This document shows positions 1 through 64,000 of a stretch of DNA of 64,000 nt, one piece after another. Source of the DNA: Chloroflexota bacterium (GTDB lineage Bacteria; Chloroflexota; UBA11872). A model generated the notes under the pieces. The model was not told the DNA's origin. It was given only the letters and a program-made list of their open reading frames with translations, and searched no databases. Both the position numbers and the translations under genes were made by a program. Location of the stretch: assembly GCA_026707285.1 (NCBI GenBank), contig JAPOXD010000028.1, forward strand, positions 24,350-88,349. The letters are read 5' to 3'. How positions within the stretch are numbered: position 1 is the first letter of the stretch; each line of letters opens with the position of its first letter.

Positions 1-45
1 AGTAACGCAAACGCACACGCCAACGGCGCGCCGGCGGCCGGGCCG

Positions 46-774
46 GTGACGGCCGCGCGCCAGCGGGGGACCGGACCCGCAATCTGGCTGGCGGGCGATC
101 CCGAGGACCTGAAAGTCTGGCTGCCCCGCGGCGGCTACGGCATCGTCACCAACACGGTGGTGCTCAACGAAATGGTCCAGAAGTACGGACCGCTCACCGA
201 GTTGGTGAAGCGCTACCTGGACGTCACCGACAAGCAGGTCGTGGTGGAGGTTGACGGGCACACCACCCAGGAGTTGCTCGACGTTTCCCACGTGTTCACG
301 CGCATGTCCGACCGCATCGTCATCAAGATTCCCTGCGCCGTGCACGGGCTCGAGGCCTTCAGCGTGCTCAAGGCGGAGGGCGTGGAGACCTTCTGCACCA
401 CGTGCTTCTCCCTGGGTCAGGCGGCGGCGGTCGCCCAGGCCGGCGCGACGCACATCCTGCCGTTTTGCGAGCCGGTGAAGCAGGTCGGCGGCGATCCGAC
501 CAAGCTGGTGCGGGAGTGCGTGGCGATGTTTAGCGGCTGGGAGCAGCGGCCGTACATCACGGCGGCGCTGGTGCGCTCGGTCGACACGGCCCTCGCGGCG
601 CTGCGAGACGGGGCCGACGGCATCATCATCTTCTGGAACGTCTTCGCCGAGTTGATGGAACACCCGCTCACCGACCAGTGGAACGACATGTTCATGGACG
701 AGTGGGTGCAGATGCACGAGGCGGGATATCTGGAAGGCGTGCCCGTCTCGCTCGGCGAGGGCGCGCACACCTAG
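46..774 (+). CDS. Transaldolase / fructose-6-phosphate aldolase family protein
   Basis: 242-aa ORF. The motif GIVTNTVV resembles the transaldolase GVTTNP signature, and the TIM-barrel-like composition fits. The N-terminus may lie upstream of the window start. Confidence 0.5.
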   Translation: MTAARQRGTGPAIWLAGDPEDLKVWLPRGGYGIVTNTVVLNEMVQKYGPLTELVKRYLDVTDKQVVVEVDGHTTQELLDVSHVFTRMSDRIVIKIPCAVHGLEAFSVLKAEGVETFCTTCFSLGQAAAVAQAGATHILPFCEPVKQVGGDPTKLVRECVAMFSGWEQRPYITAALVRSVDTALAALRDGADGIIIFWNVFAELMEHPLTDQWNDMFMDEWVQMHEAGYLEGVPVSLGEGAHT

Positions 775-784
775 GTCGCTCTCG

Positions 785-1198
785 GTGGGCAATGCGACGC
801 TGCGGGTGCGGCGTCCCGGCCCGCGTGTGGTGGCGCCGGACGACGTGCCCGTGTGGCCGGTCGAGCTGGCGCCCGCGCGCCATATGACGCTTGCCGAAGG
901 TCTGCTGGAACCCGGAGCGGTCTACCGGCCGCACGCTCACCGCACGATCGAGCAGCTCACCTACGTGCTGGCCGGGCGAGTGCGAATCACGTCGTTCGAT
1001 GAGGACGCCGGCCAGACGCAAAGCGTCGAACTGGGAGCTAGGGAGTGCGTCGTGTCCCTGCCGCGCGAGACGATCGAATTCGCCTGCGTGGGGAATACGG
1101 CGGCGCGGGTGCTGTTCGTGACGTCGCCGCCGTATCCCGCCGACCATTCGGACACGATCGTGCTGCGGGAGCACCAGTCGCTTGCGGACGAAAGCTGA
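785..1198 (+). CDS. Cupin domain protein
   Basis: 137 aa. Small beta-barrel protein with His-containing cupin-like motifs (AVYRPHAHRTIEQLTYVLAG). Lies immediately downstream of the previous gene. Confidence 0.4.
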   Translation: MGNATLRVRRPGPRVVAPDDVPVWPVELAPARHMTLAEGLLEPGAVYRPHAHRTIEQLTYVLAGRVRITSFDEDAGQTQSVELGARECVVSLPRETIEFACVGNTAARVLFVTSPPYPADHSDTIVLREHQSLADES

Positions 1199-1237
1199 GG
1201 GCGCGACCCGCGCAAGGTCGGTGAGGGCGGTCGGCGC

Positions 1238-1909
1238 ATGAGGGCCGCCGCCATGGTCGCCGCGATGGTGCTCCTGGCGGGATGCGGCGCAGCACCCGCC
1301 GAGACGGCGCCGCCAACGGCTCCGGTTGCCGCGGCAGCCACCGCCGCCGCCGCACCAGCGTCAACTCCAACCGCGGCGCCCGCGCCTTCGCCGACACCTG
1401 CGCCCACGGCGACGCCCGTCCCAACGCCAAGACCGTCGCCTACGCCGACCGCTACGCCGTCACCGACACCGGCGCCAACCGCCACGGCCACGCCTACCCC
1501 CGCCCCATCGCCGACGCCCGCGCTCGGACCGGAAATCCAGGCCGTGGCATCCATCGGCGCCTGCGAGCTTTACCTGGAAGTGGCGGACGATCCGGAGGAG
1601 CGCGCCGTGGGCCTCATGGGCCGTGAGTCCCTGGGGCGGGACCGCGGGATGCTGTTTGTCTACGCCGAAGACCAGGTGCTCAGTTTCTGGATGAAAAGCA
1701 CGCTCATCCCCCTCGACATCGTCTTCATCAACGGCGATTCAGTCGTCGTCGACGTGCAGACCATGCGTCCGGAGCGCGAGACCGCGCCAAACCTGCCGAT
1801 CACGCGGTCGGCGGCGCCGGCCCGCTACGCCATCGAGGTCAACGCCGGCGTCGCCGCCGAGTGCGGCATCGAGCCGGGAGAATTCGCCGAAATCCGCAGC
1901 CCTGCCTAA
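1238..1909 (+). CDS. DUF192 domain lipoprotein with Pro/Thr/Ala-rich linker
   Basis: N-terminal signal with lipobox (LLAGCG) and a long PTPAPT low-complexity linker. The C-terminal domain has DUF192-like motifs (ERAVGLMGR, GMLFVY, WMKSTLIPLDIVFI). Confidence 0.6.
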   Translation: MRAAAMVAAMVLLAGCGAAPAETAPPTAPVAAAATAAAAPASTPTAAPAPSPTPAPTATPVPTPRPSPTPTATPSPTPAPTATATPTPAPSPTPALGPEIQAVASIGACELYLEVADDPEERAVGLMGRESLGRDRGMLFVYAEDQVLSFWMKSTLIPLDIVFINGDSVVVDVQTMRPERETAPNLPITRSAAPARYAIEVNAGVAAECGIEPGEFAEIRSPA

Positions 1910-1920
1910 GACCTTGCGCC

Positions 1921-1990
1921 CTGTGCCCAAGGGCAGCCAAAAGGGCTGCCCCTACACGGACCCGCCTCCTGTAGGGGCGCCCCTTGTGGG
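1921..1990. terminator. Bidirectional terminator hairpins between convergent genes
   Basis: GGGCAGCC-AAAA-GGCTGCCC hairpin, plus the palindrome GGGGCGCCCC with flanking repeats. Sits between the DUF192 gene (+) and the oxidoreductase (-). Confidence 0.4.
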
Positions 1991-2014
1991 CGCCCGCGAT
2001 TCCGCGCGGGCCGA

Positions 2015-3049
2015 CTAAAGGACCCCACAGACGCGCAGCAGCGTCTCGTGCACGGCCAGATCATGCGCCGCGGTGTAGGCCGGCGCACGGTCGCCCCGAA
2101 TCCATGCGGCCAGGTCCTCGATGTCGCCGTCGTACCTGGGGCGCATGGGAATCGCCGGCTCGCTCCAGCCCGCCGGAAAGTCTTCGTGCGCTTCGCTGAG
2201 GTACAGGCGCACGCCGGGCGGCTCGATCGGCTCGATCAGCACCGAGCCGCGCTCGCCGATCACCTGGAAGCGCCGGTGGTGCATGGGCTCGTTGCCGGTG
2301 ACCCATGTCTGCAAGAGCGTCATCGCACCGGGATACTCCAGCACCGCCGTGCAGTTGTCCTCGAACGGCTCGCCCTGACCGCGCGCGTCTCGCCGGTGGC
2401 TGGCCCACACGCTGGAGGGCTTGCCCAGAAACAGCATGGCCGCATCGAGCACGTGGCATCCCAGGAGGTAGAACAATGCGCCGGCGTGCGCACCGTCCTT
2501 GGTTCGAATGTCGGCATAGCTGGCGATGTTGGTCGGGATGTCGACGTTGATGCGGGTGACGTTGCCCAGCCAGCCCTCGCGCATGGCGCGCAGGGCCAGC
2601 TCGATCGCGGGGTTGTAGCGAAACTGATAGCCCATCTGGACGTACAGGTTGCGGCTGGCAGCCAGGTCGAGCACTGCCCGCAGATCGGGGAGCGACGGTG
2701 ACGGCGCCTTGTCGATATGGATGTGCTTGCCGTGCTCCAGCGCCCGCCGCGCCCAGCGAAGGTTGTGCCGCGGCAGGGTTTCGACAAACACCACCGGGAT
2801 CGTCTCGTCGTGCAGCACGTCGACCTCGGACATCGCCGGGACGTCGGTGAAGCGGTCCACGGCCTGCTGCCGTCCCCACTCCGAGGCATCCGGCTCGAAC
2901 GCGCCCACGAACTCCATGTCATCGGAGCGGCGCAGCGCCTGCGCCTTGCCCCACGCATGGTCGTGCCCAATGCCAATCAGTGCCGCCCGCAGCTTGCCGC
3001 TCTGGTCCGACATCCCCCGCGCTCCTTCATCGACCCTGCCCGACGCCAT
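2015..3049 (-). CDS. Gfo/Idh/MocA family oxidoreductase
   Basis: N-terminal Rossmann motif LRAALIGIGHDH and an EFVGAFEPD segment typical of the family. The start may be the internal Met at 3013. Confidence 0.7.
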   Translation of the reverse strand: MASGRVDEGARGMSDQSGKLRAALIGIGHDHAWGKAQALRRSDDMEFVGAFEPDASEWGRQQAVDRFTDVPAMSEVDVLHDETIPVVFVETLPRHNLRWARRALEHGKHIHIDKAPSPSLPDLRAVLDLAASRNLYVQMGYQFRYNPAIELALRAMREGWLGNVTRINVDIPTNIASYADIRTKDGAHAGALFYLLGCHVLDAAMLFLGKPSSVWASHRRDARGQGEPFEDNCTAVLEYPGAMTLLQTWVTGNEPMHHRRFQVIGERGSVLIEPIEPPGVRLYLSEAHEDFPAGWSEPAIPMRPRYDGDIEDLAAWIRGDRAPAYTAAHDLAVHETLLRVCGVL

Positions 3050-3060
3050 TCGCCGTCATC

Positions 3061-4311
3061 ATGGCAGCCCGAGGGCTCGGCCGGCCGGATTTCGCGCGCA
3101 ATGGATGCCGTGGCTACGCTACATCCGTGAGTGACAAACAGCCCGCGGTCGAGTTGGCGGGCGATCAGGGATTCCCGGCGCCCACCGGCCGCACGCCGGA
3201 CGATCTGGCCTATTGGGTGGCGCTCAACGCCGTGCGCGGCATCAGTTCGGGCGCCGTCTGGGCCTTACGGCGGGCCTTCAACAGCATGGAGCAGGCCTGG
3301 GGCGCCTCCGCCACTGAGCTGCGACGCGCCGGGCTGGAGGCCAAGGTCGTCGAGCAGCTGCTCGACGCGCGGCGCGACATCGAGCCCGAGGCCGCGCTGG
3401 CGGCCCTTGAGGAAGCGGACGGGCGCGCCATCGCCTGGGACGACCCGGCGTATCCCGCCAGGCTGCGAGAGATCGCCGATCCACCGGCGCTGCTGCACGT
3501 CCGCGGGGACATCGACGCTTTGTCACAGGACCGGGCGGTCGCCATCGTCGGCACGCGGCGCATGAGCACCTACGCCCGGCTGGTCACCGAGCGGCTCGCC
3601 GGCGACCTTGCCGGCAGCGGCATCACCATTGTGAGCGGCATGGCCTCGGGCGTGGACAGCGTGGCGCATCGCGCAGCGCTCGAAGCGGGCGGGCCGACCG
3701 TCGCCGTGTGGGGCACGGGGCTTGGCACCGTCTACCCCGTCGCCAATCGAAAACTGGCACGACAGATCGCGGACCAGGGCGCCATCGTCACGGAGTATCC
3801 CGTGTGGATGCGCGGCTCGGCGGAGAACTTTCCGCAGCGCAATCGCATCATCAGCGGGCTGGTGCTCGGGACCATCGTGGTCGAGGCGCCGCTGCCGAGC
3901 GGGGCATTGATCACCGCGCGCTACGCCATCGAGCACAACCGCGAGATCATGGCGGTGCCCGGCGACATCTTCAAGACCGGCAGCCAGGGCACCAACGCGC
4001 TGATCTTTCGCGGCGAGGCCCGCGCCGTTACCTCAGCCGCCGACGTGCTGGATACGCTCGGCATCAGCGTCGATCCAGTCCAGCTCGCGCTGCATCCCGT
4101 TGTGGAGCCGGATGCCGACGAGCGCCCCATCGCCAATCAGCTCAACGCCTCACCCAAGCACATCGACACCCTGGCGCAATCCGCCGGACTCCCCGCGCAC
4201 CGCGTCTCGGCCATCCTCACCATGCTGGAACTCAAAGGCCTGGCCCGACACGTGGGCGGCGGTCGCTACGTCCATCCGCGACCCGAGCCGGCGGGCGGAC
4301 GCGATGGTTAG
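3061..4311 (+). CDS. dprA: DNA-processing protein DprA (Smf)
   Basis: Rossmann-like DprA core (AIVGTRRMSTYARLVTERLAGDLAGSGITIVSGMASGVDSVAHRAAL, GTIVVEAPLPSGALITARYAIEHNREIMAVPGDIFKTGSQGTNALI) with a C-terminal winged-helix-like tail. The start is uncertain (ATG 3061 or GTG 3127). The 5' end overlaps the divergent oxidoreductase gene. Confidence 0.8.
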   Translation: MAARGLGRPDFARNGCRGYATSVSDKQPAVELAGDQGFPAPTGRTPDDLAYWVALNAVRGISSGAVWALRRAFNSMEQAWGASATELRRAGLEAKVVEQLLDARRDIEPEAALAALEEADGRAIAWDDPAYPARLREIADPPALLHVRGDIDALSQDRAVAIVGTRRMSTYARLVTERLAGDLAGSGITIVSGMASGVDSVAHRAALEAGGPTVAVWGTGLGTVYPVANRKLARQIADQGAIVTEYPVWMRGSAENFPQRNRIISGLVLGTIVVEAPLPSGALITARYAIEHNREIMAVPGDIFKTGSQGTNALIFRGEARAVTSAADVLDTLGISVDPVQLALHPVVEPDADERPIANQLNASPKHIDTLAQSAGLPAHRVSAILTMLELKGLARHVGGGRYVHPRPEPAGGRDG

Positions 4312-4346
4312 CTGCGCGAACCACTGAGTCGCGGGAGGCGCCGACT

Positions 4347-4934
4347 TCACGGTTCACGCTCGCCGGGAACCACGATCGGTCCAACGCGCATGTCCGAAAG
4401 TCCCACCTCCACCAGGCACGGCGTGCGCAGCTCGCGCCAGAAGCTCGTGGGCTGGATGTCGGCCACCTGCGCCAGGTAAAGCGTAATCACCGTGCCGTGA
4501 GTGACCACAATGCAGTCGCCGGAATCCGCGTCGAGGACGGCGTCAATCGCGGCGGTGAATCGGTCGCGCGCCTGACTCGCGGTCTCGGAGCCGAAGACAA
4601 GCCGCGACGGTCGGGCAAAGAACGCTTCAATCGCCTGCTCGAACTCCTGGGTGGTCGGAAAGAACGGCACGTTGCCGCGGTGGTGCTCTTCGAGCCCATC
4701 CTTGACGCGTATCGGGAGGTCGAGCGCGCTCCCGATGATCTCGGCGGTTTCGACGGCCTTGGGCTCTCGGCTGCACCAGACCAGGTTCGCGCGGTAGCCG
4801 CGAAGTCGAGCCGCCAGAGACTCAGCCCGACACCGTCCGAGTTCGCTGAGTCTCCATTTGGCTGCCGGCACGTCGCGCTCAATCCGAGGCTGCGAGTGAC
4901 GCACCAGCACGAGCTTCCGCACGCTGCGCTCCAA
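4347..4934 (-). CDS. Histidine phosphatase family protein (SixA/PGAM-like)
   Basis: 195 aa with N-terminal LVLVRHSQP (RHG-type catalytic His motif) and a VVTHG motif near the C-terminus. Confidence 0.6.
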   Translation of the reverse strand: MERSVRKLVLVRHSQPRIERDVPAAKWRLSELGRCRAESLAARLRGYRANLVWCSREPKAVETAEIIGSALDLPIRVKDGLEEHHRGNVPFFPTTQEFEQAIEAFFARPSRLVFGSETASQARDRFTAAIDAVLDADSGDCIVVTHGTVITLYLAQVADIQPTSFWRELRTPCLVEVGLSDMRVGPIVVPGEREP

Positions 4935-5019
4935 CGAACGACGGTCTAACGCTGGAGCTTACGATCGGTGAGCCCTGGAGGCGCTTCGAGTTCGTGGGTT
5001 ATTCGGCAGCGTCGCGGGT

Positions 5020-5826
5020 GTGGATAGGGCGAGCGGGCGCATGAGCGAACGCGGCTACACATTTGGAGATACGGACGTCGCCGGCAGGCGACTGCGGCTC
5101 GCCGCCGAAGTGTTTCAGCCGGAGATGGCGAGCTTCCTGGCGCAAGCGCAGGCCAGCCCGGAGTTGGCCTACGACCTGGGCTGTGGTCCCGGATACACGA
5201 CGCGCATCGTGGCCCGCGCCGTAGGACCTCAGCGCACCATTGGCCTCGACGCGTCCAGCCGATTCGTCGAGATCGCGCGCGGTCAGGCAATGCCGGGCGT
5301 CGAGTATTTGGAACACGACGTCACGCGCACGCCGTTTCCATGCGGGCCGGGCGATCTTCTCTTCTCGCACTTTCTCCTGCCGCATTTGTCGGACCCGCCG
5401 TCGGCACTCGCCGCCTCGGCCACGCAGCTTCGTGCAGGCGGTCTTCTGTTGCTCGACGAGGTCTCGGACATTTGGATGACACATCCGGTGTTCCTGCGCT
5501 ACCTCGAAATGGTCGACCAGGTTGTCGCTGCCGGTGGAGGCCGGCTCTATGCGGGCAAGGCGATGGAGCAGCTGACTCCCGGCGCCGGACTGGCCGTTCT
5601 TTCCAGCCACCTGGTCGAGCATCCCGTGAGCACGGCACAGGCGGCGGCGATGTTCCGACTGAATATCGCCGGCTGGGGCGCTACGCCGACAGCGACGGCG
5701 ATCTTCTCCGCGCCGGTCATCGCCGAGGTCGCGGCTGAGCTCGATGGACTCGCCAAATCGACCGCAAGACGCGAGATTGTCTGGGGTATGCGCCAGGTAG
5801 TCTGCCGGGCCGCGATCGCCGCCTAA
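5020..5826 (+). CDS. Class I SAM-dependent methyltransferase
   Basis: Motif I LGCGPGYTT, an acidic motif II region and a Rossmann-fold layout. Confidence 0.6.
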   Translation: MDRASGRMSERGYTFGDTDVAGRRLRLAAEVFQPEMASFLAQAQASPELAYDLGCGPGYTTRIVARAVGPQRTIGLDASSRFVEIARGQAMPGVEYLEHDVTRTPFPCGPGDLLFSHFLLPHLSDPPSALAASATQLRAGGLLLLDEVSDIWMTHPVFLRYLEMVDQVVAAGGGRLYAGKAMEQLTPGAGLAVLSSHLVEHPVSTAQAAAMFRLNIAGWGATPTATAIFSAPVIAEVAAELDGLAKSTARREIVWGMRQVVCRAAIAA

Positions 5827-5971
5827 GCCGCCGACCTGCTCCGACACGGGTTGGAGTGGTCGCTATCGGAGAGTCAAGGCGCCGAGCCGCCTCGTCCAGG
5901 TCGACCGCACCGGTCGACGCTTGCATGATGGGGCGTAAGGAGCTCGCGCGCAGCGCCCATGGAGGCCGGGA

Positions 5972-6334
5972 GTGCAGATAAAGGGCGTCGATTTCGTCTG
6001 GATCGTCGCCGCCGACGTCGATGGCACCGCGCGGTTCTACCGTGAGGTGCTGGGGCTGCCGGAGACGGGAATCCAGGATGACGACTGGCGTGAGTTCCAG
6101 GCAGGGTCCGTGACGCTGGCAGTTACGCCGGCGCATGTGGGCCTTCAGCCTCCTAGAGTGCTCGTGGCGCTGGCGGTCGACGACGTTGGCGCCGCATTGG
6201 CGGAGGCCCGTGACCGTGGCGTCGAAGTCCTCCACGAGACACGCAATACGCCGGCCTGCCTCAACGCCATGATCGCGGACCCGGAAGGCAATCCGATCTG
6301 GCTGCACCAACGACACGACGGAACCTTCGGCTGA
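5972..6334 (+). CDS. VOC (glyoxalase/bleomycin-resistance/dioxygenase) family protein
   Basis: 120 aa. Small beta-alpha-beta-beta-beta module with a characteristic N-terminus (VDFVWIVAADVDGTARFYREVLGL). Confidence 0.5.
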   Translation: MQIKGVDFVWIVAADVDGTARFYREVLGLPETGIQDDDWREFQAGSVTLAVTPAHVGLQPPRVLVALAVDDVGAALAEARDRGVEVLHETRNTPACLNAMIADPEGNPIWLHQRHDGTFG

Positions 6335-6385
6335 CGCCGCGTATCATCAACGCCATGTCCCGAACCTGCGCCCCGAGCCTCTGAC

Positions 6386-7741
6386 GTGCGTCGTCGGCAC
6401 CTTGGGATTCTGGCCTTTATTGCGATCATCTTCGCGCTGGCGCTGTACATCGTGGTTCCGAACTCCCCTGGGTTCCCGGTGCAGGTCGGCACGCGCGACT
6501 TCTCGGACCTGGAGTTTCGGCAGGGATTGGATCTCCAAGGCGGGTTGCACGTGCGCTTCGAGGCGGACCCCGCGCCCGGCCAGGAGGTTGACCCGGATGC
6601 GATGGAGGCCGTGCGCCAAATCATCGAGAACCGCGTGAATGCGCTGGGCGTCGCCGAGCCCGTCATCCAGATCGAGGGCGACACGCGGCTGATCGTTGAG
6701 CTTCCCGGCCTCGGCGGTCCGGACCCGAACTGTGATCCCGCGACCGAGGAGTGCGCGGACCCGCTCGACGACGCGATCGACCTCTTCCGCGAAACCGGAC
6801 AGCTGCTGATCGTCGACACTGGTTCACGCCCCTACCCGGACGACGAGGTCTTCGTAGCCGATCCGGAGGATGTCGTGCTGCGCGGGGCGGATCTCCAGTC
6901 GGCGCGGGTCGAGTTCGATCAGCTCGGGGCGTCCATGATCGCCTTCGAGCTCAAGCCGTCGTCGGGCGAGCACTTCGAGCGACACACCAGCACGCACCTG
7001 GGTCAGTGGCTCACCATCACCGTCGACGACATCGTGATCAATTCGGCGGTGATCGAGGCGCCGATTCGCGACGAGGGCGTCATCCGCGGCACGTTCACCC
7101 CGGACGAGGCGCGCCGGGTGGCCATCCAGCTGCAATACGGCGCACTGCCGGTGCCGCTCAAGGTGGTGCAGAACCTGACCGTGCGGCCGACGCTGGGCGA
7201 GGAGTCGCTCGCGCTCTCGGTGCGGGCCGGCATCGTGGGCGCCGTGCTGGTGCTGGCGTTCATGGTGGCCTACTACCGCGCGGCGGGCGTCGTGGCGGCG
7301 CTGGCGCTGGTGGCCTACGTGATGCTCGTCTTCGCCATCTTCAAGCTCGTGCCGGTCACGCTCACCCTGGCCGGCGTGGCCGGCGTGATCCTGTCGCTCG
7401 GCGTGGCCGTTGACGCCAACATCCTGATCTTCGAGCGCACCCGCGAAGAAGTGCGCCGTGGTCGGGCGGTGCGGCGGGCCATCGAAGCCGGATTCAACCG
7501 CGCCTGGCCCTCGATTCGGGACTCGAACGTCTCCACGCTGCTCATCTGCGCCGTGCTCTTCGGCTTCGGCAGCGGCGGCGTGCGGGGATTCGCGCTCACG
7601 CTGGCGATCGGCGTGGCGGTGAGCATGTTCTCGGCCATCACCATCAGCCGCACGCTGCTGCGGCTGGCGGTGCTCGTGCCGGGCGTTGACCAGCCGCGCT
7701 GGTTCGGCGCGCGGTCCACGCCCGAGGAAGGCGCGGCCTGA
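6386..7741 (+). CDS. secD: Protein translocase subunit SecD
   Basis: GTG start. N-terminal TM segment, the periplasmic-domain signature LDLQGGLHV, and six C-terminal TM helices. The stop overlaps the secF ATG. Confidence 0.85.
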   Translation: MRRRHLGILAFIAIIFALALYIVVPNSPGFPVQVGTRDFSDLEFRQGLDLQGGLHVRFEADPAPGQEVDPDAMEAVRQIIENRVNALGVAEPVIQIEGDTRLIVELPGLGGPDPNCDPATEECADPLDDAIDLFRETGQLLIVDTGSRPYPDDEVFVADPEDVVLRGADLQSARVEFDQLGASMIAFELKPSSGEHFERHTSTHLGQWLTITVDDIVINSAVIEAPIRDEGVIRGTFTPDEARRVAIQLQYGALPVPLKVVQNLTVRPTLGEESLALSVRAGIVGAVLVLAFMVAYYRAAGVVAALALVAYVMLVFAIFKLVPVTLTLAGVAGVILSLGVAVDANILIFERTREEVRRGRAVRRAIEAGFNRAWPSIRDSNVSTLLICAVLFGFGSGGVRGFALTLAIGVAVSMFSAITISRTLLRLAVLVPGVDQPRWFGARSTPEEGAA

Positions 7742-8682
7742 TGTTCGACATCGTCGGCCGCCGCGGCTGGTGGTACCTGGTGTCCACGGTGCTGCTCGCG
7801 CCGGGCATCGTGGCGCTTCTGACCGGCGGGCTGAAGCCCGGCATCGACTTTACCGGCGGGACGCTGCTGCAAGTGCGCGTCGCGGCGGAAACCACGCAAG
7901 AGGATGTCACGTCAGCCGCCCAAGGGGCCGGATTCCCTGAAGCCGTGGTGCAGATGGCAGGCGAGAGCGACGCGTTGCTCCGCGTACGCGCCATCGACGT
8001 CGATGAGAAGGACGATCTGCTCACCGGCCTCGGCGACGCCACGGGGCCGGTCGAGGAGCTCGGCTTCTCGGCCATCGGCCCGGTTGTCGGCGAGGAGCTC
8101 ACCCGCGCCGCGATCATCGCAGTGGCCGTGGCCTCGGCGCTGATTCTGCTCTATGTCACGTGGGCCTTCCGCGGCATGCAGCATTCATTCCGCTACGGCG
8201 TGGCGGCCATCGTGGCGCTGCTGCACGACGCACTGTTTGTCCTTGGCGTATTCGCGATCCTGGGGCACGCATTCAACGTGCAGATCGACGCGCTGTTCGT
8301 AACCGCCCTGCTCACGGTGATCGGATTCTCGGTCAACGACTCCATCGTCGTCTTCGACCGCATTCGCGAAACCAACCGAGACTACGTGCACCTGGACGAC
8401 CACGAGCGTCCCGGCATCGCCAGCATCATCAACCACAGCGCCAACCAGAGCCTGACGCGGTCGCTCAACACCTCATTCACGGCGTTGCTGGTGCTGCTCG
8501 CCCTGCTGCTCCTGGGCGGGCCGACGATTCGCGACTTCGTGTTGGCGCTGTCTCTCGGCTTCGCCATCGGGACCTACTCGTCGATCTTCAACGCGGCGTG
8601 CCTCGTCGCTTCGTGGGAGAACCGCGACATTCCGCGACTATGGCGCCGGGTGTTCCCCTGGCGCCGCGCCTCGACGACCTAG
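7741..8682 (+). CDS. secF: Protein translocase subunit SecF
   Basis: SecF N-terminus (GIDFTGGTLLQVRV) and the RND-like six-TM SecDF C-terminal domain. Translationally coupled to secD. Confidence 0.85.
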   Translation: MFDIVGRRGWWYLVSTVLLAPGIVALLTGGLKPGIDFTGGTLLQVRVAAETTQEDVTSAAQGAGFPEAVVQMAGESDALLRVRAIDVDEKDDLLTGLGDATGPVEELGFSAIGPVVGEELTRAAIIAVAVASALILLYVTWAFRGMQHSFRYGVAAIVALLHDALFVLGVFAILGHAFNVQIDALFVTALLTVIGFSVNDSIVVFDRIRETNRDYVHLDDHERPGIASIINHSANQSLTRSLNTSFTALLVLLALLLLGGPTIRDFVLALSLGFAIGTYSSIFNAACLVASWENRDIPRLWRRVFPWRRASTT

Positions 8683-9563
8683 GGCACGTAGCCCCAGCGC
8701 GCCTCGGCCTCTTCGGCCTCGGTGATGGCCGTTTTCAGCCGGTTCGCGGCGTCGAGGGCCTCGGCATAAGGCGTAGTACCCACGAGCACGTGCACCTCGG
8801 CCGCTTCTTCGGATAGCTCGCGCACTCGCGCCACCCAGGGCGACAGCTCCGCGTCGGAGTAGGTGTGAGCTAGCGCCTCGACGGGATTGGCCTCGGTGCG
8901 CGGCCACGCCTCGCCGTCGCGGCCATGGAGCCGCACGACGCTGAGGCGATCCGTGGTGACGGCCACGGTGGGCGGACCGGCCTCCGGGCGGTCGGGCGGG
9001 AAATCGGCCACCACCAGGGCCATTTCCAAGTCGATCAGGCACTCCAAGGTCGCGTCCTGCTGACTGGGCACGTCCCAACTCGGATGCCGAAACTCGGCGG
9101 CCAGGGGCAACTCGGGAAGAAGTCCGCTCACGTGCCCCAGGTACTCGCGAGCTTCGTCGCCGGCCCCGAACCAGGAGGGGAATTGCAGCACCACGCAGCC
9201 GAGCTTGCCAGCCTCGGCCAACGGGGCGAGCGCCTGGGCGAAGTCGTCGAATAGCACGTCGGGGGGTACAACCGAGACCTCCTGCCACGACCGCCGTCCG
9301 ATCGGTCCCGTATCGCCCGGGCGCCGCTGATGCAGCGTGAGGCCGCCGAAGGCGATGACGTCGAAGCGAAAGTCATCCGGCGCCTGTTCGGCCCACTCGG
9401 CCAGCCGCTCCGGCTTGGGGATGCCGTTGAAGGTGTTGGGCGTCTCCACCACGTCGGCCACAGCCGCGTAGTGGCCCAGCATCTCCGCCGGCTTGACGCG
9501 CGGCGGGTAGAAGTCCTCCAGCCGCTGCCAGCCGCGAATGCCGAATCGGCGCGTGGCGGTCAC
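8679..9563 (-). CDS. DUF72 domain protein
   Basis: 294 aa with DUF72-like TIM-barrel features. Overlaps the downstream 2TM gene by 4 nt. Confidence 0.6.
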   Translation of the reverse strand: MTATRRFGIRGWQRLEDFYPPRVKPAEMLGHYAAVADVVETPNTFNGIPKPERLAEWAEQAPDDFRFDVIAFGGLTLHQRRPGDTGPIGRRSWQEVSVVPPDVLFDDFAQALAPLAEAGKLGCVVLQFPSWFGAGDEAREYLGHVSGLLPELPLAAEFRHPSWDVPSQQDATLECLIDLEMALVVADFPPDRPEAGPPTVAVTTDRLSVVRLHGRDGEAWPRTEANPVEALAHTYSDAELSPWVARVRELSEEAAEVHVLVGTTPYAEALDAANRLKTAITEAEEAEARWGYVP

Positions 9564-9865
9564 TCGTCACCCTGGTGGCGCATGCGCTCCAGCTCCCGGG
9601 CGGCTTCGCGCTGCCGCCAGCGCTCGATCACGGGCAAGCCGGGGCCGAACACCGTCCAGCCGTGCAGCGCCAGCGCGATCAGCCAGAACGCCACCGGCCA
9701 GAAGAACCAGATGAAGTCCGGGGTCGCGATGATGTTTACGAGCAGCAGCAGGATGGCGACCGCCGCCCATACCGCCGCGTGACCCGCGAAGCCCAATCGC
9801 GCCCGCACGCGCTCGGTCGCGCGGCGGTAGGCCTCGGCGCGGTCGCTTGGTGACGGGTCGGTCAT
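9560..9865 (-). CDS. 2TM domain small membrane protein
   Basis: 101 aa with two predicted TM helices (AAVWAAVAILLLLVNII and FWPVAFWLIALALHGW). Operonic with the DUF72 gene. Confidence 0.45.
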   Translation of the reverse strand: MTDPSPSDRAEAYRRATERVRARLGFAGHAAVWAAVAILLLLVNIIATPDFIWFFWPVAFWLIALALHGWTVFGPGLPVIERWRQREAARELERMRHQGDE

Positions 9866-10048
9866 CTGCAGGGCCTGGCGAGCGGGCGGAATTCTACCCG
9901 GCGGAGAGTCCCGCCAACACGATCGGACCTATGTCGCGTCGGTTCGGCAATCGACCACAGCCGGTAATGCGTTTGGGCCTGACGGGCGTTCGAGTTGCGT
10001 TGACGCCGATCCAGGCGCTTGCCTCCAAGGCTGCCAGCGGTCTTCGTC

Positions 10049-18754: not shown

Positions 18755-19396
18755 ATGGACCAAGAACCACCCGCCGAGCACCACTACCTCCTCCGCTACG
18801 CCAAGACGGGCGACGCGCGGTACCTCTCGCTGCACGACGTGCGCCGGGCGTGGGAGCGCGCCACGCGCCGCGCCGGTTTGCCACTGGCCTATAGCCGCGG
18901 ATTCCGCCCCAAGCCCCGGCTGACCTTCGGTCCACCGCTGGCCGTGGGCACCGAGGGCCTGCGCGAGTGCGTGGTGCTGTCGCTGCGGGAGGACGTGCCG
19001 CCGGACTCGGTCCGCGAGCGACTGGCCTCCACGACCGCCGACGGGCTGGCCGTCGGCGAGGTCCGCCGGGTCGCACGCCGGAAGTTCGGGACAGCCTGGG
19101 CGACCTATGACCTGCACCTCGAGGACGCGCCCGAGGACCTCGCGGAGCGGGTGGAGCGCCTGCTCGCGGCGCCAGCCGTCGTGGTTCAACGCGATGACCG
19201 CAAGGATCGACCCGCCCGGCCGCGGGACATTCGACCGGGGCTGATGGAGCTCACGCTTGTCCCGGACAGTCGACTGCATGCCCGCCTGAGCCTGCGGGAC
19301 GGCTCCATCGTCACGCCGCGCGATCTTGCGTCGGCGCTGGGCGTCGCATTCAGAGCCGTCGTCAGGACCGAGATCGAGACCGAGCTGCGCGAGTGA
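18755..19396 (+). CDS. DUF2344 / TIGR03936-family protein
   Basis: N-terminal YAKTGDARYLSLHDVRRAWERATRRAGLPLAYSRGFRPKPRLTFGPPLAVGTEG matches the DUF2344 signature. Confidence 0.6.
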   Translation: MDQEPPAEHHYLLRYAKTGDARYLSLHDVRRAWERATRRAGLPLAYSRGFRPKPRLTFGPPLAVGTEGLRECVVLSLREDVPPDSVRERLASTTADGLAVGEVRRVARRKFGTAWATYDLHLEDAPEDLAERVERLLAAPAVVVQRDDRKDRPARPRDIRPGLMELTLVPDSRLHARLSLRDGSIVTPRDLASALGVAFRAVVRTEIETELRE

Positions 19397-20298
19397 GCAA
19401 CTCGAGGGTTCGTGCCGCATTGGGTGCGGCCGGCGTCGCCCCCATGGACCCATCGCGGATCGAACACATCGCGCGTGGCACATACCGGGTGCGCGACGGT
19501 TCCCGATTCCTCGCCTGCAAGCTCTTCGACGGACCGAAGGCCGGCGAGCGGGCGCGCACGGAGGGCGCCGCCTACACCGCCCTTGCCACGCGGGGCGCGC
19601 CGGTGCCGCGGCTGCTGGCAGTGGACGAACCGAACGCAGCCGTAGTCCGCGAGTGGGCTTCCGGCCCCACGCTGGCACAGGCGTTGTGCGGCGAAGCGGA
19701 CCGGCCCGCGTGGGAGCAGGTGTCGGCCGCCTGGGACGCCCTGCTCGCGGCGCTTGATGCATGGACTGACGCGATGGACCCCGCGCGCGTCGAGCGGGCG
19801 CACAGCCTCCGCACGTCGGAAATCGCGCCAGTCGCGGAGTCGGTGATCGCCTCGGGCCTGCTTCAGAAAGAGGATCCGGCGTGGGAGGCAGCCGCGGAGG
19901 AGATTCGCCAGCTTGCCGACACCATCGGTTCCGCCCCCATGCGGACGGTGCCGCTCGATCTGAATCCAGGCAATGTGGTCCTTGGCTCCGACGGAATCGT
20001 TTTCGTTGACCTGGAGGCCTTTGGACTTGACTTCGCCGAATGGTCGTTATGTAAAGCCACGATGCTGCCGCACAATCCCACGTCCGGTCGCGCCGGGCAG
20101 GCCCTCCTGGCCGGCCAAGGGGACGCTCCGCGCCTAGACGCAGACTCGCGCCGCCTGGCCGGCGCCCTGCTCCTCGCCCTCGCCGACGCCGCCGGCCTAT
20201 GGCGCCCCGAGCCTGCCCACCCGGCGGGTCTCAAGCTCGTGCGGCAGCTGTGCGCGCAGGCAAGAAACGTTCCGCACCTTGCCGCGGCGCTGGTCTAG
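19393..20298 (+). CDS. Aminoglycoside phosphotransferase (APH)-like / choline kinase-like kinase
   Basis: 301 aa with a protein-kinase-like fold, consistent with an APH-type phosphotransferase (DLNPGNVVLGSDGIVFVDLEAFG). The GTG start overlaps the upstream stop (GTGA). Confidence 0.5.
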   Translation: MSNSRVRAALGAAGVAPMDPSRIEHIARGTYRVRDGSRFLACKLFDGPKAGERARTEGAAYTALATRGAPVPRLLAVDEPNAAVVREWASGPTLAQALCGEADRPAWEQVSAAWDALLAALDAWTDAMDPARVERAHSLRTSEIAPVAESVIASGLLQKEDPAWEAAAEEIRQLADTIGSAPMRTVPLDLNPGNVVLGSDGIVFVDLEAFGLDFAEWSLCKATMLPHNPTSGRAGQALLAGQGDAPRLDADSRRLAGALLLALADAAGLWRPEPAHPAGLKLVRQLCAQARNVPHLAAALV

Positions 20299-20328
20299 AC
20301 TCTGGTACACGACACAGGGGATCGACCC

Positions 20329-20583
20329 ATGAGCGAAGGCTTCCAGCCGCGATCGCGCGACCTCGTGATCGGCGGCATTCCCTGGATTGCCCGCATGTCG
20401 GACAAGGCCCGGGCCAAGGCCGACGGGACCATCGACGACTACATCTACCCGTGCCCCATTGACAAGCGCGTGCTGGGCGAGCTTGGGATCTCGGCGGATG
20501 AGTTCATGCGCATCGCCACGACCAGCGACACCGACGGCGAGCTGATCGACCAGGTGCGCGAGGCAAGCAAGGCCGTCAGCTAA
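20329..20583 (+). CDS. DUF5069-like small protein
   Basis: 84 aa (GGIPWIARMSDKARAK...DYIYPCPIDKRVL). Assignment is by recollection only. Confidence 0.35.
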   Translation: MSEGFQPRSRDLVIGGIPWIARMSDKARAKADGTIDDYIYPCPIDKRVLGELGISADEFMRIATTSDTDGELIDQVREASKAVS

Positions 20584-20590
20584 CCGCCGG

Positions 20591-21355
20591 GTGTCCGAGC
20601 GCCGCGACGACCTGATCGCGTTTCTGGACGCCACGCTGGAGGCGGCCGCGTTTCCAGACTATGGGCCGATGGGCCTGCAGGTGGTCGGCAGCGAGCGCGT
20701 CGAGCGCGTGGTCACCGCCGTCAGCTCCAGCTTGGCGCTCTTTGAGCAAGCCGCCCAGGCCCGGGCGCAGCTGGTCGTCGTGCACCACGGGCTCTTCTGG
20801 GACCGTGACTCACGTGTGGTCAGTCGGGTCATGCGCGACCGGCTGCGGGCGCTGTTCGACGCCGACATCAACCTGGCCGCCTATCACCTGGCGTTGGACG
20901 CGCACGACAGCCTGGGCAACAACGCGCAGATCGTGCGGGCCCTCGGGCTCGAGCCGGAGTCCACGCCGTTCGCGGTGAGCGGCGGTCAGCCCATCGGCAA
21001 GATCGCCCGCGCGACTCAGCCGCTATCACCATCGTCGCTGGTCGAGCGCGTGGAAACCGCCATTGGCCGGCCGCACGCGACGTTCATGCACGGACCGTCC
21101 TCGATCCGGCAGGTTGCGGTGTGCAGCGGCAGCGGCGCGTCATTCATTCAGGAGGCCCAGAGCCTCGGCGCCGACGCCCTGCTGACGGGCGACATGGCCG
21201 AGCCGGCGGAGATGCAGGCGCGCGAGCTTGGCATCCATTTCATCGCCGCCGGGCACTATGCGACCGAGGTATTCGGGGTGCGCGCCCTGGCCGGCCTAAT
21301 CGCCGAGCAGCGCGACTGCGAGGCGTCGTTTCTCGACTTGCCGACGATCGCTTAG
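20591..21355 (+). CDS. Nif3-like dinuclear metal center protein (YqfO/GTP cyclohydrolase I type 2 family)
   Basis: Starts MGLQVVGSERVERVVTAVSSSL...LVVVHHGLFW and ends with HYATE, typical of Nif3. Confidence 0.7.
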   Translation: MSERRDDLIAFLDATLEAAAFPDYGPMGLQVVGSERVERVVTAVSSSLALFEQAAQARAQLVVVHHGLFWDRDSRVVSRVMRDRLRALFDADINLAAYHLALDAHDSLGNNAQIVRALGLEPESTPFAVSGGQPIGKIARATQPLSPSSLVERVETAIGRPHATFMHGPSSIRQVAVCSGSGASFIQEAQSLGADALLTGDMAEPAEMQARELGIHFIAAGHYATEVFGVRALAGLIAEQRDCEASFLDLPTIA

Positions 21356-21396
21356 CCCCACCGGCAGGGCCGGCTCGCGACCGGATCGACGCAGAC

Positions 21397-22023
21397 TCAG
21401 GCTGAAGCCGTGGCCGCCTGCTTCCGGATCCCACGAGCGGCGTAGTAGGCGACGCCGCGACCGATGATCCGGCTGGCGAACGATGCGACAAGCACGACCA
21501 CCGCCGCCACGGCCGCGAGTATGCCGATGAGCAGAACGTCCTGCTCGCCGCTCGCGGCCCGTCGCAGCAGCTCCACCACCAGGCAGACCAGCGCGACCAG
21601 AGCCCCCAGCCAACCCGCCCGGAGGGCAATGTAGGAATAGTTCAGCCGACCGAGCGCCCCTCCGCCGATGCCCGCGTCGCGAAGCGCCCGGGCGTGGAGG
21701 GCCGCGGACACGTCACCCCCGGCGCGCTCCACGTGGGCGTGCAACGGACCGGGGGTCGTCTCCGCCGCCAGCAACGCGGCGAACTCGCTCACGCGGCCCG
21801 GCACGCGCCAAAACGGCTCGTAGTCCAGCGACAGCCCAACAAGCGTGCGCGTGAAGAAGTAGCCGAGCACCACGAACGCCAGCCACTCGATGGTGAGCGA
21901 GGTGCGCCCGAGCCACGGTTCCCCCTGGACCCCGATGAAGCCGTCGATCACCGTGCGGCCGGCCACCAACGGCCCGACGCCGATCGCCGCATAGAGCGGA
22001 ACGTCGGCAACGTGTCGCAGCAT
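21397..22023 (-). CDS. Hypothetical polytopic membrane protein
   Basis: 208 aa with 4 to 5 hydrophobic segments. No recognised motif. Confidence 0.35.
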   Translation of the reverse strand: MLRHVADVPLYAAIGVGPLVAGRTVIDGFIGVQGEPWLGRTSLTIEWLAFVVLGYFFTRTLVGLSLDYEPFWRVPGRVSEFAALLAAETTPGPLHAHVERAGGDVSAALHARALRDAGIGGGALGRLNYSYIALRAGWLGALVALVCLVVELLRRAASGEQDVLLIGILAAVAAVVVLVASFASRIIGRGVAYYAARGIRKQAATASA

Positions 22024-22041
22024 CGAGATGCGCCTCGGCGA

Positions 22042-22665
22042 CTAGCTGGCAACTGCGGGCCGCAGCCGTGCGCGGTCGGGGAATTCGTCTGGCGCCAACA
22101 TCGGCCGCACCCAGCGCGCCGCCAATCCGTCGGCGGTCCGCTCCGCCATGACAACTGCCCATCCGCCAACGACAACGCCGTCAGCCTGCTCGGTCGCCCG
22201 CAGGGCAATATCAACGTCGTTGCCGAGAATGGTGAAAACGCTGATCGCGCCGTGCGACAGGCCCGTGACCTCACCGATCGCGATCACCATGGCGGCGGCG
22301 TATCCGTCAGCACGGCCCGGCGAGCGTGCGCCGTACTTGCCGCCCGTATCGCGATCCCAAGAGTCCTTGCCGAACGTGCCGCGCCCGAATCGGCTCGGCG
22401 GGCGGGCGAATCCAGGCCTATAGCCCTGTGGAGGGCCGAATCGCTCGCTCCATCGCCCCACTTCGACCGTGCTCACGTAGGCCACCGTCTGGCCGTCGTC
22501 GTCCGCCAGACGGTTGGCGACGGAAAGGCCCAGCGCTGCACCACCAAGGGCCAGCGCCACCAGCGCCAGAGCGATCACGGCAGCGCTTCGCGAAACGGAC
22601 GGAAGCCGCACGCGCCGCCTTTCCGAAGTCGGCGGCTGGGGCTCTTGCGGAGCGTCGCTGCTCAT
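22042..22665 (-). CDS. Hypothetical membrane-anchored protein
   Basis: 207 aa. One N-terminal TM helix (AAVIALALVALALGGAALGL) followed by a Gly/Arg-rich segment. Confidence 0.35.
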   Translation of the reverse strand: MSSDAPQEPQPPTSERRRVRLPSVSRSAAVIALALVALALGGAALGLSVANRLADDDGQTVAYVSTVEVGRWSERFGPPQGYRPGFARPPSRFGRGTFGKDSWDRDTGGKYGARSPGRADGYAAAMVIAIGEVTGLSHGAISVFTILGNDVDIALRATEQADGVVVGGWAVVMAERTADGLAARWVRPMLAPDEFPDRARLRPAVAS

Positions 22666-22744
22666 GCCGCCGAGTTTAGGTCATGCCGCCGTTGGCGCCC
22701 GATCATTGAGCCGGCCGGCGCCGCGCCAGTAGACTGGGCACCCA

Positions 22745-22820
22745 GCCTCCGTAGCTCAATTGGCAGAGCAGCGGACTCTTAATCCGAAGGTTGTAGGTTC
22801 GATTCCTACCGGGGGTACCA
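22745..22820 (+). tRNA. tRNA-Lys (anticodon CTT)
   Basis: Cloverleaf resolved by hand. Acceptor GCCTCCG/CGGGGGT, D arm GCTC-AATTGGCA-GAGC, anticodon stem GCGGA/TCCGA with loop CTCTTAA, T arm GTAGG-TTCGATT-CCTAC, discriminator A, and encoded CCA. Confidence 0.85.
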
Positions 22821-22960
22821 GACCTAGACGACGGAGTCCTTTGGCGCGGAGCACCCGGGCGTCCGGGCACAATGTCTTCGATCCGGTAAAGCCAAGAAGT
22901 CCCTTCACCGGCCAGGCCGCATAGAATAGGCGGCCTCGGCCACTCCGGGTACCGCCGCCC

Positions 22961-23884
22961 ATGTCATCCAACGTCGAGTACGACAGCGACGCCCGCACGT
23001 TCGACTGCGCGCCCACCCTCACCGACAGCCAGGTGCTCGAGTTCTGCCGCGATGGACACATGCTCCTCGAGGGCGTGGTGCCGGACGAGATCAACCAGAA
23101 GTGCTGCGACTACTTGGACGGCAAGCTTCCGCTGAACCCGTTCATGATGCCGCCGGGGCTGACGCTGGACGAGTTGGAGCGCATCCGCAACTCGCACGAA
23201 CCGAGCTCGATCCTGCTCGAGGATTGGTTCATCGAGCACGTGCTGCTGAATCCGCAACTCGCGGGCGCGCTGCGGTCCCTGCTGGGCGCCGGCGTCGGTC
23301 TGCCGGTAATCACCAGCCACCATCTGGCCGAGTGCCCCCTGCCGGCGCAGGGTTGGCATCAAGACGCGGATCACATTTTCGGTCCAGAGCTCAAATTCCT
23401 GGAAGTCTTCTACTTTCCGCAGGACACCCCGGCCGGGATGGGTCCCACGGAGGTTTTTCCCGGCACCCACATCGGACCCAACAAGCGCGACTTCGAGGAG
23501 CAAGGCGTCCTGCTCGAGGGTCCCGCCGGGACGATCGGCATCCACCACCAGAGCATCCTGCACCGGCGCGGCGTCTCCACCTCGACGGGCCGGCGGCGAA
23601 TGCTGAAGTACAACTACTGGCGCTCGGCCGAACCGCAGCGGGATTGGATCGTGGAGGACGACTTCGACTTCCACACCGCCTACTACGGCGGCCACCGCAC
23701 CGCCATCTTTGTGGCGCACATGTTCTATTGGCTCTGCGGCAGGGACGACGACTACCGCGTCATCGGCGGGCAGGCCTGGCCCTGGCGCACGCCGCAGCAG
23801 GTGTTCCCGTCCATGGGATACAACGCCAAGGAGGGCTACCGCCCCGACTGGCGCCGAACCGGCCCGGACACCTTCGCGCGGTAG
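22961..23884 (+). CDS. Phytanoyl-CoA dioxygenase (PhyH) family Fe(II)/2OG oxygenase
   Basis: 307 aa with a PhyH-like fold. Has an HxD...H arrangement (GWHQDADH...IHHQSILHRRG). Confidence 0.6.
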   Translation: MSSNVEYDSDARTFDCAPTLTDSQVLEFCRDGHMLLEGVVPDEINQKCCDYLDGKLPLNPFMMPPGLTLDELERIRNSHEPSSILLEDWFIEHVLLNPQLAGALRSLLGAGVGLPVITSHHLAECPLPAQGWHQDADHIFGPELKFLEVFYFPQDTPAGMGPTEVFPGTHIGPNKRDFEEQGVLLEGPAGTIGIHHQSILHRRGVSTSTGRRRMLKYNYWRSAEPQRDWIVEDDFDFHTAYYGGHRTAIFVAHMFYWLCGRDDDYRVIGGQAWPWRTPQQVFPSMGYNAKEGYRPDWRRTGPDTFAR

Positions 23885-23976
23885 CCGCCGGCGGCGGATC
23901 CCGCTTCGCAAGCGGCGGCCCGGCGGCCCAGACTGCGTGCAGCCTGGGAAAACGCGGATCCTGAACGTTGGCGTAT

Positions 23977-24000
23977 CCTTACTATTAGCGACAAGTAAGG
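23977..24000. promoter_or_regulatory. Inverted repeat (CCTTAC-N12-GTAAGG) upstream of vapB; putative antitoxin operator
   Basis: ccttactattagcgacaagtaagg lies 9 nt upstream of the vapB ATG. Confidence 0.3.
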
Positions 24001-24008
24001 ACAATCAC

Positions 24009-24257
24009 ATGGACGTCGCAGCTCGTGTCAGCTCGAAGGGCCAGGTCACGATTCCGCGTGCGGTGCGTGAGGCGCTCACCATCCACGAGGGCGACCAGGT
24101 CATCTTCAGGGTCGAGGGACAGCGGGCGATCCTGGCGCGCAGCCCCGACCTGATCCACTTGGCCGGCTCGGTGAGCGTGCCCGCGGCGAAGCGTGGCACG
24201 GCGTGGGATGACGTGGTGCGCGAAACCCGGAAGGCCAGGCCCGCCTCCAGGCGATGA
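24009..24257 (+). CDS. vapB: AbrB/MazE/SpoVT-family antitoxin (VapB)
   Basis: SKGQVTIPRAVREALTIHEGDQVIF swapped-hairpin motif. ATGA overlap with the downstream PIN gene. Confidence 0.7.
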   Translation: MDVAARVSSKGQVTIPRAVREALTIHEGDQVIFRVEGQRAILARSPDLIHLAGSVSVPAAKRGTAWDDVVRETRKARPASRR

Positions 24258-24649
24258 CGGCCTTTCTCGACACCAACGTCCTCGTCCGGCATCTCACGGG
24301 CGATCCCCCGGAACAGGCGAAGAGGGCCACTCGATACCTCGATCAGGCGGACAACCTGCTACTCCCGGACCTGATCCTCGCCGAGGTCGCGTATGTGCTG
24401 GAGTCGTACTACGAGGCGCCTCGCCAACGGGTGGCTGAGGCGCTGCGGTCCATCCTGGCCTTCCGCGCGATTCGTGTGGTTGACGGCCCGCTGCTCCTGC
24501 GCGCGGTGGAGGTTTACGAGGTGCACGAACTCGACTTTGCCGACGCTTACCTGGTAGCCAGCGCGGAGCGGACGGGCGTCGGGGTGGTGGCCTCGTTCGA
24601 CCGTGCGATCGACCGCATAGGAACAGTCCGGCGCGAGCAGCCGCCGTAG
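24254..24649 (+). CDS. vapC: PIN-domain toxin VapC
   Basis: FLDTNVLV N-terminus with conserved acidic residues (D5, E, D, D) in PIN spacing. 131 aa. Confidence 0.75.
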   Translation: MTAFLDTNVLVRHLTGDPPEQAKRATRYLDQADNLLLPDLILAEVAYVLESYYEAPRQRVAEALRSILAFRAIRVVDGPLLLRAVEVYEVHELDFADAYLVASAERTGVGVVASFDRAIDRIGTVRREQPP

Positions 24650-24863
24650 GGCGATCAGCGGACCGATGGGCCGATTTCGCCGCGTCCTCGCTGACCGCGC
24701 CGGGCCGACATGCCTACGCATTGCTTCATTTCGCCGGACATCACCAAGGCGCCTGCCGCCTGCGCACGATCTCCAGCATGTGCACTCCTTCACATGAATT
24801 CGCTGCAATCCCGTATGATGTGCCGTCTTTCCGGGAGACCACGCTGAACCGAACAGGACTGTC

Positions 24864-25778
24864 TTGAACGACCTCGTCATCCAGACCAGTGCCTTGACGA
24901 AGCGTTACGGGCACATCCTGGCCGTGGACCAACTCTCGCTGGAAGTGCCTCGCGGGCGCATTTTCGGTCTCCTCGGGCCGAACGGATCGGGAAAGACCAC
25001 CACCATCGGCATGCTGCTGGGCCTGGTGCGTCCGACCTCGGGCAGCTTCAGCCTGCTGGGCTCAGGGACGAGCCATGCCGAGGCCCTGCATCGCGTGGGC
25101 GCCATCGTCGAACAGCCGTACTTCTATCCGTATCTCTCCGGTCGCCGCAATCTGGCCTACTTCCAGGGAATCTCCGGGCGCGGCTCGCCCAAGGAGCTGG
25201 ACGACCTGCTCGAGCAAGTGGGTTTGGCGGACCGCGCGGGCGACCGATTCCAAACCTACTCGCTGGGCATGAAGCAGCGCCTGGGCCTGGCCTACACCCT
25301 GCTTGGCAACCCCGAGCTGCTGATCCTGGACGAGCCGACCAACGGCATGGACCCGGCGGGCATGGCCGAGGTGCGCGACTTGATTCGCAGCCTGGGAAGC
25401 GCCGACCGCACGGTGCTGCTCTCCAGCCACCTGCTCAACGAGGTGGAGCAGATCTGCGACAGCGTCGCCATCCTGTCCAAGGGCAAGGTGATTGCCCAGG
25501 GCGCCGTCGGCGACCTGCTGCACCCGCAGGAGCAAGTCCGCCTGCGGACCTCCGACGACGCCAAGGCGGTCGAGGTTCTCGCGGCGCTGGATTGGGTGGA
25601 GGACGTGCGGATCGAGGGCGAGGCGCTCATCGTGACGGCGCCCCACGACCGAACGTCGGAGTTGAGCGAAGCGCTGGGCCGGGCGGGCGTCTACATATCT
25701 GAAATCACACCGCTGCAAATGTCGCTGGAGCAGTACTTCCTCGAAGTCACCGGCGATGTCGCGGGTGAGATCCAATGA
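24864..25778 (+). CDS. ABC transporter ATP-binding protein (ABC-2 type)
   Basis: Walker A GPNGSGKTT, signature LSGGMKQRL-like (YSLGMKQRLGLA), Walker B LLILDEPTNGMD. TTG start. Confidence 0.85.
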   Translation: MNDLVIQTSALTKRYGHILAVDQLSLEVPRGRIFGLLGPNGSGKTTTIGMLLGLVRPTSGSFSLLGSGTSHAEALHRVGAIVEQPYFYPYLSGRRNLAYFQGISGRGSPKELDDLLEQVGLADRAGDRFQTYSLGMKQRLGLAYTLLGNPELLILDEPTNGMDPAGMAEVRDLIRSLGSADRTVLLSSHLLNEVEQICDSVAILSKGKVIAQGAVGDLLHPQEQVRLRTSDDAKAVEVLAALDWVEDVRIEGEALIVTAPHDRTSELSEALGRAGVYISEITPLQMSLEQYFLEVTGDVAGEIQ

Positions 25779-26815
25779 TCGGGCACGTCCTTAGACTCAC
25801 GCGCTGGGAGTGGTTCAAGCTGCACCGCCGCCGGATGCCGTGGATTCTGCTGATCATCGGCGTGGCCATTTCGCAGCTCATCTTCTGGAGCACCTACGCC
25901 TTCGTCCAGAGCGGAGGGCCCGCCAATCAATCGAGCATTTCGTTCGACGCCACCGATACGGCTGGGGAAACCGTCGAGATCGAGTTCACCTGCGCTGATC
26001 TCCGCGACATGGAGGGGGGCGAAATCCCCATCGACATCGATCGATTCTCCCAGGAGGAGCAGCAGAATATCGCCAGGGGCCTGCAAGAGTTTGCCGAGAG
26101 ATGTGAGTCCGTCAACGAGGACTCCAACGACATCCGGCAAGCCCTGTTGCTTCCCAACAGCCTCACGTTTGCCATGGCCAGTTCGTTGGCCTTCTTCGGC
26201 GTCATTCTCATGATGATTCTGGCGGCGTCGACAGCCGGAACCGAATACGGCTGGGGGACCCTGCGCACCGTCCTGGTGAAGGGCGTCGGCCGGTGGCAGT
26301 TGCTGGCGGTCAAGACGCTGGTCATCGGGCTCGCGAGCGCCGGCCTGAGCGCCGCCGTTTTGGCAACCGTCGGCGTTGCCAGCGTAGTCGCGACCCTCAC
26401 GCTGGAAGACGGCGCGCTTGTCGGGGCCGGGGAGTGGTCCGAGTTTGCCATCGCGTTCGGCAAGCTCATCTATGTCTATCTGCCGTATGTGGCGTTGGCC
26501 GTGCTGATGTCCGTGTTGACCTCATCGTCGGGAATGGGCATTGCGATCGGCGTCGGCTACTACGTCATTGAGTCAATCGTCGTCGGCATCCTGGTCAACT
26601 TCGATTGGTTCGAGGGAATCTCCAACTTTGTCCTGGGACGCGTGACCAGCGGTTGGTTGGAACTCGGCGACTTCTCGTTTGGAGGTGGAGGCGTTGGCGA
26701 AATGCCCGACCCTCTGCCCGCCGCGATGGTGATGCTGGGCTACATCGTCATCCTCGGCGGCCTCGCCTTCGTGCTGTTCCAGCGCAAGGACGTCGCCGGC
26801 GCCAAGGGCGGGTAG
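25775..26815 (+). CDS. ABC-2 family transporter permease
   Basis: 346 aa with 6 TM segments. ATGA-coupled to the ATPase. Confidence 0.6.
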   Translation: MIGHVLRLTRWEWFKLHRRRMPWILLIIGVAISQLIFWSTYAFVQSGGPANQSSISFDATDTAGETVEIEFTCADLRDMEGGEIPIDIDRFSQEEQQNIARGLQEFAERCESVNEDSNDIRQALLLPNSLTFAMASSLAFFGVILMMILAASTAGTEYGWGTLRTVLVKGVGRWQLLAVKTLVIGLASAGLSAAVLATVGVASVVATLTLEDGALVGAGEWSEFAIAFGKLIYVYLPYVALAVLMSVLTSSSGMGIAIGVGYYVIESIVVGILVNFDWFEGISNFVLGRVTSGWLELGDFSFGGGGVGEMPDPLPAAMVMLGYIVILGGLAFVLFQRKDVAGAKGG

Positions 26816-26916
26816 CGGGGCGTAGCCAGCCGGCGTCCACCCCTTGCAGCCCAGGCGTGCTTTGTAGGGGCGGTGCGCGAACCGCCCCTGCCCGATCCAG
26901 AGTCCTACACGCGCAA

Positions 26917-27795
26917 CTACCCGGCGAACTCGAACGCCGGGCGTCCCTGTACTCCGGGCCGCGCGCGGAACAGGCCGCCCGCGTGCGGCTCGCGCTCGAG
27001 CGCCGCGGCGTCGAGACCCCGGCACCCGCTGGTGATGTAGAGATCGCGCAGATCGGGTCCACCGAAGGCGCAGCTTGTGACCTGCGTGACCGGCAGCGTA
27101 ATCTCCCGGTCCAGCCGACCCTGCGGGTCGAATCGCCGCACGCGGCTGCTGCCCCAGAACGCCACCCAGAGATAGCCCTCGGCGTCGAGCGTCATGCCGT
27201 CGGGCGTGCCCCATGACTCGGGCACGTCGATGAGCGGGCGGCGATTGGCGATATCGCCGGTGGCGGCGTCGTAGTCGAAGACATCGACGCTCCCCGCGAA
27301 CGAGTCGATGAAGTACATGCGCCGCTCGTCGAAGGTCCAGTCGAGCCCGTTGGACACCCAGAGCTCCCCCACCATGGGATGCAGCGACAGATCGGCGTCC
27401 AGCCGGTGGAGCACGCCGATGGGGGCGTCGTGGGTCATGCGCGTCGTACCGGCCCAGAACCGGCCCTGCGGGTCGCACTTGCCGTCGTTCATGCGGTTCT
27501 CGGGAAGGTCCGCCTCGACCGGCACGACCAACTCGAACCGGCCGTCACGATCAACGGAGGCGAAGCCGTTGGTCACCGCGGCCATGTAGCCACCGGACGC
27601 GCGGCGCACCACGGCGCCGGGATACTGCGGGACCTCGATTTCCCGATTGACGCCGGTTGCCGGATCGAACTCGTAAATGCGCTTGCCCTCGATGTCGACC
27701 CAGACCAGGAGGCCCGTGGAGGCGTCCCACACCGGCCCCTCGCCGACGATGGCGTGCGCGTCGGCCACCAACTCGACCGCGGTCGATTCACTCAT
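26917..27795 (-). CDS. SMP-30/gluconolactonase/LRE family protein
   Basis: Beta-propeller family motifs (GEGPVWD, NDGKCDPQGRFWAGT, SNGLDWT, TPDGMTLDAEGYLWVA). Confidence 0.75.
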   Translation of the reverse strand: MSESTAVELVADAHAIVGEGPVWDASTGLLVWVDIEGKRIYEFDPATGVNREIEVPQYPGAVVRRASGGYMAAVTNGFASVDRDGRFELVVPVEADLPENRMNDGKCDPQGRFWAGTTRMTHDAPIGVLHRLDADLSLHPMVGELWVSNGLDWTFDERRMYFIDSFAGSVDVFDYDAATGDIANRRPLIDVPESWGTPDGMTLDAEGYLWVAFWGSSRVRRFDPQGRLDREITLPVTQVTSCAFGGPDLRDLYITSGCRGLDAAALEREPHAGGLFRARPGVQGRPAFEFAG

Positions 27796-27837
27796 CGCTC
27801 ACCTCCTGTGGCTGCGGGCCGCACTCGCGACCCAGCC

Positions 27838-28653
27838 TCACCCATCGTCGCGTCGCGAATCGTCGGGCTCGGACTCCGGCGTTTCGCCTAACGGTCCGCC
27901 AAACCGGTCTTGCGCCATTCGATGTCCGACCAAGGCCAGGGTAACCGGCGCCACGACCATCAGCGGGAGCACAAAGGCCAGGCTCACGCCAATAGCCACG
28001 GCGGCGACCAGCACGAACGCGGCGGAGGACCCGACGCGACCGAGGGCCATCGCAAACGCGCCCAGAAACGCGTGTAGCGGGGATAGGTCGACGCGAATGA
28101 CCAGGGGAAAGAGATAGGCCTGCGCGCCGACCCAGACGAGCGTCAGGTACAGCGCCACGAACGCGAGCGCCTGCAGGATGAGTTGCCCCGAGTTCAAGTA
28201 GAAGTAGAGGCCGAAGACCAGGGCGTAGAGCGGCACGAGGTCGGCGAACAGCACCAGCCACCCACGCGGCCAATGGCGCCGCAGGGCGCGCCAGAAGTCG
28301 ATGACGCCAATCTCGTCGCCTTGCACGAAGCGCGCCGTGGACTGGACGAGCGCCAGCGTCGCCGGTCCCGCCGACAGGCACGCGCCGCCCGTGGCGCCAA
28401 GCAGCGCGAGGGCCAGGATCAGCGGTGTTTGCGGCGAGTCGAATCCGCTCGCGGCCTGCTGGACGGCAATCGCAACCGGAATGCCAACCGCCGGAAGCAA
28501 CGGCAACGCGGCGAGAAACCACAGGAGATTCAGACGCAAACCGAGCGTGCCGAAGTTCCGGACCACCTGCATGACCGCCCAGCCCGCGTACCCGAAAACC
28601 CGGCCCACCGTTAGGCCGCCGCCAGGCCCAGCTCTCGGGACAGGTGCGTCCAT
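27838..28653 (-). CDS. Hypothetical polytopic membrane protein (DUF624/YesL-like)
   Basis: The ORF extends to 28989 but overlaps the upstream M24 gene. The likely start is the Met at 28653 or 28572. Several TM helices. Confidence 0.35.
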   Translation of the reverse strand: MDAPVPRAGPGGGLTVGRVFGYAGWAVMQVVRNFGTLGLRLNLLWFLAALPLLPAVGIPVAIAVQQAASGFDSPQTPLILALALLGATGGACLSAGPATLALVQSTARFVQGDEIGVIDFWRALRRHWPRGWLVLFADLVPLYALVFGLYFYLNSGQLILQALAFVALYLTLVWVGAQAYLFPLVIRVDLSPLHAFLGAFAMALGRVGSSAAFVLVAAVAIGVSLAFVLPLMVVAPVTLALVGHRMAQDRFGGPLGETPESEPDDSRRDDG

Positions 28654-29747
28654 CGCTCGTGGCCGTCGGCCGTGATCAGATAGGTGTCCTCGACCGCAAA
28701 CGCCCCGTGCTCCGCATCGTGATAGAGGGTCTCGAGGTTGATGAGCATGTTCGGTTCCAGCGCCTGGGCGTCGCCGTGGATCAGCGCCGGGCTCTCGTGG
28801 TGCTCCACGCCGATGCCGTGCCCCACGTGCTCCGGACGCGCATCGGGCAGCGACTGCCGCAGGCCGTCCACCGCGGCGGCGTAGATTTCGCCCGCGGTCA
28901 CTCCCGGCCGCAGCAGGGCCTCGCCCTGCGTCTGGCCTTTCATCACGGAGGCATAGAGCCGCTCTTGCACGGCGCTCGGAGTTCCCCACACATGGGACCG
29001 CGCGTTGTCGGCGTGATAGCCGTGGACCAGCGCGCCCAGATCGAAGCGGATCAGGTCGCCCTGGGCGAGCCGGCGGCTGCCGGGGACCTTGTGCGTGATG
29101 ACGGTTTCGGGACCGAACCCAAGCACGAAGTTCTTGATGCCCTCCGCGCCCTGCCGCCCAACGCTGGCGCGAAACGCAGCCGCCAACTCGGCCTCAGTGA
29201 CCCCGGTGTGGGCGGCCGCCAGCATGTCGGCGGAGGCGGTATCCAAGACTCCTGCCGCCGCGCGCAGATGCCCAAGTTCGTCGGCAGTCTTGACGGCGCG
29301 AATGCTCCGGATCAGCTCGCTGCAGTGGCACACCGTGCGGTCGGAGCAGGCCGCCTTCACCTCGTCCATGATCCACTTGGGGATCGACTTCTCCTCTACG
29401 CCCACCGTCCGGACGACGGCGCGATCGGTGAGCGCGGTGCGCAGCGCCCGCCGCCACCCACCGGCCTCGGCGCGGCTGCCCGGGGCGGCGTGCTCCGCGT
29501 AGACCACGACGTCTTCGATCCAGCTCGACCTGACGAACGCTTCGTAGTTCCAGCGCGGAATGATGGCGACCGGATCGATCGCGGCATCGGCGAAGAACAG
29601 GCAGATGGCCGGGCGATCGATGAACGAAAACGAGTTGACCTGCGTGAAATCCGAGAAGTAGAGGAAGTTGTTGGGCTGCGTCAGGACCAGGACGTCGACG
29701 CCGTCCCGACCCATGAACTCCAGGGCGCGAGCGTGGTTGAGGAGCAC
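28611..29747 (-). CDS. M24 family metallopeptidase (Xaa-Pro aminopeptidase/creatinase-like)
   Basis: Creatinase N-domain followed by a pita-bread C-domain with metal ligands (HGYHADNARS...VGHGIGVEHHE...INLET). Confidence 0.75.
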   Translation of the reverse strand: MLLNHARALEFMGRDGVDVLVLTQPNNFLYFSDFTQVNSFSFIDRPAICLFFADAAIDPVAIIPRWNYEAFVRSSWIEDVVVYAEHAAPGSRAEAGGWRRALRTALTDRAVVRTVGVEEKSIPKWIMDEVKAACSDRTVCHCSELIRSIRAVKTADELGHLRAAAGVLDTASADMLAAAHTGVTEAELAAAFRASVGRQGAEGIKNFVLGFGPETVITHKVPGSRRLAQGDLIRFDLGALVHGYHADNARSHVWGTPSAVQERLYASVMKGQTQGEALLRPGVTAGEIYAAAVDGLRQSLPDARPEHVGHGIGVEHHESPALIHGDAQALEPNMLINLETLYHDAEHGAFAVEDTYLITADGHERWTHLSRELGLAAA

Positions 29748-29790
29748 GGGGATCGTCCTCCGCGCCTACGGTTCGTCTGTCGTCGGGGAA

Positions 29791-30810
29791 CTAGCCCCAG
29801 ATCTGCTCGAAGACACGGGCGGCGTTTCCTCCCAGGATTCCCCGAATCTCGTCCTCCGCATAGCCACGCTTCCGCAGACCCTCGGGGATGACCGGGAACT
29901 CCGCGTGGGTGTGGAGCCCTTCCACGTACTCGGTCTCCAGCACGTAGCGCCCGACCATGTCCGGGTACATGCGCTTGGTGGCGTTTTCCCACTTCACCTT
30001 CGATTGCGGCGTGATGTCCGACCCGATTGCCGCGTGCTCCGGGCCGACCAGCTCACAGACGTAGTCGATGTGGCGGAAGAAATCCTCCAGGTCCAGGGTG
30101 TCTTTGTCTTCCTGGTGGCAAAACGGGGCATAGGAGGCCAGCCCGACGACGCCGCCCGTGGCGGCCGCGGCGCGGATCTGGTCGTCGGTGAGGTTGCGCG
30201 GGTTGGGCGTGACGGCGTGGGCGTTCGAATGCGTAAACATCACGGGGCCGTCGTAGCGCTCGATGGCGTCGAGCGATGTTCGGACGCCCGCGTGGGACAG
30301 ATCGATCACGATCCCCGCGCGACGCAGCTCGCGAACCATGCGGACACCCAGCAGCGTCAGGCCGTCGTCCCGCGGCTCGAGACAGCCCGCGCCCAGCTGG
30401 TTGACTTCGTTGTACGTCAGAGCGGCGACGCGCAGGCCAAGTCGATGGAAGATCGGGACGAACTGTGTGTTGTGACGGAGAACGTCCAGCCCCTGGAATC
30501 CAAGGATCAGCCCCAGCCTTCCCGAGGCGTGTGCCTCGTGGATGTCAGCCATCCGCTCGATGAGCATCAGCTTGTGGCCCATCTGGTCGCAGAGGTTGAA
30601 TGCGTCGAAGAAGTCGTCGAGCAGGTGCTCGATGTCCCGCGCGTAGAGCGCCAATGTGACGTGAATGACGTTTACGCCGCCGCGCCTGACGTGGTCGCCG
30701 TAGGCCGCGGGCGCATTGCTCGGCGGGATGACGGAGTTCAGATTGCCGCCGAGCAGGTCGATCACCGGAGCGTCGCTCAGCACGGGCGGCAGGGGCGTGT
30801 CAGGGGACAT
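29791..30810 (-). CDS. Membrane dipeptidase (peptidase M19 family)
   Basis: Renal-dipeptidase-like motifs (IDLLGGN, LTYNEVNQLG, VIDLSHAG, MFTHSNA). The start is probably the internal Met at 30810. Confidence 0.7.
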   Translation of the reverse strand: MSPDTPLPPVLSDAPVIDLLGGNLNSVIPPSNAPAAYGDHVRRGGVNVIHVTLALYARDIEHLLDDFFDAFNLCDQMGHKLMLIERMADIHEAHASGRLGLILGFQGLDVLRHNTQFVPIFHRLGLRVAALTYNEVNQLGAGCLEPRDDGLTLLGVRMVRELRRAGIVIDLSHAGVRTSLDAIERYDGPVMFTHSNAHAVTPNPRNLTDDQIRAAAATGGVVGLASYAPFCHQEDKDTLDLEDFFRHIDYVCELVGPEHAAIGSDITPQSKVKWENATKRMYPDMVGRYVLETEYVEGLHTHAEFPVIPEGLRKRGYAEDEIRGILGGNAARVFEQIWG

Positions 30811-30896
30811 GGCGGTGCTCCTCGCTTCGCTCCGCCAAGCATGGCAGACGCGGGCAACTGACGTGGGCGCCATGCGCAGGTGCCGCATAATCGGAC

Positions 30897-31649
30897 ATGG
30901 CAACGACCGACGGCCCTATCGACCCGGCGACCTACGGCGACAGGTGGGCCGACGTCTACGACGACTTCCACAGGGACGCCAGCCCATCCGAAATCGAGTT
31001 TCTGGCGGACCTCGCTCGTGGAGGCCGTGCGCTCGAGTTGGGGATTGGGACCGGCCGATTCGCACTGCCGCTGGCGGCCGAGGGCGTGGCCGTTGAGGGC
31101 ATCGACTTGTCGGAAGGCATGGTGGCGAAGCTGCGGGCAAAGCCGGGCGGCGCGGACATTCCGGTCACGATGGGCGACTTCGCCGACGTCGGTCGCTCGG
31201 GACCGTTCGACCTCATCTTCGTCGTGTTCAACACGTTTTACGTGCTGGTGGAGCAGGCGGACCAGGTGCGTTGCTTCCGCAACGTGGCAAAGCGCCTGAA
31301 GCCGGACGGGGCGTTCGTGATCGAGGCGTTCGTACCGAACCCGGCGCGGTTTCAACGCAACCGGTCGCTCAGCGTGGGAGAGGTCGGCCTCGATCGCGTC
31401 CGGCTGGATGCCGCCAGCCACGACCCAGTGGCGCAGCGCGTCACTAGCCAAATGATCTTCTTGTCGGACGGATCAATCGACATGCGACCGACTCAGATCC
31501 GGTACGCCTGGCCGTCGGAACTCGACCTGATGGCGCAGCTCGCCGGGATGCGGTTGCACGAGCGCTGGTCGAACTGGAGCCGATCGCCGTTCGACGGATC
31601 CGGCAGAAACCACGTCTCGGTCTACGTCCACGACGACTCGCGCGCGTAG
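30897..31649 (+). CDS. Class I SAM-dependent methyltransferase
   Basis: Motif I LELGIGTGRF plus motifs II and III (FDLIFVVFNT; LKPDGAFVIE). Confidence 0.6.
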   Translation: MATTDGPIDPATYGDRWADVYDDFHRDASPSEIEFLADLARGGRALELGIGTGRFALPLAAEGVAVEGIDLSEGMVAKLRAKPGGADIPVTMGDFADVGRSGPFDLIFVVFNTFYVLVEQADQVRCFRNVAKRLKPDGAFVIEAFVPNPARFQRNRSLSVGEVGLDRVRLDAASHDPVAQRVTSQMIFLSDGSIDMRPTQIRYAWPSELDLMAQLAGMRLHERWSNWSRSPFDGSGRNHVSVYVHDDSRA

Positions 31650-31658
31650 CGCCAAGCC

Positions 31659-31670
31659 GTCGGGCCCGAC
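31659..31670. terminator. Perfect 12-bp palindrome between convergent genes
   Basis: GTCGGGCCCGAC sits between the methyltransferase (+) and the oxidoreductase (-). Confidence 0.3.
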
Positions 31671-31673
31671 AGC

Positions 31674-32855
31674 CTAGACGGGAAGCGCCCCCGGCAGCTC
31701 GAACGTCGTTGTCGTCGGTAGGAACCGGCCGCCGGCGCTCGACTGGTGCACCACGTCGATCACCTCGAGGATGTGCAGCGCCTGGCGGGCGGAGAGCTGC
31801 ACCTCGGCATCGTCCGCGATGCAATCGACGAGGTGCGTGATCGCGCCCGCGCGGTCCACGACGTCCCAGCCGTCGTTCGGCTCGCCCACCGCCTCCCAAC
31901 GGCTCTCACGGCCGCCGGTGACGGTGCGGTATAGCTCGATGTTGTCCACGCCCGTGCCGCCGTTGACCGCGAGGACCCCCGCGTCGCCGTAGTATTCGGT
32001 GTGCGGGCCGCGAAAGTTCGCCGGCAGGTATCCCGAATAGACCGTGCCGAAGCGATCGTCGCCCCAGTCGAGCAGCATCACCACGTTGTCCGGGGCCGTC
32101 GTGGCGAACCGCTCGCCCCTGGTGGGGCCGCTTCCGGAGACTCGCTCGGACACAGCGATGCCGGCCAGCGCGCCCACGCGCTTGATCGGGCCCAAGAGTC
32201 GCGTGGGCGGAATGAGCTGGTAGGGCGTCAGGTCAAAGAGCGGGCCGCCTTCGCCGGCCTGGTACATCCAGGTCTGATCGGTGGGGGGCGTATCGATCCG
32301 GGCCAGATTGGGCCCGATCCGCCGCCACTCGGTTTCCCGGTCGGCGGGATTGGCGGTCATGTGCGTCCGCACCGCGGCCACCCGGCCGATCGCGCCGCCG
32401 GCGATGAGCGCCTCGGCGCGGCGCGCGACCGGCTCGAACGCCATGGCCGGCGCCGCCGCCAGCTTGAGACCCCGCGCCTCCGCCAGCTCCACGATCTCCG
32501 TCGCCTGCTCGAAGGTCGCCGCAATGGGCTTTTCGATGCCCAGATGCCGACCGGCTTCGAGCACCTGCCTGGCGTGCTCGTAGTGCTGGCTGTGCTTGGT
32601 CAGCACCAGCACGGCCTCGACGTCCGTCGACGCGAGCATCTCCCCCAAGTCCGTGAACGCGGCCCTGGCGCCCCACTTGTCGGCGGCGGCCTGCGCCCGG
32701 CCCGGCACCACGTCGCAGAGCGCCGTCAGCTCGGCGCGATCACCATGCTTGACGATGGCTTCCAGGTAGAACAGCTCGGCCACCGTCCCAATGCCCAGGA
32801 CGCCGACGCTGACCTTGCGCGCCACAGTGCGACTCCTCGGATGTGCACGCTGCAC
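31674..32855 (-). CDS. Gfo/Idh/MocA family oxidoreductase
   Basis: Rossmann VSVGVLGIGTVAE and EAVLVLTKHSQHYEHARQVLEAGRHLGIEKP, typical of the family. Confidence 0.7.
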   Translation of the reverse strand: MQRAHPRSRTVARKVSVGVLGIGTVAELFYLEAIVKHGDRAELTALCDVVPGRAQAAADKWGARAAFTDLGEMLASTDVEAVLVLTKHSQHYEHARQVLEAGRHLGIEKPIAATFEQATEIVELAEARGLKLAAAPAMAFEPVARRAEALIAGGAIGRVAAVRTHMTANPADRETEWRRIGPNLARIDTPPTDQTWMYQAGEGGPLFDLTPYQLIPPTRLLGPIKRVGALAGIAVSERVSGSGPTRGERFATTAPDNVVMLLDWGDDRFGTVYSGYLPANFRGPHTEYYGDAGVLAVNGGTGVDNIELYRTVTGGRESRWEAVGEPNDGWDVVDRAGAITHLVDCIADDAEVQLSARQALHILEVIDVVHQSSAGGRFLPTTTTFELPGALPV

Positions 32856-33001
32856 GGCGAGCCCGCATTATATGGGGCCACAGTTTCAGTCTCGGGGCAG
32901 TTCGCTCGCGGCTAGTTGGCACCCGGCGTATACTCGCGCCGTCTGCAGGGGGGCTTGATCCCGGGCTCAGCGGCGAGCTTTGGTGATCGTGGGTGTGCAC
33001 C

Positions 33002-33904
33002 ATGATCCGCAATGCAGTCGCTCGACAACCTGGCGCCGGCGCGGCACCGGCAGCCGGCCGGGGGGCGTTGCGCCGCTGGCCGTCCCATCTCGAAATCATC
33101 ATCCGGGGTCTGGTTCTTCTCGCCCTCGCCGTCGTCGTGCTGTATCCCATTTTCTGGCTGATCACCAACTCGATTCGGCCCAACGGAGAGATCTTCAAGC
33201 ATCCGGCTGAGTGGCTGCCGCCGACGCCAACGCTCGAGGCCTACGGCAAGGTCTTCGGAAAGGGCCTTTGGCTTCGAATATTCCTGAATAGCTATTTCGT
33301 GGCCGGCGCCACCACCCTGCTCGCCATTACTCTTGGCGCGCTCGCCGCCTACGGCATTTCGCGCTTTGCCTTTCGCGGCAAGCGACTGCTGGAGTTTTTT
33401 GTGGTGGGTACGCAGCAGATCCCGCCGGTGGCCATGATCATCCCGTTCTTCGCGCTGGTGCGGCAGTTTGGGCTCTACGACACCCACCTGGCGCTGATCA
33501 TCACCTACGCCGCGTTTGCCCTGCCGCTGGCCATCCTCATGTTGACGACCTATTTCGCCACCATTCCGATCGAGCTGGAAGAGTCCGCGTTCATCGACGG
33601 GGCAGGCCGGCTGCGCATGCTCTGGACGATCATGCGCCCCCTGGCATTGCCGGGAATCGTGGCGACCGGGGTCTTTGCCTTCATTCTCTCGTTCCAGGAT
33701 CTGCTGTTTGCTGTGCAGCTGACGGTGTCCGACGACATGCGCACAATTCCGCTGGGCATCGTCACGCTCATCGGACAGCAGAACGTGGACTGGCACCAGA
33801 TGCTGGCCGCGTCCGTCATCGCCAGCATTCCGCTGCTCGTGCTCTACGCCCTGGCGCAGCGGTACCTGGTGTCGGGACTGACCCTCGGGGCCGTCAAGCA
33901 GTAG
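33002..33904 (+). CDS. Carbohydrate ABC transporter permease (MalG-like)
   Basis: Six TM helices and an EAA loop (ESAFIDGAGRLRMLWTIMRPLALPGI). Confidence 0.75.
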   Translation: MIRNAVARQPGAGAAPAAGRGALRRWPSHLEIIIRGLVLLALAVVVLYPIFWLITNSIRPNGEIFKHPAEWLPPTPTLEAYGKVFGKGLWLRIFLNSYFVAGATTLLAITLGALAAYGISRFAFRGKRLLEFFVVGTQQIPPVAMIIPFFALVRQFGLYDTHLALIITYAAFALPLAILMLTTYFATIPIELEESAFIDGAGRLRMLWTIMRPLALPGIVATGVFAFILSFQDLLFAVQLTVSDDMRTIPLGIVTLIGQQNVDWHQMLAASVIASIPLLVLYALAQRYLVSGLTLGAVKQ

Positions 33905-33998
33905 CCGTGCACGTGAGGAGGTGGCGTATCGGGGAACGCTGATCGACGGCGGTGCTCGGCTCCGCGGGCCGGGCGCCCGAAACCACGACGGATAGGAG

Positions 33999-35330
33999 GT
34001 GCATATGAATTCACGCAAGTTCAGCCGGCGCTCGCTGATGGCTGCCGGCTTTGGCGTAGCCGTTGGGGCGGCGACGGCCTCGCTGCTCGCGGCCTGCGGC
34101 GAGGACGAGGCCGAGCCCGAAGCCATGACCGAGACCGCCATGGACAGCGGCGAGCGGGAAACGGTCACGATCGAATACCTGAACTGGGCATTCTCCGAGG
34201 TCGGAGAGGGCCCGGCCGCAGAGATTTTGGACGCCTTCCACGCGGCCATGCCCCACATCCAGGTCGAGCCCCAGAACCTTGGCTTTTCACAGGCCCAGGA
34301 CAAGATGATCACCCTGCACGCCGCCGGAGCCCTGCCGGACGCCATCCAAATCGGCTTCTGGCAGATCGGTGACTTCTGGGACCAGGGCATGATTCGCGAA
34401 GTCGAGAGCATGGCCAACGCGGCGAACTTCGACTGGTCGGATTACGCCGAGCCGCTCAAGAACCGGATCGGGAACGAGATCGTCGTCGTTCCGATGTCCA
34501 CGATCACCGGGCTCACTCACTACAACGAGGGCACGTTCGAGGCCGCCGGCGTGGACGGGCCACCGGACAACTGGGACGAGCACATCGAGATCGGCAAGCA
34601 GATCACGAACCCGGACGCCGGCCAGTACGGCATCTCGCACGCCTGGAGCCTGGAGAATCCGCAGGTCTACAGTCACCTGTACCCGCAGATCTGGCAGGCG
34701 GGCGGACAGGTTGAGAACGACGACGACCTCACCTTCGAGGCCAATACCTCGGAAGGCCTGGCGGCGCTGAGCTACGTGCTCGACATGGAGCTCAAGGAAG
34801 GCATGGTCGCCCCTGGAAGCCTGAACGGCACCGAGCAAACGCTGATCGAGAACTTCGGCTCAGGCTTGAGCGGCATGTTCTATGACAACTCCGCGCACTT
34901 CAACGGCTATCTGGAGCGCGAAGATCTCAGTTTCTTCGTTGGTCCGCCGCTGGAGGGCCCCGCCAAGCGGGCCGGCTTCACCTTCGGCTGGCGCAACAGC
35001 ATCGCCGACCGCACGGAGCACCCGCAGGAGACCTTCGACTTCCTGGCATGGATCGCCGGCGTCGAGGGCAATTCGCTGCTCGCGGGGCTCGGCAACCAGG
35101 TTCCCGCGAACAAGAACGCGACACCCACCTACTCGGAGGGCAAGATGAGTGGTCTTGTCAGCGAGGCGGTCAAGTGGGCCACGTTCGAGGGCGCGCAAGG
35201 CTCCGAGGGCCTGGGCGATGAGCGCCTGATCTTGGTCGGGCACATTCACGACGCCATCAACGGGACCGCCTCCTATCAGGAGGTCCTGGACCGCACCGAG
35301 ACGGAATGGAACGAATCGGTAAGCGGCTAG
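33999..35330 (+). CDS. Sugar ABC transporter substrate-binding lipoprotein (SBP family 1)
   Basis: Lipoprotein signal LLAACGEDEA and a family-1 extracellular solute-binding fold. GGAGGTG RBS. Confidence 0.75.
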   Translation: MHMNSRKFSRRSLMAAGFGVAVGAATASLLAACGEDEAEPEAMTETAMDSGERETVTIEYLNWAFSEVGEGPAAEILDAFHAAMPHIQVEPQNLGFSQAQDKMITLHAAGALPDAIQIGFWQIGDFWDQGMIREVESMANAANFDWSDYAEPLKNRIGNEIVVVPMSTITGLTHYNEGTFEAAGVDGPPDNWDEHIEIGKQITNPDAGQYGISHAWSLENPQVYSHLYPQIWQAGGQVENDDDLTFEANTSEGLAALSYVLDMELKEGMVAPGSLNGTEQTLIENFGSGLSGMFYDNSAHFNGYLEREDLSFFVGPPLEGPAKRAGFTFGWRNSIADRTEHPQETFDFLAWIAGVEGNSLLAGLGNQVPANKNATPTYSEGKMSGLVSEAVKWATFEGAQGSEGLGDERLILVGHIHDAINGTASYQEVLDRTETEWNESVSG

Positions 35331-35436
35331 GCCGTCCGCTCGCTTTCACAGCGAGTGTGGCTCTTGGGGGCGCGGGCTTCAGCCCGCGCCCCCCAAGGGA
35401 GCCACGCGCAAGAGCGCTTAGGACCCAGCCTTTGCT

Positions 35437-36384
35437 ATGGCCGACTCGGTAGCTCCCCCACCGTCGCGCGCATCGAGCGGCGCAGGCACAACGCGTCGCG
35501 GGTCAATGCGACGGGCGCTGCTTCCCTATGCGTTCGTCGCCCCGGCAGTGATCGTGATGGCGGCCCTTATGGTCTTTCCCATGGGCCGCATGATTCACAT
35601 GAGCTTGTTTCAAGACTTGTTTTCGCGCGTCGGGGAACAGTTCGTCGGTTTCGAGAACTACGCCGATCTGTTTCAGAAAGAGCTCTTTTGGGTCGCGCTC
35701 GCGAACTCGATCATCTTCGTTGTCGCCAGCCTGATCATTCATCAGATCGTGGGCGGAGGCCTGGCGCTGTTGCTCACGTCACGCATGCGCGGGTCGCTGC
35801 GGACGTTCTTTCGCGCCATCTTCATCACACCCTGGCTCATCATCCCGGCGGTCGTCGCCATCACCTGGGTGCTGCTGCTCGACCATCGCGGCGGATTCAA
35901 CAGCATGCTGCGGAGTCTCGGCATCGTGGAGTGCTGCCCGCCGCCGGAGTGGTTTGGCGATTTCAAGCTGGCCATGCCCGCGCTGATCGCCACCAACGGC
36001 TGGGGCGGCTATCCGCTCACGATGATCATGTGGCTGGCCGGCTTGCAGAGCATTCCCAAAGACCACTACGAAGCGGCCTCGGTTGACGGCGCCGGGCGCT
36101 GGCGGCGCTTTCGTCACATCACGTTGCCCGCCATGGGACCCACCATCCTCACGATCCTGCTACTGGACACGATCTATACGTTTCGCAACTGGGACCTGCC
36201 GTTCCTGACGACCGGCGGCGGCCCCGGCGACACGACGATGGTGCTGCCGCTGTTGACCTATCGCGAGGCGTTCATCGGCTTCAACTTCGGCATCTCGGCC
36301 GCGTCCGCCGTCATGATCCTGGTGATCACGGCGTTCTTCGTGTTCTGGTTCCTGCGGATACGCGGGCGGCTGCTGGAAGGCTGA
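35437..36384 (+). CDS. Carbohydrate ABC transporter permease (MalF-like)
   Basis: Six TM helices and an EAA loop (EAASVDGAGRWRRFRHITLPAM). The start is possibly at 35506. Confidence 0.75.
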   Translation: MADSVAPPPSRASSGAGTTRRGSMRRALLPYAFVAPAVIVMAALMVFPMGRMIHMSLFQDLFSRVGEQFVGFENYADLFQKELFWVALANSIIFVVASLIIHQIVGGGLALLLTSRMRGSLRTFFRAIFITPWLIIPAVVAITWVLLLDHRGGFNSMLRSLGIVECCPPPEWFGDFKLAMPALIATNGWGGYPLTMIMWLAGLQSIPKDHYEAASVDGAGRWRRFRHITLPAMGPTILTILLLDTIYTFRNWDLPFLTTGGGPGDTTMVLPLLTYREAFIGFNFGISAASAVMILVITAFFVFWFLRIRGRLLEG

Positions 36385-36397
36385 CCGCCGAGCGCGC

Positions 36398-37072
36398 CTA
36401 GGGCATATTCCGCACGTCCGCGGCTTTGAACCCGGGCGAGTTCGCCAGGGCGCGCCGGCGCTCCTCGATTTCGAGCACGCCGGGACAGCGCTCCAGGATC
36501 TCGGCGCAATGTTCCGGCGGCAGCACGGCGACCCCGTTCACGTCGGCATGGATGATGTCGCCCGTGCGCACCAGGGTGCCGCTAATGGTGACGTCCAGCC
36601 CCGCCTGCACGATCTCGGGCGTGCCGTGCGCGGCCACCAGGCCCGAGGCGAAGTAGCGAAAGCCAAGCTCATGCACGGTCTCGAAGTCGCGCACGCCGCC
36701 ATCGGTCACCAGTCCAATCGCTCCCAACGCCAGCGAAATCGTGACCATCACGTCGCCGCAATGGGCCGAGCGGTAGCGGTCGGGTCCCACGTCCTTCAGC
36801 ACCAGCACCGCCGGCTTGGGTGATTTCTCGACCAGCTCGAACCACTGGGGAAATCCGTCGCCTTTCTGCGGCGACCCGGGCACGGTGCTGCGGCCCGTCG
36901 CCGTGACGGCATAGCCCACCATGCGCCCCAGGTCCGGATACATGCAGCGAACGTCCCAGCCCATGTAGCCGTCGACCGGGTCGCGCACCTCCATCTCTTC
37001 GATCGCGTTGCAGATGGTCGGGGTGTCGTACTCCAGCAAGCCGTCGAGGATCGCCGGGTCCAGCTCGGTCAT
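36398..37072 (-). CDS. RraA family protein (RraA / HMG-CHA aldolase-like)
   Basis: ICNAIEE...GDVMVTISLALGAIGLVTDGGVRD motifs of the RraA/MenG-like fold. The Met at 37072 is the likely start, since the longer ORF overlaps the creatininase gene. Confidence 0.65.
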   Translation of the reverse strand: MTELDPAILDGLLEYDTPTICNAIEEMEVRDPVDGYMGWDVRCMYPDLGRMVGYAVTATGRSTVPGSPQKGDGFPQWFELVEKSPKPAVLVLKDVGPDRYRSAHCGDVMVTISLALGAIGLVTDGGVRDFETVHELGFRYFASGLVAAHGTPEIVQAGLDVTISGTLVRTGDIIHADVNGVAVLPPEHCAEILERCPGVLEIEERRRALANSPGFKAADVRNMP

Positions 37073-37214
37073 GGATTCGCTCGAATCGTGGTGCGGGTGC
37101 GGTGAATCCCCGAACCTACGCACGGTGGCGGCGGCGCGCAAGTACGGCGCTTGGCAGTTCCATGCCGTAGTTCTGATACGCTCCCGGCCCGCCGCCGGAG
37201 CCGGAGGCCGCGCC

Positions 37215-37895
37215 ATGAAATATGAACGCCTGCGACCAGATGAGATCGAGGCCATCCGCGCCAGGGTGCCCGTAGCGGTGCTCCCGTGGGGCGCCCTGGA
37301 GTGGCATGGCCATCACGCGGCGATCGGCCTCGACGGGTTGAAGGCCGCCGCCTTCGCCGACGCCGTGGCCGACCGCATCGGCGGCATCTCACTGCCGACG
37401 CTGTATTGCGGACACGGGACGATGAAGCCTCAAGCCGGCTTCAGTCACACGATCGAGATTTCGGCGACGACGCTCGAATCGCTGGCGCATGAGTACGTGG
37501 CGCAGCTGGCCGGGGAAGGCTTTCTCGTCGTCGTCATCATCTCCGGCCACGGCAATCCCGATCACCTGGCGGCGCTGGAACGCGGCGCACGCCCGGCCGC
37601 CGATGCCGCCGGGATCGCGCTCTGGATCCTGCCCGACAACGCGGCGATCGACGACGCGGAGTATCCCTTCGACCACGCGGCGAAATGGGAAACCAGCGTG
37701 CTCTGGCACGCGGACCCGGACCTGGTAGACCTGTCAAAGGTCCGCTCTGATGTAGACCTGGAGGCGCAGGGCATTTTGGGCGTGAACCCTGTTGACACTG
37801 CCTCGGCGGAGCTTGGCGCCGCAGCATTCGACGAGATCGTGGACACGATTTCGGAACGAGCGCTCGAGCTGCTGGCGGATCGACCAGGAGCCTAA
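37215..37895 (+). CDS. Creatininase (creatinine amidohydrolase) family protein
   Basis: AVLPWGALEWHGHHAAIGLD and ISGHGNP metal-binding motifs. Confidence 0.65.
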   Translation: MKYERLRPDEIEAIRARVPVAVLPWGALEWHGHHAAIGLDGLKAAAFADAVADRIGGISLPTLYCGHGTMKPQAGFSHTIEISATTLESLAHEYVAQLAGEGFLVVVIISGHGNPDHLAALERGARPAADAAGIALWILPDNAAIDDAEYPFDHAAKWETSVLWHADPDLVDLSKVRSDVDLEAQGILGVNPVDTASAELGAAAFDEIVDTISERALELLADRPGA

Positions 37896-37936
37896 AACCC
37901 GCCGTGGATTGACGACGAGCGGCTAGCTCGCAGCTA

Positions 37937-39394
37937 CTACCGGCCGACGGTGAACGCGTAGAGCTTGGCGTTCATCAAGTAGAACTTGAGGCGGATGTTG
38001 CGTCCCTTCAACTCGTCCAGCGAGCGCTTGTCGTGCCAGGTCACTCGGTGGCTGATCGAGTCGCCGTCGAACAGGGCGCACTCATGGCGGGAGTATCCCC
38101 GGTGCTGGGTGCCGCTTTCGTCGAGGACCGCGACGCCGACGAGGCCGCCGCGCGCGGCGGCGTTGATCGTCAGCGGACCACCCGCGCATCGGAACGCCTT
38201 GGTGACCAGCGTGCCGGTGTCGTCGCCGGTGTCGTCGCCGGCGTCGACCGAGACGAAGCCGTCCATCCGCAGCTTGGCCAGGCAGATCGGCCCGCTGCGA
38301 CCAGTGACGCCGTGCTCCGTCGCGCTGGGCGAGTAGTAGAACCACAGCTCGTCGTCCACCGCCACGGGAGCGCGGGCCACAAAAATCTCGCCGGCGTCGA
38401 TGCTTCCGGGCGGGCCGTTTGGGATGAACGGCTGCCGATCGCCGGCCCGCTCCCAGCTGACGCCGTCCCGACTCGAGGCGAGCTGGACGTCGATGGCGCC
38501 GAAATTGCGGAAATTGCGCTGGATGGGCTCTTCGGGCCGGGTGTGAAAGACGTACAGCAGGCCAAGGTAGTAGCCCGAATATCGAAACACCGGCATGCCG
38601 TAGAACTCCACCGCGGGCGGGTCATGCTCGTCCGGCGCGAGGACGTCTTCGGGGTCACTCCAGTTCACGAAGTCGTCGCTCACGCAGCGCCCGATGCGGC
38701 GGGTCATGTTGCCTTCGCGCATCGTGGGTCGGGCATACGCGACGTAGCAGCCGTGCAGGTCATCCCAGCCAAAGAGCGTGTGGCTGTCGCTGGACCTGGT
38801 GATCACGGGGTTGCCCGGGTGCTTGGTCCACCGCAGCCCGTCTGGCGAAAATGCCACGGAGACGCCCTGGTCGATGTGGAGCGAGCCCAGCGCCGCACAG
38901 TCTTGATCCTCGAAGAACAGCGACTTGTAGCGCCGGTCGGGGTCCGGGTCGCGGGTGTCCTCGATCACATTGGCGAATGCCGCGTTCGCAATCACGACGT
39001 TGTTATCGGTGGCGCCGTCGAACTCGACCAGGCCGAGGTTGGGCCGCTCCCAGTGGATGCCGTCGTGCGAGGTGGCGTAGCAGATGCTGTATTGGAGGTT
39101 CCGCATGTCGAAGTCGAGGTCCTCCAGGTGGGTGCCCGTCAGGTCCAGGCCCATGCGGGCGACGCCCATGCCGCCCATGCCCTGGTACCACATCCGGAAA
39201 CCGCCGTCCGGGTCGCGCCAGACTGTGCCAAAAAGCTCCAGCCGGCCTTCCCACGGATAGAGCGGAATCATGACGGGATTGCCGACGTATTTCTCGGGCT
39301 GATTGAGGCTCCGCGTGACGCCGACGGTCTCGTCGATGACGAGATCGTCGATGAAGAGCTGCTTCTGGCTGCCGAATTCCAACGGTTGCGTCAT
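37937..39394 (-). CDS. Beta-propeller glycoside-hydrolase-like protein (GH32/43/117/130-clan-like) with C-terminal beta-sandwich
   Basis: About 485 aa. Repeated W/D-containing blade motifs, an RDP motif, and an acidic catalytic-like residue pattern. The start at 39394 is supported by a GAGGA RBS. Family assignment is tentative. Confidence 0.4.
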   Translation of the reverse strand: MTQPLEFGSQKQLFIDDLVIDETVGVTRSLNQPEKYVGNPVMIPLYPWEGRLELFGTVWRDPDGGFRMWYQGMGGMGVARMGLDLTGTHLEDLDFDMRNLQYSICYATSHDGIHWERPNLGLVEFDGATDNNVVIANAAFANVIEDTRDPDPDRRYKSLFFEDQDCAALGSLHIDQGVSVAFSPDGLRWTKHPGNPVITRSSDSHTLFGWDDLHGCYVAYARPTMREGNMTRRIGRCVSDDFVNWSDPEDVLAPDEHDPPAVEFYGMPVFRYSGYYLGLLYVFHTRPEEPIQRNFRNFGAIDVQLASSRDGVSWERAGDRQPFIPNGPPGSIDAGEIFVARAPVAVDDELWFYYSPSATEHGVTGRSGPICLAKLRMDGFVSVDAGDDTGDDTGTLVTKAFRCAGGPLTINAAARGGLVGVAVLDESGTQHRGYSRHECALFDGDSISHRVTWHDKRSLDELKGRNIRLKFYLMNAKLYAFTVGR

Positions 39395-39504
39395 CGGCCC
39401 GTCCTCGTATTTAGTGCCGTGCCTTGATTCTCGCAAGTCGAACGCCCGCGGTTCCGCGGGGCGCCGATCGAATCTGCACCGACCCGGCCAATAGACCGTT
39501 TGGG

Positions 39505-41301
39505 CTATTCCTGCGCGGCGTCTGGCTGCAGGAACTGCAGGTCGCAGAGCCGTCGGTACAAGTCGCAGCGCTCGTATAGCTCGTCATGGCGGCCGGTGTC
39601 CAGCACGCGGCCCTCGTCGAGCACCACGATTGAATCCGCGCGGCGCACGGTGGCGAGCCGGTGAGCGATGACGAGGGTCGTTCGACCGGCGGCCGCGCGC
39701 GCGAGCGCTTCCTGCACCAGCCGTTCGGACTCGGCATCGAGCGACGACGTGGCTTCGTCGAGGATGAGGATGCGCGGGTCACCGAGGATGGCCCGCGCAA
39801 TGGCCACCCGCTGGATCTGTCCGCCCGAGAGGCGCAGGCCGCGCTCACCGATGTGTGTGTCGTAGCCATCCTCGGTGTCGGATATGAAGTCGTGCGCGTT
39901 GGCGATCGTTGCGGCCTCGACCATTCGGTCGCTTCCGAAGTCGTCACGCCCAAGCCGAATGTTCTGCTCGATCGAGCCGTCGAACAGCACGGGATCCTGA
40001 AAGACGACGCCGAGCCGCTCACGCACGACCGATGCGTCGACCCCGGCGATGTCGGTTCCATCGATGCGGATACGGCCGCTGGTCGGCTCATAGAACCGCA
40101 GTACCAGGCTGGTGAGCGTTGTCTTGCCCGCGCCGCTGGGGCCGACCACGGCGACGGTTTCTCCCGGATTGGCGCGAAAGCTCACGTCGCGCAGTACGGC
40201 ATCGCTATCCGGGTAGGCGAACGACACACTGTCGAAGCGAATCTCTCCGCGTTCACCCACAGGCTGGGTGGTCGTCGCGGGTGGCGCTGGCCCGGGACCG
40301 GAGTCGAGGAACGCGAACACGCGGCGAGCGGCGCCGGCCGCCACCTGCATGCGGGAGTAATCGGAGACGGCGTTGCCTACCGGTGCACCGAGTTGGAGCA
40401 TGTACTGGCCGGCCGCCACGAGCATTCCCAGTTGTACGGCCCCATCCACCACGGCGCCGGCGAGAACGGCCCAGATTGCGATGTAGATCAGCCAATACAG
40501 GACATTTGGCGCCCATCGCAGGCTATTGAACAGCGACAGATGGACTTGCGCCCGCCACAGTCCATCCGCCTCAGTGCCGACACGCTCGCCCGCCCAGGTT
40601 TGGCGGTTCGCAGCCTTGATGTCGCGCACTCCCCCGGCCATGTCGGTAAGCACGGCCGACAGCCGCCCGACAGCATCCTGGACGCGTCCGCTGGCTGCCC
40701 GCGTGGTGCCGCGAAGCTTCGTCGCCATCAGCGCATGCAGTGGCAGCGAACTGAGCGCAATCACGCCCAGGCGCCAGTCGATGGCAAAGAGGATTGCCAG
40801 ATACGCCGGCAGACGGAACGCCTGGGCGAACACCAGCGAGACGAAATCCAAAAAGACACCGGCGATCACGGTGGCGTCGGAGCTCAGGTGTGCGGCGATG
40901 TCGCCAGTCCGGCGGGCGCGGACTTCGCTGAGCGGCATCCGCTGGGCGTGCCGTAGAACGTCAGAGCGAAGCCTGAGCATCGCGCCCTGGGCCGCGCGCT
41001 CGTGGAACCAGTGGCCGACCGTCGCATCGATGGCCGTCACGATGCCCACGGCGCCGATCGCGATCAGCACCGGCACCAGCAAATCACGATTCCCTTGCCC
41101 AAACACGTCGTCGATGATGAGGTGCAACAGCCATGGGCGAACGATCCAGATCACCGAGTTGCCGAGCGTCGCCCCAATGGCCACCGAGTAATCCCAGCCG
41201 CTGGGCCGCATGTAGGCCCACAAGCGTCGCACCAGTGCCCGATCCGAGAGCTCCGGCGTCGCGCGAGGTGCGACCTGGTCGGCTGGCAACGCAGTGCTCA
41301 T
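39505..41301 (-). CDS. ABC exporter half-transporter (TMD-NBD fusion)
   Basis: Six-TM type I exporter domain followed by an NBD (GPSGAGKTT, LSGGQIQRVAIARA, ILILDEATSSLD). The start at 41301 overlaps the upstream stop (ATGA). Confidence 0.85.
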   Translation of the reverse strand: MSTALPADQVAPRATPELSDRALVRRLWAYMRPSGWDYSVAIGATLGNSVIWIVRPWLLHLIIDDVFGQGNRDLLVPVLIAIGAVGIVTAIDATVGHWFHERAAQGAMLRLRSDVLRHAQRMPLSEVRARRTGDIAAHLSSDATVIAGVFLDFVSLVFAQAFRLPAYLAILFAIDWRLGVIALSSLPLHALMATKLRGTTRAASGRVQDAVGRLSAVLTDMAGGVRDIKAANRQTWAGERVGTEADGLWRAQVHLSLFNSLRWAPNVLYWLIYIAIWAVLAGAVVDGAVQLGMLVAAGQYMLQLGAPVGNAVSDYSRMQVAAGAARRVFAFLDSGPGPAPPATTTQPVGERGEIRFDSVSFAYPDSDAVLRDVSFRANPGETVAVVGPSGAGKTTLTSLVLRFYEPTSGRIRIDGTDIAGVDASVVRERLGVVFQDPVLFDGSIEQNIRLGRDDFGSDRMVEAATIANAHDFISDTEDGYDTHIGERGLRLSGGQIQRVAIARAILGDPRILILDEATSSLDAESERLVQEALARAAAGRTTLVIAHRLATVRRADSIVVLDEGRVLDTGRHDELYERCDLYRRLCDLQFLQPDAAQE

Positions 41302-43097
41302 GGGGCGGCCGCCGGCTGCACCATCTGTAGATCGCACAGATCGCGGTACAAGTCGCACCGCTCGTAGAGCTCGTCATGTCGACCGCGGTCAACGACACGA
41401 CCGGCGTCGAGCACGACGATCTCGTTAGCCCGCCGGACTGTTGCCAGCCGGTGGGCAATCACGATCGTGGTGCGCCCGCCCATGCTTGCCGACATCGCGG
41501 CCATCACGTCGCGTTCAGCCTCGGCGTCGAGCGAGGAGGTTGCCTCGTCGAGCACGAGGATCTTGGGGTCGGGCGCGATGGCGCGCGCGATGGCGATCCG
41601 TTGCACCTGGCCGCCCGACAAGCCGAGCCCGCGTTCGCCGAGACTGGTCTCGTAGCCCCCCGGCAGCTCCTCGATAAATTCCGCGGCGCGGGCGATGCGT
41701 GCCGATTCCTTGATCCGCGCCAGGTCAATGTCATCGCGACCGAAGCTGATGTTTTCACCGATCGATCCGGTAAACAGCGCCGGGTCCTGGAACACGACGC
41801 CGACGTGGCGCCGCACCTGCGTTGGACCGGTTTCCGAGATGTCGCGACCGTCAATGGCGATGGAGCCTTCGTGGGGACGGACGAAGCCAAGCAGGGCGTT
41901 GACGGCCGTCGACTTGCCGGCGCCCGTGGGGCCAACGAGGGCAGTCAGCTTCCCGGCAGGCACCGTGAAGGACACGCCCTGAAGCACGTTTGGGCCGGAC
42001 GCGAAGGCCACGCTGACGTCACGAAACTCAATCTCGCCGCGCGGCACGGACAGCTCTGATGAGGCTTGGTCCGCGGCCGGCTCACCCGATGTATCGATGA
42101 AGCCAAACAGCCGCCCGGCTGCGCCAACGGCGTTCTGAAGTTCTACATACGCGATGGTGAGTGGGAACACCGAAAAGTCCAGCCAGGCAAAGTAGCCAAC
42201 CATGGCAAGGGCGAAGCCGATGGTGACCGTGCCCTGAAAAATGCCGTCGGCCAGCACGGCGAAGATTCCCGCGTGAATCAACCAAAACACGGCATTGAGG
42301 GCGTAAGACCAGCCGCGGACGGTCCCCTGATAGACGCCCGCGCGCAACATCGCACGCAGGCCCAGGCGTAAGCGCTGGAGGGACCAGGCCTCCGCATTGA
42401 ACGCTCGGAGATCCCGTGTGCCGGCGACGAGTTCCGTGGCGAGGCCGCCGAGCTGGCCGGTTGCGTCCTGCATTCGGCGGCTTGCCCGGGCTTGGTGCCG
42501 CCGGTTCATCCAGGGCACGAGCATGTAGACAGGAACGATCGCCGCCGCCGCGACCCCAAATCGCCAGTCGAAGATGGCAATTACCGCGACTACGACGACG
42601 AGCTGTATTGCCGACGCGATTCCTTGTCCGTACGACTCTTGGTAGGCGGTGAGGACTGCCTCCGCGTCCGACGTGAAATGCGTAACGATTTCGCCCCGAC
42701 GGTGCCGCCGGAAATACGTCAGCGGCAGGCGAAACAAGTGCCGCATGAGGTGCGCCCGCAGCACGTTGACGGCGCGGGCGCCCGCGCGAGTGAAGAGATA
42801 GCGACTGAGAATGGAAAGAGCCGCCGTCAATACCGCCAGTATCCCGAGGGCCGCCAGCACCGGCGGCAGCAACTCCAGCTTGCCCGCAATCGCAACGTCG
42901 TCGACAAGCGCCTTGGTGAGCAATGGGACGGGAATCTCTGCACTCACCGCGAGCAGGGAGGCGGCGATGGCGCCCGCCTGCGCACGCCAATGCGGCTGCA
43001 AATAGGCGGCCAAACGGCGGACGGTCGTTGCAGTGCTGGGTGGTGAGGCTTCCATGTGAGTCGCTGAGGCCGCGAGGGCGGTCAAGCTAGACCGCAC
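41298..43097 (-). CDS. ABC exporter half-transporter (TMD-NBD fusion)
   Basis: TMD followed by an NBD (GPTGAGKST, LSGGQVQRIAIARA, ILVLDEATSSLD). Confidence 0.85.
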   Translation of the reverse strand: MRSSLTALAASATHMEASPPSTATTVRRLAAYLQPHWRAQAGAIAASLLAVSAEIPVPLLTKALVDDVAIAGKLELLPPVLAALGILAVLTAALSILSRYLFTRAGARAVNVLRAHLMRHLFRLPLTYFRRHRRGEIVTHFTSDAEAVLTAYQESYGQGIASAIQLVVVVAVIAIFDWRFGVAAAAIVPVYMLVPWMNRRHQARASRRMQDATGQLGGLATELVAGTRDLRAFNAEAWSLQRLRLGLRAMLRAGVYQGTVRGWSYALNAVFWLIHAGIFAVLADGIFQGTVTIGFALAMVGYFAWLDFSVFPLTIAYVELQNAVGAAGRLFGFIDTSGEPAADQASSELSVPRGEIEFRDVSVAFASGPNVLQGVSFTVPAGKLTALVGPTGAGKSTAVNALLGFVRPHEGSIAIDGRDISETGPTQVRRHVGVVFQDPALFTGSIGENISFGRDDIDLARIKESARIARAAEFIEELPGGYETSLGERGLGLSGGQVQRIAIARAIAPDPKILVLDEATSSLDAEAERDVMAAMSASMGGRTTIVIAHRLATVRRANEIVVLDAGRVVDRGRHDELYERCDLYRDLCDLQMVQPAAAP

Positions 43098-43168
43098 CTA
43101 AGGTCTGCGTAGACCGTTTTCGCGGCGTGATCGAGGCAGCGAAGCGAGAGGTTAGCAGATGGCTCGGG

Positions 43169-44959
43169 CTATGCCGTGGCCGGGTCGGGCTGTAGGAATT
43201 GCAAGTCGCAGAGCCGGCGGTAAAGGTCGCAGCGGTCGTAGAGCTCCTCGTGCCGGCCGCTATCGAGCACGCGGCCATCGTCAAGAACCACGATCGAATC
43301 CGCACGGCGCACGGTGGCGAGCCGATGGGCAATCACGATGGTCGTGCGACCGTGTGAGGCGCGCGCCAGCGCTTCCTGCGCCAGGCGTTCCGACTCGGCG
43401 TCCAGCGCCGAGGTGGCCTCGTCGAGTACGAGGATGCGCGGGTCGGCGGCGACGGCGCGGGCAATTGCGACCCGCTGCGCCTGGCCGCCCGAAAGCCGCA
43501 GGCCGCGCTCGCCGATGCGGGTCGCGTAGCCGTGCTCGGTGGCGGTGATGAAGTCGTGTGCGTTGGCAATAGTGGCCGCGCGCTCGACTTGTACGTCGGT
43601 TAGCTCCTCACGGCCGAAGCGAATGTTCTCGCGGATGGCCCCCTCGAACAGCATGGGGTCCTGGAACACGACTCCGAAGGATACGCGCAGCGACGCGGGA
43701 TCAAGGGCGCCGGTGTCGTGGCCGTCAACGGTGATGCGACCGGATGCCGGATCGACAAAGCGGAGCAGCAGGTTGATCAGCGTCGTCTTGCCGGCGCCAC
43801 TCGGTCCCACGACCGCCAGGGTCGTGCCGGGCGCCGTGCGAAAGCTGACCTCACGCAAGACCGGCTGGGCATCGTCGTAGCTGAAGGCGACACGCTCGAA
43901 GCGCACCTCACCGTCCCGGATCGGCGGCGCCGTGACCGCGGCCCCGCTCGGCTCCACGGGCGTGTCCAGGAATGCGAAGACGCGACGCGCCGCTCCCAGC
44001 GCCGTCTGGATCTCGACGTATGCAGACACGATGAGTCGCGACGGCGTCTCGAGCATCAGGAAGTAAAAGCTCAGCGCCAATACGAGTCCCAGGGTGATCT
44101 GGCCCTCGACCGCCGGGCGGGCCAGCACGACCCAGATCGCCGCAAACGAGCCCCAGTAGACGACCGTCTGGACCAGGGCGATGCCTTGCACCACGACCAG
44201 GCGCAGGCGCCCGCGCCACAGCCGGCGCGCCGCGACGCGCAGCCGCCGGCCGGCCCAATCCTCGCGATTGAAGGCCTTGAGATCACGGGCGCCTCCCACG
44301 AACTCGGTCAGCAGCGCCGACAAATCGGCCATGGCGTCCTGGACGCGCTGGCTGGCGCCCTGCACCCTGCCTTGCATCAGCACCGGCAGAAAGGCATAGA
44401 ACGGGATCAAGGCCGTGGCGAGGAGGCCGAAGCGCCAGTCCACCGCGAAGATGATGGCCACGACCGCCAGCACACGAAGGCTCGAAATGGCGACTTCCGA
44501 AAACACGCGCTGGTAGACCCCGCCGATCGCGGTGGCGTCGGAGGTGAAGTGCGCCACAACTTCGCCGGTCCGATGCCGACGCAAGCTGATCAAGGGCAGG
44601 CGATGCGCGTGGTGCAGGATGTCGGTTCGCAAGAGGTTCATGGCACGTTCGCCCACGCGGGCGTAGCCGTACTCGGCGGCGTATCCCAACCCGACAAGGA
44701 CCACCTCCAGCGCGAACATAGCGACGAGCACCGGCGCCAGCAGCGCCTCATTTGCCTGGCCGAAGACATCGTCGACCAGCAGCTTGATGAGCCAGGGACG
44801 AGCGAGCACAAACACCGAGGCCGCGGCAGCTGCCAGCGTCGCAAGCGCGCCGGTCAGCCAGTACGGACGGGCATAGCCCAGTAGGCGCACGAACGTGGAC
44901 CAGGCGCCCGGGGCGCCGGCGGACTTGCCCTGGGCCGCTGCCATCGCCTGCGCGCTCAT
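43169..44959 (-). CDS. ABC exporter half-transporter (TMD-NBD fusion)
   Basis: TMD followed by an NBD (GPSGAGKTT, LSGGQAQRVAIARA, ILVLDEATSALD). ATGA overlap with the upstream gene. Confidence 0.85.
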   Translation of the reverse strand: MSAQAMAAAQGKSAGAPGAWSTFVRLLGYARPYWLTGALATLAAAAASVFVLARPWLIKLLVDDVFGQANEALLAPVLVAMFALEVVLVGLGYAAEYGYARVGERAMNLLRTDILHHAHRLPLISLRRHRTGEVVAHFTSDATAIGGVYQRVFSEVAISSLRVLAVVAIIFAVDWRFGLLATALIPFYAFLPVLMQGRVQGASQRVQDAMADLSALLTEFVGGARDLKAFNREDWAGRRLRVAARRLWRGRLRLVVVQGIALVQTVVYWGSFAAIWVVLARPAVEGQITLGLVLALSFYFLMLETPSRLIVSAYVEIQTALGAARRVFAFLDTPVEPSGAAVTAPPIRDGEVRFERVAFSYDDAQPVLREVSFRTAPGTTLAVVGPSGAGKTTLINLLLRFVDPASGRITVDGHDTGALDPASLRVSFGVVFQDPMLFEGAIRENIRFGREELTDVQVERAATIANAHDFITATEHGYATRIGERGLRLSGGQAQRVAIARAVAADPRILVLDEATSALDAESERLAQEALARASHGRTTIVIAHRLATVRRADSIVVLDDGRVLDSGRHEELYDRCDLYRRLCDLQFLQPDPATA

Positions 44960-46755
44960 GGGTTAACTGCGCCGTTGGAAGTCATCTGCAAGTCGCAGAG
45001 TTCGCGGTAGAGATCACAGCGTTCGTAGAGCTCGTCGTGCCGGCCGGCATCCACGACCTTGCCCGCATCGAGCAACACGATGTGATCCGCGCCGCGCACG
45101 GTCGCCAGCCGGTGCGCGATCACCAGCATGGTGCGGTCGGCGGCGGCCCGCTCCAATGCCGCTTGTACCAGGCGCTCAGCCTCGGCGTCGAGCGCCGAGG
45201 TGGCCTCGTCGAGGACGAGGATCCGCGGGTCGGCGGCGATGGCCCGGGCAATCGCGATGCGCTGCGCCTGCCCGCCGGAGAGCCGCAGGCCGCGTTCGCC
45301 AATCTGGGTCGCGTAGCCCTGCGGCATGGCCGATATGAAATCGTGGGCATTCGCGATGGTGGCCGCCTCGACGACCCGCGCTTCCGAGATATCGTCTCGG
45401 CCAAACCTGATGTTGTCGGCCACCGTGCCGGCGAAGAGCACAGGGTCCTGGAACACGACGCCCACGTGGCGCCGCAACTCGGCTGCGGTGACCGCGGCCA
45501 GGTCATGTCCATCCACGAGGATGCGACCGCCGCTCGGCTGCAGGAAGCGCAGCAGCAAGTTCGCGATGGTGGTCTTGCCGGAGCCGCTGGGACCGACCAA
45601 GGCCGTGGTCCGACCGGCGGGCGCCGTGAAGCTCACGTCTTGGATCACGGGCGCGCCGCTTTCGTAGGCGGCGTTGACGTGCTCGAAGTCAATCTCGCCA
45701 CGGATTTCCGGCAGGCCGCGCGCGGCGTCCGGTTTCGCCGACTCCGTAGGCGTGTCGAGGAACGCGAACAGACGTCCTGCGGCGCCCAGGGCGTGCTGGG
45801 TCTCGGCGTAAGCGCCCATCAGCGCGAATGCCGGCCCCACGAGGTACAACATGTATTGCGCCAGCGCGAGCACCACGCCGAGTTTGACCTCGCCGCCAAG
45901 GATGGCGCCCGCGAGCACGGCAAAGATCGCCACCCGAATCAGTTCGTGGATGACGGTGAAGAAGAGCCGAGTGTGCCGCAATGTCGCGACGCGCAGGCGA
46001 GCGCTGAATAGCCGGCGTAAGTCGCTCGCCAGGCGGCGCGCTGCCCAGCCCTGTCGGTTGAAGGCCTTGATCTCTCGAGCGCCGGCGACGAGCTCGGTCG
46101 ACAGGCCGCCGAGCGCGGCCATAGCCGACTGCTCCCGTTCACCTGCCCGGCGTTGCGGGCGGCCGAGCAGTGCGGGCAGAGTCGCCTGGAGCGGAATGAC
46201 GCCAAGCGACACGAGGACAAAGCGCCAGTCGATCAGCCCGACTACCAGCAGCATGACGGCGAGCTCGATAACGGCGGCCGGGGCGGCGCCGAAAGTCGCG
46301 CGATAGACGCCCGTCACTGCGACGGAGTCGGTGGTGAAGTGCGCCACGACCTCGCCGGTCCGTTGACGCCGGAAATAGGCGAGCGGCAGCCGCAGCGTGT
46401 GGTCCATCAGGCGCGTGCGGAGGTCGTTGATCGCCTGCTCGCCAGCGGTGGTGTACAGATAGTTGGATGCCAGAAGGAGACCGGCCGTGGCCACGGCCGC
46501 CGCGACGATGCCCGCCGCCGCCGGCCCGAGCAGGTCCAGGTTCCCGGCCCCCACGACGTCGTCGATGAGGATCTTGGTCAGCCAGGGAAAGGGTAGGAAG
46601 GTGGCCACAACCAGGACCGACGACATGATCGCCGCCGCCTGCCAGCGCCAGTGCGGCCGTAGGTAGGCTGCCAGGCGGCGGAGGAGCCAAACGGTGTTGG
46701 GCGATTGGGCCGACGCTGCGTCGCTCATCGTGCCTCCCTCGGTCGAGGGTGCCAT
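44956..46755 (-). CDS. ABC exporter half-transporter (TMD-NBD fusion)
   Basis: TMD followed by an NBD (GPSGSGKTT, LSGGQAQRIAIARA, ILVLDEATSALD). Confidence 0.85.
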   Translation of the reverse strand: MAPSTEGGTMSDAASAQSPNTVWLLRRLAAYLRPHWRWQAAAIMSSVLVVATFLPFPWLTKILIDDVVGAGNLDLLGPAAAGIVAAAVATAGLLLASNYLYTTAGEQAINDLRTRLMDHTLRLPLAYFRRQRTGEVVAHFTTDSVAVTGVYRATFGAAPAAVIELAVMLLVVGLIDWRFVLVSLGVIPLQATLPALLGRPQRRAGEREQSAMAALGGLSTELVAGAREIKAFNRQGWAARRLASDLRRLFSARLRVATLRHTRLFFTVIHELIRVAIFAVLAGAILGGEVKLGVVLALAQYMLYLVGPAFALMGAYAETQHALGAAGRLFAFLDTPTESAKPDAARGLPEIRGEIDFEHVNAAYESGAPVIQDVSFTAPAGRTTALVGPSGSGKTTIANLLLRFLQPSGGRILVDGHDLAAVTAAELRRHVGVVFQDPVLFAGTVADNIRFGRDDISEARVVEAATIANAHDFISAMPQGYATQIGERGLRLSGGQAQRIAIARAIAADPRILVLDEATSALDAEAERLVQAALERAAADRTMLVIAHRLATVRGADHIVLLDAGKVVDAGRHDELYERCDLYRELCDLQMTSNGAVNP

Positions 46756-46789
46756 AGCCCGCCCGGTGCCGCATGCGGTGAGGAATCGC

Positions 46790-47998
46790 CTAGATTTGCA
46801 ACCCGTCCGTTGCGACCGTGAAGGCGTCGGCGTTGCGCAGCGTGGCGGCCCGCGCTTCGACCGTTGGTAACAGCCGGCGATTCGACGCGAAGGGCACGGT
46901 CACCTCGTGCAGGCCGCCGTGTGAGCGGAGGCGGGAGGCGCTGAGGACCGATAGATCGTGCGCGCCGGGCGCTCGACCCAGGACGGAGCCGCGGTCGCTG
47001 AGCAGGACGACGTCGCCGATGCGATCGGCGGGCAGCTCGTATTTGACGGCGGCTTCGCTCCTGGGCAGGGCGTCGTCAATGCGCGGGTCTTCGCGCAGGC
47101 GCTGGATGGCCGCATCCACCTGATCGGGCGGGAGATAGACGGTGGCAAATGACCCGAGGCCCGCGTGGTGCGTCACGTGCGGATCGGTCACCGGCAGCAC
47201 CACCCGGAACGGCCCGGGCACCGCCCCGTCCAGCAGCGTTTCCAGGTAGACGATGTTGGGCGTGCCGTCGGGATGGCATTTGTCGTTCATGCCGTGGTCG
47301 GCGGTCAGCAGGATCACGGCCCCGAGCGCGTCGAGCTCGGCGAGGCGGCGGTCGAGCGACGTGTAGAAGGCGTCGGCTTCGGGCGAGCCGGGCGCGTAGG
47401 TGTGCTGCACGAAGTCCGTGAGCGACAGATAGCACAGGTCGGCCAGGCGGTCGCGCGCGAGGTAGACGCCGCAGGCCATGACGAAGTCGCTCATTTGGCC
47501 GGAATAGATGCCGGGATTGCTCCGACCCATGCGCCGGGTGACACCCGCGATGCCGTGCTCGTGCTCGGTAGTCTCGTGGGCCAGCTCGCCGGAGAAGCAG
47601 ATGCCGCGCCAGCCGGTGGCCAGCATGGTGCGCAGCTTGTCCTTGGCCGTGATGGCGGCCACGCGGCGGCCTTCGCGGCTGAACCTGGCGAAGAGCGACT
47701 CGCAGCGCAGGAATCGCGGGTGGTCCATCATCACCTCGACCTCGCGCTTGGCGTCGTAGAAGTAATTCCCCGAGATTCCGTGGGCCGCCGGCGGCCGGCC
47801 GGTGACGATGGTCATGTTGTTGGGGTTGGTGAACGATGGAATCGCCGCCGGGACGAGGTGATACGCGCCCTCGCGCTGGAAGCGGGCCAGCGTGGGCATG
47901 CACCCGTGGTCGATGGCCGCGTCCACGTAGGCCGGGTCGGCGCCGTCGGCGCAGATCACGACCACGGGCGAATGGGTTACAGGCAACGGCGGCCTCAC
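46790..47998 (-). CDS. Phosphonoacetate hydrolase-like enzyme (alkaline phosphatase superfamily, type I phosphodiesterase/NPP fold)
   Basis: VVICADGADPAYV, SFTNPNNMTIVTG, ITAKDKLR, LTADHGMN, LRSHGG. This pattern matches my recollection of PhnA phosphonoacetate hydrolase. The substrate is not certain. Confidence 0.6.
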   Translation of the reverse strand: MRPPLPVTHSPVVVICADGADPAYVDAAIDHGCMPTLARFQREGAYHLVPAAIPSFTNPNNMTIVTGRPPAAHGISGNYFYDAKREVEVMMDHPRFLRCESLFARFSREGRRVAAITAKDKLRTMLATGWRGICFSGELAHETTEHEHGIAGVTRRMGRSNPGIYSGQMSDFVMACGVYLARDRLADLCYLSLTDFVQHTYAPGSPEADAFYTSLDRRLAELDALGAVILLTADHGMNDKCHPDGTPNIVYLETLLDGAVPGPFRVVLPVTDPHVTHHAGLGSFATVYLPPDQVDAAIQRLREDPRIDDALPRSEAAVKYELPADRIGDVVLLSDRGSVLGRAPGAHDLSVLSASRLRSHGGLHEVTVPFASNRRLLPTVEARAATLRNADAFTVATDGLQI

Positions 47999-48200
47999 GT
48001 TCAGCCTTCGGGTCCACGCCAGTCTAATGGCGTCGCCGGCTCCCGGCGGCTTGGTGGTCTGGACTGAGTTTCTTGGCGTGTTCGGGGTTTAACTTCGTCT
48101 ACGAAGTTTCAATCCGCTCCGTGGGCCGGGGTGCCGCCCCTTGTCGCGTCATTCGAACGAATGTGAGGAATCCAAGGACGTTGTGCCTTTTTCCCACCCC

Positions 48201-48230
48201 TTAGATTCCTCGCTGCGCTCGGACTGACAG
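48201..48230. repeat. Direct repeat copy A (TAGATTCCTCGCTGCGCTCGGACTGAC); copy B at 49107..49139
   Basis: Near-identical ~27-nt elements (2 mismatches) flank the PhyH-family gene at 48313..49062. Copy B is followed by the tandem half-repeat TCGGAGTGACCGAG. Confidence 0.45.
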
Positions 48231-48312
48231 TTTGAAGGTTCACGTGCGGAGCACGTTCCAAGTCAACGCTATCCTCGCAGCGATTCCGATGTAGTCGATC
48301 GTGGAGGGAGTA

Positions 48313-49062
48313 ATGGAGCGTCTGCCCGAGGTCCACGCCATGGCGCTGCACCTCAAGCGCCTGGAATTGACTGGATTCACGCTCGTACCCCAAGCCCTTG
48401 CTCCCGCACGCCTGGAGCGGGTTCGCGAGTGCCTCGACCAGCTCTTCAGCGACCACCCCAACGTGCCAACGGCCGTGAAGGACTACCGGCGGACGTCGCT
48501 CCCGGGATCGGGATCCATCGACATCAACCGCCTGTTCGAGCTAGACCCGATTTTCGAAGACCTCATGGACCTGCCGACCGTGCTGCCGGTCGTCCAAGCC
48601 GCGCTGGGCCACGACGCGACGCTGTGCTGCGATGCGACGGGAAACCACCGGGCGCCGCGTTCACGGGCGGCGACGCTTTGGCATCGCGACGGCGGCCCCT
48701 ACCTCCGTCTCACCTATTTCCTGGACGACATTACCGAGCGCAACGGCGCGACCGCGTTCCTTCCCGGGAGCCATCTGAGCGCCGAGCCGCCGCCGCCGTG
48801 GGCCAACCACGATGGTCAGCCGCGCCTGATTCCCGGAATGGTGCACGCCACCGGACCCGCGGGCGCCTGTCTGCTGAACAACACAAACCTCTGGCACACG
48901 AACACGCCGAACGACTCGGACCGGCCGCGCCGGGTGATCTGGCTGCTGTTCAAGCCGTCGCAGGTGGAGTTCGCGTCGCATGACGAGATGAAGTCCACCG
49001 ATGCCTACTTCGCCCGCCAAACCGACCCAGGGCGACGCGCCCTGATGGGCTTGGCGGACTAG
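48313..49062 (+). CDS. Phytanoyl-CoA dioxygenase (PhyH) family Fe(II)/2OG oxygenase
   Basis: HxD...H facial-triad arrangement (LWHRDGG...FLPGSHL...NLWHTNTPN). GGAGGG RBS 5 nt upstream of the ATG at 48313. Confidence 0.6.
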   Translation: MERLPEVHAMALHLKRLELTGFTLVPQALAPARLERVRECLDQLFSDHPNVPTAVKDYRRTSLPGSGSIDINRLFELDPIFEDLMDLPTVLPVVQAALGHDATLCCDATGNHRAPRSRAATLWHRDGGPYLRLTYFLDDITERNGATAFLPGSHLSAEPPPPWANHDGQPRLIPGMVHATGPAGACLLNNTNLWHTNTPNDSDRPRRVIWLLFKPSQVEFASHDEMKSTDAYFARQTDPGRRALMGLAD

Positions 49063-49174
49063 CTCATGTCGGCAGTCCGGGCAGCCGGCGGCCGGAGGTT
49101 CGGCGCTCTAGATTCCTCGCTACGCTCGGAATGACCGAGGGGCTCGGAGTGACCGAGAGGCTGGAGCAGGCCCG

Positions 49175-49945
49175 CTAGGTCGCGAGCACGAAGGTGTTGC
49201 TTAGGACGCCGTTGCCTTCGACTTCGACCTCGACGACGTCGCCGTCATTGAGCGGCGTGCTCTCGCCCGAGGTTCCGGTGAAGAAGACATCGCCCGGCTC
49301 GAGGGTCATGTACCGCGAGACGTAGCTGACCAGCTCGTCGACGCCGTAGAACATGTTGGTGGTGCGGGTGTCCTCGACCACCTCGCCATTGACTCGGGTG
49401 ATGAGCTGGAGGTCGCGGTAGTCCAGGCCGGGGGTGACCCAGGGGCCGAATGGCGAGAACGTGTCCGTGCCCTTGCCGCGAAACCAATCGCTGTCGGCGC
49501 CGACCCACTCGTAGGCGCTGACGTCGTTGGCGCAGCACACGCCGAGGATGTAGTCCGAGACCTCGTCCTCAGCGATATGGCGGCCACGCTTGCTGATGAC
49601 GACGGCCATTTCACCCTCATAGGACACCGGGGTTTCGCGGGGCATGACGACGTTGGCGCCGGGGTCGGTGACGGAGGTGCTGGGCGCCAGGAACGGCTTG
49701 GGACGGGGCGGCTTGGGCGCGCCCGCCATGTGGCTCTCGTAGTTGCCGGCGGCGTTGATGACCTTTGACGGCGCGGTCGGCGACTTGAGCGTGACCGCGT
49801 CGAGGGCAACCACCGCGCCGGTGCGCTGACGGTCGCCGAAGAAGTCGCCCTCGATCTCGGCGATCGAGCCGTCGTCCAAGATGCCGTGCCGGATGCTGCC
49901 GTCGAGTTCGTAGCGCACCAAGTGCATGTCGTCAGGTTCCTTCAT
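49175..49945 (-). CDS. Fumarylacetoacetate hydrolase (FAH) family protein
   Basis: Motifs typical of HpcE/FAH family members (VINAAGNY, YEGEMAVVI, DVSAYEW, GKGTDTFSPFGPW, FTGT). Confidence 0.7.
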   Translation of the reverse strand: MKEPDDMHLVRYELDGSIRHGILDDGSIAEIEGDFFGDRQRTGAVVALDAVTLKSPTAPSKVINAAGNYESHMAGAPKPPRPKPFLAPSTSVTDPGANVVMPRETPVSYEGEMAVVISKRGRHIAEDEVSDYILGVCCANDVSAYEWVGADSDWFRGKGTDTFSPFGPWVTPGLDYRDLQLITRVNGEVVEDTRTTNMFYGVDELVSYVSRYMTLEPGDVFFTGTSGESTPLNDGDVVEVEVEGNGVLSNTFVLAT

Positions 49946-50054
49946 CGCGCCGCGCCGCCAACCGGTGCGGGAAACAGTGCCGCGATTATCCATGATGCCG
50001 CTGGTCGAGGCGGAAATCGGGACGCCTCGCACTCGCGGGGCGCCTCGAAACGCC

Positions 50055-50088
50055 GAAGAGCCGGCGGTCGAGTGACCGCCGGCTCTTC
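50055..50088. terminator. Stem-loop downstream of SBP paralog 1 (copies also at 52482..52515 and 54847..54880)
   Basis: GAAGAGCCGGCGGTC-loop-GACCGCCGGCTCTTC. A 15-bp stem with no U-tract, as is common in high-GC genomes. Repeated after each of the three paralogs. Confidence 0.4.
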
Positions 50089-50135
50089 GCTGTCCGCGGG
50101 CGCCGCTGCTCAGGGCAGGGGCGCCGCGGTGGGCG

Positions 50136-52196
50136 CTACCGCTCTTCCCAGTACGGGTCGATCCACACCAGGTTGATCGGCGACCGCACGGGAATGGCGT
50201 AGTTCTGCATCCAGAACGCGCCCTTCACGCGGCGGTGGTACAGGTTCAGCAGCGACCCGCGCGAGAACTGCCCGTAGACCATCTCACCGCGCGCGTGCAA
50301 CCGCGTCGCCATCTCCAACCACGCCTCGCGCCGCTCCTCGGCGTTTGCGGCGCCAAGGATCGCCGCGTACGCCTCGTCGATCCACGGCCGGTTGATGTTC
50401 GAGTGGTTCCAGCCACCCAGCTCATACAGCCGGTCGCTGCAGATCCGCAGGCACGCGTCCACGGGGTTCTGGTCGCCGCCCATGTTGGCGAACACCAGAT
50501 CGTGCACCCGCTCCTGGTAGAGCTTTTCGATCACGGCGGAGCCGTCGATGATCAGGAACTCGGTCTGGATTCCGACCTCGTCCCAATAGGCCTTGATCGC
50601 CAGGTCACGCGGCGCCGGCGCTCGCCAGCGCATCCACTTGATGACCTTGTTCGAGTCCCAGCCCGATTCCGCGAGCAGTTCACGTGCGGCGTCCGGGTTG
50701 TAGGACAAGTCGCGGAAGGTGCCCTCGGGCGGATCCGACAGCAGCGCCACGTGCTCGAAGATGTAGTCCGAGATGAACCGCGTGCCGCCGTGCAGCTCGT
50801 TGTTCAACTGCTCGCGGTCCACGGCCAGCACCATGGCCTCGATCAGCAACGACTGCTGCTCGAGGGTCATGTCGGCGAAGATCTCCGCCGTCTGGTTCAG
50901 GAACACGCCGGACGCAAACGGTGAGCGCTGCGGGAACGGCCGCAGGTGCGCCTGCGCCGCCAACCGCGCGAAGGCCTCGATGCCGCCCGCCGCACGGTGG
51001 AAGTCGATCGGGTTCGGCTGCTCGTTGGCCTCGGTGGCCGCGTCGAGCGCCGCGCCGTCGCCATAGCGCACGACGTAGTCGTCCACGTACGGCGCGCCGT
51101 AGGCCCAGTCTTTGTTCGCCGTGAGGTCGGCGAACTGCTGGGTGACGTAGCGCTCGAAGATCATCGGACCGTTGCCCAGGAGGTCCACGGCCCGCGCTTC
51201 GGTCGCGATCGCCTTGTCCAGACCCGCGAAGTGGTGCCGCGGCATGGCAAAGACCTTGCTGCCGGACGCCCACCAGTTGTTGTCGGGCCGCTCGATCGTG
51301 ACCTGGACCGTCATCTCGTCAATCTTCGACACACCCGAGGCGTCGGTGATGCTTTCGGTCGGGTTCTCCGCCCAGGCCTTCACTCCCTCAATGTCGCCCC
51401 AGGCCGTCTTGTGCTTGTTGTTGTTGTAGGCCGGGTCGAACGCCATCTCCATGCCGAACAGGATGTCGTCGGCGTCGACCACGCGCGTGCGGTCGTGCCA
51501 CCAGATGTCGGGGTTGAGATGGAAGATGTAGGAGCGGTCCTGCTCAACTTCCTCCCAGCTGCTGGCCAGGGCCTTGTCCCATTGGCCGGTCATCTGCGGC
51601 GTCTCGCCCATGCCCCAGGTGTCGCCGATCCACAGCGGTTCATAGACGTAGCCAAACACGAACCCCTGCGTGCTGCTGACGGCGCGCAGCGGCGTGAAGA
51701 TGTCCTGCGTGTTGGCGCGACTGGCGCTGAGCGTCAGCGTGCCGCCGGTGAGCGGGCCGTCCGGAATCATCATCTCGGCCGTGACTTCCTTGATGACCTC
51801 GACTTCCTTCGTCACGACCTTCTCGACGACGACTTCCTTCGGCACTTCCTTGATGACTTCGACTTCCTTGACGACTTCCTTCGGCACTTCCTTGACGACT
51901 TCGACTTCCTTGACGACTTCCTTGATCACTTCCTGCGTCACGACCTTCTCGACCGCGACTTCCTTGACGACTTCCTTCGTGACCACGGACTCGACCGGGA
52001 CCTCCTTCACCACTTCCTTGGTGACGACGGTCTCAACCGGGACCTCTTTGATCACTTCCTGCGTGACGATCTTTTCGACGATTTGCGCCTCGCCACACGC
52101 CGCCAACACGGCCGCGCCTGCCGCGCCGAATAGGCCGGCGGACGCACCGCGCAACAGATTTCGACGGGTCATGACCCGTCCCGCAACATGCCTCAT
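50136..52196 (-). CDS. Tat-lipoprotein ABC transporter substrate-binding protein, family 5, with N-terminal KEV-repeat linker (paralog 1)
   Basis: Tat signal MTRRNLLRGASAGLFGAAGAAVLAACGE, then ~100 aa of (V/I)(T/V)KEV repeats, then an SBP_bac_5 fold of about 520 aa. Confidence 0.75.
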   Translation of the reverse strand: MRHVAGRVMTRRNLLRGASAGLFGAAGAAVLAACGEAQIVEKIVTQEVIKEVPVETVVTKEVVKEVPVESVVTKEVVKEVAVEKVVTQEVIKEVVKEVEVVKEVPKEVVKEVEVIKEVPKEVVVEKVVTKEVEVIKEVTAEMMIPDGPLTGGTLTLSASRANTQDIFTPLRAVSSTQGFVFGYVYEPLWIGDTWGMGETPQMTGQWDKALASSWEEVEQDRSYIFHLNPDIWWHDRTRVVDADDILFGMEMAFDPAYNNNKHKTAWGDIEGVKAWAENPTESITDASGVSKIDEMTVQVTIERPDNNWWASGSKVFAMPRHHFAGLDKAIATEARAVDLLGNGPMIFERYVTQQFADLTANKDWAYGAPYVDDYVVRYGDGAALDAATEANEQPNPIDFHRAAGGIEAFARLAAQAHLRPFPQRSPFASGVFLNQTAEIFADMTLEQQSLLIEAMVLAVDREQLNNELHGGTRFISDYIFEHVALLSDPPEGTFRDLSYNPDAARELLAESGWDSNKVIKWMRWRAPAPRDLAIKAYWDEVGIQTEFLIIDGSAVIEKLYQERVHDLVFANMGGDQNPVDACLRICSDRLYELGGWNHSNINRPWIDEAYAAILGAANAEERREAWLEMATRLHARGEMVYGQFSRGSLLNLYHRRVKGAFWMQNYAIPVRSPINLVWIDPYWEER
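51790..52090. repeat. About 300 nt of short tandem coding repeats (KEV linker); near-identical copies at about 54200..54500 and 56590..56885
   Basis: Forward-strand periodic units (gacttccttgacgacttccttcg...). The three copies are visibly near-identical at nucleotide level, whereas flanking SBP-domain DNA has diverged. Confidence 0.5.
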
Positions 52197-52209
52197 ACAA
52201 ACCTCCCCT

Positions 52210-52229
52210 GCCGCCGACTTGGCGGCGGC
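52210..52229. promoter_or_regulatory. Conserved 5' leader hairpin abutting the RBS of SBP paralog 1 (counterparts at 54622..54641 and about 57006..57025)
   Basis: The mRNA reads CGCCUAGCGGCG-UGCCGCCG-loop-CGGCGGC-AGGGGAGG-N6-AUG. The stem is conserved, while the loop differs among copies (ACUU, UCCU, ACAU). Confidence 0.35.
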
Positions 52230-52562
52230 ACGCCGCTAGGCGAAAGACCCGCGGCGTCGGTATCGTGGCGGCGCGCCTTGCAACATCCCGGCCACGCCAC
52301 GGGGCAAGAGCCTAACCGAAACCAAGAGAGGCGCGCGAATGGCCCATGGTTCGTCGGCCGGGCAGTCTTGTTCAGTTGTCCTCAAACCGCATGCGTCGAC
52401 GAAGATGACGCGCGCATCTGTGGGTCGCGAAGCGGGCGGCGGCCGGCGCGTGCACGGAGTGCGATGTACTTGCGAAACGCCGAAGAGCCGGCGGTCGAAC
52501 GACCGCCGGCTCCTCGATCTGGGCTCATGCCGCCGCGCGAGGCGCCGGCATGGCGGTAGGCG

Positions 52563-54608
52563 CTACCGCTCGTCCCAGTACTCGTCCAGCCACACGCGCT
52601 CGATCGGCGAGTGCACCGGCATGGCGTAGAACTGCATGTAGAACGCCCCCTGCAGACGCCTGTGATACAGGTTCCGCAGTGAACCGCGCCAAAACAGTCC
52701 GGCCACCATGTTGCCCTTGGAGTGGAGTCGCGTGGCGAACTCGATCCACCGCTCGCGCAGCGCCTCGTTGTTCTCCGCCGCGAGCATGTCGGCGTACGCC
52801 TCGTCGATCCACGGGCGGTTGATGTTCGAGTGGTTCCAGCCGCCGAGCTCGTACACCCGGTCGCTGCACACGCGCAGGCACGCGTCCACCACCGCCTGGT
52901 CGCCGCCCATATTGGCGAGGACCAAGTCGTGCACCCGCTCCTGGTACAGCTTCTCGATCACCGCCGAGCCGTCGACCAGGAAGAACTCAACCTTGATGCC
53001 CACCTGCTCCCAGTAGTTCTTGAGCGCCAGGTCCGTCGGCGACGGCGGCCCCCACTTGATCCAGTTGATCACCTTCTCGGAGTCCCACTGGGCTTCCTCG
53101 ACCAGAGCGCGCGCCGCGTCCGGGTCGTAAGGCATGGCGCGGAAGGTGCCCTCGGGCGGGTCCTGCATCAGCGCCACGTGCTCGAAGATGTAGTCCGAGA
53201 TGAACAGCGTGCCCGCGTGGAGCTCGTTGTTGACCGTGTCCCGGTCCACCGCCCGCACCATGGCCTCGATCATCAGCGACTGCTGCTCGAGGGTCATGTC
53301 GGCGAAGGTCTCGGCGGTCTGGTTGAAGAACACGTGCCCGCCGAACGGTGAGCGCTGCGGGAACGGCCGCAGGTGCCCAAGGCTCGCGAGCCGCTGGAAG
53401 GCCTCGATGTTGCTGGCGCGGTGGAAGTCCTGCTCGCCCGCCTCCATCGCCGCGTCAAGCGCGTTGCGCTCGCCGTAACGCACGACGTAGTCGTCGACGT
53501 ACGGCGCGCCGTAGGCGAAGTCCTTGTGCGCCGTCATGTCGGCGAACTGCTGGGTGACGTAGCGCTCCCAGATCATCGGACCGTTACCCAGCGGGTTCAG
53601 CGCCCGCGTCTGGATGGCCGTTGCCGGGTCGAGACCGGCGTAGTGGTGCCGGGCCATGGGCGGCAGGTGCCAGTCGCGACTCGCCCACCAGGCCGAATCG
53701 GGCCGGTCGATCGCGACCTGCACCGTCATCTCGTCGATCTTCGTCAGGCCGGGAATGTCCTCCACGTTGTCCGTGGGGTTCTCGCCCCAGGCCTCGGCGC
53801 CCTCGATCCGGCCCCAGGCCTTCTTGTGCTGGCCCGAGCCGTAGTTCTTGTCCAGCCCCATCTTGGCGCCGAACAGCACGTCGTCCGCCGTCAACGGCAC
53901 CTGGTCGTGCCACGTGACGTCGGGATTGAGGTGGAAGTTGTAGACGCGGGCGCGCTCGACCTCGTCCCAGCTGCTGGCCACGCCTTTGTCCCACTCACCC
54001 GTCATGGCCGGGGTGTCACCGGCGCCCCACGTGTCGCCATACCACAGGGGCATGAACACGTAGTCGGTGATGTAGGCCTGCGAGCTGCTGACCTGCTTGA
54101 GCGGGTTGAAGATGTCCTGGTGGTTCGGGCCGCTGCCGCTGTGATTCAGCGTGCCGCCGCTGATCGGACCCTCCGGGATCATCATCTCGGCCGTGACTTC
54201 CTTGATGACCTCGACTTCCTTGGTGACGATCTTCTCGACGACGACTTCCTTCGGGACTTCCTTGATGACTTCGACTTCCTTGACGACTTCCTTCGGAACC
54301 TCCTTGACGACTTCGACTTCCTTGACGACTTCCTTGATCACTTCCTGCGTCACGACCTTCTCGACCGCGACTTCCTTGACGACTTCCTTCGTGACCACGG
54401 ACTCGACCGGGACCTCCTTCACCACTTCCTTGGTGACGACGGTCTCAACCGGGACCTCTCGGATCACTTCCTGCGTGACGATTTTTTCGACGACTTGCGC
54501 CTCGCCACACGCCGCCAGCACGGCCGCCCCCGCCGCCCCAAACAGGCCGGCGGACGCACCGCGCAACAGATTCCGACGGGTCATGACCCGTCCCGCAACA
54601 TCCTTCAT
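52563..54608 (-). CDS. Tat-lipoprotein ABC transporter substrate-binding protein, family 5, KEV-repeat linker (paralog 2)
   Basis: Same architecture as paralog 1. The linker is identical and the SBP domain is about 70% identical to paralog 1. Confidence 0.75.
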   Translation of the reverse strand: MKDVAGRVMTRRNLLRGASAGLFGAAGAAVLAACGEAQVVEKIVTQEVIREVPVETVVTKEVVKEVPVESVVTKEVVKEVAVEKVVTQEVIKEVVKEVEVVKEVPKEVVKEVEVIKEVPKEVVVEKIVTKEVEVIKEVTAEMMIPEGPISGGTLNHSGSGPNHQDIFNPLKQVSSSQAYITDYVFMPLWYGDTWGAGDTPAMTGEWDKGVASSWDEVERARVYNFHLNPDVTWHDQVPLTADDVLFGAKMGLDKNYGSGQHKKAWGRIEGAEAWGENPTDNVEDIPGLTKIDEMTVQVAIDRPDSAWWASRDWHLPPMARHHYAGLDPATAIQTRALNPLGNGPMIWERYVTQQFADMTAHKDFAYGAPYVDDYVVRYGERNALDAAMEAGEQDFHRASNIEAFQRLASLGHLRPFPQRSPFGGHVFFNQTAETFADMTLEQQSLMIEAMVRAVDRDTVNNELHAGTLFISDYIFEHVALMQDPPEGTFRAMPYDPDAARALVEEAQWDSEKVINWIKWGPPSPTDLALKNYWEQVGIKVEFFLVDGSAVIEKLYQERVHDLVLANMGGDQAVVDACLRVCSDRVYELGGWNHSNINRPWIDEAYADMLAAENNEALRERWIEFATRLHSKGNMVAGLFWRGSLRNLYHRRLQGAFYMQFYAMPVHSPIERVWLDEYWDER

Positions 54609-54928
54609 GCCAGCCTCCCCTGCCGCCGTCCTGGCGGCGGCGCACCGCTAGGCGAACGTTCCGCGGCGACGGTGTCGGGGCGGCGCGCCTTGCATCATCC
54701 CGGCCACGCCGCGGGGCGCGAGATTAACCGAATCAACTACGGGCGGGCAAGTTTTCCTAACCGGAAGTGACGCGCGGGTCGGTGGATTTCCCCGACGCGT
54801 GCGATCCCCGGCGCGTCCGTGGGAATCCCGCCCATCGCCAAGACGCGGAAGAGCCGGCGGTCTTGCGACCGCCGGCTCTTCGCTGTCCGCGGGTGCCGCT
54901 GCTCAGCGCAGGGGCATCGCGGTGAGCG

Positions 54929-56992
54929 CTACCGCTCTTCCCAATACGGGTCGATCCACACCTGGTTGATCGGGGACCGAACGGGAATCGCGTAGTGCTG
55001 CATCCAGAAGGCGCCCTGGACTCGGCGGTGGTACAGGTTGAGCAGCGAACCGCGCCACAGCAGGCCGGCCACGATGTTGCCCTTGGAGTGCAACCGTGCG
55101 GCCAGCTCCAGCCATCGCTCGCGCTTCTCTTCCTGCGTCTCCGCCGCGAACACCGCCGCGTACATCTCGTCGATCCACGGGCGGTTGATGTTCGAGTGGT
55201 TCCACCCACCGAGCTCGTACACCTTGTCGCTGCACACGCGCAGACACGCGTCGAGGGCGTTCTGGCCGCCACCCATGTTCGCCATGACCATGTCGTGCAC
55301 GCGCTCTTGGTACAGCTTCTCGATCACGGCTGAACCGTCGACAAGCAGGAACTCGGTCTTGACGCCAACCTGGTCCCAGTAGTCCTTGAGCGCCAGGTCC
55401 GCGGCAGACGGCGGCCCCCACTTGATCCACTTGATGACCTTCTCCGAGTCCCACTGGGCCTCTTCAAGCAGGGCCCGGGCCTCATCGGGGTCGTAGGACA
55501 GGTCGCGGAAGGTGCCCTCCGGCGGGTCCTGCAACAGCGCGATGTGCTCGAAGATGTAGTCCGAGATGAACAGCGTGCCGCCGTACAGCTCGTTGTTCAT
55601 GGTCTCGCGGTCGACCGCGCGCACCATGGCCTCGATCACCAGCGACTGCTGCTCAAGGGTCATGTCCGAGAAGATTTCGGCGGTCTGGTTGAAGAACACG
55701 TGCCCGCCGAACGGTGAACGCTGCGGGAACGGCCGCAGGTGCGGCTGTGCCGCCAGCCGCGCGAAGGCCTCGGTCCGTGAGCCGCCAGCCGCGCGATGGA
55801 AGTCGATCGGGTTCGGCTGCTCGTTGGCCTCGGTGGCCGCGTTCAGCGCCTCGCCGTCACCGTAGCGCACGATGTAGTCGTCCACCCACGGTGCGCCGTA
55901 GGCGTAGCTCTTGTTCGCCGTGAGGTCGGCGAACTGCTGCGTGACGTAGCGCTCCCAGATCATCGGACCGTTGCCCAGCAAGCTGGTGGCCCGCGCCTCG
56001 GTGGCGATCGCCTTGTCCAGTCCCGCGTAGTGGTGGCGCGCCATCGGGAAGATCTTGCTCCCCGCCGCCCACCAGTCCGGGTCCTCCTTCTCGAGCGCAA
56101 CCTGAATCGTCATCTCGTCGATGACGGAGATGCCCTCGATGTCCTCAGCGCTGTCGGTCGGGTTGTCGCCCCAGGCCCTGGCGCCGGCGATGTCGCCCCA
56201 ATCCTGCTTGTGCTTGTTGTTGTTGTAGTTGGTGTCGAACGCCATCTCGATGCCGAACAACACGTCGCTGACGGTCAACGGCGCGCCGTCGTGCCAACCC
56301 ACGTCCGGATTGAGCGTGAAGTTGTAGACGCGGTTGCGCTCGACCTCTTCCCAGCTGTTGGCCACACCAGGCGCCCACTGGCCGGTCATCGCCGGTGTCT
56401 CACCCGGACCCCACGTGTCGCCATACCACAGGGGCATGAAGACGTAGTCGGTCACGAAGGCCTGCGTGCTGCTGACCTGGCGGAGCTGCGTGAAGATGTC
56501 CTGGGTGTTGGCGCGGCTGGCGCTGAGCGTCAGGACCTCGCCACTGAGCGGACCCTCCGGAATCATCATCTCGGCCGTGACTTCCTTGATGACCTCGACT
56601 TCCTTCGTCACGACCTTCTCGACGACGACTTCCTTCGGCACTTCCTTGATGACTTCGACTTCCTTGACGACTTCCTTCGGCACTTCCTTGACGACTTCGA
56701 CTTCCTTGACGACTTCCTTGATCACTTCCTGCGTCACGACCTTCTCGACCGCGACTTCCTTGACGACTTCCTTCGTGACCACGGACTCGACCGGGACCTC
56801 CTTCACCACTTCCTTGGTGACGACGGTCTCAACCGGGACCTCTCGGATCACTTCCTGCGTGACGATTTTTTCGACGACCTGCGCCTCGCCACACGCCGCC
56901 AGCACCGCCGCGCCTGCGGCCCCGAATAGGCCGGCGGACGCACCGCGCAACAGATTGCGGCGGGTCATGACACGCCCCGCAACATGCTTCAT
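54929..56992 (-). CDS. Tat-lipoprotein ABC transporter substrate-binding protein, family 5, KEV-repeat linker (paralog 3)
   Basis: Same architecture. The ORF extends to 57043, but the conserved start M(K/R)(H/D)VAGRVMTRRNLL supports 56992. Confidence 0.75.
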   Translation of the reverse strand: MKHVAGRVMTRRNLLRGASAGLFGAAGAAVLAACGEAQVVEKIVTQEVIREVPVETVVTKEVVKEVPVESVVTKEVVKEVAVEKVVTQEVIKEVVKEVEVVKEVPKEVVKEVEVIKEVPKEVVVEKVVTKEVEVIKEVTAEMMIPEGPLSGEVLTLSASRANTQDIFTQLRQVSSTQAFVTDYVFMPLWYGDTWGPGETPAMTGQWAPGVANSWEEVERNRVYNFTLNPDVGWHDGAPLTVSDVLFGIEMAFDTNYNNNKHKQDWGDIAGARAWGDNPTDSAEDIEGISVIDEMTIQVALEKEDPDWWAAGSKIFPMARHHYAGLDKAIATEARATSLLGNGPMIWERYVTQQFADLTANKSYAYGAPWVDDYIVRYGDGEALNAATEANEQPNPIDFHRAAGGSRTEAFARLAAQPHLRPFPQRSPFGGHVFFNQTAEIFSDMTLEQQSLVIEAMVRAVDRETMNNELYGGTLFISDYIFEHIALLQDPPEGTFRDLSYDPDEARALLEEAQWDSEKVIKWIKWGPPSAADLALKDYWDQVGVKTEFLLVDGSAVIEKLYQERVHDMVMANMGGGQNALDACLRVCSDKVYELGGWNHSNINRPWIDEMYAAVFAAETQEEKRERWLELAARLHSKGNIVAGLLWRGSLLNLYHRRVQGAFWMQHYAIPVRSPINQVWIDPYWEER

Positions 56993-57190
56993 ACAAACCT
57001 CCCCTTGCCGCCGACATGGCGGTAGCACCGCCCCGCGGACCACCCGCGGCGGCGGCTTTCCAGCGGCGCATTATCCACAAATTTGGGCAACGCCGCGAAC
57101 GCCAAGGACACCCGAAGTCCCGGCAGCCCTTCCGCGTCTGGGGTCCCCGCGCACACAACTCCGCTGCGGACGACGACTGACCGCCGTGCG

Positions 57191-58354
57191 CTAGAACCGG
57201 CCCTCGTGAATGCGACGTAAACCGGCCCAGAAGGCGTCGTCGTCGCCGACCCGCGCGTCGACGTAGATCCCAAAGCCATCGGATCCCGAGGCGACCATGG
57301 CCCGAGCGGCGGCGACGATTCGCTCGACGAGCACCGGCACGGGCTCGTTCTCGGGCGCGTTCGAGGCGATGGCCGTGGCACACACGCGAAAGCCATTGCC
57401 CACCAGGTCGCGCACGGTCGCCATCTCGCGCTCGATGCGAGCGATGTCTGACAGCCAGCAGCCCGACTCGTTTGACGGGTCGCTGGGCGGATAGAGCGGG
57501 TCGTTGAGAAAGAAGCGCGGATATACCGCGTCGACCAGGCCCTCCTCGACCCAGGCCGGCCAGTCCAGGCCGAGCTTGTAAGCCTCGTCGGGTCGGGCCC
57601 AGATGCCCTCGGTGGCCGCCGCGACCTCCACCGGTCGCCCCAAGGCGTCGAGGTCGTGGCGCAACTCGCGAAAGAACTGCGTGACGTAATCGGCCCGCAG
57701 TCGCGCCCAAGCCGGGTCGTCCGCGGACCGAGAACGCGGGTCCACGCCGAACCGACGGCGGTACTCGGCAAGCGCCGGCGCGTCGTATCCCAGCGGCCAC
57801 ACGCGCTCGCCGGCCGCCAGCACGGGCAGGAACTCCAGTTGCACCCCGTCGGCCCCGAAGTCGCGGGCGAAGGCCACTAGCTCACGGCGCGCATAGGCGC
57901 GGACTTCGGGGTGCGCCAGAGCCAGATAGCCCACGTCGTAGCCCAGCACCGGCTCACCGACGTCCCAGGCGAGCCAGCTTCGGCCATCGCGGGCCTTGGA
58001 CATGAATTCGGGGTGATCGACGGCAAACCTGGGCACTCGACCAACAGGTTCGATGACCCGCGGCACCTGGTGGCGTGATCCCGCCCAGACGCCGGCAAGG
58101 CCGAGAATGCTGTAGGCATCGACTCGAAGGCCGGCCGCGTGGGCCTCGTCGATGCGGCGTTTGAGCAACCGGGCGCCGGCTTCGGTCTGCTCCGGCGCCC
58201 CGATTTCGATGCCGTCGGAACCCGGCCGCCGCTCACAGGCGACCCACGCGTGACTCTCAAGCACGCCCTGGGCGTAATGCACGACCTTGCTGACACCGGA
58301 CGCGGCGCAAACGGCGGCGGCAGCACCTGGGTCCACGAACTCGATGTCGACCAT
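57191..58354 (-). CDS. Hypothetical protein, possibly a TIM-barrel glycoside-hydrolase-like (GHL) protein
   Basis: About 387 aa starting from the Met at 58354 (MVDIEFVD). The longer ORF has an implausible N-terminus. No firm motif. Confidence 0.35.
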   Translation of the reverse strand: MVDIEFVDPGAAAAVCAASGVSKVVHYAQGVLESHAWVACERRPGSDGIEIGAPEQTEAGARLLKRRIDEAHAAGLRVDAYSILGLAGVWAGSRHQVPRVIEPVGRVPRFAVDHPEFMSKARDGRSWLAWDVGEPVLGYDVGYLALAHPEVRAYARRELVAFARDFGADGVQLEFLPVLAAGERVWPLGYDAPALAEYRRRFGVDPRSRSADDPAWARLRADYVTQFFRELRHDLDALGRPVEVAAATEGIWARPDEAYKLGLDWPAWVEEGLVDAVYPRFFLNDPLYPPSDPSNESGCWLSDIARIEREMATVRDLVGNGFRVCATAIASNAPENEPVPVLVERIVAAARAMVASGSDGFGIYVDARVGDDDAFWAGLRRIHEGRF

Positions 58355-58586
58355 GGGAGGGCACGCTAGCACGGTGCGCCCATAGCGCCACGGCCGGTAC
58401 TCCGATTTACCCCCACACAGCCTGCGGGGGACGGCTCGTGCGAATGGCTGGAAGCATGCATCGAGGTCGACGCGGCCTCCCAGCACCGCAGGCCCCCGAC
58501 AGGCCACGGCAACTCGAACCAGCAAGGTCAGCGGCAGTCGTGAGTGCATGGTCGAAGCGGCAGCGATTCACGCGTTTTGGGGAATC

Positions 58587-58681
58587 TGTGAGAATCATTT
58601 CAGACCTTAGTGAGATGTCGTCGCCACTAGATATGCATTAGTGAGATATCGTCGCCATAACCTATGGCGACGTATCGTGAC
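58587..58681. promoter_or_regulatory. AT-richer putative metalloregulator operator region: Zur-box-like palindrome plus three ATCGTCGCCA motifs
   Basis: TGTGAGAATCATTTCAGACC (58587..58606). Direct repeats TTAGTGAGAT(G/A)TCGTCGCCA (58607..58626, 58638..58657). Inverted repeat CGTCGCCAT-N5-ATGGCGACG (58650..58672). All lie about 60 to 150 nt upstream of the His-rich gene. Confidence 0.4.
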
Positions 58682-58736
58682 GTTGGTATTGTGCGTGCTG
58701 GGCGATGCGACAGACGCATCTCAACGAGGAGACCGC

Positions 58737-58979
58737 ATGCACGATCACGACCACGGCAGCGACCACTGCCACGAGCATGAGGGCGAGCACTGCCACGAGC
58801 ACGAAGGCGTGCACTGCCACGAGCACGGCCCGGGGCACTGTCACACGCACGGCGACGAGGCCTGCGTCGCCATTGGCGGAGACGAGATGCTGGACGAGCA
58901 CGGCACGGACCACTGCCACCAGCACGGCGAAGAGCACTGCGCCGCGGTGGGCGACCCTCACCACGCAGCTCACGCCTAG
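58737..58979 (+). CDS. Small His/Cys-rich metal-binding protein (HCH-repeat protein)
   Basis: 80 aa. Five repeats of DHCHEHEGEHCHEH type (H-C-H triads) with acidic spacers. GAGGAG RBS 6 nt upstream. Confidence 0.55.
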   Translation: MHDHDHGSDHCHEHEGEHCHEHEGVHCHEHGPGHCHTHGDEACVAIGGDEMLDEHGTDHCHQHGEEHCAAVGDPHHAAHA

Positions 58980-59093
58980 CTGACAAGCGCCCAACGGGCG
59001 TAGATCGACTCAGCTGAGTTGCGCACACGCGGATATTCGGCGGCCCAGTGCTCCGCTGGGCCGCCATCTCCGCATTAGGGGAACGGCGGCGCT

Positions 59094-60353
59094 ATGACAT
59101 CCGGACATCGCCACAGCCACGGGGACGGTCATGACCATCACGGGCATGACCACGACCATGCCCACGAGCATGAGGGTCATGACCACGCCCACGACCATGC
59201 GCATGACCACGGGCACGAGCATTGCGACCACGACCATAAGCACGAGGGCCACGATCACGCGCACGACCACGGGCACGAGCATTGCGACCACGACCATTCC
59301 CACGAACACGACCACGCGCATGCCCATGATCACGGGCATGACCACGACCACGGACATGACGACCACGACCATGGGCATGGACATGGGCATGGCCATCATC
59401 ACCACGGCCACGGCCACGACCACCACCACGACCTGCGCGGAGCCAGCAAGCGCGTCCTGATCATCGCGTTGGCGTTGATCAGCACCTTCATGGTCGTCGA
59501 GGTCATCGGCTCGATCATCTCCGGCAGTCTGGCGCTGCTGGCGGACGCCGGGCACATGCTCACGGACTCGGCGGCCATCGGCCTGGCGCTGTTCGCCATG
59601 TGGCTGTCGGGCCGCTCGGCAACCGCCGGCACCACCTTCGGCTACCACCGAACCGAGGTGCTCGCCGCGCTCATCAACACCTTGACTCTCTGGCTGATCG
59701 CAGGCTGGATCTTCTTCGAGGCGTTTCGCCGGTTCTTCGAAACTCCGGAGGTCCACGGCGACGTGCTCTTCGGCGTCGGCCTGGTGGGATTGGTCGTCAA
59801 TATCATTGCGGCGTTCGTGCTGCACCGCGCCGCCGGCGAGAGCCTGAACGTGGAGGGCGCCTACCAGCACGTGCTGGCGGACCTGTTGGGATCCGTTGGG
59901 GTCATCATCTCGGGAATCCTGGTGCTGGCCTTCGGGTGGTATATCGCCGACCCGATCCTGAGCGTCGTCGTCGGCCTGCTGATTCTCAAGAGCTCCTGGG
60001 GCCTGTTCATGGGGGTCTTCAAGGTGCTGCTGGAAGGGACGCCCGACAACGTGGACATGTATCGGCTGTGCAGCGAGATGGAGGACGTGGAGGGCGTGAC
60101 CTTGGTGCACGACGTCCACGCCTGGACCATCACCTTGGGCTACCACGCCTTCACGGCGCACGTGCTGGTCGACCCTGAATACCCAGGAGATTCGGGCGAA
60201 CTCCTGACCCGGCTGCGCAAGATCGCGCAAGGCTTCGGCCTCACCCACATCACGCTGCAACTCGAACACTCGGCGGCGGGCTGCGAGGAGGAGAACCACC
60301 ACGTGGACCACCTCATCGCGCGCTCCATGGCCGAGGCGGAGGGCGCGACCTGA
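59094..60353 (+). CDS. Cation diffusion facilitator (CzcD/ZitB-like) transporter with ~120-aa poly-His N-terminal extension
   Basis: N-terminal HGHDHDHAHEHEGHDHAHDH... repeats, then a six-TM CDF core (SLALLADAGHMLTD, HVLADLLGS) and a C-terminal cytoplasmic domain. Confidence 0.8.
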   Translation: MTSGHRHSHGDGHDHHGHDHDHAHEHEGHDHAHDHAHDHGHEHCDHDHKHEGHDHAHDHGHEHCDHDHSHEHDHAHAHDHGHDHDHGHDDHDHGHGHGHGHHHHGHGHDHHHDLRGASKRVLIIALALISTFMVVEVIGSIISGSLALLADAGHMLTDSAAIGLALFAMWLSGRSATAGTTFGYHRTEVLAALINTLTLWLIAGWIFFEAFRRFFETPEVHGDVLFGVGLVGLVVNIIAAFVLHRAAGESLNVEGAYQHVLADLLGSVGVIISGILVLAFGWYIADPILSVVVGLLILKSSWGLFMGVFKVLLEGTPDNVDMYRLCSEMEDVEGVTLVHDVHAWTITLGYHAFTAHVLVDPEYPGDSGELLTRLRKIAQGFGLTHITLQLEHSAAGCEEENHHVDHLIARSMAEAEGAT

Positions 60354-60585
60354 GCTAGCGTCCGCCGCTCCGCGTGGAGCCGGCGTCAGACGCTCGACGA
60401 CTCAGGGCGTCGGCGTCCCCCGCCGTGGGCTCCATTGGGCTTCGGGTGTTCCCGGAGCGTTGGCGTCAGCGGGGGGCCTCGAGTCGTGGAGCGCCGCGTG
60501 GGCCTGGACTCACGCTCCCTGCGGTCACGACGACCGCGTGAGACCAAGTTTGCGCGTGAGCGTCCGTCACGAAGGGTCCGGCGTG

Positions 60586-60658
60586 ATGGTCCCACCGGGA
60601 TTCGAACCAGGGACAAGCCGGGAATGACCCGGCTGCTCTGATCGTCGAGCCGTGTGCC
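60586..60658 (-). other. Degenerate tRNA-like element (tRNA-Met CAT-like) or tRNA remnant
   Basis: The minus strand reads GGGCACA-CG-GCTC-GACGATCA-GAGC-A-GCCGG-GTCATTC-CCGGC-TTGTC-CCTGG-TTCGAAT-CCCGG-TGGGACC-A. It has a canonical T-loop and D-stem. Defects: the acceptor stem pairs at 5 of 7, there is one T-stem mismatch, the D-loop lacks GG, and position 37 is a pyrimidine. Confidence 0.3.
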
Positions 60659-60749
60659 CGTTGCGGGGACTGCCCGTTACTTGCACACTGTGTCATCTGT
60701 TACATGCACAAAGTGTCAGTTGGCGTCACCGCCGCTGGAGGAAGTATTC

Positions 60750-61334
60750 ATGGCTCGGGGACTGCTGCTCGCGGCTCTGGCGTTGGTACCTGTCGTGATC
60801 CTGGTCGTGGTCGTCCTGGTCCTGGTCGTCATCAGGCCCGGCGGAGCGCATGAGCCAACGCCGGGCCTTACGGCCGAAGCCGCCCTCGCATCGCCGGATG
60901 GCGAGGCCATCGGCGCCGTGAGATTCCTTCAAACTTCGGGCGGGGTCCTGGTCATCGCCGACATCCAGGGACTGACCCCGGGAGGCCACGCGTTCATCAT
61001 CCACGAGGTCGGCGCGTGCTCCCCGAACTTCGACGCCGCCGGCGACCACTTCAACCCAACCGGTGCGGAACACGGCTTCGTCCATTCGGCGTGGCAGCGC
61101 GGAGGAGCGACCGAGGCGCATGGCGGCGACCTGCCGAATATCTACGCCGCCGCCGACGGTTCTGCCCGCGCCGACTTCTTTACGGTTGGCGTCACGCTGG
61201 ACATGGGCCCGGCCCATTCCATCTTTGACGCCGACGGCTCCGCCATCGTCGTCCACGAGCGGCCCGATTCCTACGGGCAGTCCGAGCCTGACACCGGCGC
61301 CCGCCTGGCATGCGGAGTCATCAACCGCACCTAG
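60750..61334 (+). CDS. sodC: Superoxide dismutase [Cu-Zn]
   Basis: Cu/Zn-SOD motifs HAFIIHEVGAC, GDHFNPTG, HGGDLPN, AIVVHERPD, and the C-terminal GARLACGVI. The N-terminal hydrophobic anchor is unusually long. GGAGGAAG RBS. Confidence 0.8.
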   Translation: MARGLLLAALALVPVVILVVVVLVLVVIRPGGAHEPTPGLTAEAALASPDGEAIGAVRFLQTSGGVLVIADIQGLTPGGHAFIIHEVGACSPNFDAAGDHFNPTGAEHGFVHSAWQRGGATEAHGGDLPNIYAAADGSARADFFTVGVTLDMGPAHSIFDADGSAIVVHERPDSYGQSEPDTGARLACGVINRT

Positions 61335-61432
61335 CGATCTGACGGCCGGCGCTCGATGGCGGGCGTATACCTGGCCCGCGGAACACGCCGCGCCGCGCAG
61401 CCGCCAGTGGCATCAACGCGTGTCGGCGGCGC

Positions 61433-62317
61433 TCAATGATGGTGGTGATGCTGGTGATTCGGCGAACCGTCCCGGCTCGCTGAAGCGGAAAGCCCCGCGC
61501 CCCCGCCGCGGCGCCAGCGCCGCAAGGCCACCCAGAGATGGGCCAGGGCCAGCAGTCCCAGGGCCGTCAGCACGGTTGCGCCGCCGGCCGAGGCGTCGAC
61601 GTAGAACGCGATGGTCAACCCAACCAGAGCGCTGATGACGCCGGCGACGATGGCCGTGCCCATCGCGGCCCGCAATCCGCGCGCGACCCGCAGCCCGACC
61701 ATCACGGGCACGACGAGCATGGCGCCCACCAGCAGCACGCCGACCACCCGCATCGACAACGTGATCGTCGCGCCGGTCAGAATTGCCAGCGCGAGGTTGA
61801 GCAACCCCGTCGGCACGCCGTTGACCTTCGCCAGGTCGTCGTCGAAGGCGATCTGCGCCAGGTCGACGAAGAACACGGCGACAAACAGCAGCACCGCAAT
61901 CGTGAGCCCAGCGAGCAGCCACAGATCGAGCGGCGACACGCTGAGGATCGAGCCGAAGAGGAATGAGAAGAGGTCGACGTTGAATCCTCCGGCAATCCCG
62001 ATGACGACGACGGCGAAGGCCAGCGCGCCGTAGAGCACCACGGCCATGGCCACGTCGCCCGGCAGCCGGCCGCGGGAGCGGAGCTGCTCGACGAGGATCG
62101 CGCCCAGCGACGCCGCCACGAGAGCCACCACCGACGGAAACGTGTTTGTCGCCAGTCCCACGGCCACGCCCATGAGCGCCACGTGCGCCAGCGTCTCGGC
62201 GATAAGCGAAAAGCGCCGCAGCACGATGAAGACGCCCAGCGTGGGCGCCAGGATTCCCACCAGCGCACCGCCGATGAGCGCGCGCACCATGAACTCGTAG
62301 AGAAGGATGGTGGGCAC
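61433..62317 (-). CDS. znuB: Metal (zinc/manganese) ABC transporter permease ZnuB-like, natural C-terminal HHHHH tail
   Basis: ABC-3 family eight-TM permease. Ends in ...SPNHQHHHHH. Confidence 0.8.
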   Translation of the reverse strand: MPTILLYEFMVRALIGGALVGILAPTLGVFIVLRRFSLIAETLAHVALMGVAVGLATNTFPSVVALVAASLGAILVEQLRSRGRLPGDVAMAVVLYGALAFAVVVIGIAGGFNVDLFSFLFGSILSVSPLDLWLLAGLTIAVLLFVAVFFVDLAQIAFDDDLAKVNGVPTGLLNLALAILTGATITLSMRVVGVLLVGAMLVVPVMVGLRVARGLRAAMGTAIVAGVISALVGLTIAFYVDASAGGATVLTALGLLALAHLWVALRRWRRGGGAGLSASASRDGSPNHQHHHHH

Positions 62318-62319
62318 GG

Positions 62320-63096
62320 CTAGCGGTGTTCGTGGAGCGCGTCGTGCACCAGCACGTCGACGGGCACGCCGTAGAGCATGGCGATTTCTTCGCTGGTGAG
62401 CTCGTGGGGCGGGCCGTGCCGAACCAGCGTCCGGTTCATACAGGCCAGGGTGCTGGCCTCGCGCAGCATGGCCCCAATATCGTGCGAGACGAGCACGATG
62501 GTGATGTTGCGCTCGCGGTTGAGGTCGCGAAGGACGGCGTAGAGCTGCTCTTCACCCGAGACATCGACGCCGGCCGCGGGCTCGTCCAGCACGATCAACT
62601 CCGGGCGACGCACCAGCGCCCGAGCCAAGAGGACCCGCTGCTGCTGGCCGACGGAGAGCTCCGAAAGGCGCCGGCCCGTGTAGCCCGCCATGCCGACCGC
62701 TTCCAGGGCCTCAACGACCTCGGGCCGCTTGGAGCGGTGGAACACCGCAAACGGGGCAATGCCGCGGTAGGCCCCATGGGCCACCGTCTCAGCGACGGTG
62801 ACGGGAAAGTCGCGCCAAACCCCGGCAACCACCTGCGGCATGTAGCCAACGCGGTCCCAATCGGCGAAGTCCTCGGCGTCGCGCCCAAACAACCGCACGG
62901 AGCCGGCGGTGGGGCGCAGCAGACCGAGAGCCAGGCGAATCAGCGTGCTCTTGCCGCTGCCGTTGGGACCCAAGACCGCCGCCAGCTCTCCGGCGTGGAT
63001 GCAGAGCGACACGTCCTCCACCGCCACCGCCTCGCCGTACGCGAAGGTCACGTGGTCCCATTCGATGACGGGAGGCGGCAGCGGCTCAGACGTCAT
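62320..63096 (-). CDS. znuC: Metal ABC transporter ATP-binding protein ZnuC-like
   Basis: Walker A GPNGSGKST, signature LSVGQQQRV, Walker B LIVLDEPAAGVD. Confidence 0.8.
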   Translation of the reverse strand: MTSEPLPPPVIEWDHVTFAYGEAVAVEDVSLCIHAGELAAVLGPNGSGKSTLIRLALGLLRPTAGSVRLFGRDAEDFADWDRVGYMPQVVAGVWRDFPVTVAETVAHGAYRGIAPFAVFHRSKRPEVVEALEAVGMAGYTGRRLSELSVGQQQRVLLARALVRRPELIVLDEPAAGVDVSGEEQLYAVLRDLNRERNITIVLVSHDIGAMLREASTLACMNRTLVRHGPPHELTSEEIAMLYGVPVDVLVHDALHEHR

Positions 63097-64000
63097 TCAC
63101 ATGCCAGGGCGACCTTGAGATTGGCGAGATTGTCCCGCATGAGCCCGAAGTAGTCGCCGTGCGCCTCGAGCTCGTTCTCCGTCACGCTGCCGATGGCGTG
63201 GATGGAAAGCAACTCGATGCCGGTTTCGCGGGCGATGGTCTGTGCAAGTCGGTCGCTGAGGACCGGCTCGACCATGACATGCCCCAGGCCCAGGTCGGTC
63301 ACGCGGTCGGTCACGTTCGCCAACCGCTGCGGCGAGGGCGCCACGTCGGCGGAAAGGCCGGCCACCGCGATCTGCTCCAGGCCGTATTGCGCGGCCAGGT
63401 ACCCGTAGGCCGCGTGTGAGGTCACGAAGTGATCGTGCTTGCACGCGCCGAGGTCTTCCTCGAACTCGTGGTCCAACTCGTCCAGCTCGGCGATCACCTC
63501 GTCCGCGCGCTGGCGGTAGCCGTCGGCGTTGTCGGCGTCCGCCGCGATGAAGGCGTCACGGATGCGCTCGACCTGGCGGGCGGCCAGCGTGGGACTCAGC
63601 CACATGTGGGGGTCGAGTTCGGATTCCTCATCGCCGTGGTCGCCTTCTTCTTCGTGGTCGCCTTCTTCGTCCGCATCCTCGTCGCCGTGGTCGCCTTCCT
63701 CGTCGGCATCCTCGTCGCCGTGGTGGCCTTCTTCGTCCGCATCCCCGTTTTCGTGATCGCCTTCCTCATCGGCGTCCTCGTCACCGTGGTCACCTTCTTC
63801 ATCGGCATCCTCGTCGCCGTGGTCGCCCTCTTCGTCAGCGTCCTCGTCGCCGTGATCGCCTTCCTCTTTGTCGTGATCGCCTTCCTCTTCACCGTGACTG
63901 TGGACTTCGCCTTCCATGGCCTGGGTCGGGTCGGCCGCCTCCACAACAATCGCGGTCAAGTCGTCCCCGATGGCCTCAATCGCCCCGTCCATCCAGGGCT
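63093..64000 (-). CDS. znuA: Metal ABC transporter substrate-binding protein ZnuA-like with very long His/Asp/Glu loop (5' end beyond window)
   Basis: Cluster-9 SBP C-terminal half. Contains a ~110-aa loop of (EEGDHGDEDAD)n repeats, typical of ZnuA His-rich loops but unusually long. The gene continues past coordinate 64000. Confidence 0.7.
   Translation of the reverse strand, partial: PWMDGAIEAIGDDLTAIVVEAADPTQAMEGEVHSHGEEEGDHDKEEGDHGDEDADEEGDHGDEDADEEGDHGDEDADEEGDHENGDADEEGHHGDEDADEEGDHGDEDADEEGDHEEEGDHGDEESELDPHMWLSPTLAARQVERIRDAFIAADADNADGYRQRADEVIAELDELDHEFEEDLGACKHDHFVTSHAAYGYLAAQYGLEQIAVAGLSADVAPSPQRLANVTDRVTDLGLGHVMVEPVLSDRLAQTIARETGIELLSIHAIGSVTENELEAHGDYFGLMRDNLANLKVALACE

What the first reader, a model, noticed from the sequence alone, without database searches (positions are those of the whole stretch)
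37937..47998. Operon of a phosphonoacetate-hydrolase-like enzyme, four tandem ABC exporter genes and a beta-propeller GH-like protein
Six co-directional minus-strand genes are separated by 34, -4, 71, -4 and 68 nt. They comprise an AP-superfamily PhnA-like hydrolase, four TMD-NBD half-transporters arranged as two ATGA-coupled pairs (44956/44959 and 41298/41301), and a GH-like propeller. The two coupled pairs imply two heterodimeric exporters. Exporters are unexpected partners for a phosphonate or phosphodiester hydrolase. The grouping suggests production, processing and export of a phosphorylated or phosphonylated glycoconjugate, or possibly of a peptide. The cluster is divergent from a PhyH-family oxygenase.
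Basis: partly seen in the sequence, partly recalled or inferred. Interest (0 to 1): 0.7.

Follow-up and report, generated by a model that had tools for sequence, protein, structure and literature searches.

The report
PhnA beside duplicated ABC exporter pairs
In a sponge-associated Chloroflexota genome a genuine phosphonoacetate hydrolase gene sits just upstream of two duplicated ABC exporter pairs and a GH130-like sugar enzyme, but about 30 related genomes show these are separable modules, so the cluster is largely ordinary.

Summary
The six co-directional minus-strand genes are real. They are a true PhnA-family phosphonoacetate hydrolase with all catalytic residues, four fused TMD-NBD ABCB-type half-transporters in two ATGA-overlapped pairs, and a cytoplasmic five-bladed propeller closest to GH130. 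More likely start codons change three gaps from 34/71/68 nt to 61/113/110 nt.

The proposed joint function, making and exporting a phosphonylated glycoconjugate or peptide, is not supported.
- The array is kept only in a tight group of sponge Chloroflexota species, where all neighbouring genes are equally conserved.
- About 15 sister species keep PhnA (89-92% identical) with its own conserved upstream region, but only a stub or frameshifted remnant of ABC1 follows it.
- Elsewhere the ABC array has contracted from four genes to two by recombination between paralogues. One relative has a foreign insert between PhnA and ABC1. One has a 5'-truncated PhnA next to intact ABCs.
- ABC pairs and g6 relatives occur on their own in other contexts. 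g6 relatives sit in catabolic clusters.
- All four ABCs have consensus ATP sites.

Best reading: three independent modules that lie side by side and may be co-transcribed. Interest is low. This is a new member of known kinds.

The parts
46790..47998 (-). phnA, phosphonoacetate hydrolase of the alkaline-phosphatase superfamily. The likely start is TTG 47986 (398 aa). The longest ORF starts at GTG 47998.
   Evidence: TIGR02335 scores 437.2 bits against a cut-off of 407.55. PF01663 hits at 9.7e-29. The match to S. meliloti PhnA 3szy is E 1.4e-118, and to P. fluorescens 1ei6 is 7e-104. D18, T57, K119, K121, D195, H199, D234, H235 and H360 are invariant in 40 of 40 orthologues. The start was inferred from conservation and from the gene call.
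47987..48106 (-). Upstream block that stays with phnA in both genomic contexts. It includes a conserved TAGACT (-10-like) hexamer at 48021-48026 and a GAGG ribosome-binding site.
   Evidence: Nucleotide homology between the window and the context-B loci begins at window 48053-48106 and ends at 46721-46786. The aligned upstream sequences show TAGACTGG conserved in most context-A and all context-B loci. Promoter function is inferred, not shown.
46729..46789 (-). 61-nt phnA-ABC1 spacer holding the ABC1 ribosome-binding site GGGAGG. It is a hot spot for insertions and breaks in relatives.
   Evidence: The spacer is conserved in context A. All or part of it survives after phnA in context B, where the ABC genes are gone. 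In L002 it is replaced by an 800-nt insert. No terminator-like site lies in it.
44956..46755 (-). ABC1, an 'odd'-type TMD-NBD half-transporter. The likely start is ATG 46728 (590 aa).
   Evidence: PF00664 hits at 1.8e-35 and PF00005 at 5.3e-33. All NCBIfam hits fall below their equivalog cut-offs. It aligns over its full length to ABCB10, TM288, Sav1866 and BmrA at E 1e-84 to 1e-90. ATP-site motifs are consensus.
43169..44959 (-). ABC2, an 'even'-type half-transporter. Its ATG overlaps the ABC1 stop codon (ATGA).
   Evidence: It is 55% identical to ABC4 and 52% to ABC1. An identical protein is on record in the public contig.
41298..43097 (-). ABC3, an 'odd'-type half-transporter and paralogue of ABC1 (53% identity). 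The likely start is ATG 43055 (585 aa).
   Evidence: The start follows the gene call and the orthologue alignment.
39505..41301 (-). ABC4, an 'even'-type half-transporter and paralogue of ABC2. Its ATG 41301 overlaps the ABC3 stop codon (ATGA).
37937..39394 (-). g6, a 485-aa protein with a five-bladed beta-propeller and a C-terminal beta-sandwich. It has no obvious hydrophobic signal sequence. The fold is GH130-like. The family is uncharacterised and very large.
48313..49062 (+). Divergent PhyH-family Fe(II)/2-oxoglutarate oxygenase. It is a neighbour and is not shown to be part of the unit.
   Evidence: PF05721 hits at 1.8e-15. The PDB search finds only generic PhyH and KanJ-like matches and no phosphonate oxygenase. 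It is present in context A and absent beside phnA in context B.

Best explanation
The six genes are three independent modules that lie next to each other in one lineage of sponge-symbiont Chloroflexota.

1. **phnA** is an autonomous, cytoplasmic, zinc-dependent phosphonoacetate hydrolase. It cleaves phosphonoacetate to acetate and phosphate, using a Thr nucleophile and two Lys residues that stabilise the leaving group. It has its own upstream control region. Its probable role is to scavenge phosphorus, and perhaps carbon, from phosphonates.
2. **ABC1/ABC2 and ABC3/ABC4** are two paralogous, probably redundant, heterodimeric ABCB-type (Sav1866-fold) exporters, each with two catalytically competent ATP sites. 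They arose by tandem duplication of a lineage-specific exporter pair. A more distant copy of that pair sits between thrS and surE. Their substrate is unknown; a generic efflux or lipid-type cargo is the default guess.
3. **g6** is a cytoplasmic GH130-like glycoside phosphorylase or hydrolase. It belongs to a hugely expanded Chloroflexota family whose usual partners are catabolic enzymes.

Read-through transcription from phnA into the ABCs and g6 is plausible, because the gaps are short and no terminator was detected. The modules do not need each other.

**Shown:** the family assignments, the motifs, the synteny patterns and the recombinant arrays. **Inferred:** the promoter, heterodimer formation, redundancy of the two pairs, and all substrates.
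For: **PhnA identity**
- Established.
- The mechanism residues follow the review PMC10574752.

**PhnA autonomy**
- Fifteen or sixteen species (L006-L008, L010-L018, L020-L022, L030) keep PhnA at 89-92% amino-acid identity.
- There it is flanked by exopolysaccharide genes and an aldo-keto reductase, not by ABCs.
- These species still carry the same ~55-110 nt upstream block with TAGACT.
- They also carry the phnA-ABC1 spacer, or up to a frameshifted ~95-codon ABC1 remnant.
- The ABCs were therefore once adjacent and were lost, while PhnA stayed under selection.
- L046 shows the opposite case: PhnA has lost residues 1-171 while ABC1-4 are intact and g6 is absent.
- L002 has an 800-nt low-GC insert with an antisense ORF between PhnA and ABC1.

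**ABC redundancy and pairing**
- L005, L019 and L025 keep only ABC1-ABC2.
- L027 and L048 keep only ABC3-ABC4.
- L026 has frameshifted ABC2 and ABC3.
- Junctions show recombination between paralogues. One array has an ABC2 body with an ABC4 tail and 3' spacer. Another has an ABC1 leader with an ABC3 body.
- Every array, and the isolated pairs in L045 and L047, has one odd-type plus one even-type gene in that order.
- All four NBDs carry consensus Walker A, Q-loop, LSGGQ, Walker B with catalytic Glu, and H-loop motifs.

**g6 independence**
- Its closest relatives outside the clade (74-75% identity) sit in clusters of 3-5 paralogues with Amidohydro_2, a TPP enzyme, an SDR and E1_dh/Transket_pyr, with no ABC or PhnA.
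- E1_dh and/or Transket_pyr homologues also follow g6 in L002 and L048.

**Canonical comparison**
- In Pseudomonas L040, PhnA lies in phnR<>phnD-phnC-phnE-phnA-phoA, next to an importer rather than an exporter.
- No phnW, phnY or phnCDE-like gene was found among the genes scanned in the 64-kb window.
Against: - The PhnA-ABC-g6 order, with conserved spacers, is kept in every context-A locus with enough sequence: 8 GTDB species plus several metagenome contigs.
- The ABC1 remnant in context B shows the PhnA-ABC1 junction is older than the split between the two clades. The adjacency has therefore persisted for some time.
- No terminator was found in the 61-, 113- or 110-nt gaps, so one transcript is possible.
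- Canonical phnA operons do include a transporter. A transport role linked to PhnA cannot be excluded by sequence alone.
- I could not check whether context-B genomes keep the ABC/g6 array elsewhere.
Confidence: 0.6

Rival explanations
1. Phosphonate transport operon. The exporter-fold ABC pairs take the place of the PhnCDE importer found in canonical phnA operons. They would import phosphonoacetate or a precursor without a binding protein, as IrtAB, YbtPQ and Rv1819c do for other substrates (from my own knowledge). Alternatively they would export the acetate or phosphate-linked product. PhnA and the ABCs would then form one functional unit.
For: - PhnA is immediately upstream of ABC1, across a conserved 61-nt spacer, in all context-A loci.
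- The junction predates the A/B split.
- The canonical Pseudomonas locus couples phnA to a transporter.
- No other phosphonate transporter was found in the window.
Against: - About 15 species keep PhnA without the ABCs at that locus.
- L046 keeps the ABCs with a truncated PhnA.
- L002 separates the two by an antisense gene.
- Homologous ABC pairs lie in unrelated contexts: between thrS and surE, and between transposases.
- No solute-binding or accessory domain is present.
- The family resembles generic ABCB exporters.
Confidence: 0.1
2. Glycan synthesis and export unit. g6 would act in the synthetic direction, as some GH130 enzymes do (reverse phosphorolysis, mannoside synthase). It would make an oligosaccharide or glycolipid that the ABC pairs export, by analogy with the cyclic-glucan exporters ChvA/NdvA. 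PhnA would be an unrelated neighbour.
For: - g6 follows the ABC array across a conserved ~110-nt spacer in every complete context-A locus, whichever ABC pair survived.
- Its best structural matches are GH130 phosphorylases and a mannoside synthase.
- The ABCs give sub-threshold hits to glucan-exporter models, 315-365 bits against a cut-off of 733.
Against: - g6-family genes elsewhere lie in catabolic clusters without ABC exporters.
- ABC arrays occur without g6 in L045, L046 and L047.
- E1_dh and/or Transket_pyr homologues follow g6 both in relatives of this locus (L002, L048) and in the unrelated L003 and L050, which points to a catabolic partner set.
- The glucan-exporter scores are no better than those for MsbA, TAP or HlyB.
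Confidence: 0.12
3. The six genes form one operon that produces, processes and exports a phosphorylated or phosphonylated glycoconjugate, or a peptide.
For: The genes are co-directional with short gaps, and no terminator was detected. The mix of hydrolase, exporters and a GH-like protein is conserved within context A.
Against: - No biosynthetic gene is present in the cluster or in the scanned window. There is no PEP mutase, glycosyltransferase, peptide precursor or maturase.
- PhnA is a catabolic C-P hydrolase that is highly specific for phosphonoacetate (PMC10574752), and it retains the two carboxylate-stabilising Lys residues.
- The ABCs have no peptidase or accessory domain.
- The separability evidence listed under the best explanation also applies here.
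Confidence: 0.04

Closest known systems
Phosphonoacetate hydrolase PhnA (S. meliloti 3SZY, P. fluorescens 23F 1EI6; NCBIfam TIGR02335)
   Same: - Full-length homology at E 1e-118 and 7e-104, and a score above the equivalog cut-off.
- The Thr nucleophile, the six metal ligands and the AKDK lysine pair are all conserved.
- The length is similar and no signal peptide is evident.
   Different: - It comes from Chloroflexota, whereas most known phnA genes are proteobacterial (PMC10574752).
- It is not linked to phnW/phnY, to a LysR or GntR regulator, or to a PhnCDE importer. Compare the Pseudomonas locus.
- It is a solitary gene with its own upstream block. In one clade it lies next to ABC exporters.
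Bacterial heterodimeric ABCB-type (type IV, Sav1866-fold) exporters such as TM287/288, and the homodimers Sav1866 and BmrA
   Same: - Fused TMD-NBD half-transporters of about 590 aa.
- Alignment over the full length at E 1e-84 to 1e-86.
- Adjacent, translationally coupled gene pairs with one gene of each paralogue type.
   Different: - Both ATP sites are consensus in both pairs. From my own knowledge, TM287/288, BmrCD, LmrCD and TmrAB carry one degenerate site.
- The pair is duplicated in tandem, and relatives have between 2 and 8 genes.
- The subfamily is narrow. Only about 60 database clusters exceed roughly 43% identity, nearly all from Chloroflexota metagenomes.
- It has a distinctive conserved C-terminus, ELYxRCDLYRxLCDLQ.
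- The substrate is unknown.
GH130 mannoside phosphorylases, hydrolases and synthase (e.g. Teth514_1788, UhgbMP, Uhgb_MS)
   Different: - Sequence identity is only 15-19%.
- No GH130 Pfam hit was found.
- It has an extra C-terminal beta-sandwich, giving an overall GH32/GH43-like two-domain layout.
- Catalytic and phosphate-binding residues were not mapped.
Canonical phnA operons (P. fluorescens 23F phnR-phnA region; Pseudomonas sp. locus L040)
   Same: phnA lies beside ABC-type transporter genes on the same strand (PMC10574752).
   Different: There the transporter is a binding-protein-dependent PhnDCE importer under a dedicated regulator. Here the neighbours are exporter-fold half-transporters, no regulator is present, and the link is dispensable in sister species.

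Membership tests
Phosphonoacetate hydrolase PhnA (TIGR02335) | Whole-protein score above the curated equivalog cut-off | tested here: met
   437.2 bits against a cut-off of 407.55, E 6e-131, covering profile positions 10-408 of 408.
Phosphonoacetate hydrolase PhnA (TIGR02335) | Binuclear-metal ligands and the Thr nucleophile of the alkaline-phosphatase core | tested here: met
   D18, T57, D195, H199, D234, H235 and H360 are present and invariant in 40 of 40 orthologues. They align with the same residues of 3szy. Assigning these residues to roles rests on my knowledge of the published structures and on PMC10574752.
Phosphonoacetate hydrolase PhnA (TIGR02335) | Two Lys residues that stabilise the aci-carboxylate leaving group and distinguish PhnA from NPPs | tested here: met
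   The AKDK motif (K119, K121) is conserved in 40 of 40 sequences and is identical in 3szy. Their role is as stated in PMC10574752.
Phosphonoacetate hydrolase PhnA (TIGR02335) | Closer to PhnA than to generic nucleotide pyrophosphatases/phosphodiesterases | tested here: met
   PhnA structures match at E 1e-104 to 1e-118. The best NPP or autotaxin match is E 3e-4 or weaker.
Phosphonoacetate hydrolase PhnA (TIGR02335) | Hydrolysis of phosphonoacetate to acetate and phosphate | not testable with these tools
   This needs an enzyme assay.
PhnWAY / PhnDCE-PhnA phosphonate catabolic operon | phnA linked to phnW, phnY, a phosphonate importer or a dedicated regulator | tested here: not met
   None of the 38 or so window ORFs scanned matches Aminotran_5, Aldedh, PhnD/C/E or a LysR/GntR regulator. 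The Pseudomonas comparator has phnR and phnDCE.
ABCB-type (type IV / Sav1866-fold) exporter half-transporter | Fused N-terminal ABC_membrane TMD and C-terminal ABC_tran NBD, homologous over the full length to solved exporters | tested here: met
   All four genes hit PF00664 (E 2e-26 to 2e-37) and PF00005 (E 1e-31 to 1e-33). ABC1 aligns over residues 17-581 to Sav1866 and 11-579 to TM288. The TMD fold itself was not modelled.
ABCB-type (type IV / Sav1866-fold) exporter half-transporter | Catalytically competent NBD motifs (Walker A, Q-loop, LSGGQ, Walker B plus Glu, H-loop) | tested here: met
   All motifs are consensus in ABC1 to ABC4.
Heterodimeric ABC exporters with one degenerate ATP site (TM287/288, BmrCD, LmrCD class) | Non-consensus catalytic Glu, signature or H-loop in one subunit | tested here: not met
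   No substitution appears in any of the four proteins. Heterodimer formation is inferred only from the ATGA coupling and the constant odd-plus-even pairing.
Named exporter equivalogs (MsbA, glucan exporter NdvA/ChvA, HlyB type I secretion, CydDC, bacteriocin exporters) | Score above the NCBIfam equivalog cut-off | tested here: not met
   The best hits are TIGR02204 at 399-436 bits (cut-off 780), MsbA at 373-417 (602), the glucan exporter at 315-365 (733) and HlyB at 316-380 (726). No peptidase C39 domain is present.
GH130 glycoside phosphorylase/hydrolase | Five-bladed propeller fold closest to GH130 structures | tested here: met
GH130 glycoside phosphorylase/hydrolase | Sequence-family membership (Pfam/CAZy profile) | tested here: not met
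   No Pfam family reaches E <= 1 except GH32N at 0.041. Identity to GH130 structures is 13-20%. CAZy profiles were not available.
GH130 glycoside phosphorylase/hydrolase | Catalytic Asp and phosphate-binding residues in place | not tested
   No residue-level structural superposition could be made with these tools. Invariant Asp, His and Arg residues of the family are listed.
Operon (single functional transcription unit) | Co-directional genes with short gaps and no internal terminators or promoters | tested here: inconclusive
   Gaps are 61, -4, 113, -4 and 110 nt. All terminator-like sites are intragenic and at chance frequency, 6 found against 5.8 expected. No sigma-70-like site was found, against 1.1 expected, and the scan is not calibrated for Chloroflexota.
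Operon (single functional transcription unit) | Gene set conserved together across divergent genomes | tested here: not met
   The set is conserved only among species whose flanking genes are equally conserved. It is broken in context B, L002, L046 and all more distant PhnA, ABC and g6 loci.

The most novel reading that the evidence does not exclude
The ancient and recurrent phnA-ABC1 junction reflects a real functional link. The exporter-fold ABC pairs would be binding-protein-independent importers, or exchangers, for phosphonoacetate or a phosphonate-decorated sugar derived from the sponge host. The GH130-like g6 would then trim that sugar and PhnA would dephosphonylate it. This would be a new kind of phosphonate-acquisition system in symbiotic Chloroflexota.
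Probability: 0.07. Interest if true: 0.65.

Novelty: new member of a known kind. Interest (0 to 1): 0.22.

Why it matters
The cluster adds a well-supported phosphonoacetate hydrolase to sponge-symbiont Chloroflexota. It suggests that these abundant symbionts can draw phosphorus from phosphonates, which is useful for holobiont nutrient budgets.

It also documents a lineage-specific ABC exporter family whose tandem pairs expand and contract by recombination. The large GH130-like family is still uncharacterised and would repay biochemical study.

The cluster does not reveal a new pathway or mechanism. Its main value is as a cautionary example: tight, co-directional spacing within a few closely related genomes is not evidence of shared function.

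Tried and rejected
- **Promoter and terminator scan of 37000-49500.** Results were at chance level and the scan is not tuned to this phylum, so it is uninformative.
- **PhyH neighbour as a phosphonate oxygenase (PhnY*/TmpA-like).** The PDB sequence search returned only generic PhyH, KanJ and SnoN matches, and the gene is absent beside phnA in context B. Rejected as a partner.
- **Degenerate ATP site within each pair.** None was found.
- **Specific exporter assignment through NCBIfam.** Every hit was below its cut-off and the ranking was undiscriminating.
- **Sequence-based family for g6.** No Pfam or NCBIfam hit. Only fold comparison worked.
- **Break-point repeat element.** I looked in the window for the repeat that marks the breaks after phnA in relatives. 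It is absent. One loosely similar palindrome lies at 26867-26888.
- **Literature on sponge Chloroflexota and phnA.** Nothing specific turned up. The primary PhnA structure paper, PMC3102601, is not held, so residue roles rest on the review PMC10574752 and on my own knowledge.
- **Direction of the A/B rearrangement.** This could not be resolved. The outgroup locus L028 shares the MBL and sarcosine-oxidase neighbours with L007 but in inverted order.

Full report
**Origin and observation**

The window matches a 144-kb scaffold from a sponge metagenome, ENA ERZ23497053 (ROBB21-1 scaffold_59). Close relatives are all Chloroflexota MAGs. Many have sponge-derived bin names, with genomes of 3-3.8 Mb and about 66% GC.

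They have coding-type third-position GC, and the public gene call on the same contig lists them too. Conservation of start regions in orthologues, Shine-Dalgarno motifs and the public gene call favour later starts for four genes:
- PhnA at TTG 47986
- ABC1 at ATG 46728
- ABC3 at ATG 43055
- g6 at ATG 39394

This gives gaps of 61, -4, 113, -4 and 110 nt. The two ATGA overlaps are real. The ABC1/ABC2 overlap recurs in L002 and L044. The ABC3/ABC4 overlap recurs in L044, while L002 has a 28-nt gap there.

**PhnA**

The protein passes the NCBIfam equivalog model for phosphonoacetate hydrolase, at 437 bits against a cut-off of 407.6. It matches the solved S. meliloti and P. fluorescens enzymes at E 1e-118 and 7e-104. 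Nucleotide pyrophosphatases reach only about 1e-4.

The Thr nucleophile, the Asp/His metal ligands and the AKDK lysine pair are all present. According to the review PMC10574752, that lysine pair stabilises the aci-carboxylate leaving group. All of these residues are invariant in 40 orthologues. This is a bona fide PhnA.

None of the roughly 38 window ORFs scanned resembles phnW, phnY, phnCDE or a dedicated regulator. A Pseudomonas comparator has phnR<>phnD-phnC-phnE-phnA-phoA.

**The ABC genes**

All four are fused ABC_membrane plus ABC_tran half-transporters. They are homologous over their full length to ABCB10, TM288, Sav1866 and BmrA. No named exporter model reaches its cut-off.

They are 44-55% identical to one another. 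ABC1 groups with ABC3 (the 'odd' type) and ABC2 with ABC4 (the 'even' type). All four carry consensus Walker A, Q-loop, LSGGQ, Walker B-Glu and H-loop motifs. Neither pair has a degenerate ATP site.

The subfamily is narrow. In a database of 5.8 billion proteins, only about 60 clusters exceed roughly 43% identity to ABC2. These are nearly all from Chloroflexota metagenomes.

**g6**

No hydrophobic signal sequence is evident in its N-terminus. The family has at least 2792 members, found in SAR202/Dehalococcoidia and Planctomycetes among others.

**Synteny: the decisive evidence**

A scan of one genome per species with PhnA returned 39 loci. Mapping all window proteins onto them gave two contexts.

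*Context A* comprises 8 GTDB species plus metagenome contigs L002, L044 and L048. It has the window's order: SBP5-FAA hydrolase-PhyH<>PhnA-ABCs-g6-creatininase-RraA-sugar importer. Every gene in this stretch is about equally conserved (80-100%), so the conservation reflects recent common ancestry rather than selection for linkage.

Within context A the ABC array varies:
- Four genes: window, L002, L009, L023, L044
- ABC1-ABC2 only: L005, L019, L025
- ABC3-ABC4 only: L027, L048
- Frameshifted ABC2 and ABC3: L026

The junctions of the two-gene arrays are recombinant. L005 has an ABC2 body with an ABC4-type C-terminal tail and the ABC4-g6 spacer. L027 has the ABC1 leader fused to an ABC3 body. 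The arrays therefore contract by unequal recombination between paralogues, and either pair suffices. One odd-type plus one even-type gene always remains, which supports obligate heterodimers.

L002 carries an 800-nt low-GC insert with an antisense ORF between PhnA and ABC1. In L046, a PhnA lacking residues 1-171 precedes intact ABC1-4. That block lies between inverted copies of another ABC pair, and there is no g6.

*Context B* comprises 15-16 species with PhnA 89-92% identical to the window's. Here PhnA lies after an exopolysaccharide gene set and a divergent aldo-keto reductase, with no ABC or g6 within 10 kb.

The nucleotide homology block shared with the window runs from 55-110 nt upstream of PhnA to 4-70 nt downstream. 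The upstream part contains a conserved TAGACT hexamer. The downstream part is the phnA-ABC1 spacer, which breaks off at several different points in different species. L006 still holds a frameshifted remnant of about 95 codons of ABC1.

ABC1 was therefore once next to PhnA in the ancestor of these species. It was then lost or left behind, while PhnA stayed intact with its own control region.

The two more distant Chloroflexota PhnA loci and the 13 loci from other phyla have no ABC exporter nearby.

**The other modules on their own**
- ABC pairs of this family occur alone between transposases (L045, 61-63% identity) and between thrS and surE (L047, 58-59% identity).
- g6's nearest relatives outside context A (74-75% identity) sit among 3-5 tandem paralogues with Amidohydro_2, a TPP enzyme, an SDR and E1_dh/Transket_pyr.
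- E1_dh and/or Transket_pyr homologues also follow g6 in L002 and L048. This points to a catabolic partner set rather than to the exporters.
- A Planctomycete-like relative lies among DUF2341/Laminin_G and NAGidase genes.

**Interpretation**

The best-supported reading is three juxtaposed modules:
- an autonomous phosphonoacetate hydrolase
- two redundant heterodimeric ABCB-type exporters produced by tandem duplication
- a cytoplasmic GH130-like carbohydrate enzyme

Co-transcription remains possible. No terminator-like site lies in the spacers, but the scan was at chance level and is not calibrated for this phylum.

Sequence alone does not exclude them, but each is contradicted by the separability of the parts.

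**Novelty and score**

Each component belongs to a known kind, and the arrangement is a lineage-specific neighbourhood. Three points are worth recording:
- PhnA occurs in sponge Chloroflexota.
- The exporter pairs have two consensus ATP sites and a labile copy number.
- The large GH130-like family is uncharacterised.

I score interest at about 0.2. The most novel reading still open is a new exporter-fold phosphonate uptake and processing system. I give it about 7% probability.

Noticed in passing
window 10049-12865 (-) and 12950-14818 (-): Two large leucine-rich-repeat proteins (938 and 622 aa). These are eukaryote-like repeat proteins of the sort reported for sponge symbionts.
   Followed up: no
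window 50136-52196, 52563-54647, 54929-57070 (-): Three tandem SBP_bac_5 solute-binding paralogues of about 690-710 aa. Each has an N-terminal stretch of about 220 aa with no Pfam match. They are conserved upstream of the cluster in context-A relatives.
   Followed up: partly
L046 1-16040 (2.76-Mb metagenome contig): Eight ABC half-transporter genes lie in a row. A 5'-truncated PhnA plus ABC1-4 sit between inverted copies of the thrS-linked exporter pair seen in L047. This may be a recombination product or an assembly artefact.
   Followed up: partly
L003 4087-11434 and L050 1-17977: Three to five tandem paralogues of the g6 family lie beside Amidohydro_2, a TPP enzyme, an SDR and E1_dh/Transket_pyr. 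E1_dh and/or Transket_pyr homologues also follow g6 in L002 and L048. This recurrent partner set hints at the real pathway of this uncharacterised GH130-like family.
   Followed up: partly
L002, L023, L025-L027, L044, about 100-140 nt upstream of phnA; window 26867-26888: A perfect GC-rich palindrome, GGGGCGCTTCGCGAAGCGCCCC, is inserted upstream of phnA in several relatives. A related palindrome occurs once in the window. These look like REP-like elements.
   Followed up: partly
L006, L007, L010, L013, L021, L030, just after the phnA stop codon: A shared element of about 40-200 nt (…CTTTGCGTAACC…GGTTGCCCGGAAGAC…) marks the break after phnA, and an IS110 transposase follows in L007. The element is absent from the window. 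The phnA 3' flank is a rearrangement hot spot.
   Followed up: partly
L007 2479-8186 and equivalent positions in other context-B loci: In the sister clade, phnA lies downstream of a conserved exopolysaccharide-type gene set: GT4, Bac_transf, GT4, two unknown genes and a CbiA/ParA-like ATPase. A divergent aldo-keto reductase lies between that set and phnA.
   Followed up: no
window 22925-23884 (+) and 24212-24649 (+): A second, weak PhyH-like oxygenase and a PIN-domain toxin gene.
   Followed up: no
window 39505-46728, C-termini of ABC1 to ABC4: All four exporters end in a nearly identical motif, ELYxRCDLYRxLCDLQ, containing two Cys residues. Conservation here is unusually strong compared with the rest of the proteins. 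This region is also where the ABC2/ABC4 recombination took place.
   Followed up: no

Follow-up and report, generated by a model that had tools for sequence, protein, structure and literature searches.

Does a short ORF encoding a protein with repeated His-Cys-His (HCH) triads, located just upstream of a CDF exporter gene, represent a real gene, and if so what might its product do with metal? This question is raised by a locus in the window, the whole stretch of 64 000 nt of Chloroflexota DNA analysed here. A first-pass annotation of the sequence had described a metal-homeostasis cluster at 58560–63096, and all of the features that it listed were found in the window, including the 80 aa HCH ORF with its five triads.

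The HCH gene and its product

The HCH gene (58737–58979, + strand) has a Shine–Dalgarno site, GAGGAG (58726–58731, + strand), 5 nt 5′ of its ATG. Its His-, Cys- and acidic-residue-rich product of 80 aa (8.76 kDa, pI 5.45) contains 23 His (29 %), 7 Cys (9 %), 19 Asp+Glu (24 %), and exactly five HCH triads; Phe, Tyr, and Trp are absent, and there is hardly any hydrophobic core. It is cytoplasmic, with neither a signal peptide nor a transmembrane segment. At the N-terminus there are four xHCHxHxG units, followed by a conserved core with the pattern HGDEACVAIGGxExxDEHG...EHCAAxxDPHHAAHA. Comparison with relatives, which range from 47 to 90 aa across the family, shows that the protein is bipartite, with one to four xHCHxHxG units joined to an invariant C-terminal core of ~45 aa; the invariant alignment columns are concentrated in residues 38–80. 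A low-confidence AlphaFold2 model based on a six-sequence alignment has a pLDDT of 47 and short beta-hairpins on the HCH units, as would be expected if folding occurs only around metal.

Judged by its changes between relatives, the HCH ORF is a genuine, conserved gene under purifying selection. The dN/dS is 0.04–0.18, with 74 out of 85 third codon positions variable, compared with 30–32 out of 85 at the first and second positions. The start ATG, the Shine–Dalgarno site (AAGGAGGAAA or GGAGG at the same place in the orthologues), and the stop codon are all kept. These substitution patterns support translation of the ORF. The reservations attached to the first-pass annotation, that the ORF might not be translated or might be a fragment of a longer His-rich gene, are therefore not borne out; in the latter case, the ATG and Shine–Dalgarno site are kept between relatives and the upstream frame is not. 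A 112 aa version of the ORF, starting from a GTG (58641), was discarded because its extra 5′ part is conserved in no relative. A Val-rich antisense ORF (58662–58994) was also discarded as a real gene, on its substitution pattern.

It is hardly credible, and was already disfavoured, that the HCH ORF is nonfunctional, either as a decaying duplicate of the 5′ end of the CDF gene or because the true gene is the antisense ORF. Antisense frames are open at most HCH loci, the N-termini of the HCH and CDF proteins look alike, and at one locus (L001) the CDF arm and the CDF C-terminal tail survive together as a remnant, all of which could be taken in favour of this explanation. Against it, the pN/pS of the + frame (0.245) is the lowest of the six frames (0.36–1.7 in the others), the conserved Shine–Dalgarno site, ATG, and stop are those of the + strand, and the seven Cys and about 20 His positions are kept across lineages despite saturated synonymous change (dS 0.8–1.5). 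The Cys/His pattern is not due to chance, because the same positions recur in 27 other selected loci.

Distribution of the family and pairing with the CDF gene

All 27 of the HCH relatives come from Chloroflexota/Dehalococcoidia/SAR202 assemblies, and the gene is present in the genomes of at least 23 species. It escapes gene callers and protein databases almost entirely; a profile search of 5.8 billion proteins returned only eight matches, all unnamed. There is no Pfam family for the 80 aa or 112 aa version or for 17 members of the family, no NCBIfam match for either version, and no match in a PDB profile search at E up to 10. Likewise, the metallothionein families, including Metallothio_Pro (PF02069), gave no hmmscan match to the window protein or the 17 members at E up to 10, which agrees with the earlier view that this is not a classical metallothionein. 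Neither the PDB nor protein sets of 1.84 and 5.8 billion sequences yielded anything Hpn-like when searched by profile, and a literature search found the HCH protein described nowhere. On these comparisons, HCH is the founder of an unnamed family that occurs only in Chloroflexota of the SAR202/Dehalococcoidia type; it is a new family, though of a general kind that is already known.

The first-pass annotation had proposed looking for the HCH gene next to CDF genes in other genomes, and the outcome is strongly positive. In 23 out of 28 loci, across four different outer contexts, the HCH gene is 105–117 nt upstream of a CDF gene. The neighbouring CDFs carry His-rich arms of 25–170 aa, and the CDF start codon is GTG in the relatives and ATG in the window. 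At some loci one partner has been lost. The CDF gene is cleanly deleted in L008 and L024, where the HCH gene and its promoter are intact, and the HCH gene adjoins a CDF remnant in L001 and L020. The converse is seen in L027, where an IS element separates the two genes and HCH has decayed while the CDF gene persists. HCH is therefore dispensable in some lineages. Its presence where the CDF gene is deleted or a remnant fits a buffer that is valuable in its own right, and the two clean deletions argue against an obligate exporter-specific chaperone.

The HCH and CDF proteins both start with MTT(E)H... and both end with C-x(3-6)-HH-x2-H. Smith–Waterman comparisons of HCH with the CDF arm were not consistently above composition-matched shuffles (z of 3.3, 0.3, and 2.7), and homology of HCH to the arm is speculation.

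The CDF exporter and the neighbouring zinc genes

The CDF gene (59094–60353, + strand) encodes a 419 aa exporter of the ZitB/CzcD type (PF01545, E 6e-44). Its poly-His N-terminal arm is present as reported, at ~115 aa, with 54 His in the first 118 residues; it is coded by tandem repeats (59145–59433). The HxxxD motif occurs twice, as HMLTD in TM2 and HVLAD in TM5, forming an HD-HD transport site, and together with the Cation_efflux domain this places the protein in the Zn-CDF group. The C-terminal tail is C-EEEN-HH-VD-H. At site A of CDF proteins, HD-HD favours Zn(II). The protein scores 275 bits on TIGR01297, 243 bits on the ZitB model, and 114 bits on DmeF; since 243 bits is below the 408-bit ZitB equivalog cut-off, it is ZitB-like rather than a ZitB equivalog. 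The HD-HD site and the higher ZitB score support a preference for zinc.

A Cu/Zn superoxide dismutase, SodC (60750–61334, + strand; PF00080, E 3e-35; NCBIfam SodC models), has an N-terminal membrane anchor and is part of the cluster as described, but its position between the CDF gene and znuB is particular to the window genome, SodC being absent there in the closest relatives (L016, L017, L018, and L022). On the opposite strand, the ABC-3 family permease ZnuB (61433–62317, − strand; PF00950, E 3e-57) ends in ...NHQHHHHH. This HHHHH tail had been reported correctly, but it and an extension of ~30 aa are limited to this genome, the proteins of the relatives ending in ...RRWQRGAHT. The ZnuC ATPase (62320–63096, − strand; PF00005, E 1e-28) is 72–75 % identical to the L016–L022 orthologues.

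The ZnuA/AztC-type zinc-binding protein (63093–64000 and continuing beyond, − strand; PF01297, E 4e-46) had been included within 58560–63096; the gene actually lies outside that end and runs off the window, so that the N-terminal lobe is lost. The Pfam match starts from profile position 97; the L018 orthologue is 355 aa. The acidic and His-rich loop, (EEGDHGDEDAD)n, is present and is about 100 aa in length, not ~110 aa, with a 33 nt tandem repeat of 6.4 copies (63653–63863). In the relatives the loop is about 50 aa (L018) or 65 aa (L022). A Fur-family zur gene (PF01475) is upstream of znuA in L016, L017, L018, and L022, with three strong TGATACnnnGTATCA boxes; the corresponding position of the window falls beyond base 64000. 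PF01297, PF00950, and PF00005 are therefore found together in the window, with zur and its boxes seen in the relatives, as in ZnuABC under Zur.

The Pfam and NCBIfam matches uphold the proposed metal-homeostasis cluster and identify it as one of the zinc type, to which the relatives add zur with Zur boxes. The extreme His-rich features are also present, but the CDF arm and the ZnuA loop, features already known in both families, are lineage-specific tandem-repeat expansions and not new devices. Apart from the HCH gene, the cluster is made up of ordinary zinc-handling genes in which the His-rich stretches are unusually long.

The promoter region and the spacer

A repeat search identified an operator-like array upstream of the HCH gene (58607–58672, + strand). 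It consists of two 29 nt direct repeats (TTAGTGAGATrTCGTCGCCA...) that start 31 nt apart, the second overlapped by a perfect 10-3-10 palindrome, CGTCGCCATA-ACC-TATGGCGACG; the exact GATRTCGTCGCCA is found nowhere else in the 64 kb. Against a lineage Zur-box matrix, derived from the genuine zur/znuA boxes in the relatives, which themselves score 20–27, the two repeats are the second and eleventh best in the window, with scores of 8.2 and 3.4. Weak Zur-box-like half-sites, scoring 3–14, are upstream of HCH in all subgroups (58611 and 58642 in the window, TGCAACnCAGTATCA in the main group, and TGATATTAGATATGC in L001, L020, and L021), and no strong Zur box was found in the HCH promoter in a matrix scan of the window and relatives. 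The main-group site is upstream of the −35 element, an activator position such as that from which ScZur activates zitB under zinc excess (PMC5472717, PMC9371925). Zur control of HCH, as suggested by these sites, is kept as a lead and not as a conclusion. Apart from zur, there is no metal-sensing regulator beside the HCH and CDF genes among the ten small window ORFs or the L005 and L018 neighbours examined.

Between the HCH and CDF genes there are two hairpins. The smaller, GCGCCC-AAC-GGGCGU (58987–59001, + strand), is 8 nt past the HCH stop codon and has equivalents in L016–L022 (GCACC...GGTGC) and in the main group (CCGGT...ACCGG). The other is a strong GC-rich hairpin (59039–59065, + strand) with a 10 bp perfect stem, GGCGGCCCAG / CTGGGCCGCC, 29 nt before the CDF start. 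When each spacer was folded separately, each of the three subgroups showed a hairpin of 10–18 bp in this position, its sequence differing between them; the consensus from RNAalifold on a MAFFT alignment of the spacers of all subgroups was meaningless, since the hairpins cannot be aligned by sequence. From its sequence, the hairpin at 59039–59065 resembles an attenuator or terminator. A terminator consensus scan of the window called none, because the 10 bp GC stem is present without a T-run after it; in the relatives, the stem is followed by GTTTTCG or CTTTTGCG. An Rfam cmscan of 54000–64000 at E up to 1 found no NiCo (czcD-motif) or other riboswitch, only three spurious sRNA/miRNA matches.

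Possible functions of the HCH protein

The first-pass annotation, whose interpretation is upheld in part, had suggested that the small protein may be a novel zinc or cadmium chaperone or buffer. On balance, the HCH protein is probably a metallothionein-like, His-dominated cytosolic Zn(II) buffer that is co-expressed with the CDF exporter and possibly hands metal over to it. The HCH gene would form a two-gene module with that of the ZitB/CzcD-type Zn(II)/H+ exporter, in which a promoter, a strong Shine–Dalgarno site and ATG for HCH, a hairpin spacer of ~110 nt, and a weaker CDF start should give far more soluble HCH than transporter. Rising cytosolic Zn(II) would turn the module on, Co(II) and Cd(II) being less likely triggers. 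HCH would then quickly take up several ions through the xHCHxHxG units and the invariant C-terminal Cys/His core, the units probably being beta-hairpins that present His-x-His and Cys on opposite faces. In this way it may serve as a high-capacity, labile metal buffer that recalls metallothionein, though with His taking the place of Cys as main ligand. Export of the metal would fall to the CDF, whose cytosolic His-rich arm may take metal from HCH by ligand exchange. We infer the metal binding, the identity of the metal, the stoichiometry, the hand-over to the CDF, the role of the hairpin, and the induction by excess metal. The zur-znuACB genes adjoining the module in the window subgroup give a zinc context that supports a buffer. 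Counting against it are the failure of the homology searches to support metal binding, the low confidence of the structural model, a Cys content below that of classical metallothioneins, the absence of a local metal sensor and of a strong Zur box, the lack of a canonical T-run after the spacer hairpin in the window, and the decay of HCH in L027 with the CDF gene kept.

It is unlikely, but worth considering given the tight and conserved HCH–CDF pairing and its constant spacer length, that HCH is a dedicated zinc metallochaperone, its C-terminal core docking on the arm or C-terminal domain of the CDF and its repeats carrying Zn(II) to the transport site, much as CopZ serves CopA with copper. Metallochaperones with His-rich tails typically have variable repeats attached to an invariant core, as HCH does; the terminal patterns are common to HCH and the CDF, and HCH has decayed where the IS element parts it from its partner (L027). 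The intact HCH gene and promoter in L008 and L024, without a CDF, and the retention of HCH next to a CDF remnant in L001 and L020 all speak against such a chaperone, as does the fact that, to our knowledge, no zinc chaperone is known for a bacterial CDF, while CDFs with His arms function without one. Also doubtful is the suggestion that HCH is the first cytosolic zinc carrier to be dedicated to a CDF, derived from the His arm and Cys/His tail of the exporter by duplication and internal deletion. The remnant in L001 would then be such a product caught in the act, and Zn(II) would be caught on expandable HCH hairpins and passed to the transporter arm, making this a bacterial zinc counterpart of the CopZ–CopA relay.

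A Zur-controlled zinc reservoir for times of scarcity in a zinc-poor marine habitat would account for the location next to zur-znuACB in the window subgroup and for the weak Zur-box-like half-sites in all subgroups. It is improbable, however, as those half-sites score 3–14 and the real boxes 20–27, the main-group site is in an activator position, like that of ScZur at zitB under zinc excess (PMC5472717, PMC9371925), and pairing with an exporter suits excess better than scarcity. An Hpn-like role in nickel/cobalt storage or detoxification, with a Co/Ni-exporting CDF, is very improbable. The very high His with few Cys does recall Helicobacter Hpn, and Co and Ni are the exported metals of DmeF-type CDFs, to which the window CDF has a weak match (114 bits); but the same protein scores 243 bits on ZitB and has the HD-HD site, the region has no NiCo riboswitch or other Rfam element, and hydrogenase, urease, and Ni/Co uptake genes were not seen among the neighbours examined. 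There is little reason to think that the ORF is mainly regulatory, acting as a leader that sets CDF expression by controlling read-through of the hairpin, either through its translation or through its metal-bound product. The hairpin 8 nt past the HCH stop, the strong one before the CDF ribosome-binding site, and the constant spacer of 105–117 nt would suit a leader. However, GDEACVAIGG, DEHG, and DPHH are kept besides the His codons, with dN/dS of 0.04–0.18, the gene is kept where the CDF is gone, and 80 codons is long for a leader peptide.

Comparison with known systems and significance

Hpn and Hpn-2 of Helicobacter pylori are small cytosolic His-rich proteins of nickel storage and detoxification. 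Like HCH, they are small and cytoplasmic, with >25 % His, few Cys, no stable metal-free fold predicted, and a presumed role as multi-ion buffers. There is no sequence relationship, however; Hpn has poly-His runs and EEGCC motifs, without xHCHxHxG units or a conserved C-terminal core, and is tied to Ni, urease, and hydrogenase, whereas the HCH neighbours examined are a Zn-type CDF and znuACB.

Metallothioneins typically contain 15–30 % Cys and form metal-thiolate clusters. Those of the SmtA/BmtA type (PF02069) have a Cys9His2 zinc-finger-like fold, and SmtA, which has some His ligands, is induced by excess zinc and has the repressor SmtB, instead of an exporter, as its partner. HCH resembles SmtA/BmtA and MymT in its low mass and lack of aromatic residues, and would resemble them as a metal-folded cytosolic buffer, but it has no PF02069 or other metallothionein family match. 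In the broad sense of the term, low mass, no aromatics, and no hydrophobic core are found in HCH and high Cys is not; with 9 % Cys and 29 % His, it is His rather than thiolate that would dominate coordination.

The His-rich arms of CDF/ZnT proteins (CzcD, ZitB, ZnT) have the same ligand chemistry and a short HxHxHEG-type repeat, and HCH and the neighbouring CDF have N-terminal MTT..H.H and C-terminal C-x-HH-xx-H patterns in common. Unlike the arms, HCH is free-standing, its Cys are regularly spaced, and its conserved core is not repetitive. The arrangement recalls CopZ–CopA, where a small soluble metal-binding protein, as HCH may also be, is encoded directly upstream of the exporter for the same metal and presumably co-transcribed with it. 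CopZ has a ferredoxin-like fold with one CxxC site for Cu(I), and its partner is a P1B-ATPase; HCH has no such fold or motif, has many potential sites and a CDF partner, and its role as a chaperone is hypothetical. The czrA-czrB or smtB-type layout likewise has a small gene immediately 5′ of a Zn CDF gene, but HCH has no helix-turn-helix or ArsR domain and therefore cannot be an ArsR-type DNA-binding repressor.

Small cytosolic zinc buffers are poorly catalogued among bacteria, in which classical metallothioneins are rare, and we know of no protein that hands zinc to a CDF exporter. The HCH family is a compact, testable candidate, in which repeat number varies naturally as a series and either partner is knocked out in some genomes. 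Should HCH be merely a generic buffer, this would be a useful annotation with no new principle. The His-rich and acidic expansions in the CDF arm, ZnuA loop, and ZnuB tail, with the variable HCH units, suggest strong and fast-changing selection on zinc handling in these marine Chloroflexota.

Gene content of the cluster

The cluster forms a zinc-homeostasis neighbourhood of an ordinary kind, in which His and acidic repeats have undergone lineage-specific expansion, and its sole new element is the His/Cys-rich HCH protein, which represents a real, conserved, and essentially unannotated family. All of the genes named in the first-pass annotation were recovered through ORF listing and Pfam and NCBIfam scans. 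On the forward strand these are the HCH gene (58737-58979, 80 residues, from the ORF listing), a cation diffusion facilitator (CDF) exporter of the ZitB/CzcD type (59094-60353; PF01545, E 6e-44; TIGR01297, 275 bits), and Cu/Zn superoxide dismutase (sodC, 60750-61334); on the reverse strand they are znuB (61433-62317), znuC (62320-63096), and znuA (63093 up to the end of the window). The cluster had been described as ending at 63096 with ZnuA included; znuA is present, but ZnuA falls outside that coordinate and is cut short at the edge of the window. Likewise, the ZnuA loop is built of repeats as described, but is about 100 aa rather than about 110 aa long, arising from 6.4 copies of a 33-nt repeat. 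The His tail of ZnuB and the sodC gene are peculiarities of the window genome that its closest relatives lack.

The CDF stop and the sodC start are 400 nt apart, and the interval contains a fragment that looks like the 3′ half of a tRNA (60588-60640, reverse strand), with an anticodon arm, a TTCGAAT T-loop, and the acceptor 3′ strand, without a matching 5′ half and not called by ARAGORN or Rfam. Since sodC is absent here in the closest relatives, this fragment may be an att-site scar from the insertion that carried sodC in. The reverse strand also has a tandem pair of paralogous ORFs, each about 680-700 aa long (52563-54608 and 54929-57043). They are almost identical over their first ~150 residues, their signal sequence is followed by a long linker of (KEVV/KEVE/KEVP)n repeats, and from their appearance they were taken for putative solute-binding proteins.

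The HCH gene and its family

The window HCH protein has 23 His, 7 Cys, 19 Asp plus Glu, and no aromatic residues (pI 5.45), and contains exactly the five HCH triads that had been counted on first reading. Its ATG lies 5 nt behind a GAGGAG Shine-Dalgarno site. A scan of 185,579 species, with one genome per species, found 23 HCH loci, all in assemblies labelled Chloroflexota, Dehalococcoidia, or SAR202, and four more came from metagenome contigs. In every locus the ATG stands behind a Shine-Dalgarno site, and the in-frame sequence 5′ of it is not conserved between loci. The ORF is therefore not a piece of a longer gene, as the first-pass annotation had allowed it might be, and a 112-aa version started at a GTG is an artefact. 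In pairwise comparisons dN/dS stays within 0.04-0.18, with dS as high as 1.5, and codon variation is concentrated in third positions (74 of 85 variable, against 30-32 of 85 for first and second positions). Among the six frames, pN/pS is lowest for the forward frame of HCH (0.245 vs 0.36-1.7). Judged by its spread among loci, its conserved start, and these patterns of substitution, the small ORF is a gene; an open Val-rich antisense ORF is ruled out as a true gene by the six-frame pN/pS and the third-position variation.

No family in Pfam or NCBIfam matched the window protein, none in Pfam matched 17 of its relatives even at an E of 10, and a comparison with solved structures gave no match. A profile search over all 1.84 billion cluster representatives returned 8 matches, two of which (P0008 and P0010) are low-complexity look-alikes; a collection of 5.8 billion proteins holds 8 entries, every one unnamed. 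No account of the protein was found in the literature searched.

Alignment of the family shows a two-part layout. The C-terminal ~45 residues are near-invariant, with the core H-x-H-G-D-E-A-C-(V/A)-A-(I/L)-G-G-x-E-x-x-D-E-H-G ... E-H-C-A ... D-P-H-H-A-x-H-A-A. Ahead of it, the N-terminal part is made up of xHCHxHxG units of 8 residues, which number one in two of the protein matches (P0004 and P0006), two in loci L002 and L025, and four in the window and in the subgroup of loci called the main group. Compared with 80 aa in the window, the protein is 65 aa long in L002 and 87 aa in the main group. Positions are conserved for seven Cys and about twenty His. UreE, HypB, SlyD, and other accessory proteins that bear His-rich tails have this layout of a fixed core and an expandable ligand-rich tail, and it is in this respect that HCH resembles them. 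The AlphaFold2 model has short beta-hairpins across the HCH units and a pLDDT of 47, as expected of a protein predicted to require metal for folding.

Pairing with a zinc-type exporter

Comparison between genomes, proposed in the first-pass annotation, shows that in 23 of 28 loci the gene immediately downstream of HCH is a CDF gene in the same orientation, and the partner is of the same type throughout. Only the pair is conserved; the outer neighbours vary by subgroup. In the subgroup to which the window belongs (the window subgroup) the module is flanked by a glycosyl-hydrolase-like gene at one end and by znuBCA-zur at the opposite end, in the main group there are MFS, an unknown gene, then rhodanese and SIMPL, and in L026 a tRNA synthetase. 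The spacer from the HCH stop to the CDF start is 105-117 nt everywhere. In all three subgroups it has a small hairpin right behind the HCH stop codon and, 25-35 nt 5′ of the CDF start, a strong GC hairpin of 10-18 bp, with stem sequences that differ between subgroups. The strong hairpin of the window (59039-59065) has no T-run of a canonical terminator; in relatives the stem is followed by GTTTTCG or CTTTTGCG. HCH has a strong Shine-Dalgarno site and ATG, whereas CDF mostly starts with GTG. The pairing, constant spacer, hairpins, and stronger HCH start suggest one transcription unit that would yield more buffer than pump. In L015, a low-quality poly-C/poly-G run (about 3890-3990) directly behind the HCH gene and before CDF is probably an assembly artefact.

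The CDF protein has HxxxD motifs in TM2 (HMLTD) and TM5 (HVLAD). An HD-HD site A is the arrangement of ZitB, CzcD, and ZnT, and favours Zn(II). The ZitB model scores 243 bits vs 114 bits for DmeF, and in the window subgroup the module adjoins znuBCA. Based on these motifs, scores, and the znuBCA/zur neighbours, zinc is the most likely candidate ligand of HCH, with Co, Cd, and Ni less favoured. The N-terminal His arm of the exporter is built of HDHDAHAEHDHGHEG-like units in tandem, repeated at the DNA level (59145-59433 in the window and the equivalent region in L002-L026), and is very fast-evolving, given lengths of 25 to about 170 residues among related genomes. Several long-read assemblies (L010 and L021) have frameshifts in or near the arm repeat, which may be sequencing errors or real decay.

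Regulatory sequences

The main-group HCH promoter is a well-conserved TTGACA-N17-AACAAT, with a conserved GTATCGCAAcccaGTATCAG element just 5′ of the -35 element. The window has two 29-nt direct repeats, the second starting 31 nt after the first, together with a perfect 10-3-10 palindrome (58607-58672). With a matrix built from real Zur boxes of the lineage, these HCH-upstream elements come near the top within their own sequences (2nd and 11th in 64 kb for the window repeats), but they score only 3-14 vs 20-27 for real boxes. Zur of Streptomyces, when loaded with zinc, activates the CDF gene zitB through a box that lies 5′ of the -35 element (PMC5472717, PMC9371925), and by analogy the same logic could apply at the HCH promoter, as a lead. 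Searches of the loci examined revealed no regulator adjoining the module, whether of the ArsR, MerR, or any other type, and no riboswitch was detected.

The Fur-family gene zur precedes znuA in four relatives (L016, L017, L018, and L022), with three strong TGATACnnnGTATCA boxes, two immediately 5′ of zur and the third at the zur/znuA junction (for example, L018 12976-13012 and 12492-12506); this set is the Zur regulon signature of the lineage. A tRNA-Arg(TCG) gene lies about 200 nt upstream of zur in the same loci. About 330 nt 5′ of the HCH ATG, 11 loci (L003-L004, L007-L013, L023, and L024) have a perfect 6-3-6 palindrome, CGATACGAGGTATCG (L004 7654-7668, for example; GTG spacer in L011). 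It lies within an unknown upstream ORF and has the GATAC/GTATC core common to the Zur boxes of the lineage, and may serve as an operator or simply reflect coding constraint.

Loss of either partner and the role of HCH

Natural losses bear on what HCH does. In L008 and L024 the CDF gene has been cleanly lost with full outer synteny retained, and the HCH gene and its promoter are intact. In L001 and L020, HCH stands beside a CDF remnant in which an internal deletion joins the His-rich arm to the C-terminal Cys/His tail, in frame as a 65-aa ORF in L001 (1833-2030) and frameshifted in L020 (from 8363). In L027 it is CDF that persists, with HCH degenerate, reduced to 47 aa and lacking a conserved Cys; the two genes are separated (540-3381) by an IS/transposase insertion with rve_3 and DDE_Tnp_IS1 hints and by several small ORFs. 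Either gene can therefore outlive the other. As read from these sequences, this mutual survival argues more for a buffer that is useful in its own right than for a chaperone tied obligately to the exporter, although hand-over of metal when both are present is still compatible with it. That HCH is a true CDF chaperone, the main rival, is considered unlikely, HCH having been kept intact where CDF was cleanly lost. The best-supported mechanism, held with slightly better than even confidence, is that HCH would be a His-dominated, metallothionein-like cytosolic Zn(II) buffer, co-expressed with the CDF exporter.

HCH and CDF share an N-terminal MTT(E)H.H.H, HxHxHEG-type units, and a C-terminal C-x(3-6)-HH-x2-H, and the L001 remnant demonstrates that an internal deletion can convert a CDF gene to an arm-plus-tail ORF. 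Alignment scores of HCH to the CDF arm do not consistently exceed those of composition-matched shuffles. Origin of HCH from the arm and tail of CDF is speculative, being possible but not supported.

The HCH family occurs only in a single Chloroflexota lineage and is coupled to a CDF exporter of the Zn type; it is a new family, but one within a known general kind.
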